Assembly: GCF_964188315.1 (NCBI RefSeq)
Contig: NC_135670.1
Coordinates: 1,240,001 to 1,304,000, forward strand
Length of the DNA stretch: 64,000 nt
Direction of reading: 5' to 3'
Origin: Podarcis muralis
Lineage: Eukaryota
Shown: positions 1 to 64,000 of the stretch, piece by piece
Position numbering within the stretch: position 1 is the stretch's first letter
Layout of the letters: the number at the start of each line of letters is the position of its first letter
Translations under genes and position numbers: made by a program
The notes under the pieces: generated by a model
The model's input: the letters and a program-made list of their open reading frames with translations, nothing else
Told to the model about the DNA's origin: nothing
Database searches by the model: none

Positions 1-15
1 TGAGGAGTCATTTAC

Positions 16-897
16 CTGCCAGGGCTCCACTTGCCAAGAATGCAGCTTGCCTCTACTTTCAATGTTTCTGTGGTTGGAGCTAGCTGAGTATTTGACACGT
101 AAGGCATGGACTACAGCATAAACAGCATTATAGATACTATAGCTATGGCCTGTCATCTTCAACTGAAAAAATTGTGCAGGAAGGTTCTCCAGCTTCTCCT
201 CACCAGTACACGCTCCATCAATATCTATAGAGCCATCAGAATTTGGAACAAAGCAGTCAAATGCTTGCTCCCAGAAATCTTTGATAAAGCCATCCCCTTT
301 CGGTTGGGTAGGACTCATACTCTGAACAAATGTTTGGAAACCTGGAATGTCTTTTGAAGGAATTGTGAAGGAGATGGCTCCGTGGAACACCTGGATATCC
401 CAGTTTCTTTGGAATAGAAATAGTGCTAAATCAATCTGGGCTGTCGTAATCCATACTTTCCCCAAAGGTGCCTTTGCATTGTAGTAAAGATTACCAGCAA
501 GAGACTCTTTGATCCCAAAGATAATGGCAGCCAACCACCTGAGGTTTGACGTTTTCCCATATATAACGATTGCATTGGCTTTGCTGTCCCTAAAAATAGG
601 AATACTTTCCAATATGTATTTGTTCATATCGCCCATTTCCAATATACGGATATTAGCTGGAACTTTGTTGGTGAAGGCTGAGCAGATGCCATTCTCGGAA
701 AGCATGGCTTCTATAGTCTGCAGGAAATGCTGTCCCCCATCATCATCAAAACTCATCAAACCAATCCATTTCCATTTGAAATGCAGAAGCAACTGGACAA
801 TTCCTTGGTACTGTAGAGATTCATTGGGAACCATGCGGTAAAAGGAGGGGAACCCAATGTGATCATTCACTGCTGGATGAAATGAGCCATAAGAAAA
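16..897 (-). CDS. V2R gene A exon 3 (294 codons)
   Basis: Acceptor ...tattttag|TTTTCTTATGGC (FSYGSF); translated by hand with no stop through ...EPWQ|gtaaat. Absent from the ORF track because the frame runs off the window. Confidence 0.92.
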
Positions 898-3800
898 CTA
901 AAATATAAAAAAAGTAATAGACAGGTAGTTATCTGAAGACTCTGTAAGGAATCATTGCTGTCCAACACTTATCATTTCATGGTTTTATTCTTGCAATAAA
1001 ATTCTAGATGCATATTTTTTATTATTTCCAAGGCCAGAGTCAGTAGTTGGAATTGCACCCAGAAACAAATATGGATGCAATGTTCCATTCTACGTAGTGT
1101 GCACCTCTAAACAAACATCAGACTGGTGTCCAGCCTGTGAGTTCTGTATATTTCTTCAATAGCAGTCCCAAACAGATTTTATTGCAATAATCTACTCAGG
1201 AAATTATGAAAGCATGAAGGAGAGTGGCAAGCAGCCAAGAGAGCTAGAGAGTTCTTGGGGGGGGGGGGTGGAATACCACCTGGGCATTCAGAATCAGACT
1301 TCTTGCCATGTTACCTCCAAGGTGAGGCAGGCAGGCTAATCTAATAAGACTGTCCTCCAGCTCCATGATCAGTTTAACTACCCTACCACCTTCCCCATCT
1401 TCCATGATTTCATGTATTTATTGACCTCAATCCATCCTCTTACTCACAACACACATTTTCTGAGGGCATCTGTAGGAGAGTTTTGTTATTAGTGATTGTT
1501 GTTTACGGATTGTGCTTCTGATAGATTCTGGTTTACTTGTTGGCATCCATCTTCCTTGAGAGACAAGGAGTTGAAGCCAAACCACTGTGTTAGCAACACC
1601 AAAGTGACCTCCCCAGGGTGCAAGCCTGGGCAGTGTATATGGAGGGCCTGGGCTGCCTAGATGACAAGTCCCCCCTCTTGGCCATGCTGTTGTGGTCCAA
1701 AGGAAAGCAGAGCAAGATGTTTTTGTTTGTTTATTTGTTTGTTTTGAATATGGGCTACCTTCCCAGGTTGACAATCCCCATCTGCCCCTTTATTTACTAG
1801 TTTTATTATAAACCATTGCACGGCCTGTGCAAAAAATGGAATATAAATCTAAAAATAAAATATTCATCATTTTGAAAATACTTCCCCATGAACTCCTCAC
1901 CTGTGGAATCTTGTAACGTCCCAAGACATCTGCCATCTGTGAGGAGGTATCAGACCGAAGTCCACCAATGACTCCCATTAGGTGTGTTCTGCTGCCACAT
2001 TTGTAATTTGGGAGAAAATGGGGTGATTTGAAGAGCAGTTCCAGAGTGGTACGGTAGGTCATCCTTGCATTGTAGTAGCTATCATCAATGTGCAACCCAA
2101 TAGTGGTGTTGTGCAAGGGAAACTCATTGATCTCTTTTATGGCGAATGCCAAGGCCAGGATGTGCTGATAAAACTTTGGGACCATCCTGCAAAATAGAGA
2201 AACACATGCTCATCATGAAAGGGAGAAATCAACATGTTATCCATGTAGTGTTCAACTCTAACTCGCCGGTGCTGAGCTGCAGATACATGAAGGTGAGATC
2301 CATCAAATATAGTTTCCCAAATGATACATTCTCTTGCCATCGATACAAAGTGTTTACCTGTTCATGAGAGCTGGCAAATTGCTTTGGTCCAGGAGCCAGA
2401 TTGCCCAAATGGAACCATTTTTGTTGGGGGGGTGGGTTGTGTGACACATACCACAAATGGTTGAGGCAACGCCCTCCTACAATTCAACATTCTCAACCCA
2501 GAGAGTATTTTCATTTTCATCATAGATTTTTGTTACTGAAAAGTTTGAAGAAGCAAAGAAACCAACACTCTTCACCAGAGCTGGTCCAGCAGAAAAATTG
2601 GGGGGGGGGGCAATGATATACAAGTCCATTCTTACAACTGTAGAAAACCTCAAACTTCCTGATGAAATTTCATTCTGAAAAGTTCTGTGCCAGTAGTTGC
2701 AAAATGCATGGGCAACTTTTTAAAAAATATGTACAAGAAACACGAGTCTGCTGAAACATTTCCCCTCTGTTTTTACTTTATTTCAACAGATCTTCCTGAA
2801 GAAGCCACAATTTTAAAAACAAATGAAACAAATCTGGAAGCAAATAAATGAATAGGTATCATAGCCATCCCATACATGATTTAGCTTATATGACACAACC
2901 GGAGTAGAGTGAAATTGTCTTTTAGAAATTTAATGACTCAAAGGTCCTGTTATTAATGCCCTTTATTGTTGTGTACTTCATTAATTTGAAAGAAACTTAA
3001 TTTGGAGACAGTAGCAAAATACATGAAATCTATAAGCACACAGTTTCGCAATCTCCAACATCTACTCCCTTCCCCCTGAAAATATCCTGTGAAGTTTGGA
3101 AGACAGTGAGAAGGTGGTGTCTGTTCATTGACAGTTCTTGCTTCAAATCTGATAAAGGGCACCTTTATTCATTCTATTGCGTTCTTAGAACATTTTTGGT
3201 TCGTTGGTTGGTGGTTTTGGAAATCCTAATCCAAAAGGTACATTTCTTTAAAACTTTTTTAGCTTATTGTTTACTTTACTTAGCTTTGAATGTTTTTAAA
3301 TATCTGTTTTAAGTGATTTTAAATAAAATTTTAATGTTTGTTTTCTATATTTTATTAAAATCAAACAGTATATAAATTTTGAATGAAAAAAATGTCAGGT
3401 ACCAACAACAAATGCATTTATTAATACCTTTCTATTTTATCTGAATCAAAATTTTAAGACACACCTATTTACCCTGACCTTTGACAACTGAAATAGAGAT
3501 TCTTGTGACTGTAAATTATTTTAATCTCTGTTTAATATATTTTTTTAAAAATAATAATTCTTGCAACCTGCCTTGGATCTTTAGAGTAAAGGATGAGTCA
3601 GAAATCACCGTCACAAGCAATTCCATATTTACTACGTAATTAATCATTCATAGACATAAAAACGTAAATAAAAGCCAAAATAAAAGCCAACCTCTCTTCA
3701 AGGGTGCATGGGAAAAATAATTTCTTACAGATGGGCATTAATCTCTTCCTCTGAAGGGTGCATCTGGAAAGAAAGTTCAGATAAAAGGAAGATGAGATGA

Positions 3801-3943
3801 GACATTATTCCGCCAATGATTATTTTGCTTGGCTGATACCATTCCTGTGAAATGTGCCCAGGATTATTTCCTTTGCATTGATAATCTAATACTTTGCAGG
3901 TCATACGAGGTAGCAATAGCAACAGTAACATCACAATGCTCAT
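16..3943 (-). CDS. V2R gene A, 5' part (exons 1-3; continues beyond window start)
   Basis: Exons 3943-3729, 2186-1901 and 897-16 join in frame across GT-AG introns and give signal peptide + Venus flytrap motifs ([62 protein letters not shown]). Confidence 0.93.
1901..2186 (-). CDS. V2R gene A exon 2
   Basis: ttttgcag|G ATG GTC CCA ... ATT CCA CAG|gtgagg; ORF 1790-2185. Confidence 0.93.
3729..3943 (-). CDS. V2R gene A exon 1 (signal peptide)
   Basis: MSIVMLLLLLLPRMTCK...WYQPSKIIIGGIMS; donor CT|gtaaga. Confidence 0.9.
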
Positions 3944-4569
3944 CTTCCTGATGGAGTGAGAGCCAGATGTAATTTCCTCCACACACTCTACAGCATGGTT
4001 AACCTTGCAAGCCTAGTTTGAACAAGATGACTTAGATGGCTGCCTGCTCTGAAAAGATATATCATTTGACCTATGTCCAGCTTATATTTAATATTTAGCA
4101 GGTGAACAAAGCAGTTGGGAACCTGACCTACACAACTCAAAGGTGGAACTATCTGCATTCAATTTCTGCCTGTCTCAAGTCCCTAACTGTATCTGGCAAT
4201 GGCACAGTGTGGTTATAAAATCATATCAATATGAGTTGTTTTTTCGAGGGGGGTTGCCTGTTGTCTTCTGGAAAGCCACAGAGCTTTGGCCAGCTGAATC
4301 AAACATAGTAATTTGGATAATTACAGAGGAAATAATCAGTATAGCAAAATATTTGTGCGGTGGATGGCATCATCCATAGCAGGCCGGCTGATGCAAAAAT
4401 ACTTGTGGAAATGTCACTCAGCCCTAGTGGGACAGCAACTGAGCAGTGAGTTGAGGATGGCCTATAGCAACCTCGATGATGGAATTAGTCTGCCACAATT
4501 CATTGTTTGTACTAGAATTGGCAATGGTACAATTTGCCTCCTCTTCTCCACTGACTTTATAGTGAATTA

Positions 4570-5286
4570 CAGTGGTACCTCAGGTTACATACGCTTCAGT
4601 TTACATACGCTTCAGGTTACAGACTCCGCTAACCCAGAAATAGTGCTTCAGGTTAAGAACTTTGCTTCAGGATGAGAACAGAAATTGTGCTCTGGCGGTA
4701 GCGGGAGGCCCCATTAGCTAAAGTGGTGCTTCAGGTTAAGAACAGTTTCAGGTTAAGAATAGACCTCCGGAATGAATTAAGTACTTAGAATCATAGAATC
4801 GTAGAGTTGGAAGAGACCACAAGGGCCATCGAGTCCAACCCCCTGCCAAGCAGGAAACACCATCAGAGCACTCCTGACATATGGTTGTCAAGCCTCTGCT
4901 TAAAGACCTCCAAAGAAGGAGACTCCACCACACTCCTTGGCAGCAAATTCCACTGTCGAACAGCTCTTACTGTCAGGAAGTTCTTCCTAATGTTTAGGTG
5001 GAATCTTCTTTCTTGTAGTTTGGATCCATTGCTCCGTGTCCGCTTCTCTGGAGCAGCAGAAAACAACCTTTCTCCCTCCTCTATGTGACATCCTTTTATA
5101 TATTTGAACATGGCTATCATATCACCCCTTAACCTCCTCTTCTCCAGGCTAAACATGCCCAGCTCCCTTAGCCGTTCCTCGTAAGGCATCGTTTCCAGGC
5201 CTTTGACCATTTTGGTTGCCCTCCTCTGGACACGTTCTAGTTTGTCAGTGTCCTTCTTGAACTGTACTTAACCAGAGGTACCACTG
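4570..5286. mobile_element. Tc1/mariner-pogo (Tigger-like) MITE interrupted by a CR1 fragment
   Basis: TIRs cagtggtacctc / gaggtaccactg flanked by TA; uninterrupted relative at 52282-52507. Confidence 0.85.
4788..5263 (-). mobile_element. CR1 LINE 3' fragment (copy 1)
   Basis: ORF 4863-5210 ([30 protein letters not shown]...) is the CR1 ORF2 C-terminus; (ATTCTATG)n-type tail; gtactta duplicated at both ends. Confidence 0.93.
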
Positions 5287-5949
5287 TACAGTTATCTCTG
5301 TGATGTGTAACCTAAATGATTCCTCACTCTATGCTTGCTCCTAAGTTCCCACTGCGCAGTTCAAAACAAATCATTGTTTCAGATTAACATATAAGCAACG
5401 GAGGCTTCTAGGATTTTATTAGGAAGACTTTGCAGGTCAGTTTTATAATAAAAGTAAAGAAGCTGAGGGCCAAAACCTGAGGGCGATATCGCTGATTCGG
5501 TTCATATTTGCAACTACTCAGAGGACACTGGTGGCTTTATATGAAAGACAGGGTAAATATTTCTATTTCTTTTCTTTTCTGGGGTGACCTCCTTCACTGA
5601 GTCCTTTCATGTTTTGAGATTAGCAACCCGATTTGTACCAATGCAAAATCACGAATGAAGTGTGCAATATTGGCCCATCAAGGAACAATGAACTGGGAGT
5701 CAATTCAACCACTGGTCCTGTTAGCTAGGGATCATGGGAGTTGTTGGCGAAAAACATCTGGAGGCCTGAGTTTGAGGAAGCCTGATTTAAGTTTATGAAA
5801 TAAACAAACAAACAAATAATAAATCTTAATTTCACAGGTACAGTAGTTATGGCTGGATATCATCATGGCAGATCCAAATACTTACTAGATGGACAAGTAA
5901 CTAAACAAGTGAGAAAAGTCAAACTATATTTTTATATTAGTTTATAAAC

Positions 5950-6085
5950 CAGGCTTCCTCAACCTCAGCCCTCCAGATATTTTGAGACTACAATTCCCAT
6001 CATCCCTGACCACTGGTCCTGCTAGCTAGGGATCATGGGAGTTGTAGGCCAAAAACATCTGGAGGGCTGAGGTTGAGGAAGCCTG
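5950..6085. mobile_element. hAT-type palindromic MITE (136 bp)
   Basis: TIR caggcttcctcaacctc / gaggttgaggaagcctg; 8-bp TSD ttataaac/ttgtaaac. A half copy lies at about 5709-5785. Confidence 0.8.
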
Positions 6086-6278
6086 TTGTAAACTCTCTGT
6101 CCCTCTCCATAAACCAGTCCTTTCTCTCTCTCAGGAGCCAATCGGAGCACACTGGGCTTCTCTCTCTCTCTCTCTCTCTCTTGATTGACCAAAGTCAATC
6201 CCATGATTGACCGGTCGATTGTGATTGACACGTTGGACATACCTGATTTAGGAGACTAGGCTAGTTCCACCAGTGACC

Positions 6279-6377
6279 CAGGGGTCAGCAAACTTTTTCA
6301 ACAGGGGACTGGTCCACTGTTCCTCAGACCTTGTGGTGGGCCGGACTATATTTTTTTTGGGGGGGGGGGGAATGAAC
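6279..6377. mobile_element. truncated hAT (Charlie-like) MITE end
   Basis: caggggtcagcaaac terminus shared with elements at 14780-15033 and 56402-57331. Confidence 0.65.
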
Positions 6378-6399
6378 TGCTCCTAGTCTTGTTAAGCTT

Positions 6400-9300
6400 T
6401 TTTTAAAAAAAATATTTTTTATTAACAGACCAATCAAATCACATAAATTCCAAATTACAAAGCCGAATTTTAAATTTTTTGTTGGGGGTACCCATATTTC
6501 AAGTTCCAAAAGGGATCCAATCCTCTTGTTGCTGCTGCTTTAATGTCCACAAATCTGTCCAAATAATGTTCACAATTCTATCCAATCCTTTTTTGCTGTT
6601 TTCCACATCTCATCTTGTTATTTTCATATATTTTTCCTTTCTCTTTGTCTTTGTGACCTCTGACAGTCTCCACAAGTGGGTTGAAACAAATTTGTAATCC
6701 TGTGTGGGTTTTTCCGTTCGTCCAAGGGTCGTATTCAGACGGCTACCGTATTTCATCGCTTCCATAAAGAAAAACACTCTTGCCGTCTACTAGTTAAATT
6801 TTCCCAGGTCTGTCACTCCCTTTCTCAGTCCTCTGAGGAGGTTCTGCCAGGATGGCGACTCCCTTTTTATTGCTGGGTCATCAAAAACCCTTGTTCTTTT
6901 CTCAATCTCCATAAACCAAGCTTTTGGTAATAAATCAATTCCACACAGTTTTTAATCATCCTGCTTAGGTCAGTTATGCGACGGTTCTTTCTTGGGGAGG
7001 GGTTATTGGTTAATCACATAGAAGAAAAGAAAAAAAAGCCCCCCCCATCCAGTCCCGCTCCGACATACTGAACCTTTGATGTATCTTCTTTGATGGATCT
7101 TCTTCATGATTGTTGTTGTTTAGTCGTTTAGTCGTGTCCGACTCTTCGTGACCCCATGGACCAGAGCACGCCAGGCACTCCTGTCTTCCACTGCCTCCCG
7201 CAGTTTGGTCAGGCTCATGTTTGTAGCTTCGAGAACACTATCCAACCATCTCATCCTCTGTCGTCCCCTTCTCCTAGTGCCCTCCATCTTTCCCAACATC
7301 AGGGTCTTTTCCAGGGAGTCTTCTCTTCTCATGAGGTGGCCAAAGTATTGGAGCCTCAACTTCACGATCTGTCCTTCCAGTGAGCACTCAGGTCTGATTT
7401 CCTTAAGAATGGATGTGTTTGATCTTCTTGCAGTCCATGGGACTCTCAAGAGTCTCCTCCAGCACCAGAATTCAAAAGCATCAATTCTTCGGCGATCAGC
7501 CTTCTTTATGGTCCAGCTCTCACTTCCATACATCACTACTGGGAAAACCATGGCTTTAACTATACGGACCTTTGTTGGTAAGGTGATGTCTCTACTTTTT
7601 AAGATGTTGTCTAGATTTGCCATCGCCTTTCTCCCAAGGAGCAGGCGTCTTTTAATTTCGTGACTGCTGTCACCATCTGCAGTGATCATGGAGCCCAAGA
7701 AAATAAAATCTCTCACTGCCTCCATTTCTTCCCCTTCTATTTGCCAGGAGGTGATGGGACCAGTGGCCATGATCTTCGTTTTTTTGATGTTGAGCTTCAG
7801 ACCATATTTTGCGCTCTCCTCTTTCACCCTCATTAAAAGGTTCTTTAATTCCTCCTCACTTTCTGCCATCAAGGTTGTGTCATCTGCATATCTGAGGTTG
7901 TTGATATTTCTTCCGGCGATCTTAATTCCGGCTTGGGATTCATCCAGCCCAGCCTTTCGCATGATGAATTCTGCATATAAGTTAAATAAGCAGGGGGACA
8001 ATATACAGCCTTGTCGTACTCCTTTCCCAATTTTGAACCAATCAGTTGTTCCATATCCAGTTCTAACTGTAGCTTCTTGTCCCACATAGAGATTTCTCAG
8101 GAGACAGATGAGGTGATCAGGCACTCCCATTTCTTTAGGAACTTGCCATAGTTTGCTGTGGTCGACACAGTCAAAGGCTTTTGCATAGTCAATGAAGCAG
8201 AAGTAGATGTCTTTCTGGAACTCTCTAGCTTTCTCCATAATCCAGCGCATGTTTGCAATTTGGTCTCTGGTTCCTCTGCCTCTTCTAAATCCAGCTTGCA
8301 CTTCTGGGAGTTCTCGGTCCACATACTGCTTGAGCCTTCCTTGTAGAATTTTAAGCATAACCTTGCTAGCGTGTGAAATGAGTGCAATTGTGCCGGTAGT
8401 TGGAGCATTCTTTAGCACTGCCTTTCTTTGGGATTGGGATGTAGACTGATCTTCTCCAATCCTCTGGCCACTGCTGAGTTTTCCAAATTTGCTGGCATAT
8501 TGAATGTAGCACCTTAACAGCATCATCTTTTAAAATTTTAAATAATTCAGCTGGAATATCATCACTTCCACTGGCCTTGTTATTAGCGATGCTTTCTAAG
8601 GCCCATTTGACTTCACTTTCCAGGATGTCTGGCTCAAGGTCAGCAACCACACTACCTGGGGTATACGAGACATCAATTTCTTTCTGGTATAGTTCCTCTG
8701 TGTATTCTTGCCACCTCTTCTTGATGTCTTCTGCTTCTGTTAGGTCCTTTCCACTTTTGTCTTTTATTATGGAAATCTTTGTACAAAATGTTCCTTTCAT
8801 ATCTCCAATTTTCTTGAACAGATCTCTGGTTTTTCCCATTCTATTGTTTTCCTCTATTTCTTTGCATTGCTCGTTTAAGAAGGCCTTCTTGTCTCTCCTT
8901 GCTATTTTTTGGAAATCTGCATTCAATTTCCTGTATCTTTCACTATCTCCCTCGCATTTTGCTTGCCTTCTCTCCCCCGCTATTTGTAACGCCTCGTTGG
9001 ACAGCCACTTTGCTTTCTTGCATTTCCTTTTCATTGGGATGGTTTTAGTTGCTGCCTCTTGTATAATGTTACGAGCCTCCATCCATAGTTCTTCAGGCAC
9101 TCTGTCCACCAAATCTAAATCCTTAAACCTGTTCCTCACTTCCACTGTGTATTCATAAGGGATTTGACTTAGATTGTATCTTACCGGCCCAGTGGTTTTT
9201 CCTACTTTCTTCAGTTTAAGCTTGAATTTTGCTATAAGAAGTTGATGATCTGAGCCACAGTCAGCTCCAGGTCTTGTTTTTGCTGACTGTATAGAGCTTC

Positions 9301-10721
9301 TCCATCTTTGGCTGCAGAGAATATAATCAATCTGATTTTGATGCTGCCCATCTGGTGATGTCCATGTGTAGAGTCGTCTCTTGTGTTGTTGGAAAAGAGT
9401 GTTTGTGATGACCAGCTTGTTCTCTTGACAGAACTCTATTAGCCTTTGCCCTGCTTCGTTTTGAACTCCAAGGCCAAACTTGCCAGTTGTTCCTTTTATC
9501 TCTTGACTCCCTACTTTAGCATTCCAATCCCCTATTATGAGCAGAACATCCTTCTTTGGTGTCACTTCTATAAGGTCTTGTAAGTCTTCATAGAATTGGT
9601 CGATTTCAGTTTCTTCAGCACCAGTAGTTGGTGCATAAACTTGGATTACTGTGATGTTAAAAGGTCTGCCTTGGATTCGTATCGAGATCATTCTATCATT
9701 TTTGAGATTGCATCCCAGTACAGCTTTCACCACTCTTTTGTTGACTATGAGGGCCACTCCATTTCTTTTACGGGTTTCTTGCCCACAGTAGTAGATATGA
9801 TAGTCATCCGAACTGAATTCGCCCATTCCCGTCCATTTTAGTTCACTGATGCCCAGGATGTCAATATTTATTCTTGCCATCTCATTTTTGACCACCTCCA
9901 ACTTACCCAGGTTCATGGTTCTTACATTCCAGGTTCCTATGCAATATTTTTCTTTACAGCATTGGACTTTCCTTTCACTTCCATGCATATCCGCAACTGA
10001 GCGTCCTTTCGGCTTTGGCCCAGCCACTTCATCAGCTCTGGATCTACTTGTACTTGTCCTCCGCTCTTCCCCAGTAGCATGTTGGACACCTTCCGACCTG
10101 AGGGGCTCATCTTCCAGCGTCATAACTTTTATATGCCTGTTGTCTTTGTCCATGGAGTTTTCTTGGCAGGGATACTGGAGTGGCTTGCCAGTTCCTGCTC
10201 CAGGTGGATCACGTTTGGTCAAAACTCTCCACTATGACCTGTCCATCTTGGGTGGTCCTGCACGGCATAGCTCATAGCTTCTCTGAGTTATTCAAGCCCC
10301 TTCGCCACGGCAAGGCAGTGATCCATGAAGGAGCTTCTTCATGATATAATCCGCTAAATCCAACCCGTCGCTCTACTTTCCCAGAGGTCACTTCAATTAG
10401 CAGTCTTCCCTCCCGTTCTTCACTTGAAATGCGTGCATTTGCTTCTTTTCTAATTGTTTATTTCAAGCTGCTGCAGCCAGTGCACGATCAGAGACAGTGT
10501 CCGGGAGAGCCGGACCCACCCAAGGGCTTTGTGCCTAGTGCCCTCACCCCCTTCTTTCGAATCCGGGGGTGATTTGTGGCCACAGCAGGCAAGGCAGTGT
10601 TCCCCATGTCCTTGGGGCAACAAAGAGGCTGCATACTCCCATATCAGCCTCTTAATTACCTCGTGTGAGCCGGAGAGATGGTATTGTTGGCCATCTTCCA
10701 ATGTGCCCCTGGTGGCCCCCC
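6400..10721 (-). mobile_element. non-autonomous L1-like poly(A) retroelement (about 1.1 kb once BovB is removed)
   Basis: 16-bp TSD tagtcttgttaagctt at 6384-6399 and 10759-10774; AATAAA + A-rich tail at 6400-6423 on minus; 5' end GGGGGG...GGAAGATGGCC (YY1-like motif typical of L1 5' ends); no clear ORF. Confidence 0.6.
7111..10333 (-). mobile_element. full-length BovB (RTE-clade) LINE, ORF broken by one +1 frameshift near 8393
   Basis: AP-endonuclease ORF 8366-10222 (IGTWNVRTMN, GDWNAKVG, CGSDH) + RT ORF 7120-8526 (GVRQGCILSP, RYADD); (AAC)n tail; 12-bp TSD cttcttcatgat at 7099-7110 and 10334-10345. Confidence 0.96.
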
Positions 10722-10726
10722 TAGTC

Positions 10727-10762
10727 TCGGTTCTCGGCCTTTTGGCTAAGATCAAGTGTAGT
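10727..10762 (+). pseudogene. U2 snRNA 5' fragment retrocopy (U2 nt 2-37)
   Basis: TCGGTTCTCGGCCTTTTGGCTAAGATCAAGTGTAGT matches vertebrate U2 nt 2-37 at 35/36 (U2 sequence recalled: ATCGCTTCTCGGCCTTTTGGCTAAGATCAAGTGTAGTA). Confidence 0.85.
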
Positions 10763-12888
10763 CTTGTTAAGCTTGAGTCCAGGGAATGGAAAGCCCACTG
10801 TGAACTGTTGGCTTATTAAAGCTCCGGGTGTATGGACAGGTGGGTACAAGGTGTGGCCAAAACATCCATACAGGAAGGTGTAGCAGGAGAGGACCTCTTG
10901 AAGATAATTTATTATCACCAGTTGTAATAGTGTGGTGATACCTGCCCTTTGGAGTTTGCTGCCATTAAATATTAGACAGGCACCATATCTACTGTCTTTT
11001 GGGTCCTTAACTACAGACCTTCCTCTTCCAATTAGCTTTTTAAGTGGATATCCTTATTCCAGTCTGTATCTGTACCTGTAAACGTTATTTAACTGCTTTA
11101 ATTGTTTTTGTGTATGGAACTATTTTAAAAAAAAACCAACAACAACCAACAACACAAGAAACTGTAATTGTTTTTGTACATTTTTATTGCTTTTTGGTTG
11201 CCATTGTTTTGTTTTACTTATTAATAAAATACCTTGCAGTAAGGGGAAGTTAACAAATCAGTCAGTCAATAAGTCTGCATTCATAATCGCTGGGCTGCTT
11301 TAGTTTGTTCTCCTACATTGGTCTTACTTTTTGATGATGATGATGATGCAATTCTTGGGCTTCCCCAAGATGGCTGATACATCCCTCTTGTATATGGGTG
11401 GTTTTTTTTAGATTTTCTGGAAACAGATAACCTCCTTAAATTTTGATAGATCAGTTTTCTAATCTGGGTGATAGGAAATTCATATTGAGTACTCTAGTAG
11501 TGTGAATTCAACCAACCATTGATACTAAAAAGTGAAGTGAGAAAAATAGGAACTCAGAACATTCTTGCTCATTTAATGTGTTATTGTTGTACTGTTTAGC
11601 CAAAAGGAAGATATAGCAGTTTTCCATTTTTTTAAAGCAAAATACCTTAGGCCACCCCTGCGCTTATTTTATGGGGTCATGCATGAAAAGCATTATGGGT
11701 TTTGACTGAATAGAATTGCTGTGAATGGTTCATGTATGTATTTATCTGATTTTATTTATATTCAAGATCTTCTCTATTTTGGTACCAATATATTGCAACT
11801 TGGAATGCAATCCTATGGCTTCTGGGAAGGTGACTTGGGGTCATAGGATGCAATGGACTTCAGAGCTGAAGAACGCTCCAGCCATTCTAGCATCATTCAT
11901 GGTCCTGGTCCTATTGATGATGGAAGTCTGGCATCAATAGAGCCCAAAATAAGTAATACTGAAGGCTTGTGAAGGAGCTGAAAAGAACTTCTGAGCAAAT
12001 GGTCCAATCCTGCAGGGTGCTGCTTTGTAAGAACCTTCACTGGGTGGAGGCTACTTGCAAAGGAGCTCCTGGCATAATTGTATCAGCCACTCTTCAGTTT
12101 GTGAGCAGGAGATTCCTGCTGGGGCGTGTTTCCCCTGGGTCTTTCCTGAGAGGGAACATCCTGGTACTGCCTGCCTCTGCTTCCTGCCTGATGCCCCACC
12201 TCTGACAGTTCCAGATCACTCCAGGAGGTGGTTGTTCACCAAACAGTGTTGATCTGGGGTGGTCTCCAATTGACTTAGTCAAAGCCAGATTCCACACAAA
12301 TTGGCATGGTTTAGTTTGTGGTTCAGGCTGTGGCTGAATCCTGTGCACAGCCCCAGCAGTTTGTACCTTGTGCAAAATACTACACAATTTCAACACCAGG
12401 CTATTTCAACCTGCCACATCTTTTCTGGTATTTTATCTTGCATCTTTCCCCCCAGCATTGTTTATGGCCCACTACAAACTTTTGTGTCTCTTGCTATTCC
12501 ACTGCAGTGAATCGGTGGCACTTTCTACAGACATGTGGTCAACATATTGTTTCCTGCTACGTTGCCTCCAGTGCCTGACTCTTCACCTGCAGTTATCTTC
12601 TCTGTAATTATTCCAAATGAACCATAATTGATTTGACTTCTTACTCGTGTCCCAGAGGGGTCCTGGTAGAATGGTGATCAAGACAGAAGGATGTCATTAG
12701 CACATCCAGATCTATTCAAAGTTGAGACTTGATTCTAGACACAACACAATATAAATCTGATGACTGTCAGTTCATCTCAGTTCTAATCATGCAAAATCAC
12801 ACTGAATGTTTGGTCATTCAAGTTAACCTGTTTTGTACTCAAGGACATTTGGGGGATAATGTGGAACAGGTGAAGATTTCAAGAAATA

Positions 12889-13121
12889 ATGCTGCTGTAC
12901 AGTATGTTGTTATTTCTAGTGTTCGGATTACTGCTCCTGCCTAAAACAGTGAGCAGGATTCCTGCTGCTAAATGTACAGTGAGTAAGCCTGTTCCTATTC
13001 TTCACAGATATTATCAGTCAGGAGAGCTGACAGTTGCTGGTATAATTTCTCAGACCTTCATCTTGTATGACCCGATCAAATTCCAAGGGCATCCATATCA
13101 GGAGCTGATTGGGGAGTTCAT
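12889..13121 (+). CDS. V2R gene B exon 1
   Basis: [19 protein letters not shown]...[16 protein letters not shown]; donor AT|gtaaga. Confidence 0.9.
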
Positions 13122-16100
13122 GTAAGAAGCTGAGAATGTTCACCATGCCATACTTCTGCCTGACTAATATTTCCAGGTGGTGTAGACTGATGTTTGCTTC
13201 AATAGGGTTGGGTTATTTATTGATATATTTTTATATGTCAGGATAATAAATTGCTTAATGAAATAAAGCTCTACGCAGTGAACATAAATTAACACAAAAC
13301 ACTCATAAATAATATACAAAACCTCAGCAATTTTAAAAATAAATAAAAAGTATGAATAACTAAATTATATTGCATAGGTAAAGGTAAAGGTAAAGGGACC
13401 CCTGACCTTTAGGTCCAGTCGCGGACGACTCTGGGGTTGAGGCGCTCATCTCGCTTTATTGAATTCTTCCCTTTCAGAAGATCACCCCCCTTCTGACTGA
13501 AATGAGATCCAAGTAGAATGTGTCTTCACACCACTACTTCTCCCTTCCCCAATTCAGCTTCCAAGTTTTCTCTTGCCTGAAACACTTAAAATACACCCAT
13601 CACTGTCTTTTGATCTAAGCTCAGAGGCTTAACACCAAGAGCATGACTCTCAACTCTCCCTTTTCCCTCCCCAATTGCTGACTCCAGCTAGCGTTAATCT
13701 GCAGTCATTCAGGAAGAGACTCCAGTCCCCTTTTGGAATCCCACTGCACTGCATCACCAGACTCTGGTCCAGCTGAGCTTTCCATCACAACATATTGAAC
13801 AGAAATGTAGCAAATATCTCTTGCAGTTGCTGCACTCTTGATGGCACAGGTTACTCTAATTGCAGATTACTGGCGCAGAATTACCAGCACATCTTGGCCC
13901 TGGTATTTGCAGTGAAGGAGATCGACAACAACTCCAAAATCCTACCCAATATCACTCTTGGTTTTGACGTATATAACAATTATTTCCATCCACTGATCAC
14001 ATGCCAGGCAACGTTGAAAGTTCTCTCCACACACAATCAATTCATCCCTAATTACAAATGTGATGTTCAGAACCATCTGGTAGCAGTCATTGGGGGACCC
14101 AGTTCCAACATAGTTGGGCACATTGCAGCCATACTGGGCACCTACAAGATTCCACAGGTAAATTTTGTTCATAGGAATTATTTATAAGATGAAGGTTTTG
14201 CATTCAGAAGCAGAAAGTAATCTGACTGAAATTAAAGGTAACACCATGCATGCTGCTTAATGTTTGGATATGATTTCTTTCTCCTATTTATAGTCTCTGA
14301 TATGAAATGGCAAAACCATCCCTGAACGCTATGGTGAACAGCCTACATTTTGCTGGACTTCAAAATCTGCCAGCAATTTAAAAAATGGGACAATACAATA
14401 GATTGGGCTTCCTCAGCCAGCAGCAAAATAAGGTTGTACACCATTACAGTTTAGTCAAAGAAGACCCATTGTAAACAGTTCACATGACAAATCTAGGTCC
14501 AGTGCTTTCAATTGTTCTCCTTCGGGGAAAGTGTAACTGCAAAGAACCTTAGTTGCTTATTTGCAAAAGAAAAGTCTGGACACTAGCTTTGGTGTGGGCA
14601 TTGAGAGAAGAAAATCCAGCTGCTAAAACCCAGACAGACTGATGTTTGTGTGCAGTTCCCCTGCAAGGAAGTTGAAGAGCTGAAGTTTGCAACATCTGCT
14701 TTATCAGCCAGTTCTCTCAGAACATCAACTGAATCATCTCAAAAAGACAGACTAGAAAACCAGTTTGTGGCTATTAGAGCAGGGGTAGGCAAACTAAGGC
14801 CCGGGGGCCAGATCCGGCCCAATCGCCTTCTAAATCTGGCCCACAAACGGTCCAGGAATCAGCGTGTTTTTACATGAGTAGAATGTGTCCTTTTATTTAA
14901 AATGTATCTCTGGGTTATTTGTGGGGCATAGGAATTCGTTCATTATTATTTTTCTTCAAAATATAGTCCAGCCCCCCACAAGGTCTGAGGGACAGTGGAC
15001 CGGCCCCCTGCTGAAAAAGTTTGCTGACCTCTGTATTAGAGCTTTCCTTTATCATTTGGATGCTGTTTGATCCTGCCTCGTGGTTTCTTCTTCAGTCCTA
15101 ATTTGCTCTCCAGTTTTGGCTTCATTCCTCAACTTTTATTCCAAAGTAGAAGTTTGGGGTTCATATTTCAAACCCTACTCACTTGAAAAGACATGCATTG
15201 TTTCTAGCCTTCCTGTCAATTGATAGACTTTTCTACTCACAGGTCCAGATACTAGTGGTGGCTTAGGAATCCTTCTAATTCACGAATACTCTGTATGGTA
15301 TGCAATTTTATGCTTTAGAATAAGCATCAGGCTCTTATATGCTACATGCATTAAAGGTTCATAGTTCAGTCATAGAGCATCTGCCTTGCATATCGAAGGT
15401 CACAGGTTAAATCCAGCATCTCCTACCTACTCCTGTTTTGCTTTCTTTTATTTAGTTCACCTACGCATCCGCTCCAGAGATGAATAACAGAACTGAAAAC
15501 AATTTCTACCACTGGATGTTCCCAAATGAGGCTCATCAATATGTTGGAATGATTCAGTTACTGTTGCATTTCAGGTGGACATGGGTTGGGATGATTTACC
15601 ACAATGTGGACAGTTCCACGATATTTGTACAGAATATGCTCCCCATCCTAACTCAGAATGGCATTTGCTTTGAGTTCATCAAAAACTTACCAGATGTAGG
15701 TTTTTCTAATCAACTCTCTGAAATGATGAAGAAGGCATTTGGGGTTATAAATGTTGCCATGGAAAGTACAGTCAATACAGTGATCTTTCATGGTGGCTTT
15801 CAGGCAATGATGAATTTAAGAATTCTGTTCCAACTCTTGCAATTTGAAGATGTTCCAGTGAAGTCAAAGATCTGGATCTTAACAGCAGATGTGGATTTCA
15901 CATCTTCTCCAGTTCAAAGAGACTGGGACCTTCATTTTATCCATGGCTCTGTATCCCTTGCTGTCTCCTCAAAGGAGGTGGCAGGATTCCGTGAATTCCT
16001 GCAAATGAGGAACCCAACACTAGAAAAAGAGGATGGTTTTCTGAGGGACTTCTGGCAACAGGTGTTTGCTTGCTCACTCCCTAGCTCCAGGGAAGCAGAG

Positions 16101-19100
16101 AGGGATGAAAATACTTGCACTGGAGAAGAGAAACTGGAGACTCTTCCTGGGTCTCTTTTTGAAATGAGCATGACTGCCCACAGCTACAGCATCTACAATG
16201 CCATCTATGCTGTGGCACATGCACTACATGCCATGCACTCATCCATTGCAAATGGCAGAACAGCAGTGAAGGGAGACAGATGGAAGGACCTGACTCAGAA
16301 GACATGGCAGGTAATGCTACTCACTGGGAGACAAAAACCTGAGATTTCAGCTTGTGTGGTATAGTCCTCTGCAGATGAAACTTGGACATGAAACCCGTTT
16401 CATCAAGGAACTCTCTAATGTAAACAATTATCATCTAATGATGTAAATTGTCTTCTCTTCCCTTTCTTTTTAGCTTCCCCACTTTCTAAGAAGTGCCACA
16501 TTTAATAGCAGTGCTGGGGGGAAAGTTGCATTTGACCAAAACGGGGAATTAGTATGTGGATTTGATATTATCAACTGGATCACATTCCCAAACCAATCCT
16601 TTCTTAGAGCAAAAGTTGGGATCATAGACCCTCAGGCACCCCCAGATAAACTGTTCTCCATTTCTGAGGATTTAATCATATGGCCCAGAACATTTAATCA
16701 GGTAGGACCTATGTGCCTTTCAAGCCACACTGTATTCATTGGGGAATCCTATGGCAAGATCCTCTGGGATGAGCATCTTTGGGTGCAGTGTCTCTCTAGC
16801 TCAACCCGATGATTTCCTGTTCAGCCAGGCTCAATCTGCATTAATCAGTGAACATTGGCTCAGCTGAGGATAAATAAGTTGCTGATTCCAGCTCAGCCAT
16901 GGCTAAACTGGCTGAGCTAAACCTGTCAGAATAAGGCTAGATTAAACCCCAAATAGGGGTCTGTGGGGGTGGTGGGAGCACAAGAGAGCGGGGACTTGGC
17001 TGTATCCTAAGCTCCTTCAGCTTTGTCAGGTCACCTGGGAACCTAGCATAAAACACTAAGTCAAAGGTTTGTCCTCCCTCTGCCAGGTTTGGGCGAAGCA
17101 GCACCAGCAACCCATTGATGAACGGGGTCTGGATATGATGTATTTTTTCATCAGCTTAATTTAATTTAAGCTTCTAGTCTGGCCCAAATGAGGTGGTGGA
17201 ACCTACGGTAGCTTGCATGTGACTTGTTTGCCTAGCATTTAGAGGGCACTGAACGGGGGGGGGGGGAGAGACTATATCCACAGAGTTTTATGTATTCTGT
17301 ATATGCTAAGCATTTTCTTCTTTCATTTGTTTACAGACACCTCTTTCACTGTGTAATGACAACTGCCCTCCAGGTTATCACAAGACAAAAAAGGAAGGGA
17401 AACCATTTTGCTGTTATGATTGCTATCCCTGTCCAGAGGGGCAAATTGCAGACCAGAAGGGTAAGAAATGTTGTGTGCATCATTTATAAGCCAAGGTACA
17501 TGGGTAAAAGCCTCAGTGCCTAGGGCTTGCCGATCGAAAGGTCGGTGGTTCGAATCCCCGCGGCGGGGTGCGCTCCCGTTGTTTGGTCCCAGCGCCTGCC
17601 AACCTAGCAGTTCAAAAGCACTCCCGGGTGCAAGTAGATAAATAGGGACCGCTTACTAGTGGGAAGGTAAACAGCGTTTCCGTGTGTGGCTCTGGCTTGC
17701 CAGAGCAGCGATGTCACACTGGCCACATGACCCGGAAGTGTCTCCGGACAGCGCTGGCCCCCGGCCTCTTGAGTGAGATGGGCGCACAACCCTAGAGTCT
17801 GTCAAGACTGGCCCGTACGGGCAGGGGTACCTTTACCTTTTTACATGGACATTCAGAAGTTACCATAAAGTTCAAAGTTCTTCATAGTTGTTGTGGTGGA
17901 TGATAGATTTCACATATTATTAAAAGGGATATGTATGCAATTATGGATGGTGTGAGTGGATACTACCGTATTTACTTGATTCTAATGTGCACCTTTTTGG
18001 GCCAAATAACATTGCCAAAATTAACATACACATTTAGGTTTAATGGCACATTTACATTTGCTAGCAAATCCTTTTTTGTTTTGTTTCAAGGTTCTGAAAA
18101 ATGAGGTTTGCATTAGATTTGATGGTGCATTAGAAATGAGTAAGTACGTTATTTCTCATCCCAAAGGCCAAATTCCCTCTTGAGAAACTTCATGGGGGTG
18201 AGTTTGAAGCGACTGGATGCATTAAAACTGTTCCTTTTGGAATGAAGCATTGTCCAGACCCATTCGATATTATTCAAAACTTTACTTGCAGAACTTTCTT
18301 CATAACAGACTTAAAACATCAAACGATACATCCAAACAGTTTCATAAGACATATGCCAGTCCAAGGCATAGGCTCAGCATCTTACAAAATATGAAATAAT
18401 CCAAGCAGACCTAAAGTCTTCCTCCTTATAGCATCCATTTTGCTCAGAGCTGTTTTTCTGGAGAGCTTAATTTACATCATCATTCCACAGAGCCTGAGAG
18501 CAAAGAACTAAAGGCAGCGCCCTTCAAAATGGCAATTTGTGATTCAATACCTTAAACATCTTAGGTTAAACACTTACATGTTAGATAGCAGAAACAAGTT
18601 ACCGTATTTTTCGCCCTATAGGATGCACTTTTCCCCCTCCAAAAATGAAGGGGAAATCTGTGTGCGTCCTATGGGGCAAATATAGGCTCTCGCTGAAGCT
18701 TGGAGAGCGTGAGGGGTCGGTGTGCAATTTCCCCCCTTTATTTCCCCCCCAAAAAACTAGGTGCGTCCTAGTGCGTCTCGGTGCCAGAATTCTTTAAATT
18801 TAGCTTCCAATTAATCCTTAAACCTTTATCCTACTCACGGATAGTAGTTTCTTTTAGCTCCAATTCTCAGGAAGAAGTCAGCGCTCTCCGCTAATGGTGA
18901 CGCGGCTTCACTTCGCAGGCTGGGTAAAACGACTCTCAGCACCGCGCCGCACACCCGCTGCTGTTCCGTAGCCTTTAAAAAGGCTCCTTCACAGCTTGGG
19001 GGGGGCACAAAGGTGCCCACTGAGTCTCCAGTTCACAGGCTTTGCGCCTGTGATTTTTTAGGGTCCCCGCTTCGCCGTAGCTGCGGGACCCGAACCTGTG

Positions 19101-20690
19101 AAGCAGATCTCCCTCGGGAGCTCCGGGGGAAATCCGCCATTAAGCGCTGGCGCTAACCGGAAGTGCGTCCTAGGTGCGTCCTATGGGACGGAGCGTCCTA
19201 TGGAACGAAAAATACGGTAATTATCAACTCAGAGCTCAGAGTGCTATTCTTGGCTTCAATATAGCACTATGTTAAAGCCTTCATTAATACACATAGCCAT
19301 TCCCACTTCAGTGTTAATTAAACCGATTATATTTAACATGCCAGTGATGGGCATGGCCAGGCACAAAAGTGAATGGAACAATTAGTGTAAGTTTTGTTTA
19401 TATTATAATTCCTGTTATAGTTATTTATATCCTGCCTTTCCCCCAATCCAGGAACCAAAGTGGCTTAAACAGATGAAACAGAACAAGCTAAAAATAGAGA
19501 AAAGCAAACATTAGAATGTAATTAAGTGCTAGTAGATATAAGGCCTAGTCGGTTTGCATGAGGGAAAAGGGTCTTTTAGATAGCCTGGACATCAACCATC
19601 TGGGGCTTCATAGGTCATAACCAGCACTTTGAATTGTGCCTGAAAACAGACTGGGAGTCAGTGGAGCTGTTCTAACTAAAGCCCCACATAGAGTTTGTTA
19701 CAGTAATCTGAAGAGGATGAATTAAGGCATGTGTCACTTTCACCAAATGAAGCTAAATGTTCAGGAATATCACCTTCATTTCTTCCAGACATGGATGGAT
19801 GCATTCAGTGTCCAGAGAGCCATTATCCAAATATTAACAGGGATTTCTGCCTCCCCAAAGCTATAACATTCTTGTCTTATGAAGATCCTTTGGGAAAAGG
19901 TTTGGCCATTGCTGCTCTCTCCCTTTCATTCATTACTGTTCTGGTGCTGGGAACCTTCATGAAGCACCATAAGACACCCATTGTCAAAGCCAATAACCGG
20001 AGCCTTTCCTATGCTCTCCTCGTCTCCCTCCTGCTCTCTTTCCTTTGTGCTTTTTTATTCATTGGTCAACCCAATACGGTGACCTGCCTCCTTCAACAAA
20101 CTGCTTTTGGCATCATCTTCTCAGTCACTGTTTCTTGCATGTTGGCCAAAACCATCACTGTGATTCTAGCTTTTAAGGCCACCAAGCCAGGATCCAAAAT
20201 GAGGAAATGGATGGGGAAAAGGGTGGCTGCTTCCATTGTTACTTCATGCTCCCTTCTTCAAGTCACCCTTTGTACTGTCTGGCTAGGAACCTCTCCCCCA
20301 TTCCCAGAGTATGATACGCATTCAGTGGTTAGTGAAACCATTGTACAATGCAATGCAGGATCTGATGTAATGTTTTATTGTGTGCTGGGCTTCATGGGCT
20401 TCTTAGCTACCGTCCGTTTTACTGTGGCTTTCCTAGCCAGAAATTTACCAGGCAGTTTCCAGGAAACTAAGTCAATTACCTTCAGCATGTTATTGTTTTG
20501 CAGTGTATGGTTATCCTTCTTCCCAACCTACCTGAGCACCAAAGGAAAATACATGGTGGCTGTGGAGATCTTCTCCATCTTGGCTTCTGGGGCAGGATTA
20601 CTGGGTTGCGTCTTTTTCCTCAAATGCTACATTATTGTGTTGAGGCCTGATCTAAACAAAAAGGAGCAGATAATAAAGAGAATGGTTTGA
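12889..20690 (+). CDS. V2R gene B, complete 6-exon model, about 877 aa
   Basis: Exons 12889-13121, 13866-14157, 15456-16310, 16474-16701, 17337-17460, 19789-20690 total 2634 nt, all GT-AG, in frame; VFT + cysteine-rich + 7TM domains. Confidence 0.94.
13376..13460 (-). mobile_element. Sauria SINE 3' fragment
   Basis: (ACCTTT)n tail on minus (aaggtaaaggtaaagg) plus SINE 3' body. Confidence 0.75.
13866..14157 (+). CDS. V2R gene B exon 2
   Basis: ttgcag|A TTA CTG...; [28 protein letters not shown]...YKIPQ|gtaaat; 292 bp. Confidence 0.93.
14780..15033. mobile_element. hAT (Charlie-like) MITE, 254 bp
   Basis: TIRs caggggtaggcaaact / agtttgctgacctctg; perfect 8-bp TSD tattagag. Confidence 0.88.
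15357..15423 (+). mobile_element. degenerate tRNA-derived SINE head
   Basis: atagttcagtcatagagcatctgccttgcatatcgaaggtcacaggttaaatcc has A-box/B-box remnants of a tRNA-like SINE. Confidence 0.45.
15456..16310 (+). CDS. V2R gene B exon 3
   Basis: ORF 15480-16364 ([27 protein letters not shown]); donor TWQ|gtaatg. Confidence 0.95.
16474..16701 (+). CDS. V2R gene B exon 4
   Basis: 228 bp, [11 protein letters not shown]...[12 protein letters not shown]...WPRTFNQ|gtagga. Confidence 0.92.
17337..17460 (+). CDS. V2R gene B exon 5 (cysteine-rich domain)
   Basis: 124 bp, [14 protein letters not shown]...[11 protein letters not shown]; donor G|gtaaga. Confidence 0.92.
17504..17841 (+). mobile_element. 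Sauria SINE, slightly 5'-truncated
   Basis: tRNA-like head, ACCTTT tail, TSD tacatgg. Confidence 0.88.
17966..18149. mobile_element. degenerate Tc1/mariner (Tc2-like) MITE
   Basis: ta|ccgtatttact ... agtaagtacgt|ta termini. Confidence 0.5.
18602..19217. mobile_element. Tc1/mariner (Tc2/pogo-like) non-autonomous element, 616 bp
   Basis: TIRs ccgtatttttcg / cgaaaaatacgg with TA TSD; subterminal gcgtcctatgg repeats. Confidence 0.8.
19789..20690 (+). CDS. V2R gene B exon 6 (7TM)
   Basis: ttccag|AC ATG GAT; [32 protein letters not shown]; stop TGA. Confidence 0.96.
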
Positions 20691-21319
20691 CCAAAGTTTG
20701 TGTCTTCTGTTATGGTGTGTGCTTGAATGCACTTCATGTGATTCTCCTGAGAGCTTCTTCTTCCACAGGGATGGTACTTACTTACAGTTAGGGATTCTGA
20801 GGCATATCTCATCAGGTAGCACATTTTGTGGGGCACCCAGTCACACATACCCCCCTTTCAGGGAATGTGATCAAGAAGATGGCGTTGGAACAATTGCATG
20901 TGCCCTCGATGAAGCTGGTGTTCTGGACTGATTTCAGTCTGTGTTCCAGCTTGGCTATAGTCTTGGTCATCCTTGTGCATCAGATTTATTGCGAGAATGA
21001 CAGGTGAATTGAGAACCTGTAATACCTTCTTGCTTTTCTACCCACATCTTTGATTTTCTTACCCCATTGGTCACACTCTCCTAAATCTGTTCCATCAGTA
21101 TTTGGGGAAAGTTTACTATAGGGATAGCTAACTAACACTTGATCTGGGGTCTCACACATATTTTCCTGATTCTCTTCTAACACCGACCCCTATGATCCTT
21201 CTGAATTTAGGGGTTGCTGCATGGACAATCCCCACCCCCGAAACACAGTGCTAGGATGGGGGTAGAGATTCTTGTGTTTTCCAATATGTCAGTGAGAGTG
21301 TGTACAATGATGTCAGCTG

Positions 21320-22220
21320 CATAGAATCATAGAATCATAGAGTTGGAAGAGACCACAAGGGCCATCGAGTCCACCCCCCCTGCCAAGCAGGAAACACCAT
21401 CAGAGCACTCCTGACATATGGTTGTCAAGCCTCTGCTTAAAGACCTCCAAAGACGGAGACTCCACCACACTCCTTGGCAGCAAATTCCACTGTCGAACAG
21501 CTCTTACTGTCAGGAAGTTCTTCCTAATGTTTAGGTGGAATCTTCTTTCTTGTAGTTTGGATCCATTGCTCCGTGTCCGCTTCTCTGGAGCAGCAGAAAA
21601 CAACCTTTCTCCCTCCTCTATGTGACATCCTTTTATATATTTGAACATGGCTATCATATCACCCCTTAACCTCCTCTTCTCCAGGCTAAACATGCCCAGC
21701 TCCCTTAGCCGTTCCTCATAAGGCATCGTTTCCAGGCCTTTGACCATTTTGGTTGCCCTCCTCTGGACACGTTCCAGTTTGTCAGTGTCCTTCTTGAACT
21801 GTGGTGCCCAGAACTGGACACAGTACTCCAGGTGAGGTCTGACCAGAGCAGAATACAGTGGCACTATTACTTCCCTTGATCTAGATGCTATACTCCTATT
21901 GATGCAGCCCAGAATTGCGTTGGCTTTTTTAGCTGCCGCATCACACTGTTGGCTCATGTCAAGTTTGTGGTCAACCAAGACTCCTAGATCCTTTTCACAT
22001 GTACTGCTCTCAAGCCAGGTGTCCCCCATCTTGTATTTGTGCCTCTCATTTTTTTGCCCAAGTGCAATACTTTACATTTCTCCCTGTTAAAGTTCATCTT
22101 GTTTGTTTTGGCCCAGTTCTCTAATCTGTCAAGGTCATTTTGAAGTGTGATCCTGTCCTCTGGGGTGTTAGCCACCCCTCCCAGTTTGGTGTCATCTGGA
22201 AATTTGATCAGGATGCCCTT
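21320..22220 (-). mobile_element. CR1 LINE 3' fragment (copy 2, 0.9 kb)
   Basis: ORFs 21984-22232 and 21400-22029 = CR1 ORF2 (FPDDTKL instead of FADDTKL; -1 slip in an A-run); (ATTCTATG)n tail. Confidence 0.94.
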
Positions 22221-23263
22221 GATCATATGCATATAATTTGATCATATGCATTTAATTCTTCCATGAAGAGGGAATTTCTACATTTTCCCATCAATATACA
22301 TAGCCCCCAACAGGCCTTTGAGAAAACCTGTCCATTATCCAGTTGGTATGCATAGTCTGGAATAAATATGGTTCCGCACTCTATTTCTTGTTCAGAAGTG
22401 TGCAATCTGTGTTCACCAGGCTGCTTCTTGCCCACTGCCTAATCTTACGTGGCCCAGAACACAACCTGTGATGGGTCAAACAGCATGAAGAAGGTTGGGC
22501 TCCAGATAATTTTCACATTTTTTTCTGCGGACCACTGACTATCAGCTGTTTGCCAGTCAGCTGAGCAGCACAAGGGGCATTGCTGGAAAAGGATGCTTTT
22601 GAACCTTCCATCTCCTAATTCTGATGGAAATTTCCCATCCATGCACCCCAGTGCTGCCATCAAGGGTATCGCCTACTTTGTTTTCCTTTACTGGAATTAA
22701 ACAAAACTCTACTGGAATTATGAAACCTTAATTCATAGTATAACAATGGATATGAAATCCTAGCCCAATTTGGAATGCGCAAACAGTCTTGCAAATTGGC
22801 TATCGTTTAAGAGCCTCTTCTTTTTGAAGACCACAAAGTCCTTGTGGTCTTTATTTTATTTTTTACTGCTAGTCTTTTGATGTCTTATTAAGGAGGATAA
22901 AATAGGAACTGTTGCTGAAGTGTGATAAACATCCCCCCCCACCTTGTCTCAGAGGCTGCAATGCTGCGCAGGTGATTATCTCTCTTGCGATTATGACAAT
23001 AACTATGATTACTTCTCCAGTTCTACAGAGAGTTCCAGTGTCCAGTAGCAAAACAACGATGCAAGACAGAGGGTTGCTTTTAATATCACCTGCACCATTC
23101 AGAGCTGGGGCTTGAGGTGCACAGGGCTACATCAGTCTGATTGCTAAAACTTTGTATCGTATCACCCTGGCTTCAGTCTTCTGAGTGAGTGGACATTCAA
23201 GCCAGAGACTTGCCGATGTAGGAACAGGTTATTTGGTTTCTAGAAAGGAGGTTTTCATGCAGT

Positions 23264-23481
23264 ATGGTGATATTTGTGGTGTTGGTATTAGTACTGCTTC
23301 CTCAAGCAGTGTGCAAGGTTCCTATTTCTAGATGCAATGTTAGTCGCCCTCTTCCTATTCATCACAAGTATCATCAGTCAGGAGACCTCATAATTGGTGG
23401 CATTATTTCTCATATCTTCCGTTTTTTAGATACGATTTGCTTCCAAAACCGTCCCTCTCCTGAACTTTTTGGTGATCTCAT
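23264..23481 (+). CDS. V2R gene C exon 1
   Basis: [18 protein letters not shown]...[16 protein letters not shown]; donor AT|gtaagg. Confidence 0.92.
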
Positions 23482-35783: not shown

Positions 35784-38700
35784 CTGGAAAACAAAAATAA
35801 ATTTAGCTTCCAAGGCAAATGACATTGTTCCTTCCTCCTTCCCTGCCTATGAACTTGAGGAGACAGCAGCAGCGGGGAGGAGGTCTATGGGCTTCCTTCT
35901 TTCTTGGATCAGGCCCCTGCGGCAATTCTTCCACCAGTCCTGTGCTCACTCCCCAGGCCATCCTGCTGCCCTCTACCAGGTTCCACATATCCACCTCATT
36001 CTGACAACTTGAGGTGGGACACTCTCTGCCCTCACTGTCATTTCCCCCGAGCAACCCTCTTCTGGGTGATCTTTGTCCTCCCCCAAGGCATTCCTGCACC
36101 CCTCCCTTTGCTGGCACCCTCTTCCATGCCCTCTGTGTATGGCCAATCTGACCCATGGCAATACAGTCATACCTTGGCTCTCAAACAGAATCTATTCCGG
36201 AAGTCTGTTCAATTTCCGAAAATGTTCAAAAACCAAGGCACGGCTTCTGATGGGCTGCAGGAGTTTCCTGCACTCATTCGGAAGCCGTGTCAGCCGTGTC
36301 AGATGTTTGGGTTCCAAAGAACGTTTGCAAACCGGAACACTCACTTCCAGGTTTGCGGTATCCGGGAGCCAAAACCTTTGAGTTGCAAGGCGTTCGGGAT
36401 CTGAGGTACGATTGCGTTTAACTGCATACTATCAGCCAAATCCATACAATTTAAGAATCAGGGAAATTAGTTTCTGACATGCATGTACTGGATCATACCT
36501 GATGGAGTCTATAAATACTGTCCAAAACATCTCTTACCTTCCTTGTTGGAAATCTTTCCTTCTGAACATGGGAGACAATCATAGCAGCAAGATGGCTTCC
36601 CTTCCTTTTTGGCACGACTATAACCAAAGTGGCAGTTCTGATTGCACAGAGAAGCAGGTCGTGACTGTTTATTTTTAAGAGAGAGGGAGAAGAGAGAGAA
36701 GTTAGGTAGTTCATGTCTCACAGGCCCATCCAAGAAACCTGCAGTTTAGAAATCAGTTGGTGTAAAGAAAAATAACAGAAGTTTTGAGTGAGGGTTCCTT
36801 TTAATGCAACCACCACAATACTGGACAGAGTGTTGGAACCTCTGTCATTAGAAACCCATAACCATGTTAATTATTATGTTGTTATCAAAATGTTTAGAAT
36901 AACACTGAAGATTCAGGATAAAGACATTCTCTTTTAGCAATATTGTTAATGTACTAGGGCTGTGCGAGGACCTCTGGAACCTGATCTGTGGCTCCAGTCT
37001 GTAAATCTTACCTGATTTATAGCCTCGTTTGGATCATGATCTGGATTTTACATACCTCCGGAAATCCCTTTGACTTGCATTGTGAAGCAAAATGGGCACT
37101 AATTTCTTGTTTATTTGACATAGTGCCATGAAGGCTGGGGACACTGAAGTCCCTACAAGGGGATTCACCCTCCCAAATTCCAGGTGGGTCACTCCAGGGG
37201 CTTCCATGCTAGTCCCCTTTAAAAATCCATTAAAAATAAAATATTACAAAGACCATGTGTCAGAGCTGCCCGAGGTCCCAGCTCACAAAGGACCAACGCC
37301 AGTTCGTTTTTATATACAAAAGTCTTTATTGAAGTTCAGTTTCACTTTCACAGCCGCGGCGCGCAGCTCTACGTCTCAAACTCTAGACCGTTGCACTGCT
37401 CCTGTCACTGCTTCCCCCTTCGGGGAGGCTAGCTGGACCTGACCTCCCCTCCGTTCCCCCACTCTCCGATAGAGGCGTGGTCAGCCCTGACTCATCTTCT
37501 CTCCCTGCTGGAGGAGACGCTGGCCCTGACACATGGGACTCTTCCCCCCCACTACGCTCTGGTGGGGAAGCTGGTCCTGATCTCCCGCTGCTGCTTTGGG
37601 AGTCCACGCTGGCCCCTTGTTTCTGGTGCGTCCCCCCTGGGACCCCCCCTTGCCCTGACCATCGGCGCCCCCTTCTGGGAATCTTCTGATTCGCTGGAGA
37701 AGCTCATGGAATCTCTCGGGTCACTGTCATTCTCCCCTCTGCTGCCCTCAGATTCTTCCCCTTCGCTCTCCATTTCCTCTCTCTCCTGTGCCTCTGCTCC
37801 TGAGCCCCTGACATCCATCCCCTCTCGAAGCCCCCCCTTCCCCCCTCCCCCTCTTCGGGTGCGGGTTCCGGGTGCTCCAGTGCTGTGGGGGTGAGTGCGG
37901 GATACCGTTCTTTCCCCCTGGTGTGCAGCCGGCCAGCGGGATCCGGCCAGCCCGTAATGGGCTCGTCGACGTCGATCTCCTCTGCTTCCATCTCTCTGCA
38001 GTTGTGCTCGAACCCAGGATCCTCCCCCAACACGTCCATGTCCTTCCCTCCCCCTGTTACCTCGGGTGATGCTGCGTGTAAGGGCCCCCTCAGCAGTTCC
38101 CTGCTCCACCCCACCTCCGGTTGATTGTCCCACCAATAAGAGCGGTCTGTGACAAACCCCGAGAGTGATCCCTCTGGGGAGCTTGTTTCTGGCGCCGTTT
38201 CCTCAGCTGATGAGAACCCCTGGAACGTACTGGCTGAAAGTGTGGGTGTGAAAAGCCAGTCGTCGAAATAATCTGCCGGCATCGGTCTGTGTGGGAAGAG
38301 TGCATTGAACTCATCTTTGAGGTAGTGCTCCTCCACGGCATAGTACGGTACCCACCTGTTGGTGCTGGCCGGGGTACCTTCCCTGGCGAGGAGATATTCA
38401 ACTCCCTCTTCCCCCCATCTCGAGTCTAAAATCTCCGTGACCTCGTTGAGTGGTGCCGCCCTCGGTGACCCCTCCCCTGTTGGCGATTTGCTGAGTGGGT
38501 CTGGTGCGTTCCCTGGCGCCTGAAACCTGTGGGGTTCCTTGTAGGGTGTGAGCACTGACCTATGAAAGACCGGGTGCATTCTGGAGCCCTCCGGAAGTGT
38601 CAACCGGAAGGCCACTGGATTGATTTGTGCCTCGACTTGGTAAGGCCCTAGCTGCTTGTGTCTGAGCTTCTTCTTAGCTAACGTTCTGGCCGGCACTGCC

Positions 38701-41700
38701 TGGGCTGCTAACCAGACCCAGTCCCCCACCTGGATGTCTTCCCCAACTCTCCTGTGCCTGTCTGCCTGCATTTTGTAGGCGTGTTTTGCGAGTTCCAAGT
38801 GCCTTCGGAGTTGCTCGTGGACCTCCTGTAACTCTGCTGCCAAGTGCTCTGCTCCCCGTGGCTCCCCCTCCCCCTTCGTCTCTAACCCCGGGAAGGTTCT
38901 GGGATGCCGCCCATTGTTGGCGAAGAATGGTGTCACTCCTGTAGACCCGTGCTTCGTGTTGTTGTAGGCAAACTCGGCCAGCGGTAGGTAGTCCACCCAG
39001 GTCGAGGGCTGTTGATTCGCATAGCATCGCAGGTACTGCTGCATGATGGCGTTGACCCTCTCCGCTTGTCCGTTGGTCTGCGGGTGTCGTGCCGACGCTA
39101 AGTTGATCTTGACGTTCAGGATGCCCAGCAGCTTCTGCCAGAAGCTCGAGATGAATTGGCGCCCCCGGTCGGACAGGATGGACCGTGGTAAGCCGTGAAC
39201 TTTGAACACGTGGTCTATGAACAGCTTGGCGGTCTGTTCCGCTGTGGCCACCTTCGCGCAAGGAATGAAGTGCGCCATCTTGGTGAACAGGTCTACGACC
39301 ACGAGTACCGCTGTTTTGCCTCGCGAGCTGGGCAGATCTGTGACAAAGTCCAGGGCCACTTTCTCCCACGGTTCGAGCGGCGTCTGTAGCGGTTCCAGCA
39401 GTCCCGCCGGCTTTCTGTGTACTGGTTTGGCCCTTTGGCATGTGTCACACCTAGAGACGTAATCCGTGACTTCTCCCCTCATCTTGGGCCACCAAAAGTC
39501 TCTGGCTACTAATTCCGCCGTCTTGTCCTTGCCGAAGTGCCCAGCGCTGGGCGCGTCGTGTAACTGTTGCAGGACTTTCGCACGGAGGTCGTCTCCCGGC
39601 ACGTAGAGAGCCCCTTTGCGGATGAGCAGTCCGTCGCGTATCTGGAACTCGTCGTCCTTCGCTGTGCCTCTTCGCACCTCCTCCATCTTGGATTGTGCGA
39701 ACGAATCCGTCTGCAGCGCGCGACGTACCGCGTCCAGGTCCACGGTGGCTGACGCGCACGCCCACGCTTTCAGTGCGAAAATGTGTTTGGCCGCCACCGG
39801 TGCCGCTTCCTCGAGATACTGCGGCTTCCTGGATAGTGCATCCGCCATGACGTTGTTGTCTCCCGGGATGTATTCTATCCGGAAGTCGAAATCCGCAAAG
39901 AACTCCGCCCAGCGGATGTGTCTCTGGTTCAGGAACTGCGCCGTGCGCCAGTACTCCAGGTTCTTATGGTCCGTGCGGACCTGCACTGTGTGTCTGGCTC
40001 CGATGAGGAAGTGCCGCCACGCCTTGAAGGCTGCATGAATGGCCAGCAACTCCCTGTCCCAGATGGTGTAGTTCTGTTCCGACTTGCTGAGTTTCCTGGA
40101 GTAGAATGTGCATGGCCTCCAGTCCCCTTGCGGATCTTGCTGCAACAGGACCGCCCCCACAGCTCTGTCCGAGGCGTCCGTTTCAACCCTCATTGGTTTG
40201 CTGGGGTTTACGTGTAGCAGCTGTTCTTCGGATGCGAAGAGACGCTTGAGTCTCTGAAAGGACTGCTCCGCCTGGTCTGTCCAGGTGAACTTCTTCTTCT
40301 TGGAGCTGAGGGTGTCCGTGAGGGCCGCCGTCTCCATCGCGAACCCCTTGATGAACTTGCGATAAAAGTTGGCGAAGCCAACGAACTTCTGGACCTCCTT
40401 CCGATTGCGCGGGCTCTTCCAGTCCAACACCGAGCGGACCTTGGTGCTGTCCATGGCGAGTCCCTTGTCGGACAGCTTGTAGCCCAGGAAATCCACCTCC
40501 GTCATGTTCAACTGGCACTTCTCCAGTTTGGCGTAAAGTCTGTGCTCCCGTAGTCTCTGCAGGACCTCCTTGACATCTCCCTCGTGAGCCTCCTGCGATT
40601 CCGAGAAGATCAGGATGTCGTCTAGGAAGCAGACGCACGTCTTGTAGAGGAGTCCCGCTAACACGTGGTGCATGAAGGCTTGGAAACAATGGGAGCCATT
40701 TTGCAGACCAAACGGCATAACTCCATATTCATAGGTGCCTAAAGGCGTAAACATGGCCGTCTTCCACTCATCGCCCTCCCGCATGCGTATAAGGTTGTAC
40801 GCCCCTCGTAGATCCAACTTGGTGAAGATTCGTCCCTTCCTCACCGTCGCGAGCAGGTCGTCGATCTTGGGCATGGGGAATGCTGTGGGCTTTGTCCTGG
40901 AATTTATGATTCTGTAATCAACTACCAGCCTCCGTTGGGGCGTGTCTTTCTTCTTCACGAAAAACATGGGACTGCCCCCCACTGCTCTGGATTCTCGGAT
41001 GAATCCCCGCTTCAAGTTGTGATCTATGAACTCCCTGAGTTCTTGCAGTTCGTCTTCAGACATGGAATACAGTTTTCCAGTCGGCAGCGTCGCCCCCGGC
41101 AGGAGGTCAATCTTGCAGTCGTAGGGCCTGTGGGGAGGCAGCTTGTCCGCTTCCTTCTCGCAGAAGACCTCCAAAAACGCCTTGTACTTGTTGGGTACCG
41201 CTTGCACCATGCCTAAGTGTAGCTGTGGTTCATCCTCTTGCCCCTCCTCTTCCTGGCTGGTCCGGATGCAGTGTTCTGCGCAGTAGGAGGAGCAGAAGGT
41301 CAATTGCCGCTGGTACCATGCTAATGCCGGGCTGTGCCTATCCAGCCAACTCATGCCCAACACTATGGGCGTGTCCGACAGGTGGGTGACGTTGAAGCTG
41401 ATGACTTCGCGGTGATTTCCAATTTGCATTACCATAGGCGGTGTTTGCTGTACCACCTGTCCTCCCAGTAGCTCTCTGCCATCGACTGTGACGATGTTTA
41501 GGGGCATTGTGGCTGGTAGGAGCGCTATGCGATGTTGCCTGATGAAGTCCACTCCTACAAAGTCTGCATTACTACCAGAGTCAATGGTAATAGGGACTTC
41601 CAGGGTGAGTCCATTGGGCAGCTGGAGCGATGCGGTGAGTTGCACCACTGGTTTGGGTGGGAGGGGGTCTGTGGGCTGTAAAATCTCTGGGGACTGCTTC

Positions 41701-44700
41701 ACTGACTCGCCTGGCTGGGCCCCAGTGCCTCTGCCTCCAACCAGGCTTCGTCGTTTCCCTGTAGCTGTTCCCCCTGCTGAACTGCTCCCCTTACTGTTGC
41801 TGAGGCTGCAGTGTGCCTCTGGATCCTCTGGGGACACTCTTTGGCCATGTGCTGCGCACTGTCGCAGATGTAGCACTTCCTGTTCCCTCTAGGAGCCTTC
41901 GCCTTGACTGCTCCTGGTGTTTGGGCTCTGGTCGCTGTCTGAGCCCTGGCACCACCTGTCTCCATCGGTTCTTCTCCCCCCTCCAGTGGAGGCGTGGATT
42001 GCGCGCGCCCTGTCTCTCTGGGTAGGAAGGGAGTTGTTCTGGCTGGTGTGCGCCCCAAGCTTCCCTCATCCCTGCTCCAAGGGCGTTCTTCCAGTCGCAC
42101 CCCTATTGCCAGCGCTCTCTGGACGACTTCTGTGGTGCTGTTAGGTCTCTATCCCCTCGCCAGCTCATCTTTCACGGCCCCATTTAGTCCCTCCCAGAAC
42201 AGATCCCTTACGGCAGCGGAGTCCTTCTCCCAGCCCAGCACATTTACTAACGCAAAAAAAGCGGGAGTGATATTGTCTCACAGTGGCTTTGCCCTGCTTC
42301 AGCCCATGCATTTCCCTCCTGGCCACATCCACATCTACCGTTGATTTAAAACAATCGTCCATAGCCTTGATAAATGCTTTTGAATCTTGGAGGGCGGGAT
42401 CATTTTCGCGCCATAAATTGCGCAGCCACGATTTAGCTTCCCCATGCAGATGAGTTATTATGAAGCCCACTTTCTCCTCCTCATCTCTAAAGTCTTTCCG
42501 AAGCAAATTGAGCGCGAAAACTATGTCTGCTCTGAAGTTAGGATACTGCTGCAGGTTCCTGTCGAAGTGCGCTACGATGCTGCCCCCCCTCTTCCCGAGG
42601 CCAACTCCCTCCGGCTTGGGTCCTGGCAGCCCCTCTTTGCCCAAACGTTCCCACCTGGTCCGCAGATCCTGGCAGAGCGCTACAGCTTCTTCCTCTCTCT
42701 TTCTGGATGCTGCTACTTCTGCGTAAAGCGTCGTGACTGCTTCTTGCAGCTCTTTCACCTTCTCCTCTGTAGTCATCTTTGCCTATCTTCGTGAGCTCGC
42801 AAAACACCAAGTTTTGCCCCTCGCTGCGCCAGCTCAATTCTATCATAAAGGGTTCAATTCTATCATAGAGACAGAGCTTACTGTCAGAGCTGCCCGAGGT
42901 CCCAGCTCACAAAGGACCAACGCCAGTTCGTTTTTATATACAAAAGTCTTTATTGAAGTTCAGTTTCACTTTCACAGCCGCGGCGCGCAGCTCTACGTCT
43001 CAAACTCTAGACCGTTGCACTGCTCCTGCCACTGCTTCCCCCTTCGGGGAGGCTAGCTGGACCTGACCTCCCCTCCGTTCCCCCACTCTCCGATAGAGGC
43101 GTGGTCAGCCCTGACTCATCTTCTCTTCCCGCTGGAGGAGACGCTGGCCCTGACACATGGGACTCTTCCCCCCCACTACGCTCTGGTGGGGAAGCTGGTC
43201 CTGATCTCCCGCTGCTGCTTTGGGAGTCCACGCTGGCCCCTTGTTTCTGGTGCGTCCCCCCTGGGACCCCCCTTGCCCTGGCCATCGGCGCCCCCTTCTG
43301 GGAATCTTCTGATTCGCTGGAGAGGCTCATGGAATCTCTCGGGTCACTGTCATACTCCCCTACGCTGCCCTCAGATTCTTCCCCTTTGCTCTCCATTTCC
43401 TCTCTCCCCTGTGCCTCTGCTCCTGAGCCCCTGACACCATGAGTGCTCAATTCTGCAACTTCTCATACTCATGTGTTTGCCCAGTTTCTTACACCAAGTA
43501 TTTGAGAACCTTTGTGTTTATCTTTTTAAAAACCTGGAGATTAATGGGCAGGCAGCAGCCCACTTGGTAGGATAACAAAAGTCAGGGGTCTTCTGAGGGG
43601 CAAATTGTCAGCAAAGAGAAAAAGTAAAATATTCATTGAAGTCGCAGTAGAGACCCTATCATAGCATTGGCTGATTCAGGAAAAATACCCAATGCCTATG
43701 CCAAAGCCGGCCTAAAACTGTAATCAATAAAGTTGTGGCCATTTAGATCACAAGCCATTGTCATTCCATTTTTGCAGCATCTGCACTTCCAAACTCCTCC
43801 CACCGGTGACCTCTGGCCCGCTGCACTTGGGTTAAAAAATAAAATGGTGTAACACCACTAGGATGCAGAAAACAAGCTGGGTCCTTAATAGTTTGAGTTC
43901 CTCACTTGAAGCTTTATAAATTTATATATTGTAACATCACGAATGGAAATCATTAATTATGTAGCTGTTGACTAAGGGATTATTATTATCATAACTGAAA
44001 TGTAACCAACATTAATTGAGATTATGGAACGCAGTGATATGAGATCGGAAACGCACCCAAACCATTATGGGGGGAGCCACTTTAACGAAAACGTATTAAT
44101 TGGAAGTTGATTGGCACTTTGATAATTGTATTATTTGGGAATGAATTGATAATTGTTATAATTTGGCTATTATTGGGGGTATATTGGAAAACTAATAAAA
44201 ATTATTTTAAAAAGCAAGTGAGCTGTGTCCTTCTGATATTTTGTTGTGAGAAACTATAAATGCAGCAACAACAGCAACAATGATTAGCAGTGAGAAAATT
44301 TTAAAACACAGCAAAAAAAAATTTAAAAAAAGAACACACAGAAGGATAGGACTGGGATTGACTGGGAAAAGATAGAAAATAAACCCCTTCAGTGTCACAC
44401 TGCCCAGCATGTGATTGGAGAGTGTTGGGTGGGGTCTCCACCTAGGCGTTCTCCTTATCTTCAATTATAATTAACAGTTGCCACATTTCAGAGACATTCT
44501 GCTCTTAAAAGGGGCTGCTCTGAGGTACAAAATGGCACAGATTTCTACAAACTGATTTTGGATGTGCTGGTCCACCCTGTAGTGATTTGTAGCTGCTTCA
44601 ACCCTATCAGGACAGGACACCAATTGGCCTGAATGGGCCTGGTTCTGTTTGGGAGTTGGCTGAATCTGCTGCACAGCCAATTATATCACACCATAGAATT

Positions 44701-47700
44701 GTTGGAAGGGATCCCAAGGGTCATTTAGTTGAACCCCCATATGTTAGTAAAACAGGAATTAGACAACCTATTCAGTTCCTTTGAATATCAAGAAGGGATA
44801 GCCCCAAAGCTTCCTGAATGCTTTCATCAAAATCAATCCTTGTCCCTCTGTCCAATGTGTTGAGCTCTTGTTTGATCCTGATGTATTCCTCATCAATATT
44901 GGAATCATTACTTTGGAAGATGATCTAGATTGGTGCTGTGGTCCCAGATCTCCCAGCCACATTTAATTTAACTGTGAGGGATATCTGTTTTAGGGTTTAA
45001 CCAGTGAAACATTTATTGACCATTGAGGAAATGAATGGAGAATCCCTGGAGTGGACTTTACCTGGTTGAACCTGTTGGGCCACACAATGGCATCATAATC
45101 CAAGCTGAAGCCTTCTTCCGAGGCAACCTGTGTGTCCATTGCTCCAACTTTGACTCTGATAAAGGACTCATTTGGCAACACAACCCAATTGATTATATCA
45201 AATCCAGTAATTAATTCCCCATTTTGGTCAAGGGAAACTTTCCCCCCAACACTATTGTTAAAAGAGACTCTTCTCAGAATTTTGTGGAGCTAGATCAAAG
45301 GGAGAATAAAAAATGGAATTCATAACGATTTGTTGAACAATTTACATTTACAAGAAGTTGATTACATTTCACATGTGAGGGCTATGGTTCATTGTTCTTT
45401 AAAAGACTATGCAGGTTAATCTTTGTCATTTTTGTATCAGGGACTTATTAGAAATGGAAATGCTCTTTGGAGAGTATTTTTAGCACTAGGAAAATGATAT
45501 GAAATCTTAAATTCAATCTGTCCACTGAGATCACAGCACTCAAAACAGTTAAATATCAGAGGATATACAAAAAAAGTGGGAATGATATGAATTGTTTTTA
45601 GAAAGAAACCAGAGCACTCCATGTCTTAGCAGTGATATGCATTTATTATAATATTTTTTATCCCACCTGCACAACTCTCAAAGCAGTTAACACCATAGGG
45701 TGCAAAATAACATAAAATGACATAAAACAAGTTCTAGATACTCACAGATATAGTAACCTTTTTTAGTTTAGGGTTGCCATATTTCAAGCCATTAAAATCT
45801 GGACAAAACAATTGTTTTGGGAGCAAAGTTGTTGAGCTTTTTTGGCAAAATTGCAGGAAAAAAACTACCATTTTTGAGCTATTTTTATGGAAAATCAGCA
45901 AAAACGGCACTGCTGACATTGGACCGATTACTTAGAAATTTGACCAATTTCCGCCCACACACTGCTGCTGGCTGCAGTATTCTGTATATGTCTGGGAAAA
46001 TCTGGACATATGGCAACCCTATGTTGGACTCTCTCATTACCTGCCAGGAGCGTAGACTTAGGAAATCCCATTTCTCTTTTTCTGCCATTGCTCTGTATTT
46101 TATTGTGTGGTGATGCATAGCATTCAGAGCATGTGCAAGAGCATATAGAGCATTGTAGACGGCATAGCTGTGGCTACTTGTCTTCATTTCAAAAACAGAT
46201 GCAGGAAGGTCCTCCAGCTTCTCCTCCCCAGTGCAACATTTGTTGTGTGCTTTCTCTAGAGATGGATGAGGGAAAACACATTCAAATGCTGCTTCCCAGA
46301 AGTCTCTGATAAAGCCATCTTCAACTTCCAAGTTAGGATTTCTCATCTGAAGAAATTTCTGGAATCCAGGAATCTCCTTTGAGTGGACTGCAAAGGATAG
46401 AGCTCCATGGAAGACTTGTACGTCCAAATATTTCACAAATGAACACGAAGCGAAATCCATCTGGGCTGTCATAACCCAGACCTTTGTCTTGGATTGCATT
46501 GGTATATCATCTGTTCCTTGAAGCTTGAGCATGGCCCGCATTACCATCATGGTATGAATTTCACCATTCACAAGCACAACATTGGCAGTGCTTTCCATAA
46601 TAATATCCAATGCTTTTGAACCTTCCTCAAGTGTTTCATAAAACTCACTGGAAAATGTTAGTTTAGGAAATGTTTCTTGAAAAGCAACGCAAATGCCTCT
46701 CTCGGCAAACATGGGAAGAACATTTTGTACAAACATCTCTCCAGTGTCGTCTTTGAGAGATAACACCCCAATCCATATCCATCTGAAATGCAGCAGGAGC
46801 TGGAGAATCCCCTTATATTGATGAGACCCCTTTGGGAACATCTGATGGAGAAAAGCTCCTTGGATGTTGCTATTTGTCACAGGAGAAGAGCCGTAGATGA
46901 GCTAAAGAGGATAATTTTTAAAAGAGGGAAGTGTCACAACATTAAGATATCAGGTTTCAACAAAACTAAATATTTTGGGGCTTTTTTCCTTTGATTAACG
47001 TTTATGGACAAGAAGGTCCCCTGCCCCCCCAAAATAATTCCATTAGGTTAATAGAATTAGAAGGGAGTGGTTTTGGAAAAGTATTGATTTAAGTGACTTT
47101 TAGTTATACAAGGCAGGTGGGTGTATATATATCAATTCATAGAAAACATCAAAGAATTTTACAAAAACTGGACATAATAACTATACCATAAAAACCCTAC
47201 AAAAAAAGAGTTAACATCAGAAATCAGGCAACTATGGTAGAAAGATGGACTCTTCATTGCCTACGTAAAACTGATGGTATATAAAACTTTTCAGCAGACA
47301 TTTACAAGTTGAAGCAGAAGACAACTGCTAAGTCCCTGTTGACTTCTGTGGAGAATGTGGCAAAAATTTTCAGTGACGCCATGAAATTACGCCCCTATAG
47401 ATCTTTAGAGCCAGCTTTGTTTCTCACATTGTCTGGATGGTTTTATCCCAAAGTACCTCCTACTATGTTTTGTTACCTGTGTTGTGTTCGGATCCATATA
47501 TGCAATGCACTCTTTTTACGCCAATAAAGGAGATTGGGTTGAATTGAATTGAGTCAATACTGTGCAAATCACTAAAAGCTTGGTTTCTTGTGGTAGTCAA
47601 ATGAGCCTTGTCAACTCATGGAATGACAAGAGATGCTCCTGCATATGATCTTAGTGATTGAGCTGAGATATAAGGGTTCAGGCAGTCCTTGAGGTACCCT

Positions 47701-50700
47701 GGACATAAGCTTTGTAAATTTGGGTGATGTATATATGCAGTTGGGATGCCAGGAATAGAACAGTGAGTCGAACAAGAAAGAAAGTANNNNNNNNNNNNNN
47801 NNNNNNNNNNNNNNNNNNNNNNNNNNNNNNNNNNNNNNNNNNNNNNNNNNNNNNNNNNNNNNNNNNNNNNNNNNNNNNNNNNNNNNNNNNNNNNNNNNNN
47901 NNNNNNNNNNNNNNNNNNNNAAGGTCAGCTAGTGTGCTGATTTATAGGAAATTATGTCATACGGATTGGCCAGTAACGGTTGATTGATTGAATACTGTGT
48001 TAAGGTGATAAAAAAAAGCGTTTTCCATTTCAAACAATGCAGATCATGGATTATGTTTCTAAAGCCTTAAGAAAGAAAGTCAATCCCTGTACAGGCAATG
48101 ACTTTCTAACTGGCATTGGCAAATCTTTCTAATTGGCATTTATGGATATTATGTTTAGAGAGGAAATGCTTATCTCCACTGTAGCACTCAGTTCTTCCCA
48201 TACTAGTACTGGTTGCTTTGTAACTTTATTCTACTGATTCAATTAACATTAGCAAATGTGATTTTTGTAAACCTTTGCATGAAATCAAAACACAAACCTC
48301 CCTCGGCAAACAGGGTAAGAATGTTTTGGACAAATCTCTCACCAGCAAATGTCTATACACTTAACTTACTTGTGGCATCTTGTACATGGACAGGACAGCT
48401 GACATGTAGAGACATAAGTCGGAGTTTGGTCCCCCAACGGCTGCTACTGGAGTGCTCTCACCATCACACTTGTAGTTGGGGGTGAGTCTGCCCCGTCCAG
48501 AGAGGAGTTCCACTGAGGCATGATAAGTCCATCCTGCGGTGAAATGGCTGTTATATATGTGGCAGCCCAGTGTGACATTGGGTAAGATATAGGGGTTTTC
48601 ATTGATCTCCTCTACAGCAAATACAAAGGCCATAATGTGCTGGTAGAGTTGTGTCACTGACCTGGAAATGAGATTCATATATAAAAATGCACAGAACTAA
48701 ATTAAACCAGAGGTGAATGAAATTGATGGCAGCTTTTGACAACAAAGAACTGGCAAGAGTGAGAGATGAAACTATGGCAAAGCTACAAGGAGCAACTGAT
48801 GAGCTGGAAGAACTCACTTGATGAATTGGGAGAATACAGGCATATGGAGAAATGAAGCAACTCAGTGATAGAGCTGGGATTCTGGGAAACATAAACGAGG
48901 TTATAAATGGAGACATGGAGAGATTTCTGGACATCTATGGAATGGAGAGAGAAAGAGCTCTCCCTACGACTTGGAGTGATTAAATCCCTGGCATGCTTTG
49001 TGGGGGGAAACAAAACCAGAAGAAATGTAAATGTAAATGGGATCAGGCTGGAAAAACATAGCAAATACTACAAGAAGTGGAAATTGAAGGTAAAGAACTG
49101 AGTGTGGAGCAATATATATTGAATATTGTCTTAATGTATGTTCACAGATGTGATACTCTTATACATACAGAGAGGGAAAGATTTATCGTTATTTAATATG
49201 GAGGTATGCTTGCTGAAATTGGTGGAGGCAAAGCTGGTATGTTTAGCTACTGAAAAACTATTGCTAACTTTTAGCAATATTATAAATTGGGAACCGTTTC
49301 TGGACTTGTTTGAAATTGAAGGTGAACACACAATAACTGGATTTCAAGATTGGAAAAATACTGGTTTATGGGTACTGGAATACTTGAATGTTGTGGAGTG
49401 AATGTTCTGAATCATTCTTTTTATGTAACTGACAGACAGAATCTGAAGCCCTTTTATTTTATTTTTTCCTGTTTTTCTTTCTTTTCTTTTCTCCTTTCTT
49501 TTTCTATAAAGATATCTAGCTGTCTCAAAAAGATCAAAGGCTTCAGGGTATAAGAAAGGAGATTCTGACTAAACATCAGGAAGAGATTCCTGATGGTAAA
49601 AACTCTTCAACAGGGTAACCGACTCCCTTGGAAGGTTGTGGACTCACCTACATTGGTAGTTTTTAAGCAGAATTTGGATGGCCATCTGTCATGGATGCTT
49701 TAGTTGAGATTCCTGCGTTGCAGGGAGTTGGACTAGATGACCCCTGGGGGTCCCTTCCAACTCAACAATTTTATGATTCTATTAATATATGCACCCAGTG
49801 TAGGAGAATGTTTGGTAACATTGGCAGACAAATATGGATGTGTTGTTCCCATGAGCAGGAGGACATATGCATTCACATCACTCAACTATACATAGCAATA
49901 CTTTAGTTACTACTGAACTCTGGAAAACTCAAAAAATAGAATGTGCTTTTCTTATATTAATTGCAATTTATTTTGAGTTAAATCCTGAGATATTTTGTAA
50001 TTAAGGTTGTGCATTTGGAAATTTCACATATTCATCACACATTTACATGTGTCTCAGAGTCATGCTTCCCACAGCAATGTGCATGTATTTTTCTAGGGCA
50101 GAAACTTAATATACCATTGTTGTTGCTACTAATATTATTACTTTTGTTACTACAAGTCCTAATCCCATTACTGTTGCTGTTGCTGCTGCTTGTACAAATG
50201 ATAAGAGCAGGGGGAAGATTTTTAAAATGAGTTGAGGACATCGTAGTTCTCATTATTCTAAGGATAACCTAAAACTCACTATTTGAAAGTGATGAACCAT
50301 TCCTTTCAGCATAGGTGACCGATAAACAATAAATGAATCCAAAACTAAAAATGGGAAATATGGCGGGGGGGGGGGGAGTCTCTACACAAATAATGTGGAA
50401 AGTACTAAAAGCTGTTGATTTTGAAACAGAAATAGTTTAAAAGAGCTACTCACAGTTGTGTGTTTGCTCACTACGAACAGACACTGTTTATAGTTACCAA
50501 TATTGATTGAGCAAATTTACCCTCAACCATAAACACTGGAACTGTTAAAAGGGAAAAAATGGTGCATAATGATGAAATAATATAGTTAAAGCTATAGTTT
50601 TCCCTGTAGTGATGTATGGAAGTGAAGGCTGATTGCCGAAGAATTGATGCTTCTGAATTCTGGTGCTGGAGGAGACTCTTGAGAGTCCCATGGACTGCAA

Positions 50701-51332
50701 GAAGATCAAACCTCTCCATTCTGAAGGAAACCAGCCCTGAGTGCTCACTGGAAGGACAGATCCCGAAGCTGAGGCTCCAAGACTTTGGCCACCTCATGAA
50801 AAGACTCCCTGGAAAAGACCCTGATGTTGGGAAAGATGGAGGGCACAAGGAGAAGGGGGCAACAGAGGACGAGATGGTGGGACAGTGTTCTCGAAGCTAC
50901 CAACATGAGTTTGACCAAACTGTGGGAGGCAGTGGAAGACAGGAGGGCCTGGCGTGCTCTGGTCCAGGGGGTCACGAAGAGGTGGACACAACTAAATGAC
51001 TAAACAACAATATCACAAATGTGGAATATTTTGATTACAGGTGTATAATATGGTTAGCAAAGTACATCTCCTTACACATTGTCATCAAAGAGTTCAGCAG
51101 ATGGGGGCTCCTCGAAGGTTGTTATACTTGAAGCTATATAAAGCTGTGACATAACGCCAGCAATGATGAGGTCTCCAGACTGATAATATTGGTGAAGAAT
51201 AGGAAGAGGTTCCCAGAAGCAACATTGAGAAATAAGAACCTTGCATGCAACTGGTAGCAGCAGCAATAGTAACAAGTTTGCAAATAGTGCTATCTTGAAG
51301 GGGAAAATCTTAATTTCTTCCCATACTGTCAT
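34882..51332 (-). CDS. V2R gene D, 6-exon model (start codon uncertain; assembly gap in intron 2; Gypsy in intron 4)
   Basis: Exons 51332/51293-51076, 48661-48370, 46901-46041, 45289-45062, 36664-36538, 35783-34882 join in frame with GT-AG introns; no stops. Confidence 0.88.
36165..36413. mobile_element. Tigger-like MITE (relative at about 52740-52990)
   Basis: ta|cagtcatacctt ... gaggtacgattg termini; shared internal sequence with the inverted copy. Confidence 0.55.
36538..36664 (-). CDS. V2R gene D exon 5
   Basis: 127 bp, [11 protein letters not shown]...[18 protein letters not shown]|gtaaga. Confidence 0.92.
37258..37813 (-). repeat. 3' LTR (556 bp)
   Basis: About 98% identical to 42882-43436 by eye. 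Confidence 0.95.
37704..41759 (-). CDS. Gypsy pol (protease DSG, RT FLDD, RNase H, integrase HHCC/DDE, GPY, chromodomain-like, long tail)
   Basis: Uninterrupted ORF 37704-41876 (1390 aa); entered from gag at the GGGAAAC slippery site. Confidence 0.95.
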   Translation of the reverse strand, partial: GKRRSLVGGRGTGAQPGESVKQSPEILQPTDPLPPKPVVQLTASLQLPNGLTLEVPITIDSGSNADFVGVDFIRQHRIALLPATMPLNIVTVDGRELLGGQVVQQTPPMVMQIGNHREVISFNVTHLSDTPIVLGMSWLDRHSPALAWYQRQLTFCSSYCAEHCIRTSQEEEGQEDEPQLHLGMVQAVPNKYKAFLEVFCEKEADKLPPHRPYDCKIDLLPGATLPTGKLYSMSEDELQELREFIDHNLKRGFIRESRAVGGSPMFFVKKKDTPQRRLVVDYRIINSRTKPTAFPMPKIDDLLATVRKGRIFTKLDLRGAYNLIRMREGDEWKTAMFTPLGTYEYGVMPFGLQNGSHCFQAFMHHVLAGLLYKTCVCFLDDILIFSESQEAHEGDVKEVLQRLREHRLYAKLEKCQLNMTEVDFLGYKLSDKGLAMDSTKVRSVLDWKSPRNRKEVQKFVGFANFYRKFIKGFAMETAALTDTLSSKKKKFTWTDQAEQSFQRLKRLFASEEQLLHVNPSKPMRVETDASDRAVGAVLLQQDPQGDWRPCTFYSRKLSKSEQNYTIWDRELLAIHAAFKAWRHFLIGARHTVQVRTDHKNLEYWRTAQFLNQRHIRWAEFFADFDFRIEYIPGDNNVMADALSRKPQYLEEAAPVAAKHIFALKAWACASATVDLDAVRRALQTDSFAQSKMEEVRRGTAKDDEFQIRDGLLIRKGALYVPGDDLRAKVLQQLHDAPSAGHFGKDKTAELVARDFWWPKMRGEVTDYVSRCDTCQRAKPVHRKPAGLLEPLQTPLEPWEKVALDFVTDLPSSRGKTAVLVVVDLFTKMAHFIPCAKVATAEQTAKLFIDHVFKVHGLPRSILSDRGRQFISSFWQKLLGILNVKINLASARHPQTNGQAERVNAIMQQYLRCYANQQPSTWVDYLPLAEFAYNNTKHGSTGVTPFFANNGRHPRTFPGLETKGEGEPRGAEHLAAELQEVHEQLRRHLELAKHAYKMQADRHRRVGEDIQVGDWVWLAAQAVPARTLAKKKLRHKQLGPYQVEAQINPVAFRLTLPEGSRMHPVFHRSVLTPYKEPHRFQAPGNAPDPLSKSPTGEGSPRAAPLNEVTEILDSRWGEEGVEYLLAREGTPASTNRWVPYYAVEEHYLKDEFNALFPHRPMPADYFDDWLFTPTLSASTFQGFSSAEETAPETSSPEGSLSGFVTDRSYWWDNQPEVGWSRELLRGPLHAASPEVTGGGKDMDVLGEDPGFEHNCREMEAEEIDVDEPITGWPDPAGRLHTRGKERYPALTPTALEHPEPAPEEGEGGRGGFERGWMSGAQEQRHRRERKWRAKGKNLRAAEGRMTVTREIP
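41699..42776 (-). pseudogene. Gypsy gag, disrupted (frameshift in T-run near 42254-42260 and TAG at 42149-42151)
   Basis: ORF 42165-42776 (retrotransposon gag-like; [12 protein letters not shown]) plus ORF 41699-42100 with CCHC knuckle [14 protein letters not shown]. Confidence 0.88.
41700..41759 (-). promoter_or_regulatory. -1 programmed ribosomal frameshift signal (slippery heptamer + predicted pseudoknot)
   Basis: G GGA AAC at 41759-41753, 6-nt spacer, stem GCCTGGTTGG/CCAGCCAGGC, loop CACTG pairs with downstream CAGTG; pol is in the -1 frame. Confidence 0.8.
42882..43436 (-). repeat. 5' LTR (555 bp)
   Basis: TG...CA; AATAAA at 42954-42949 on minus. Confidence 0.95.
45062..45289 (-). CDS. 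V2R gene D exon 4
   Basis: 228 bp, [18 protein letters not shown]...WPNRFNQ|gtaaag. Confidence 0.92.
45769..46021. mobile_element. MITE with tagggttgccatat TIRs
   Basis: tagggttgccatat / atatggcaacccta; no clear TSD; 19 nt from the exon 3 donor of gene D. Confidence 0.7.
46041..46901 (-). CDS. V2R gene D exon 3
   Basis: ctttag|CTC ATC TAC GGC; ORF 45885-46880; donor SWQ|gtaatg. Confidence 0.94.
47787..47920. other. assembly gap (134 N)
   Basis: Run of n. Confidence 0.99.
48370..48661 (-). CDS. V2R gene D exon 2
   Basis: ttccag|G TCA GTG; [28 protein letters not shown]...YKMPQ|gtaagt; 292 bp. Confidence 0.93.
49130..49510 (+). mobile_element. degraded L1 ORF2 C-terminus / 3' UTR remnant
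   Basis: ORF 49138-49401 (LLKLVEAKL...NWEPFLDLF...GFQDW) resembles squamate L1 ORF2 ends. Confidence 0.45.
49545..49783 (+). mobile_element. older CR1 3' end
   Basis: aaacatcaggaag...gttggactagatgacc...ccttccaact...atgattcta, CR1 3' UTR and tail. Confidence 0.75.
50579..51009 (+). mobile_element. BovB 3' fragment (diverged, small internal deletions)
   Basis: ORF 50616-50999 matches the BovB C-terminus ([18 protein letters not shown]); actaaacaacaa tail. Confidence 0.88.
51076..51332 (-). CDS. V2R gene D exon 1 (homologous start is ATA at 51293; in-frame ATG at 51332)
   Basis: [18 protein letters not shown]...[16 protein letters not shown]; donor GT|gtaagg. Confidence 0.85.
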
Positions 51333-52281
51333 TTGACTGTCCCTGAATGACAACATCTGAGCAGAATAGCCACACATGTAGCTGACGCAAAGCCGGAATT
51401 ACACGATGTAAAAAAAACCAGTAATCAGACCGACAGAGCCCTGGCTCTCAGTAACACAGGTTGTGAATGACATTGGGGATATTAATAACACCCAGCAGTC
51501 TTGGTTCATAATTCTGCATTTGTCCACTGGAATTCCCTAGCAGCAATGAGAAGAAGTAGACGTAATTATGATTAATTTTGTAATTACAGGACAGACCATA
51601 ATCTGCCCTGGCTTTTAAGTTTTTTGTCACATTGCAAGAAAAAACAACATGTTTTTCATATCTCACCAAAGTCTTAACTGGCGCTCCTGAATGGGCGATC
51701 AAGAAAGTTATAATGAGAAACAGTGGAAACAACTGTGGAAATTGGGACCACACACATACACACAAGTTCTACAAATGGATAACCATTTTATAATAAACCT
51801 ATTTATTGATGTTGTATATAACCTTGAATAAATTCTAACAGGGCCATCTTTTCAAAACTTGAATACATTCATAATCCAAATTAAATATCCAATGTATAAG
51901 AGTTATCATATGTATTTCCCGATATGTATTAAGAGCTTCAATCAATTAAAATACAGCTTAAAATCAGATTAAGATCAAAGTAAAATCAGATGGCAGCCCT
52001 CCGGCCCAACTATTTATGCTGGTCTTATATGGGCTGCTTGGAAGAGCTAGGGAGGCCGCCTACATGCAGGGTCTTATAGAAGGTCCTTATAAAGGAGGGG
52101 GAGTCAGACTGGGCCCCAACCAAAGGCATGGCAGAGCAGCTCCGTCTTGCAGGCCCTGCGAAAAGATGTCAAATCCTGCAGGGCTCTGGTCTCTTGCGAC
52201 AGAGTGTTCCACAAGGCTGGGGCCAGGGGCTGCTGAGAATAGTAATAAATGCCTTGGAATTTTAAGAAAGAAATATCAATA

Positions 52282-52507
52282 CAGTGGTACCTCGGATTAA
52301 GTACTTAATTCGTTCCGGAGGTCCGTTCTTAACCTGAAACTGTTCTTAACCTGAAGCACCACTTTAGCTAATGGGGCCTCCTGCTGCCACCGTGCCGCCG
52401 GAGCACAATTTCTGTTCTCATCCTGAAACAAAGTTCTTAACCTGAAGCACTATTTCTGGGTTAGCAGAGTCTGTAACCTGAAGCGTATGTAACCTGAGGT
52501 ACCACTG
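52282..52507. mobile_element. Tigger-like MITE, 226 bp
   Basis: TIRs cagtggtacctc / gaggtaccactg, TA TSD; same family as 4570-5286. Confidence 0.88.
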
Positions 52508-52514
52508 TAAACCA

Positions 52515-53330
52515 TTTGCAATGTTCTTTTGGGACACAGAAAAGGCTTTTGATAATATATCTTGGGTCCTCTTAAAAAAAGTAATTGAAATCATGGAATT
52601 TGGAGAAAACAGGAAGAGCTATTACTGCCATATGTTCAGAACAATACGCAAATTTAATAGTAAATGGGATACTTTCCGAGAAATGTAGTTATGAAAGGTG
52701 CAATAGAAGGTTGCCTACTTTCACCACTATTGCTTATTTTGGTTGTAGAAACCTTATGAAGTCAAACTTCGGTTGCCAAATGCCTCCATTTTGGAATGTT
52801 TTGGCTCCCGAATACCGAAAACCCAGAATTAAGTCTTCCGGTTTTTGAACGTTTATCAGAAGCCAAATGTCTGGTGTGACCTCCGCTTGAGTGCAGGAAG
52901 CTCCTGCAGCCAATTGGAAGCTGCGCCTCAGTTGTCGAAGATTTTGGAAGCTGAATGGGCTTCTGGAATGGATTACGTTCAACAACCAATGTTTGACTGT
53001 AACGATAATAGTCTTTTAACCTTTCAATGATAATATATAATTATAAAATTGTTTATGTATGCAACAACTGCAGCAAGGATTGGAAAAATAAGTAGCATAA
53101 CAGATCTGAAAGACACATTTTGCTGGGTTTATGCTTTATGTAGAATGCTAAATGGGAGGAGTTCTGGAATCCCTGACATCACAAGGGAGGTGGTTCTTAG
53201 CCAGTGGGAGGATGTAGCACCCTTAAGAAGAAATTAGAGAAGAGATTGGTATATGACAGCACCAGGGTATCCAAACAGAAAAAGGTCTGGAGGGTGGAAA
53301 ACATTCATTATGAGCTGTGATATTTCTAGG
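52515..53330 (+). mobile_element. degraded L1 ORF2 (RT) remnant, interrupted by a Tigger-like MITE (about 52740-52990)
   Basis: Translations such as DTEKAFDNISW and ANLIVNG...GCLLSPLL match L1 RT motifs (DAEKAFD, QGCPLSP). Confidence 0.6.
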
Positions 53331-53759
53331 GTCCTATTCCAGGGCCAAAAGGTCACAAAGAGGGGAAATGGTCAGGAGGTTTATGAAACTACAGATCGTT
53401 TTTCTCTTTGAAATACTAGAACTCAGGTTCATCCAATGAAACTGAGTAGTGGTACATTCTAGGGCTGTCTACAGGTGCTCTCTTGCCAGTGCCCCCTAAT
53501 GGCTATTTGGCCAATGGCAACCACCAAACAAGCAAGAGGTTCTTTAGATTTCACTGGACAGACTCTTAGGTGGAGACAAACGTTTATTAATTGGTAAACA
53601 TTAGCAAAGAAATTCATCAGCAACATAGAATGGAGTCTAATATAAAGCCAACAGCAACTGGAATAAACTACAAAGTTGCAATATAACCAATAAGCAAAAA
53701 TTCTTAGGCAACAGTAATCGTAATACAGATAGAATAGTTCTACATGTTTCCCCAGCTGA

Positions 53760-54310
53760 TGGAGATTTGAAAGACTTATCTGGGACACTTCAGACTGGCT
53801 GATGGTCATTCTCTTCACATTCTGGGCCCTGGAGATCCTGGACCCCGGGGAGATCAGGCTGGCCTCCACCAGAGCCTGGACCTTTTCAGCCATGGCCCCG
53901 GCCTGGTGGAATGGTCTCTCACAAGAGACCAAGGCTCTGCAAGATATGACATACTTCCGCAGGACTTGCAAGATGGAGCTGTTCCACCAGGCCTTTGGTC
54001 AGGGTTCAGTCTGACTCATTTTCTCTTTGTATAAGAACAAGCACGAAGGAGGCTTCCCAGCCCGCTCACAGGTCCTTATAATATCAGTCAAAACAGTTGG
54101 TCCTGGCGTGTATTAACTGCTTTCAATTTTAACTTTAGGATCATCATTTGTCCAGTTTTAATTTTAATTTATTTGAATTAATTTTTGGATGCATTTTAAT
54201 TGATTGCTTGTTTTATGCATATTGTATTGTTTATATGATGTTAGCCTCTCTGAGCCCAGCTCCAGTTGGGGAGGGTACAAATAAAAATTTATTATTATTT
54301 ATTATTATTC
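53760..54310 (+). mobile_element. L2 3' fragments
   Basis: TRAWTFSAMAPAWWNGL / MELFHQAF similarity to L2 ORF2 end; att-rich tail. Confidence 0.55.
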
Positions 54311-55052
54311 TGGAATGGAACATAGAACAATGTATCATGATCTCCCCATCTCCTTCAGTTGCTGGCCCTTATATAGTCCATAGCTTAGGTCTCACGCCAC
54401 GCTGGCAACAGATGTAATTCATGATATAATTACATTCCCATCCTTTGATGTAATTATGTTCTCATCCTGTGTGGCCCTCATCCCACCCCCAAAGCCGTGG
54501 AAGAGGTGCTGACCATGGGAGGCCCAGCAGGCCTCAGGCCGTGCCAACCACGTGGCCCCAATCCAGCCCCGATGCCAGGAAGGAGGTGCCAGCCACGGAA
54601 AGGCCTAAGCCAGCCCCACCGTGGCCCCAGTCCCTTGCCTGGCCCCGAGGGGAAGCCATGAAGGTGAGGAACATTTACCTCACCAAGAGCGAAGTCCAGT
54701 GATGCATCCAGTAGGAAGAAAACAAAGCCCGTTGTCCTGCCGAGATGGGGGTGGGCGATGGCCAACCTGCACAAGGTGGGTGGCACCGGGCCAGGTAAGA
54801 CCCACGAGGTGTCGCAAACCCCGCCCAACTCCTGGAGGGGGTGTGAGCAGAATTTACGCTCCCATCTTTTCACTTCTCAAACAGCCACGTTCCTTATATT
54901 AAAGCTGCAGCTACATTGGAAACCAGGAGCACCACATTCTGTTTTATTCCCTGGCAATACAGGTGCCCTGCTCTGATTCATGGGCCCAGTTTGTCAATCC
55001 AAATCATGATCAGAAAATACAAGTCTTTGGCAATCCCATTTGCTAGCTCAGA

Positions 55053-55243
55053 TGAAGAAGAAGAAAAGAGGAGTTTGGATTTGATATCCCGCTTTATCAC
55101 TACCCGAAGGAGTCTCCAAGCGGCTCACAATCTCCTTTCCCTTCCTCCCCCATAACAAACACTCTGTGAGGTGAGTGGGGCTGAGAGACTTCAGAGAAGT
55201 GTGACTAGTCCAAGGTCACCCAGCAGCTGCAGGTGGAGGAGTG
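55053..55243 (-). mobile_element. Squam3-type SINE, 5'-truncated
   Basis: Reverse complement of the body and (CTT)n tail seen at 25892-26146. Confidence 0.82.
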
Positions 55244-55995
55244 GAGATGGCTTAAAAAAGGAATTAGACAAGAGCCCTCTTCGTTTCTTCTTTAAGCCAC
55301 AGCATCAGCTGTCAGGCTGGGTCTTTGCAAACAGAAAACAAAATGCCACGCCTGGAGAGCCTGTGTAACAGCTTCCCCTCTGCTTCTTTTCCAGTTCCAA
55401 CTCATGGTCTCCAAAGTCTTGCTAGATTCAATTGGATTTATATGCATCTCACTGAGACTGGATCTTGTACTCCATCTTTTATGATGATCAGGAGGTAGTT
55501 CTATAATTAAATGTATATACCTTCCATCAAGGGTGGGGAACATGTGACCCTCCAGATGTTATTGGTCTACAATGCCCATCACCCTCAACTATTGACCATG
55601 ATGCCTATAATGGAGGGCATTGGCACCCAGGAACATCTGAAGACCTCATAGATCCCACACAATCTGTCAAATGGTGAACATCTTACTGGAGTTCTGTAAA
55701 CTAGATGTCCAGGAGTTTAGAGAGGGATAGGATGCAAAATATGAATGTGCTATATTACCTTAAACAATTTTCAGAAATGCCTTGGAATCCATATAGAACA
55801 TCTCTTTTGGTTTAAAACTGAGACTGATCCAGCAGAAGAAAAAGAAAGGTGTTTCAGTTATACTGGACTCAATAACTTCTTGACTGATGGTCGCATACTG
55901 ATAGATGCCACTCTGTACCTAATGTGTACATAGTGTTATTCTACATTTGTTGTTGTCTTATTCTAGTTTGTTATTCCACAGACAAAACTGAGAGG

Positions 55996-56080
55996 ATGGG
56001 GAAGCCAGCGCTAGCAAAGCGTGCAGCATTCAGAAGACATGCAGTGTCCAGAAAGCGTAAAAGAAAAGAAAAGGAAACTG
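55996..56080 (+). CDS. C-type lectin candidate first coding exon (cytoplasmic tail)
   Basis: aggATGG good Kozak; [28 protein letters not shown]; donor G|gtgatc is weak; acceptor ttccacag at 55981. Confidence 0.4.
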
Positions 56081-59000
56081 GTGATCTGTATACAGCGCAG
56101 TCATATGGGTTGAGGTTTCTCATAAAGTAGAGGAATGCACAGGAAAGGGAAGTTGATGGAGAGGCGGGCAGGGAGTGGAACCGGTCATGTTGTGCCAGGG
56201 AGGAGTGCGGAGAAAAGCCCACACAGCTCTTTGGGTGCCAGAGGTCCACTAAGCCCCATAGAAACCCCAGGGGTGAGCCCACTCTTTGCTGCTGGCTGTT
56301 GTGTTCCTTTAGTGTGTGCAGTCAGGAATGGCTGTACAATTAGGCAGAATGAGGCAGTTGCCTCAAGTAGTAGGTGTTGGGGTGGGTAGAGATGTGTAGA
56401 CCAGGGGGCAGCAAACTTTTTTGGCAGGGGGCCGGTCCACTGTCCCTCAGACCTTGTGGGGGGTCTTGAATTATTATTTTTTTTAAAAAAAATGAACGAA
56501 TATTTTGAAAAATAATAGTGAACGAATTCCGATGCACACTGCATAGAATTAATCCGTTCCAGACTTTTAAAAACAAACCCTAAAACAATTTAACACGTTT
56601 TTGCAATTTAACATGAATTTTCCTATCTAACGAGACCATTGAGCCGTAAAATGAAAGCAATAAACAATGTACTGTACTGCAAAATAAATAAGGCAGTATT
56701 GTAGATGATAAAAATTAAAATTACGGTAATTTTTTTTCCTTATCTGCACTGATGATAGTCATTGTTTGGATGGGGGGGGGGGTCCTCACCTGGGTTTGGT
56801 GCATAGCTGTCAACTTTTCCCTTTTCTTGCGAGGAATCCTATTCAGAATAAGGGAATTTCCCTTTAAAAAGGGGAAAGTTGACAGCTATGGTCTGGTGCT
56901 GCGTTGTGACCTGCTGGGCCTCCTGCTGCCGGCACCTCTTCCGCGCTTCGGGGGTGGGATGGGGGCCCCCCTGCTGGCAGTGGAGGCCAAATCGCCACTG
57001 CACCGGCGGCAGGACTGTGGGAAGGTCTTTGGAGGCCCTCCCACCTTTCGCAGCCCTCCCACCGGCAGGGATTATCTTGGCGCTGCGTTTCATTGGTAGA
57101 GCTGCTGCAGCATCAGCTCTACCAATGAAACACAGTGCTGGGATGAGGGATGACCCTGTCACTGCGTTGGCTCTACCAGTGAAACACAATGCTGGGGTCA
57201 GCCCTCAGCCCTCATCCCGGCGCTGCGTTTCACCCTCAGACTCTCGGAGGGTCCTTAAATGGCCATGTGGCCAAGATTTACAACCCTGTCTGGCCTGACT
57301 CGGCCCGCGGACCATTGTTTGCTGACCCCTGGTGTAGACCACACAAGCTGCACTGCACCTCCTCAGCTAGTCTGCTGCCCCATCAGCAGCATAGAAATAG
57401 GAGCCAATGGCCAGCCCAGCTCAGCTTGTGTATGTGGAATTGTGTGTATGGAGGGAGCATCTTGTCATTTGCCTGGGGGGGCAGAAAGTAGTATCAAAGG
57501 CTACTGTCTTCTGATCCAGACATTGGTCAGAAAAGTTTCCTCAAGCAGCGAGGCATCTCGGCTTGCTTCTTCCACCTGCTTATCCTCCCAAGTGCCCACT
57601 CCTTGAACAGTTGAGTGTCCCTGGCTGATGGCTGCCACAGCACATGGAAACCCTTTTCCCTGGGGTGGGAATGGTATGTTGACTATTGATGGCTAAAGTA
57701 AAAATTTTCTTTCTTCAAGCATCAGCTTTTCACGAGTTGGTTACTTACTTCAAATCTCCAACGGGTGAAAGATTTTTCATACTTGAGATTTTCATCATTG
57801 CTGCCTTGACACTGCTGATTTATATGCTATGTAAGTACATAATTGGCGTATGCTGATACTACTGTCGTGGGCTTTGCTTCAATGCCAATAGCATTTCCAA
57901 AAAGAGATGGCAGGATCCACCTTCCCTTTACCCCTTTCATCTCTCTTTGATTTCCAGGGGTGAGTTACAGCTGCCACCCAGTGAGAGCAATGGCACTGTT
58001 TTGTTCTCCCTGAAAAAGTGAGTTCCAGCACTTGGAAGAGAGACATAGGCTAACACAAGTCCCTGGGACACCCTGGACAATTCCCTTTCCCGGTTTGCAA
58101 TTTTCTCCTCCTTTCCCAACTAATCCTCATTTGCCGTGGGAGAGCCCCCATTCCTGGTTTCGCCACGCTGCCCTGTAGCGTTCCCAAAGCAAGGAAGGAT
58201 TGGACTCTGATTAATAAAATACACACGAGGCTTGACCAGCAAGACTCTGGGAGGAGTGTGTATAATAATAATAATTCTCCACCCCTCGGCCCAGGTCGTT
58301 TTTACACAGTGTTGGTAAGAACCAATCAGATTTCCTCTGAGCATTTCAAAACCCCCATGTGGGGACAAAGTTAAAAGTTAACTACAAAGAGCTAATTTGA
58401 ACATGTATAGTAATCCAGAGTAAATTATTGCACTTGGGCAAAAAAAAAAAAAAAAAAAGAAAAAAGAAAAAAAAAAGAGAGGCACAAATACAAGATGGGT
58501 GACACCTGGCTTGAGAGCAGTACATGTGAAAAGGATCTAGGAGTCTTGGTTGACCACAAACTTGACATGAGCCAACAGTGTGACGCGGCAGCTAAAAAAG
58601 CCAATGCAATTCTGGGCTGCATCAATAGGAGTATAGCATCTAGATCAAGGGAAGTAATAGTGCCCCTGTATTCTGCTCTGGTCAGACCTCACCTGGAGTA
58701 CTGTGTCCAGTTCTGGGCACCACAGTTCAAGAAGGACACTGACAAACTGGAACGTGTCCAGAGGAGGGCAACCAAAATGGTCAAAGGCCTGGAAACGATG
58801 CCTTATGAGGAACGGCTAAGGGAGCTGGGCATGTTTAGCCTGGAGAAGAGGAGGTTAAGGGGTGATATGATAGCCATGTTCAAATATATAAAAGGATGTC
58901 ATATAGAGGAGGGAGAAAGGTTGTTTTCTGCTGCTCCAGAGAAGCAGACACGGAGCAATGGATCCAAACTACAAGAAAGAAGATTCCACCTAAACATGAG

Positions 59001-61049
59001 GAAGAACTTCCTGACAGTAAGAGCTGTTTGACAGTGGAATTTGCTGCCAAGGAGTGTGGTGGAGTCTCCTTCTTTGGAGGTCTTTAAGCAGAGGCTTGAC
59101 AACCATATGTCAGGAGTGCTCTGATGGTGTTTCCTGCTTGGCAGGGGGTTGGACTCGATGGCCCTTGTGGTCTCTTCCAACTCTATGATTCTATGAAATA
59201 AAAGAGGAAGCAAGGAGGAATGCTTTTCGGAAACCCCAGAGGTCATAAACAGGAGTAAACAGGAGAGGAAGGATAAGGTAGTATTTACCATCTCCTTGTG
59301 AACGATTAACAAACTACATCAAAGCTACCTTCTAGCTTTAGGACCGAGGATGCCAGATGAACAACTGGTCTGTAGTTTAGAATGCTGATATGTGCCTGTC
59401 AGGCAGAGAAATAGGACAGAGACGCAGAGGCGTGGATTGATCAGAAATCATATCAAAATGGCTCAAACCCAGTCAACGCAATGCTTTCATTGCTGACACA
59501 AATGGCTTGCTCCATAATTTTTATAACTCCTCATAGCAAACCCACCTGATCACTACATGGCCTCTGCTAGTGCTCCAGTCCCATGAAGGAAAGTGCTTGG
59601 GGGAAACAGGCTGGGGAGGATAAGGCCATGGCCAATGTGGGTGAGTCCAGAGCCTACCTAAATATCGAGATATATGCTGGGGTTTTTATCAGCTAAAATT
59701 AACCAGGACTCAGTTCTGGCCCCTCTCAGGTGGGTGCCCCTGCCATGTGTTCCGGTGCCTCTTTTTCTAGTAAAATAGCACTGGATAGATGAACACAAGG
59801 CCTATTTGGCTAGATAATTCTTTTTTAAAGGGCACTCCAAAGTAAGCAAAGCGCAGGGGGAGGGAACCAAATGACCAAGAATTTCCATATTTTAAGCATG
59901 AGGCAGCCTGGCAAATGCAAGTCTGTAGGACAAAGAGGGCAGGTGTATCGAGACACCCCAAAATCTAAAGCTTTCTAAGGAAGGCCAACCATCTGGTGAC
60001 AGAAGTAGCAGGCCAAATGGACACAGGACTTCAGACCACCAGGGCAGCTTAAATCAAGGCACTGGAACCCTCAGTCTAAGGGCTGAGAGCAGAAAATATT
60101 AATAGAAGTCATTTTCATGTTTTTGTTGATTTGACTTTTTATTTGTCCTTCTCCATAAGGTCCCGGGGCATGTTTGTTGTACAAGTCGGCAATTTAAATT
60201 CAATATTAATAGCAGTTTGAAACCAAGTATCCCCTCCCCCAGTTTATCAGACTAGCGTGCTAGAACACAATTTCTTCCTTTCTTTTCTACCTACTTCCTT
60301 CTTAGATCAGAAGGAACTGGAAAAAAGACAGGAGTTTCAAATGGCAGTGGATATGATTCGAACCGTTCTGGTTGGCATTGATCCAGTCTATATAGACAAG
60401 GAGGGTAAGCATTTTATATGAACATCCACACTTCTGCTGTAACATGTTTAAATTAAACAGAGTTCAATTCTTGTAGTTCACTTTGGGATTCAAATTGTGT
60501 CAGCAAAACATATATTCAGTGAAACTCATCACCCAACAGAGTTTAGCACTTTTTCATTGCTCAGCAGGAAGAAAAGCAGACAGTCACGATTCTGACATCT
60601 CCCCACTAGAAATGCTGTCCTCCCCCATCAAACTGTAATTCACAGTGTTTGTGCTAGTGCAAGATTTTAGCACTAGCACAAGGGAATGTTTTCCCCACTT
60701 CTCTCTCATGCCATCACCAAAGCTGCTCTCCTGGGGGGAACGGGACTTCAGAACAAATTGGAGGGAAGGGGGCTGAAGATTGCATTGCACAAGGAAAAAT
60801 CCTTGCACTGACATTATGTCCTACTTAGCTCTATGTGGGATGCAACCCAGAATTCAGCAGAAAAAGAGTTTTGGTGCTTCTATTTTCTTAGATCTCACAA
60901 AGCATAACTGAAAACTGCAAAGTATTCTTTGTATATTTGGCTTTCCTGTGGGACTCGAGGCGGGAATTGATTTGTGACCCTGTGATTCCCAGCAGAAAAG
61001 GAGGACATAGGAGGGGAACATTAGAGATACTTCATGAGCCACTTTTAAA

Positions 61050-61096
<47 letters not shown>

Positions 61097-63353
61097 TAGT
61101 AATTTATTATTTATACCCCGCCCATCTGGCTGAGTTTCCCCAGCCACTCTGGGCGGCTCCCAATCAGGTGATAGAAACAGTACAACAGAGTTAAATATTA
61201 AAAACTTCCCTGAACAGGGCTGCCTTCAGATGTCTTTTAAATATAGGATAGCTGGTTATTTCCTTCACATCTGAAGGGACGGTTTTCCACAGGGTGGGCA
61301 CCACTACTGAGAAGACCCTAGAGGGACACGGGTGGCGCTGTGGGTAAAACCTCAGCGCCTAGGACTTGCCGATTACAAGGTCGGCAGTTCGAATCCCCGC
61401 GGCAGGGTGCACTCCCGTCGTTCAGTCCCAGCGCCTGCCCACCTAGCAGTTTGAAAGCACCTCCAGGTGCAAGTAGATAAATAGGTACCACTTTATAGCG
61501 GGAAGGTAAACGGCGTTCCATGTGCTGCGCTGGCTCGCCAGATGCAGTTTGTCACGCTGGCCACGTGACCCGGAAGTGTCTGCGGACCGCGCTGGCTCCC
61601 GGCCTATAGAGTGAGATGAGCGCACAACCCTAGAGTCTGTCAAGACTGGCCTGTACGGGCAGGGGTACCTTTACCTTTTAACCTCACTTCTCGAAGTGAG
61701 GGAACCGCCAGAAGGCCCTCGGTGCTGGATCTCAGTGTCCGGGCTGAACGATGGGGGTGGAGATGCTTCTTCAGGTCTACTGGACCGAGGCCAGTCTTTG
61801 GTCTGATCAAGCTGCAGGATTCTTTTGAGGCTTTTCGTTGGTGATCTCAGCCACAGAGAATCAAGTCTGCCCTCATATTCACAAGAACCCCATCCTGGAG
61901 CTCTGCTTCTTGTTTCAGACTTGAGTGTTTTTAAGTGTTTGGAAATGGTTTCCTGATATTTGCAGATTGTTATTTCAGATACTCCTGCCTTAAAAACTGT
62001 TTCAATTTTTTTTAGACTTAGAAATACTTGCTGCAGCTCAAAACATATCAGAGGAAATGCGGTATTTTGCCAATAAAAATGATGAACTGCAAAAAGATAT
62101 TGGTAAGCTATCCCACGATGCTGAAGAATTGTAGTGCATTGGGAACCTGTCCTGAGTCTGCACCAGCTGAAAGCTCCTCCTCTATCTGAAAACTCTTAGA
62201 GCCACCCTAGGGAAACATCAGAGATATTCAGATCAGCTCTCCTGAACTGTTGAGATTTAGCTTCTATTGCGAGGAAGGACAAGCCTGTCATCAGAAAGAA
62301 GCCCTCATGCCCACTCACACAGTGAATTGACCCCTTGGCCACTGAATACATAATTGGTAAAGCGATTATAAAAATGTCTATAAAGCTTTAGATGTAAAAG
62401 CAAAGAATGGGAATGAATGCCTATCACATCACTTGTACATAGAAGCAAGCGAAAGATGGTCAGCAGCAAAAGACACCTTTTGTGAGAGTTGTATAATGCC
62501 ATTTCCCCTCTTTCACTTTGTCCTTGGGAAATATCATTGCCTTTAAAGACATATGCCAAAACCAGGCCTAAACTGAAAAGGATCCAGAAAATCCTGATTG
62601 AAATGGATCTAGAAAATCAGTTTCCTCCAAGAGCACCTGGATCTGGTCCACAACCACCCGCTCAAGAACCTTGCCCAGGAAGGGGAGATTAGCAACGTCA
62701 GTTACGTTAATTTTCTGAGCCCAGGGAAGATTTCTGAAGGAGTGGTTTTACCACTGCCTCCTTCAGTCTAGGGTTCCCCTTCCTGCCTCCACAGAGAGCC
62801 TAGAGAGAGAAAGAGAATTTTGATAAGCCACAGCTACTTCCCCTCCCCAATCTTCAAGTCTGCCCTGATGTTGTCCTGAGTATCCAGGTGGAAACAAATA
62901 GGTGAGGCCCCTGAGGTTCAGATAAGGCCTGTTAGGGGACGTACATCTTTTCTCTATTCCCTCAAATAAAAGGTGCACTCCCAGCTATGTCCACCCAGGT
63001 ATTTACTGCAGTATCAGCATGGCCTGAAGAGTTAATGTTGTTCTTGTTTTAATCTTCCTGAGCTTCCTAGATATGGTATCACACGGCCACAGAAATGAAC
63101 TTAACAAAAATAATTGAAATCTGCACAGACATACGAGGTGGTTCCCATTAAATTCCCTATTTTTCTCTCTCTGCTTCCTCCATACATGGCTTGACTTAAA
63201 GATATCCTTACTGAAAACTTGAACGATGGCTGGGTTATATATGAAAGGACCTTATATTGGTTTTCTAGTGAGGTAGCCTCATGGATGGATGCCCAAAAAA
63301 ATTGTGAGCGGGAAGGCGCCAACCTCATTTCTGCGGAAACAGTGGAAGAACAG
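55996..63353 (+). CDS. type II C-type lectin receptor (langerin/CLEC4F-like), 5' part; continues beyond window end
   Basis: Exons 55996-56080 (tentative), 57720-57830 (TM), 60306-60404 and 62016-62102 (neck), 63202-63353 (CTLD exon 1) join through phase-1 GT-AG introns with no stop. Confidence 0.75.
56402..57331. mobile_element. hAT (Charlie-like) non-autonomous element, 930 bp
   Basis: TIRs cagggggcagcaaac / gtttgctgacccctg; perfect TSD gtgtagac. Confidence 0.87.
56802..56890. mobile_element. 89-bp MITE nested in the hAT element
   Basis: TIRs catagctgtcaacttt / aaagttgacagctatg; TSD gtttggtg/gtctggtg. Confidence 0.8.
57720..57830 (+). CDS. C-type lectin transmembrane exon
   Basis: ttttctttcttcaag|CA...CTA T|gtaagt; only the phase-1 frame is open: [36 protein letters not shown]. 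Confidence 0.72.
58420..59196 (+). mobile_element. CR1 LINE 3' fragment (copy 3)
   Basis: ORF 58495-59031 nearly identical to copies 1-2, premature CGA>TGA; expanded internal A-tract; ATTCTATG tail. Confidence 0.94.
60306..60404 (+). CDS. C-type lectin neck exon 1
   Basis: Long pyrimidine tract ...ttccttcttag|AT CAG AAG GAA...AAG GAG G|gtaagc; [32 protein letters not shown]. Confidence 0.78.
61050..61790 (-). mobile_element. L2 3' fragment with (AAT)n tail, split by a Sauria SINE
   Basis: Reverse complement of the L2 3' sequence at 33680-34007 on both sides of 61322-61679. Confidence 0.75.
61322..61679 (+). mobile_element. Sauria SINE, full length
   Basis: gggacacgggtggcgctgtggg head, gttcgaatccc B-box, ACCTTT tail. 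Confidence 0.9.
62016..62102 (+). CDS. C-type lectin neck exon 2
   Basis: ttcaattttttttag|AC TTA GAA...GAT ATT G|gtaagc; [28 protein letters not shown] (N-glycan sequon NIS). Confidence 0.78.
63202..63353 (+). CDS. C-type lectin domain exon 1
   Basis: 152 bp, phase 1 to 0; [50 protein letters not shown]|gtgagc fits the CTLD pattern GW..Y...Y.FS....W..A...C...G..L.S....EEQ. Confidence 0.87.
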
Positions 63354-63767
63354 GTGAGCATCAAAGCCGAGTATAGGGAAGGCAGGGGATCTTCTTGAGC
63401 CAATGGGCTCCTATCATTACTATCCATTTATGAAGGTTACATTTACCTGTATGCAGCCAAGATAGCAACTCCATCAGTCAAGCCAAGGGGTGGGTGAGGC
63501 AGGGAGCAGCTGCTACCATCTGGGACTAACTAAGGTTTCTTGGAGCTGCTGAGCTCTAATAGAATGAAGCTGGCATTCAGGAAGGAGGTTTTGAAGGGAG
63601 TGAAGGAGGAGATACTTGAGGGGCATCTATCCCTTGGCTTGCCGGTAAATTCTTCCTCTACTCTGTGAGATGTACTGAGTGCTTAGAAAGAAGGCTTTGC
63701 TCACCACCCTAACCCTCTGGCATGACAGTATCATGGAGATGACTTCAGAGGAGCTTGCAGGGTAGAT

Positions 63768-64000
63768 CCAGTGTGGTGTAGTGGTTAAGAGAGCCAGTGT
63801 GGTGTAGTGGTTAAGAGCGGTAGTCTCGTAATCTGGGGAACTGGGTTCGTGTCTCTGCTCCTCCACAAGCAGCTGCTGGGTGACCTTGGGCCAGTCACAC
63901 TTCTCTGAAGTCTCTCAGCCCCACTCACCTCACAGAGTGTTTGTTGTGGGGGAGGAAGGGAAAGGAGAATGTTAGCCACTTGGAGACTCCTTAAAGGGAG
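63768..64000 (+). mobile_element. Squam3-type SINE with duplicated 5' head (runs off window)
   Basis: ccagtgtggtgtagtggttaagag at 63768 and 63794, then the body seen at 25892. Confidence 0.85.

What the first reader, a model, noticed from the sequence alone, without database searches (positions are those of the whole stretch)
10716..10774. Inverted U2 snRNA fragment captured at the 5' junction of an L1-like insertion: twin priming on a second RNA
Seen (plus): L1 5' end ...ggtggcccccc | tagtc | U2 nt 2-37 | rest of TSD cttgttaagctt. The U2 piece is antisense to the element. Its last four bases (TAGT, U2 34-37) are the first four bases of the 16-bp TSD, and a partial TSD copy (tagtc) lies between U2 and the L1 end. 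Established: L1 twin priming makes inversions; 3'-truncated U2 retropseudogenes tend to end near nt 33-37; the known U6/L1 chimeras are same-sense. Inference: the second-nick 3' overhang (...ACTA-3') annealed to U2 UAGU and was reverse transcribed while the first nick primed on the poly(A), so two different RNAs were co-integrated in opposite orientations in one event. An independent U2 insertion would have to start exactly at the L1 5' end.
Basis: partly seen in the sequence, partly recalled or inferred. Interest (0 to 1): 0.8.

Follow-up and report, generated by a model that had tools for sequence, protein, structure and literature searches.

The report
Inverted U2 fragment at retrocopy junction
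A 36-base piece of the U2 splicing RNA sits head-to-head with a 1.1-kb retrocopy inside one pair of target-site duplications in a lizard-type genome, most likely because a second reverse transcription started on U2 during the same insertion; this kind of chimera was already described in the human genome in 2015.

Summary
U2 snRNA nt 2-37 (35 of 36 bases match, + strand, 10727-10762) lies between the 5' end of a minus-strand, A-tailed 1,087-nt retrocopy and the right copy of a perfect 16-bp TSD (6384-6399 and 10759-10774). The last four U2 bases, TAGT, are also the first four TSD bases. An extra TAGTC (10722-10726) separates U2 from the retrocopy.

The geometry is what priming of the second-nick 3' overhang (...GACTA-3') on U2 UAGU (nt 34-37) predicts. 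I rate this one-event twin priming on a second RNA the best explanation (about 0.7).

It is not new. Doucet et al. 2015 (PMC4476161) list seven inverted, 3'-truncated snRNA/retroelement chimeras in human, including a U2/L1, and propose this model. Law & Burns 2026 (PMC13174262) extend it to 5S rRNA and tRNA halves.

The main rival is a separate U2 insertion, for which TAGTC...TAGTC would be its own 5-bp TSD.

"L1-like" and "1.1-kb family" are unverified. The host has no ORF, no Pfam match and no second copy in the window. Neither an empty site nor other copies could be retrieved.

First readers noted a similar head-to-head U2/L1 chimera elsewhere in this genome (s1-188887, unchecked).

The parts
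6384..6399 (.). Left copy of the 16-bp target-site duplication, TAGTCTTGTTAAGCTT
   Evidence: Exact, one of only two copies in the window. It is preceded by ...gaatgaactgctcc, with no U2 sequence.
6400..7109 (-). 3' part of the host retrocopy. On the minus strand it ends ...TTAATAAAAAATATTTTTTTTAAAAA. The last 11 nt (7099-7109) are one copy of the nested LINE's TSD.
   Evidence: AATAAA plus a short A tail abuts the left TSD. No ORF of 100 aa or more in any frame.
7110..10333 (-). Nested 3.2-kb RTE/BovB-like LINE, inserted later into the host retrocopy. It is not part of the U2 event.
   Evidence: It has an 11-bp TSD, CTTCTTCATGA, at 7099-7109 and 10334-10344. Minus-strand ORFs carry Exo_endo_phos (E 2.2e-16) and RVT_1 (E 2.5e-35). 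The BovB name rests on my recognition of the sequence.
10334..10721 (-). 5' part of the host retrocopy. On the minus strand it starts GGGGGGCCACCAGGGGCACATTGGAAGATGGCC... The interval 10334-10344 is the second copy of the nested LINE's TSD.
   Evidence: With the LINE and one copy of its TSD removed, the host is 1,087 nt and contiguous. It has no Pfam match.
10722..10726 (.). Pentamer TAGTC between the host 5' end and U2, identical to the first five bases of the TSD
   Evidence: The chance of a given 5-mer here is about 1/1024. It is either a templated filler or the left copy of a 5-bp TSD.
10727..10762 (+). U2 snRNA nt 2-37: stem-loop I plus the single-stranded stretch up to the branch-point recognition sequence. 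One mismatch, C5 to G.
   Evidence: Rfam RF00004, 35.9 bits, E 6.5e-6. The exact 31-mer is unique in the window.
10759..10774 (.). Right copy of the 16-bp TSD. Its first four bases (TAGT) coincide with U2 nt 34-37.

Best explanation
One retrotransposition event co-integrated two RNAs.

1. A LINE endonuclease/reverse transcriptase of the L1 type nicked the + strand after ...TTAAGCTT. It primed first-strand cDNA on the A tail of a 1.1-kb non-coding polyadenylated RNA.
2. The second nick, 16 nt away on the - strand, freed a 3' overhang ending ...AACAAGACTA-3'.
3. This overhang did not prime second-strand synthesis on the first cDNA. Its last four bases paired with UAGU (nt 34-37) in the single-stranded branch-point recognition region of a U2 snRNA.
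4. The overhang was extended by reverse transcriptase to U2 nt 2.
5. The two cDNAs were then joined 3' end to 3' end.

This leaves U2 nt 2-37 head-to-head with the retrocopy, antisense to it and inside one TSD pair.

The TAGTC between them is best read as a templated filler. The first cDNA may have copied the last five bases of the overhang in an aborted joining attempt before U2 was engaged. Alternatively, an end-joining polymerase copied them.

Shown: the anatomy, the orientation, the TSD, the 4-nt overlap and the filler. Inferred: the single event, the order of steps and the enzyme.
For: - U2 nt 2-37 is real and is the only such fragment in the window.
- The perfect 16-bp TSD encloses both the retrocopy and U2. 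The left TSD copy has no U2 next to it, so U2 was not in the target before insertion.
- The retrocopy is minus-strand with AATAAA and an A5 tail at the left TSD. U2 is plus-strand with its 5' end facing the retrocopy's 5' end.
- The complement of the TSD ends ...ACTA-3', which pairs with U2 34-37. So the U2/TSD boundary is exactly where extension of that overhang would put it.
- The priming site lies in the stretch that the Rfam consensus structure marks unpaired after stem-loop I.
- The same architecture and model are published for seven human snRNA chimeras. They have 1-4 nt junction homology, truncation in single-stranded segments and a non-L1-like cleavage site in the snRNA orientation. 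Antisense 5S rRNA and tRNA-half chimeras follow the same model.
- Read in the U2 orientation, the priming site is GACTA/GG. Published independent tailless snRNA copies use TTTT/A-like sites, so this site is unlike theirs.
- Rough odds, by inference. A separate insertion would need its nick at the one bond between the retrocopy and its TSD, roughly 3e-4 per U2 fragment in a window with a few dozen retroelement junctions. That outweighs the roughly 24:1 excess of independent over twin-type copies seen in human (166 versus 7).
Against: - The extra TAGTC is not predicted by plain twin priming. It makes U2 nt 2-33 flanked by a 5-bp direct repeat, as a separate insertion would.
- No empty site, no allele with the retrocopy but without U2, and no other copy of the retrocopy could be retrieved. 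The single event is therefore not demonstrated.
- The first-nick site, AGCTT/GA, is only weakly L1-like.
- The partner has no L1 sequence features beyond its tail and TSD.
- Complementarity between the overhang and U2 beyond the terminal 4 nt is no better than chance.
Confidence: 0.7

Rival explanations
1. Two separate events. The 1.1-kb retrocopy inserted normally, giving the junction ...CCCCCC|TAGTCTTGTTAAGCTT. Later a tailless 3'-truncated U2 retropseudogene (nt 2-33/37) inserted by its own target-primed reverse transcription. Its nick was at GACTA/GGGG on the minus strand and it duplicated 5 bp (TAGTC).
For: - TAGTC flanks the U2 piece on both sides.
- Independent 3'-truncated snRNA copies primed by short complementarity in single-stranded segments are the commonest class in human: 166 of 256.
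- First readers report a stand-alone U2 5' fragment ending at the branch-point recognition sequence elsewhere in this genome (s1-179035, unchecked).
Against: - The nick would have to fall on the single bond between the retrocopy's first base and its TSD, and in the antisense orientation. That is a coincidence of roughly 1 in several thousand (inference).
- The site GACTA/GG is unlike the TTTT/A sites of published tailless snRNA copies.
- A 5-bp TSD is short for L1-type insertion.
Confidence: 0.15
2. The antisense U2 piece was already part of the source RNA. The source could be a master copy that was itself such a chimera. It could also be a transcript running antisense through a U2 gene or pseudogene. 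The insertion would then be an ordinary 5'-truncated retrocopy, joined at TAGT microhomology.
For: - 5' truncation at microhomology is usual for L1-type insertions (established knowledge).
- The true 5' end of the 1,087-nt RNA is unknown, because no other copy was found.
- U2 position 1 reads C and position 5 reads G, which could mark a degenerate source copy.
Against: - The internal TAGTC matching the first five bases of this site's TSD would be a 1/1024 coincidence.
- The retrocopy begins with a G run and an AAGATGGCC box about 25 nt in. That looks like a transcript start rather than an internal point (the resemblance is from memory and is only a lead).
- I saw no convincing snRNA promoter elements upstream of the U2 piece (inspection against consensus recalled from memory, not a formal test).
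Confidence: 0.08
3. Still one event, but without priming on the overhang. A free U2 partial cDNA or fragment was captured as filler by end joining when the 5' junction was sealed.
For: The templated-looking TAGTC filler resembles end-joining products (inference). Capture of unrelated cDNA at breaks is known (established knowledge).
Against: The U2 piece starts at the RNA's 5' end. It stops exactly where the overhang's ACTA-3' pairs with it. Extension from the overhang predicts both features; random capture does not.
Confidence: 0.05

Closest known systems
Inverted 3'-truncated snRNA/L1 (or SVA) chimeras formed by twin priming on the snRNA. Doucet et al. 2015, Mol Biol Evol 32:1815 (PMC4476161), Fig. 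1B and Suppl. Table 1. The list includes 'U2_3'trunc-L1' with L1 1457 nt, TSD 14, truncation at nt 55 and a 2-nt junction.
   Same: - The snRNA starts at its 5' end and is 3'-truncated in a single-stranded segment.
- It is antisense to the retroelement, and both lie inside one TSD.
- There is a short homology (here 4 nt) between the truncation point and the TSD.
- The cleavage site is not L1-like when read in the snRNA orientation.
   Different: - The host genome is a squamate-type genome, not human.
- The partner is a non-coding 1.1-kb A-tailed retrocopy rather than a recognisable L1.
- U2 is truncated at nt 37 rather than 55.
- A 5-nt copy of the TSD start sits at the snRNA/retrocopy junction.
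Antisense 5S rRNA (nt 1-45) and tRNA-half (nt 1-37) LINE-1 chimeras. Law & Burns 2026, Cell Genomics (PMC13174262).
   Same: A short 5' segment of an abundant structured small RNA lies antisense to the LINE-1 at its 5' end and within TSDs. The authors attribute this to twin priming.
   Different: The RNA species differs.
Classical L1 twin priming (Ostertag & Kazazian 2001, Genome Res 11:2059, as cited in PMC4476161)
   Same: The second-nick 3' overhang primes reverse transcription. The inverted segment abuts the 5' TSD.
   Different: Classically both cDNAs copy the same L1 RNA. Here the second template is a different RNA.
U6/L1 chimeras formed by template switching or RtcB ligation (Buzdin 2002/2003; Garcia-Perez 2007; Moldovan 2019, PMC6789731)
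   Same: An snRNA and a retroelement lie inside one TSD.
   Different: In those chimeras U6 is full-length and in the same sense as L1. Here U2 is truncated and antisense, so those mechanisms do not fit.
Tailless 3'-truncated snRNA retropseudogenes (Doucet 2015 Group III; Denison & Weiner 1982)
   Same: A U2 5' fragment with no poly(A), primed internally by short complementarity.
   Different: Those stand alone with their own L1-like TTTT/A site and TSD. This one lies inside another element's TSD at its exact 5' end.

Membership tests
Twin-priming-type inverted snRNA/retroelement chimera (Doucet 2015) | The snRNA segment begins at or near its 5' end and is 3'-truncated | tested here: met
   U2 nt 2-37 of about 190
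Twin-priming-type inverted snRNA/retroelement chimera (Doucet 2015) | [quoted passage not shown] | tested here: met
   U2 is sense on the + strand. The retrocopy's AATAAA and A tail are on the - strand at the far end.
Twin-priming-type inverted snRNA/retroelement chimera (Doucet 2015) | Both segments are enclosed by one pair of TSDs | tested here: met
   16/16 TSD at 6384-6399 and 10759-10774, with 0.04 expected by chance
Twin-priming-type inverted snRNA/retroelement chimera (Doucet 2015) | Short homology between the snRNA truncation point and the insertion site | tested here: met
   4 nt (TAGT = U2 34-37 = TSD 1-4), against 1-4 nt in the published cases. Complementarity beyond 4 nt is not above chance.
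Twin-priming-type inverted snRNA/retroelement chimera (Doucet 2015) | Truncation falls in a single-stranded segment of the snRNA | tested here: met
   The Rfam consensus structure line marks positions 27-46 unpaired
Twin-priming-type inverted snRNA/retroelement chimera (Doucet 2015) | The cleavage site is L1-EN-like in the retroelement orientation and not in the snRNA orientation | tested here: inconclusive
   Retrocopy orientation: AGCTT/GA, with two T before the nick and purines after, which is a weak match. U2 orientation: GACTA/GG, no match. The endonuclease preference of this genome's L1 is not known to me.
Twin-priming-type inverted snRNA/retroelement chimera (Doucet 2015) | The partner is an L1 or an L1-mobilised RNA | tested here: inconclusive
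   AATAAA, an A5 tail and a 16-bp TSD fit L1-type mobilisation. There is no L1 ORF, no Pfam match and no similarity to anything else in the window.
Twin-priming-type inverted snRNA/retroelement chimera (Doucet 2015) | Single event, shown by an empty orthologous site lacking both parts | not testable with these tools
   No eukaryotic genome DNA search is available. Protein look-ups by ORF and one metagenome scan found nothing.
Independent tailless 3'-truncated snRNA retropseudogene | Own TSD and own L1-like (TTTT/A) priming site | tested here: inconclusive
   A 5-bp direct repeat (TAGTC) is present, but the priming site GACTA/GG is not T-rich (criterion).
U6/L1-type template-switch or ligation chimera | The snRNA is in the same sense as the retroelement, usually full-length | tested here: not met
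   U2 is antisense and truncated.
Classical L1 twin priming | The inverted segment derives from the same element RNA | tested here: not met
   The inverted segment is U2, which is unrelated to the host sequence.

The most novel reading that the evidence does not exclude
The TAGTC filler may be a molecular record of the order of steps. The first cDNA would have begun copying the top-strand overhang, been displaced, and only then did U2 occupy the overhang. Three further U2 notes exist in the same genome: a head-to-head U2/L1 in one 18-bp TSD, a U2/Bov-B chimera and a fragment primed at the branch-point recognition sequence. All three are unchecked. Taken together, they could mean that U2's branch-point recognition sequence is an unusually frequent landing site for target-primed reverse transcription intermediates in squamates, and for more than one LINE clade.
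Probability: 0.12. Interest if true: 0.45.

Novelty: new member of a known kind. Interest (0 to 1): 0.25.

Why it matters
It is a clean, young example with both TSD copies intact. It suggests that a second-strand overhang can be diverted onto an abundant nuclear RNA outside mammals, and with a partner that is not itself an L1. That modestly widens the taxonomic reach of a mechanism so far documented in human and other mammals.

The TSD-derived pentamer at the junction is a small unexplained detail. It could bear on how the two cDNAs are joined. The finding does not open a new question, because the class and the model are already in the literature.

Tried and rejected
- **Other copies in the window.** blastn with word size 9 and E below 1e-3 found only self matches for the host retrocopy. 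The 'family' could not be examined.
- **Paralogous empty site.** The left flank is a truncated copy of a repeat also present at 14958-15033 and 56401-56484. Similarity stops about 25 nt before the TSD, so it gives no paralogous empty site.
- **Reaching this locus or relatives through ORFs.** Exact look-ups failed for the 121-aa and 101-aa ORFs spanning the junction and for the two ORFs of the nested LINE. A homology search with the 121-aa ORF also found nothing.
- **Metagenome scan.** A 26-mer from the host 5' end gave 0 hits.
- **Extended pairing.** I tested whether the 16-nt overhang pairs with the U2 single-stranded region beyond the terminal 4 nt. The duplex energy of -3.8 is no better than shuffled or random overhangs, so I rejected this.
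- **U2 gene with its promoter.** I considered that 10345-10726 is a U2 gene promoter and the whole region a U2 gene copy. I saw no convincing PSE, octamer or SPH elements, though I judged that only against consensus recalled from memory. U2 positions 1 and 5 deviate. The sequence runs on, across the nested LINE, to a polyadenylated end at a TSD.
- **Template switching or RNA ligation, as for U6/L1.** Rejected on orientation.
- **U2 already in the target.** Rejected because the left TSD copy has no U2 beside it.
Full report
**Observation**

The 16-mer TAGTCTTGTTAAGCTT occurs exactly twice in the window, at 6384-6399 and 10759-10774. With up to two mismatches allowed, 0.04 matches are expected by chance.

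Immediately left of the right copy, window 10727-10762 reads TCGGTTCTCGGCCTTTTGGCTAAGATCAAGTGTAGT. In a local scan Rfam aligns this to positions 1/2-37 of U2 snRNA at 35.9 bits, E 6.5e-6. That is below the family's gathering score of 46, as a 36-nt fragment must be. The 31-mer for U2 nt 7-37 is exact and is the only such sequence in the window, even allowing 3 mismatches. Against the vertebrate U2 5' end the only difference within nt 2-37 is C5 to G.

The last four U2 bases (TAGT) are also the first four TSD bases. Between U2 and the six-C run that ends the neighbouring element lies TAGTC (10722-10726), identical to the first five TSD bases.

**Anatomy of the neighbour**

The sequence between the TSDs, apart from U2, is a minus-strand element interrupted by a later insertion.

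- *Nested LINE.* A 3,224-bp LINE occupies 7110-10333 on the minus strand. Its two ORFs carry an endonuclease domain (Exo_endo_phos, E 2.2e-16) and a reverse transcriptase domain (RVT_1, E 2.5e-35). It is bounded by its own 11-bp TSD, CTTCTTCATGA, at 7099-7109 and 10334-10344. I recognise it as RTE/BovB-like from the sequence.
- *Host element.* Removing the LINE and one copy of its TSD restores a contiguous 1,087-nt host sequence. On the minus strand it starts GGGGGGCCACCAGGGGCACATTGGAAGATGGCC... and ends ...TTAATAAAAAATATTTTTTTTAAAAA directly against the left TSD.
- *What the host is.* It has no ORF of 100 aa or more in any frame and no Pfam match for the ORFs at its 5' end. It has no similarity to anything else in the 64 kb.

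The host therefore has the hallmarks of L1-type target-primed insertion: a polyadenylation signal, a short A tail and a 16-bp TSD. Nothing shows that it is an L1 or a member of a repeat family. It may equally be a retrocopy of a non-coding polyadenylated transcript.

**Geometry**

- The retrocopy's T-rich end is joined to the left TSD on the + strand. So the first nick was on the + strand after ...TTAAGCTT, and the first cDNA is + strand DNA.
- The staggered second nick on the - strand leaves a 3' overhang 5'-AAGCTTAACAAGACTA-3'.
- Its terminal ACTA-3' is complementary to U2 UAGU (nt 34-37).
- Extending it on U2 to the RNA's 5' end gives, on the + strand, U2 nt 2-33 followed by TAGTCTTGTTAAGCTT. 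This is what is seen.
- The left TSD copy is preceded by ...gaatgaactgctcc, not by U2. So U2 was not in the target beforehand.
- The pairing site lies in the stretch that the Rfam consensus structure shows as unpaired after stem-loop I. This region includes the branch-point recognition sequence (established knowledge).
- Pairing beyond the four terminal bases is no better than for shuffled or random overhangs.

**The pentamer and the rivals**

Plain twin priming does not predict the extra TAGTC. A chance match of five bases to the TSD start has probability of about 1/1024, so it needs an explanation. I see three readings.

1. *One event with a templated filler.* The first cDNA reaches the RNA's 5' end and copies the last five bases of the overhang (TAGTC) in an abortive joining attempt. 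The overhang then engages U2. At the U2 5' end the polymerase continues on the 3' end of the first cDNA, which now ends ...CCCCCCTAGTC. This reproduces the sequence exactly but is inference.
2. *Two events.* TAGTC...TAGTC is the 5-bp TSD of a later, independent tailless U2 insertion primed at GACTA/GGGG.
   - That nick would have to hit the single bond between the retrocopy and its TSD, in one orientation. I estimate the chance at a few in ten thousand per U2 fragment.
   - The site is unlike the TTTT/A-type sites of published independent 3'-truncated snRNA copies.
   - In human, independent copies outnumber twin-type chimeras about 24 to 1 (166 versus 7). Even with that prior, the positional coincidence favours one event by more than an order of magnitude. 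This is a rough inference, not a computation on this genome.
3. *U2 was part of the source RNA.* This leaves the TAGTC match as a coincidence. It could not be tested because no other copy of the host was found.

**Comparison with what is known**

- Doucet et al. 2015 (PMC4476161) report seven human chimeras in which a 3'-truncated snRNA lies in the opposite orientation to the retroelement within one TSD: four U5 (with L1 or SVA), one U1, one U2 and one U6.
  - Junction homology is 1-4 nt in the rows I read.
  - For the U5 copies they note that truncation falls in one single-stranded loop. They also note that the cleavage site is L1-like only in the retroelement's orientation. They say the U1, U2 and U6 cases share these characteristics.
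  - Their U2 case has a 1,457-nt L1, a 14-bp TSD, truncation at nt 55 and 2-nt homology.
- Law & Burns 2026 (PMC13174262) find that 5S rRNA (nt 1-45) and tRNA halves (nt 1-37) are predominantly antisense in LINE-1 chimeras. They invoke twin priming.

The present case meets every sequence-level criterion of this class that I could test. Two criteria remain inconclusive: the cleavage-site criterion (AGCTT/GA is only weakly L1-like) and the identity of the partner. The criterion that proves a single event, an empty orthologous site, is not testable with the tools at hand.

**What could not be done**

No tool here searches eukaryotic genome DNA.

- Exact look-ups of four ORFs from the locus found nothing.
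- A homology search with the junction-spanning 121-aa ORF found nothing.
- A metagenome scan with a 26-mer from the host found nothing.
- The flanking repeat gives no paralogous empty site.

The scan's notebook lists, in the same genome, a 'head-to-head U2 snRNA / L1 chimeric retroinsertion inside one 18-bp TSD'. It also lists a U2/Bov-B chimera and a stand-alone U2 5' fragment primed at the branch-point recognition sequence. These are unchecked first-reader notes. I use them only as leads that the phenomenon may recur.

**Verdict**

The best explanation is co-integration of U2 nt 2-37 by priming of the second-nick overhang on U2 during insertion of a 1.1-kb A-tailed retrocopy (confidence about 0.7). 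The main rival is a sequential U2 insertion with a 5-bp TSD (about 0.15).

This is a new instance, in a squamate-type genome and with a non-L1 partner, of a kind of chimera and a mechanism already described. Interest is low to moderate. The TSD-derived pentamer is the only feature not covered by the published model.

Noticed in passing
window 7110-10333 (minus strand): A nearly intact 3.2-kb RTE/BovB-like LINE is nested in the host retrocopy, with a perfect 11-bp TSD, CTTCTTCATGA. Its coding region is split into two overlapping ORFs (618 aa with the endonuclease domain, 468 aa with the reverse transcriptase domain), which suggests a frameshift in the 8366-8526 overlap. It looks like a young copy.
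   Followed up: partly
window 5945-6090, with a partial copy at 5708-5790: A palindromic MITE-like element with two 63-nt arms that are 87% complementary and 20 nt apart. A 92%-identical half copy lies 300 bp upstream.
   Followed up: partly
window 6279-6358; also 14958-15033 (minus strand) and 56401-56484: A short interspersed repeat (...GGTCAGCAAACTTTTTCAGCAGGGGGCCGGTCCACTGTCCCTCAGACCTTGTGG...) is present three times in the window. The copy left of the TSD is truncated and followed by a T8 G11 run.
   Followed up: partly
window 10690-10698 (minus-strand sense GGAAGATGGCC, about 25 nt from the host 5' end): An AAGATGGCC box lies near the 5' end of the host retrocopy. It resembles the YY1 box near the start of human L1 and of many pol II transcripts. 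The resemblance is from memory and was not tested.
   Followed up: no
window 47787-47920: A run of 134 N (assembly gap or masked). I left it untouched.
   Followed up: no

What the first reader, a model, noticed from the sequence alone, without database searches (positions are those of the whole stretch)
55996..63353. Hidden langerin/CLEC4F-like type II C-type lectin gene at the edge of the V2R cluster
Seen: small exons with strong splice sites join into ...[47 protein letters not shown]...[83 protein letters not shown]. None appears in the ORF track. Established: a TM exon, phase-1 coiled-coil neck exons and a 152-nt first CTLD exon ending EEQ are the layout of group II lectins (CD209, CLEC4, CD207); lacking the N-terminal Cys pair before GW is a langerin/CLEC4F trait. 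Inference: a squamate lectin receptor transcribed divergently from V2R gene D, with a short, diverged neck.
Basis: partly seen in the sequence, partly recalled or inferred. Interest (0 to 1): 0.72.

Follow-up and report, generated by a model that had tools for sequence, protein, structure and literature searches.

The report
Wall-lizard CD209-like lectin receptor gene
The small exons are real and belong to an intact seven-exon wall-lizard gene for a membrane-anchored C-type-lectin-fold receptor. It belongs to a lizard-specific, CD209-like family whose sugar/calcium site is degraded. Public databases already hold it, wrongly modelled in this species, so it is a useful re-annotation rather than a new kind of gene.

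Summary

- **Rest of the gene:** the same Podarcis muralis chromosome, fetched as L001, holds the two missing lectin-domain exons about 0.7 and 1.8 kb past the window end. The seven exons sum to 798 nt, or 265 codons.
- **Orthologues:** P. raffonei and P. lilfordi have 265-aa orthologues with identical exon lengths and splice sites.
- **Transcription:** one RNA-type run holds a spliced exon 4-exon 5 contig that runs on into exon 6.
- **Existing annotation:** the gene is not truly hidden. RefSeq has it in P. muralis as "uncharacterized LOC144325866", a faulty 216-aa model without exons 1, 2 and 7. In P. raffonei it is "CLEC17A-like".
- **Family:** about eight paralogue lineages, found only in Lacertidae and Rhineura. 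The nearest other proteins recovered (from a truncated list) are at most 32% identical.
- **Langerin/CLEC4F label:** not specifically supported, because DC-SIGNR and DC-SIGN score higher.
- **Sugar site:** EPN survives, but the Glu ligand is His and WND is WMA, and there is an extra C-x4-C pair. Canonical calcium-dependent sugar binding is therefore unlikely.
- **Location:** the gene lies inside the V2R cluster, not at its edge. Two paralogues have no V2R within 10 kb.

Interest is modest. The scan had not noted this gene before.

The parts
55996..56080 (+). Exon 1: start codon and basic cytoplasmic tail (28 codons + 1 nt, phase 1)
   Evidence: Read. Identical in protein to the N-terminus of the P. 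raffonei and P. lilfordi orthologues P0176 and P0180. 100% and 98.8% nt identity in L004 and L005.
57720..57830 (+). Exon 2: rest of the tail and the signal-anchor TM helix, with a conserved Glu inside the helix. A tandem acceptor 6 nt downstream gives the 263-aa isoform.
   Evidence: tblastn with paralogues P0037 and P0072. Family alignment A1. Isoforms X1 and X2.
60306..60404 (+). Exon 3: first neck exon (99 nt, phase 1-1)
   Evidence: Contained in RefSeq model P0004 and in the orthologues. Not covered by contigs of run X1, which remains unexplained.
62016..62102 (+). Exon 4: second neck exon (87 nt, phase 1-1). It has a heptad pattern and a conserved N-glycosylation sequon, NIS.
   Evidence: E4-E5 joint 62101->63201 with GT..AG in an X1 contig at depth 156. 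Helix 99-135 in the orthologue model.
63202..63353 (+). Exon 5: end of the neck and the first third of the CTLD (152 nt, ends in phase 0)
   Evidence: An X1 contig covers it with no differing letter and runs on into exon 6. Exons 6 and 7 lie beyond the window at L001 19902-20011 and 21042-21195, window-equivalent 64659-64768 and 65799-65952.
57600..57698 (+). Transcribed stretch just upstream of exon 2, either retained intron 1 or an internal start. An in-frame ATG at 57689 is continuous with exon 2.
   Evidence: X1 contig record 1, depth 66. The frame was read. Its status is unresolved.

Best explanation
This is the 5' five-sevenths of an intact, transcribed Podarcis muralis gene (RefSeq locus LOC144325866). 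It encodes a 265-codon type II membrane protein with these parts: a short basic cytoplasmic tail; a signal-anchor helix with a conserved Glu; a roughly 75-residue alpha-helical neck built from two symmetrical phase-1 exons, with five clean heptads running into the domain; and one C-terminal short-form C-type lectin-like domain spread over three exons. It is one of about eight paralogue lineages of a fast-evolving, CD209/CLEC4-like family known only from Lacertidae and the amphisbaenian Rhineura. Shown: gene structure, intactness, orthologues, family membership, the spliced E4-E5-E6 transcript, and position inside a V2R cluster. Inferred: the protein sits on the cell surface as a coiled-coil oligomer, probably a trimer as in langerin and CLEC4F. 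It probably recognises ligand without the canonical calcium-coordinated sugar site, because three of the five site-2 ligands are replaced (Glu to His, Asn-Asp of WND to Met-Ala) and a new C-x4-C pair staples that loop. It most likely acts as an immune-cell pattern or self-ligand receptor. The V2R neighbours are most likely incidental.
For: Exons and phases. CTLD identity: E5 against PDB; the locus's own RefSeq product P0004, which holds E5+E6, scores Lectin_C 43.1 bits against a cut-off of 22.6; orthologue P0176 scores 60.7 bits over model positions 3-107 of 107. Downstream exons E6 and E7 have AG/GT sites, a stop codon and a nearby AATAAA. The seven exons sum to 798 nt. Orthologues of 265 aa have identical exon lengths and splice sites. 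Spliced RNA: joint 62101->63201 GT..AG at depth 156, exon 5 with no differences, and a loose end after 63353 that matches the start of E6 with 1 mismatch. Flanking intron is covered at depth about 3 only, which fits RNA. Family: 25-26 proteins at E<1e-10, all from Podarcis, Zootoca or Rhineura. Tree: the orthologue pair is sister to the 'CLEC4M-like X1' gene with support 99/97. Calcium-site reading: HMMER alignment of E7 to SIGNR1 and family alignment A1. Neck: hydrophobic residues at a and d positions read from the sequence, and a continuous helix 99-135 in the model. The fold search returns group II CRDs, with the langerin and CLEC4F trimers aligning over neck plus CRD. V2R neighbours are shown. 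Paralogue loci L002 and L003 have no V2R within 10 kb.
Against: Three bulk RNA runs of the species (X22-24) show no reads on any exon, so expression is tissue-restricted or low. X1 is coded 'RNA?' and its tissue is unknown. X1 contigs do not cover exon 3. The E1-E2, E2-E3 and E3-E4 junctions rest on database gene models and homology, not on reads seen here. The P. muralis RefSeq model skips exon 7. dN/dS is 0.5-0.9 between orthologues (not significantly below 1) and 1.08 against paralogue P0037, so purifying selection is not demonstrated. The structure model is weak (mean pLDDT 60.5, and the site loop is below 50), so the disulfide and the oligomeric state are inferences.
Confidence: 0.85

Rival explanations
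1. It is a functional mannose/fucose-type calcium-dependent lectin working like langerin or DC-SIGN, as the retained EPN motif and the reader's label suggest.
For: EPN is present in exon 7. The type II, neck and CRD layout is present. The N-terminal Cys pair is absent, as in langerin. The langerin and CLEC4F trimers align over neck plus CRD in the fold search.
Against: The Glu two residues before Cys2 is His, and WND is WMA. The Asp of WND is Ala or Thr in every family member, and EPN itself drifts to EPS, SPH, EPK and EPG in paralogues. Langerin and CLEC4F score about four orders of magnitude worse than DC-SIGNR.
Confidence: 0.08
2. It is a transcribed but functionally decaying copy, a young pseudogene-in-waiting in a birth-and-death family. 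Its intact frame is only a matter of recency.
For: dN/dS is near 1. Three RNA runs show no reads. The P. muralis RefSeq model is aberrant. Exon 3 is absent from X1 contigs.
Against: All seven exons, all splice sites, all six Cys and the invariant Trp/Gly core are intact in three species. The lineage is older than the split of these species and has a stem branch of 0.27 changes per site without any disruption. By my rough estimate, at dS of about 0.2 between paralogues a neutral 795-nt frame would be expected to have acquired several stop codons. A spliced transcript is present at depth about 156 in X1.
Confidence: 0.08
3. It is functionally tied to its V2R neighbours, expressed in vomeronasal neurons as an escort or co-receptor in the way H2-Mv class I molecules accompany mouse V2Rs.
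For: It is embedded head-to-head and tail-to-tail between V2R genes, and this position is conserved in P. raffonei.
Against: Paralogues P0037 and P0167 have no V2R sequence within 10 kb. No expression data from vomeronasal tissue were available.
Confidence: 0.05

Closest known systems
CD209 / CLEC4M (DC-SIGN, DC-SIGNR) and mouse SIGNR paralogues
   Same: Type II orientation, helical neck, and a single C-terminal CRD. Among group II receptor CRDs these are the best sequence matches to the orthologue's CTLD (DC-SIGNR 8e-15); three chains of other kinds score as high or higher (a fish lectin entry, 9kpl; an NKG2-D tandem construct; a type II antifreeze protein). EPN is retained. Both are multigene and fast-evolving. 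RefSeq names most family members 'CD209 antigen-like'.
   Different: There is no N-terminal Cys pair. The neck is made of separate 87-99-nt phase-1 exons. From my memory, not tested here, the mammalian neck is 23-residue repeats. The Glu ligand is replaced by His and WND by WMA, and there is an extra C-x4-C pair. Identity is only about 28-30%.
Langerin (CD207) and CLEC4F
   Same: Short-form CTLD without the N-terminal Cys pair, as I recall the langerin and CLEC4F sequences. A helical neck runs straight into the CRD, and the trimer structures 3kqg and 6jjj align over neck plus CRD (173 and 153 columns).
   Different: Sequence scores are lower than for DC-SIGN(R), Mincle and CLEC4A. The neck is much shorter. 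The calcium/sugar site is not conserved. There is no evidence of orthology.
Calcium-independent C-type lectin-like receptors (NK-receptor group V; calcium-independent type II antifreeze protein)
   Same: CTLD fold with the calcium site lost. NKG2-D and type II antifreeze protein are among the top single-domain sequence hits. Fast evolution in multigene arrays.
   Different: This family keeps a long coiled-coil neck and a vestigial EPN, and it clusters by sequence with group II. No ITIM or ITAM motif, and no basic residue in the TM helix, was seen. The TM helix carries a Glu instead.

Membership tests
C-type lectin-like domain (Pfam PF00059 Lectin_C) | Profile match above Pfam's gathering score | tested here: met
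   Taken singly, E5 scores 15.7 bits and E6 17.9 bits (both below the 22.6 cut-off) and E7 has no Pfam hit at E<=0.01. The locus's own RefSeq product P0004, which holds E5+E6, scores 43.1 bits. Orthologue P0176 scores 60.7 bits over model positions 3-107 of 107.
C-type lectin-like domain (Pfam PF00059 Lectin_C) | Four core cysteines (C1-C4) and the WIGL-type core motif | tested here: met
   C1 lies in E5. C2, C3 and C4 lie in E7. FWIGV lies in E6. All are invariant in alignment A1.
Group II C-type lectin receptors (CD209, CLEC4, ASGR, CD23, CD207) | Type II topology: N-terminal tail, one signal-anchor helix, helical neck, single C-terminal CRD | tested here: met
   E1-E2 give the tail and a roughly 20-residue hydrophobic helix. 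E3-E4 form the neck, with hydrophobic a and d positions at 7-residue spacing. The model shows helices 45-66 and 99-135, then the CRD.
Group II C-type lectin receptors (CD209, CLEC4, ASGR, CD23, CD207) | Complete calcium site 2 (EPN or QPD, Glu before Cys2, WND) for sugar binding | tested here: not met
   EPN is present, but Glu is replaced by His and WND by WMA. The Asp is lost in all 15 aligned family members.
Group II C-type lectin receptors (CD209, CLEC4, ASGR, CD23, CD207) | CRD split over three exons | tested here: met
   E5, E6 and E7 are 152, 110 and 154 nt. Paralogue P0037 has the same boundaries. That mammalian members share this layout is from my memory and was not tested.
Langerin / CLEC4F subgroup | Closest relatives by sequence or phylogeny are CD207 or CLEC4F | tested here: not met
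   Langerin scores 9e-11 to 4e-10 and CLEC4F 3e-10, against DC-SIGNR at 8e-15. No tree with mammalian references could be built, because none was available by reference.
Langerin / CLEC4F subgroup | Absence of the N-terminal (C0-C0') cysteine pair | tested here: met
   There is no Cys before GW, and Leu or Phe stands at the usual CYYFS cysteine position, in the window gene and in the whole family. The trait alone is not diagnostic.
Lacertoidea-specific CD209-like family (RefSeq 'CD209 antigen-like', 'CLEC4M-like', 'CLEC17A-like' of Podarcis, Zootoca, Rhineura) | Collinear seven-exon layout, conserved neck sequon, C-x4-C before the Trp of the former WND, C-terminal CKKVP..WL | tested here: met
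   Per-exon tblastn against P0037, P0072, P0107 and P0061. Alignment A1. Tree.

The most novel reading that the evidence does not exclude
The Lacertoidea-specific family, this gene included, may have turned a CD209-type sugar receptor into a calcium-independent, disulfide-stapled ligand-binding module under diversifying selection. In the CTLD exons, non-synonymous change exceeds synonymous change between paralogues. That would be a squamate analogue of the mammalian NK-type lectin-like receptors that arose independently from group II stock. In the boldest version, the copy fixed inside the V2R cluster is expressed in vomeronasal neurons and works with V2Rs.
Probability: 0.12. Interest if true: 0.6.

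Novelty: new member of a known kind. Interest (0 to 1): 0.27.

Why it matters
The practical result is a corrected gene model. The P. muralis RefSeq entry (216 aa, 'uncharacterized') lacks the membrane anchor and the last third of the lectin domain, although the genome encodes an intact 265-codon receptor matching its P. raffonei and P. lilfordi orthologues.

Biologically, it documents a little-noticed multigene family of group II-type receptors, known so far only from lacertid lizards and Rhineura. The family has lost the canonical sugar/calcium site as a whole and evolves at dN/dS near 1. That is of some interest for reptile innate immunity and for how lectin folds change ligand class.

It does not open a new category, and the V2R neighbourhood shows no sign of being functional.

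Tried and rejected
- **Word search with exon 5 alone:** no candidate. The 50-aa query only admits proteins of 28-87 aa, so the blank says nothing.
- **Bulk RNA runs X22-24:** zero depth on all exons. All reads fell on a CR1-like fragment and SINE-like repeats in the introns, so these runs give no information on splicing.
- **A second E3-like neck exon in the window, to explain the X1 contig ending GTDKFYEDKD:** no match at 3 mismatches or fewer. The best match is exon 3 itself, with 9 of 30 mismatches. The same string occurs in paralogue P0162, so the contig is probably a paralogue's. This is left unexplained.
- **V2R linkage as a family trait:** rejected. There is no V2R sequence within 10 kb of paralogues P0037 and P0167.
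- **Purifying selection between orthologues:** too few changes, with Fisher p of 0.28-0.79.
- **Literature:** no paper in the library describes this family.
- **Structure model:** too weak in the binding loop to test the extra disulfide.
- the spliced model was never joined, and never searched or folded as one sequence. Exons were searched one by one by reference. Whole-protein tests used natural database proteins (P0004, P0176, P0163, P0037).
- **Masked stretch:** the N run at window 47787-47920 was not filled or printed, and its counterpart in L001 (3030-3163) was left out of my sequence reads and tblastn searches. Whole-locus pattern and exon look-ups did pass over L001 without returning its letters.
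Full report
**What is in the window.** On the + strand there are five short exons:

| Exon | Window coordinates | Length | Content |
|---|---|---|---|
| E1 | 55996-56080 | 85 nt | opens with ATG; basic tail |
| E2 | 57720-57830 | 111 nt | rest of tail, TM helix |
| E3 | 60306-60404 | 99 nt | neck |
| E4 | 62016-62102 | 87 nt | neck |
| E5 | 63202-63353 | 152 nt | end of neck, start of lectin domain |

E2-E5 follow an AG, and all five precede a GT. E1 to E4 each end one base into a codon, so E2, E3 and E4 are symmetrical phase-1 exons. E2 holds a roughly 20-residue hydrophobic helix. E4 plus the start of E5 place Ile, Ile, Phe, Leu, Leu at 7-residue spacing and Ala, Met, Asn, Ile, Leu at the intervening d positions. 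That makes five heptads running into the Gly-Trp that opens the lectin domain (direct reading).

**Is it a lectin domain?** E5 alone scores below Pfam's cut-off (Lectin_C 15.7 bits, E 0.026). It nevertheless matches 139 solved C-type lectin chains at E<1, including asialoglycoprotein receptor, CLEC4A, CLEC10A, CLEC4C, CD69, CLEC4F and NKG2-D. The word search with the 50-residue exon was blank, which the length rule makes uninformative. I therefore ran the exhaustive HMMER search with E5. It returned a 216-aa protein, P0004, that is 100% identical over E5. This is RefSeq XP_077776764.1, 'uncharacterized protein LOC144325866 [Podarcis muralis]'. The search also returned single-domain relatives at 48-64% identity, named 'CD209 antigen-like protein C/E' or 'CLEC4M-like', from Podarcis, Zootoca and Rhineura. 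Because it is this locus's own product, it provides a legitimate above-threshold Pfam test (43.1 bits against a cut-off of 22.6).

**The rest of the gene.** Looking up P0004 returned 32 kb of the same P. muralis chromosome (L001; L001 coordinate = window coordinate minus 44757). Per-exon tblastn with the paralogues found two further exons beyond the window end:

- **E6** at L001 19902-20011 (110 nt, AG/GT). It carries the FWIGV core.
- **E7** at L001 21042-21195 (154 nt, AG acceptor, TAA stop, with AATAAA about 200 nt downstream).

The seven exons sum to 798 nt, which is 265 codons plus the stop.

The RefSeq P. muralis model is wrong at both ends. Its first residues come from an exon at window 54758 plus a read-through of the intron before E3, and it has no membrane anchor. 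After E6 it jumps to an exon 1 kb past E7, which gives a meaningless tail.

P. raffonei (XP_053225406, 265 aa, 'CLEC17A-like isoform X1') and P. lilfordi (CAI7934805, 265 aa) have full-length orthologues. In their genomes all seven exons have the same lengths, 92-100% nucleotide identity and the same splice dinucleotides. A tandem acceptor 6 nt into E2 explains the 263-aa isoform.

Whole-protein tests used the natural database proteins.

**Transcription.** The single reads call gave two results.

- Three bulk RNA runs of the species (X22-24) have no read on any exon. All their depth lies on a CR1-like fragment (58.4-59.2 kb) and on SINE-like repeats (61.1-61.8 kb) in the introns.
- Run X1 is from a closely related organism label, held as contigs and coded 'RNA?'. 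It has a 537-nt contig at depth 156 that covers E5 without a single difference and skips 62102-63201 with GT..AG ends, which is the E4-E5 junction.
- The same run shows a 255-letter loose end behind 63353. Its first 30 letters match the start of E6 with one mismatch.
- Unique intron sequence next to E5 is covered at depth about 3 only. That is the pattern of RNA, not DNA.

The nearest paralogue differs from E5 at eight or more residues, so this contig belongs to this gene's orthologue. Three points remain unexplained. X1 has no contig over E3. One X1 contig joins an E3-like end typical of paralogue P0162 to sequence that fits the window from 62015. Another contig covers 57600-57698, just upstream of E2, where an in-frame ATG at 57689 is continuous with E2.

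**Family and placement.** Word searches with paralogue P0037 and with the family alignment found 25-26 proteins at E<1e-10. All are from Podarcis muralis, P. raffonei, P. lilfordi, Zootoca or Rhineura. Among the other proteins recovered, the best are teleost lectins at 32% identity or less over neck plus CTLD. That list is truncated and was ranked on E5 only, so absence from other squamates is suggestive, not proven.

A maximum-likelihood tree of 25 natural proteins puts the orthologue pair as sister to the 'CLEC4M-like X1' gene (support 99/97), among about eight Podarcis paralogue lineages. The names RefSeq gives these proteins vary widely: CD209-like A, C, D, E and 2, CLEC4M-like, CLEC10A-like, CLEC17A-like, perlucin-like and MRC1-like. 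This shows that no mammalian orthologue stands out.

With the orthologue's CTLD, the best single-domain solved structures score as follows:

| Solved structure | E-value |
|---|---|
| Fish lectin entry 9kpl | 1e-16 |
| NKG2-D tandem construct | 2e-15 |
| Type II antifreeze protein | 6.5e-15 |
| DC-SIGNR | 8e-15 |
| Mincle | 1e-13 |
| DC-SIGN | 2e-13 |
| Langerin | about 1e-10 |
| CLEC4F | 3e-10 |

The langerin/CLEC4F label therefore rests only on the missing N-terminal Cys pair. A low-confidence AlphaFold model of the orthologue (mean pLDDT 60.5; CTLD core 74-87; site loop below 50) retrieves group II CRDs. The langerin and CLEC4F trimer entries align over neck plus CRD. That fits a neck-to-CRD arrangement like theirs but does not discriminate between subfamilies.

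**Binding site.** The HMMER alignment of E7 to SIGNR1 gives these equivalences:

- EPN aligns with EPN.
- The Glu two residues before Cys2 aligns with His.
- Trp-Asn-Asp aligns with Trp-Met-Ala.
- There is a five-residue insertion carrying two extra cysteines four residues apart, directly before that Trp.

In the 15-sequence alignment the Asp is Ala or Thr in every member. The Asn position is variable. EPN itself drifts in several paralogues. The extra Cys pair is present in all lacertid sequences but not in Rhineura. Three of the five canonical site-2 ligands are thus gone. I infer that calcium-dependent sugar binding has been lost across the family, and that the loop is held by a new disulfide. 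The disulfide is an inference and was not shown. A Glu inside the membrane helix and an N-glycosylation sequon in E4 are nearly invariant.

**Selection.** All comparisons were counted exon by exon, without joining.

- Between orthologues, dN/dS is 0.51, 0.72 and 0.87, with only 12-27 substitutions. None is significantly below 1.
- Against the gene of paralogue P0037 (E2-E7), dS is 0.21, dN is 0.23 and omega is 1.08. Non-synonymous change exceeds synonymous change in all three CTLD exons and is lower in neck exon E4.

All copies keep open frames, splice sites and core residues, so I read this as birth-and-death evolution with diversifying or relaxed selection on the ligand face. That is typical of immune receptor arrays, but it was not formally tested.

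**Neighbourhood.** The window holds several V2R genes, with 7tm_3 and ANF_receptor exons. The lectin gene is head-to-head with the minus-strand V2R, whose coding region ends at about window 51152. It is tail-to-tail with a further V2R 2.8 kb beyond E7. P. raffonei also has V2Rs on both sides. The gene therefore lies inside the cluster, not at its edge. Paralogues P0037 and P0167, on two other chromosomes, have no V2R sequence within 10 kb. I therefore treat the adjacency as incidental. No vomeronasal expression data could be examined.

**Verdict.** The gene is real, intact and at least somewhere transcribed. It encodes a type II C-type-lectin-fold receptor. It is a new, mis-annotated member of a known kind, the group II CD209/CLEC4-like receptors, within a lineage-specific family that has a degraded sugar site. 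No paper in the held library describes the family. Interest is modest.

Noticed in passing
window 37552-42776 (- strand): A Ty3/gypsy-type retroelement (gag ORF 42165-42776; 1390-aa pol ORF 37704-41876; GC 0.50-0.59) lies between the 7TM exon (34882-35781) and the ligand-binding exon (45885-46880) of the minus-strand V2R. It is therefore inside that gene's intron.
   Followed up: partly
window 58495-59196 and 61100-61800: A CR1-like LINE 3' fragment in lectin intron 2 and SINE-like repeats in intron 3 collect hundreds of RNA reads from many genomic copies. They are the only covered parts in runs X22-24.
   Followed up: partly
window 57714-57725: A tandem acceptor (..aag|CATCAG|CT..) at exon 2 accounts for the 265-aa and 263-aa isoforms annotated in P. 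raffonei.
   Followed up: yes
window 57600-57698 and ATG at 57689: An X1 contig at depth 66 covers the stretch just upstream of exon 2. An in-frame ATG at 57689 would give a short alternative N-terminus continuous with exon 2. This is either a retained intron or an internal promoter.
   Followed up: partly
L005 11723-11833 (P. lilfordi exon 2): Nine amino-acid changes cluster in the TM exon of the P. lilfordi orthologue, and most of them match the TM of the sister paralogue P0183. This looks like gene conversion between paralogues.
   Followed up: partly
L001 10001-10036 and 22217-22318: The RefSeq P. muralis model XP_077776764.1 uses these odd first and last exons and skips intact exons 1, 2 and 7. 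The model should be corrected.
   Followed up: yes
L004 1-3085 versus L001 1-6395: The V2R upstream of the lectin gene is on the + strand in P. raffonei but on the - strand in P. muralis. This points to local rearrangement or copy turnover in the cluster.
   Followed up: no
paralogues P0164, P0157, P0049 (P. raffonei): Some paralogues carry a duplicated E3-like 33-residue neck exon. Because the neck exons are symmetrical phase-1 exons, neck length can change by whole exons.
   Followed up: partly
window 7120-8526 (- strand): A LINE reverse-transcriptase ORF (RVT_1, E 2.5e-35).
   Followed up: no
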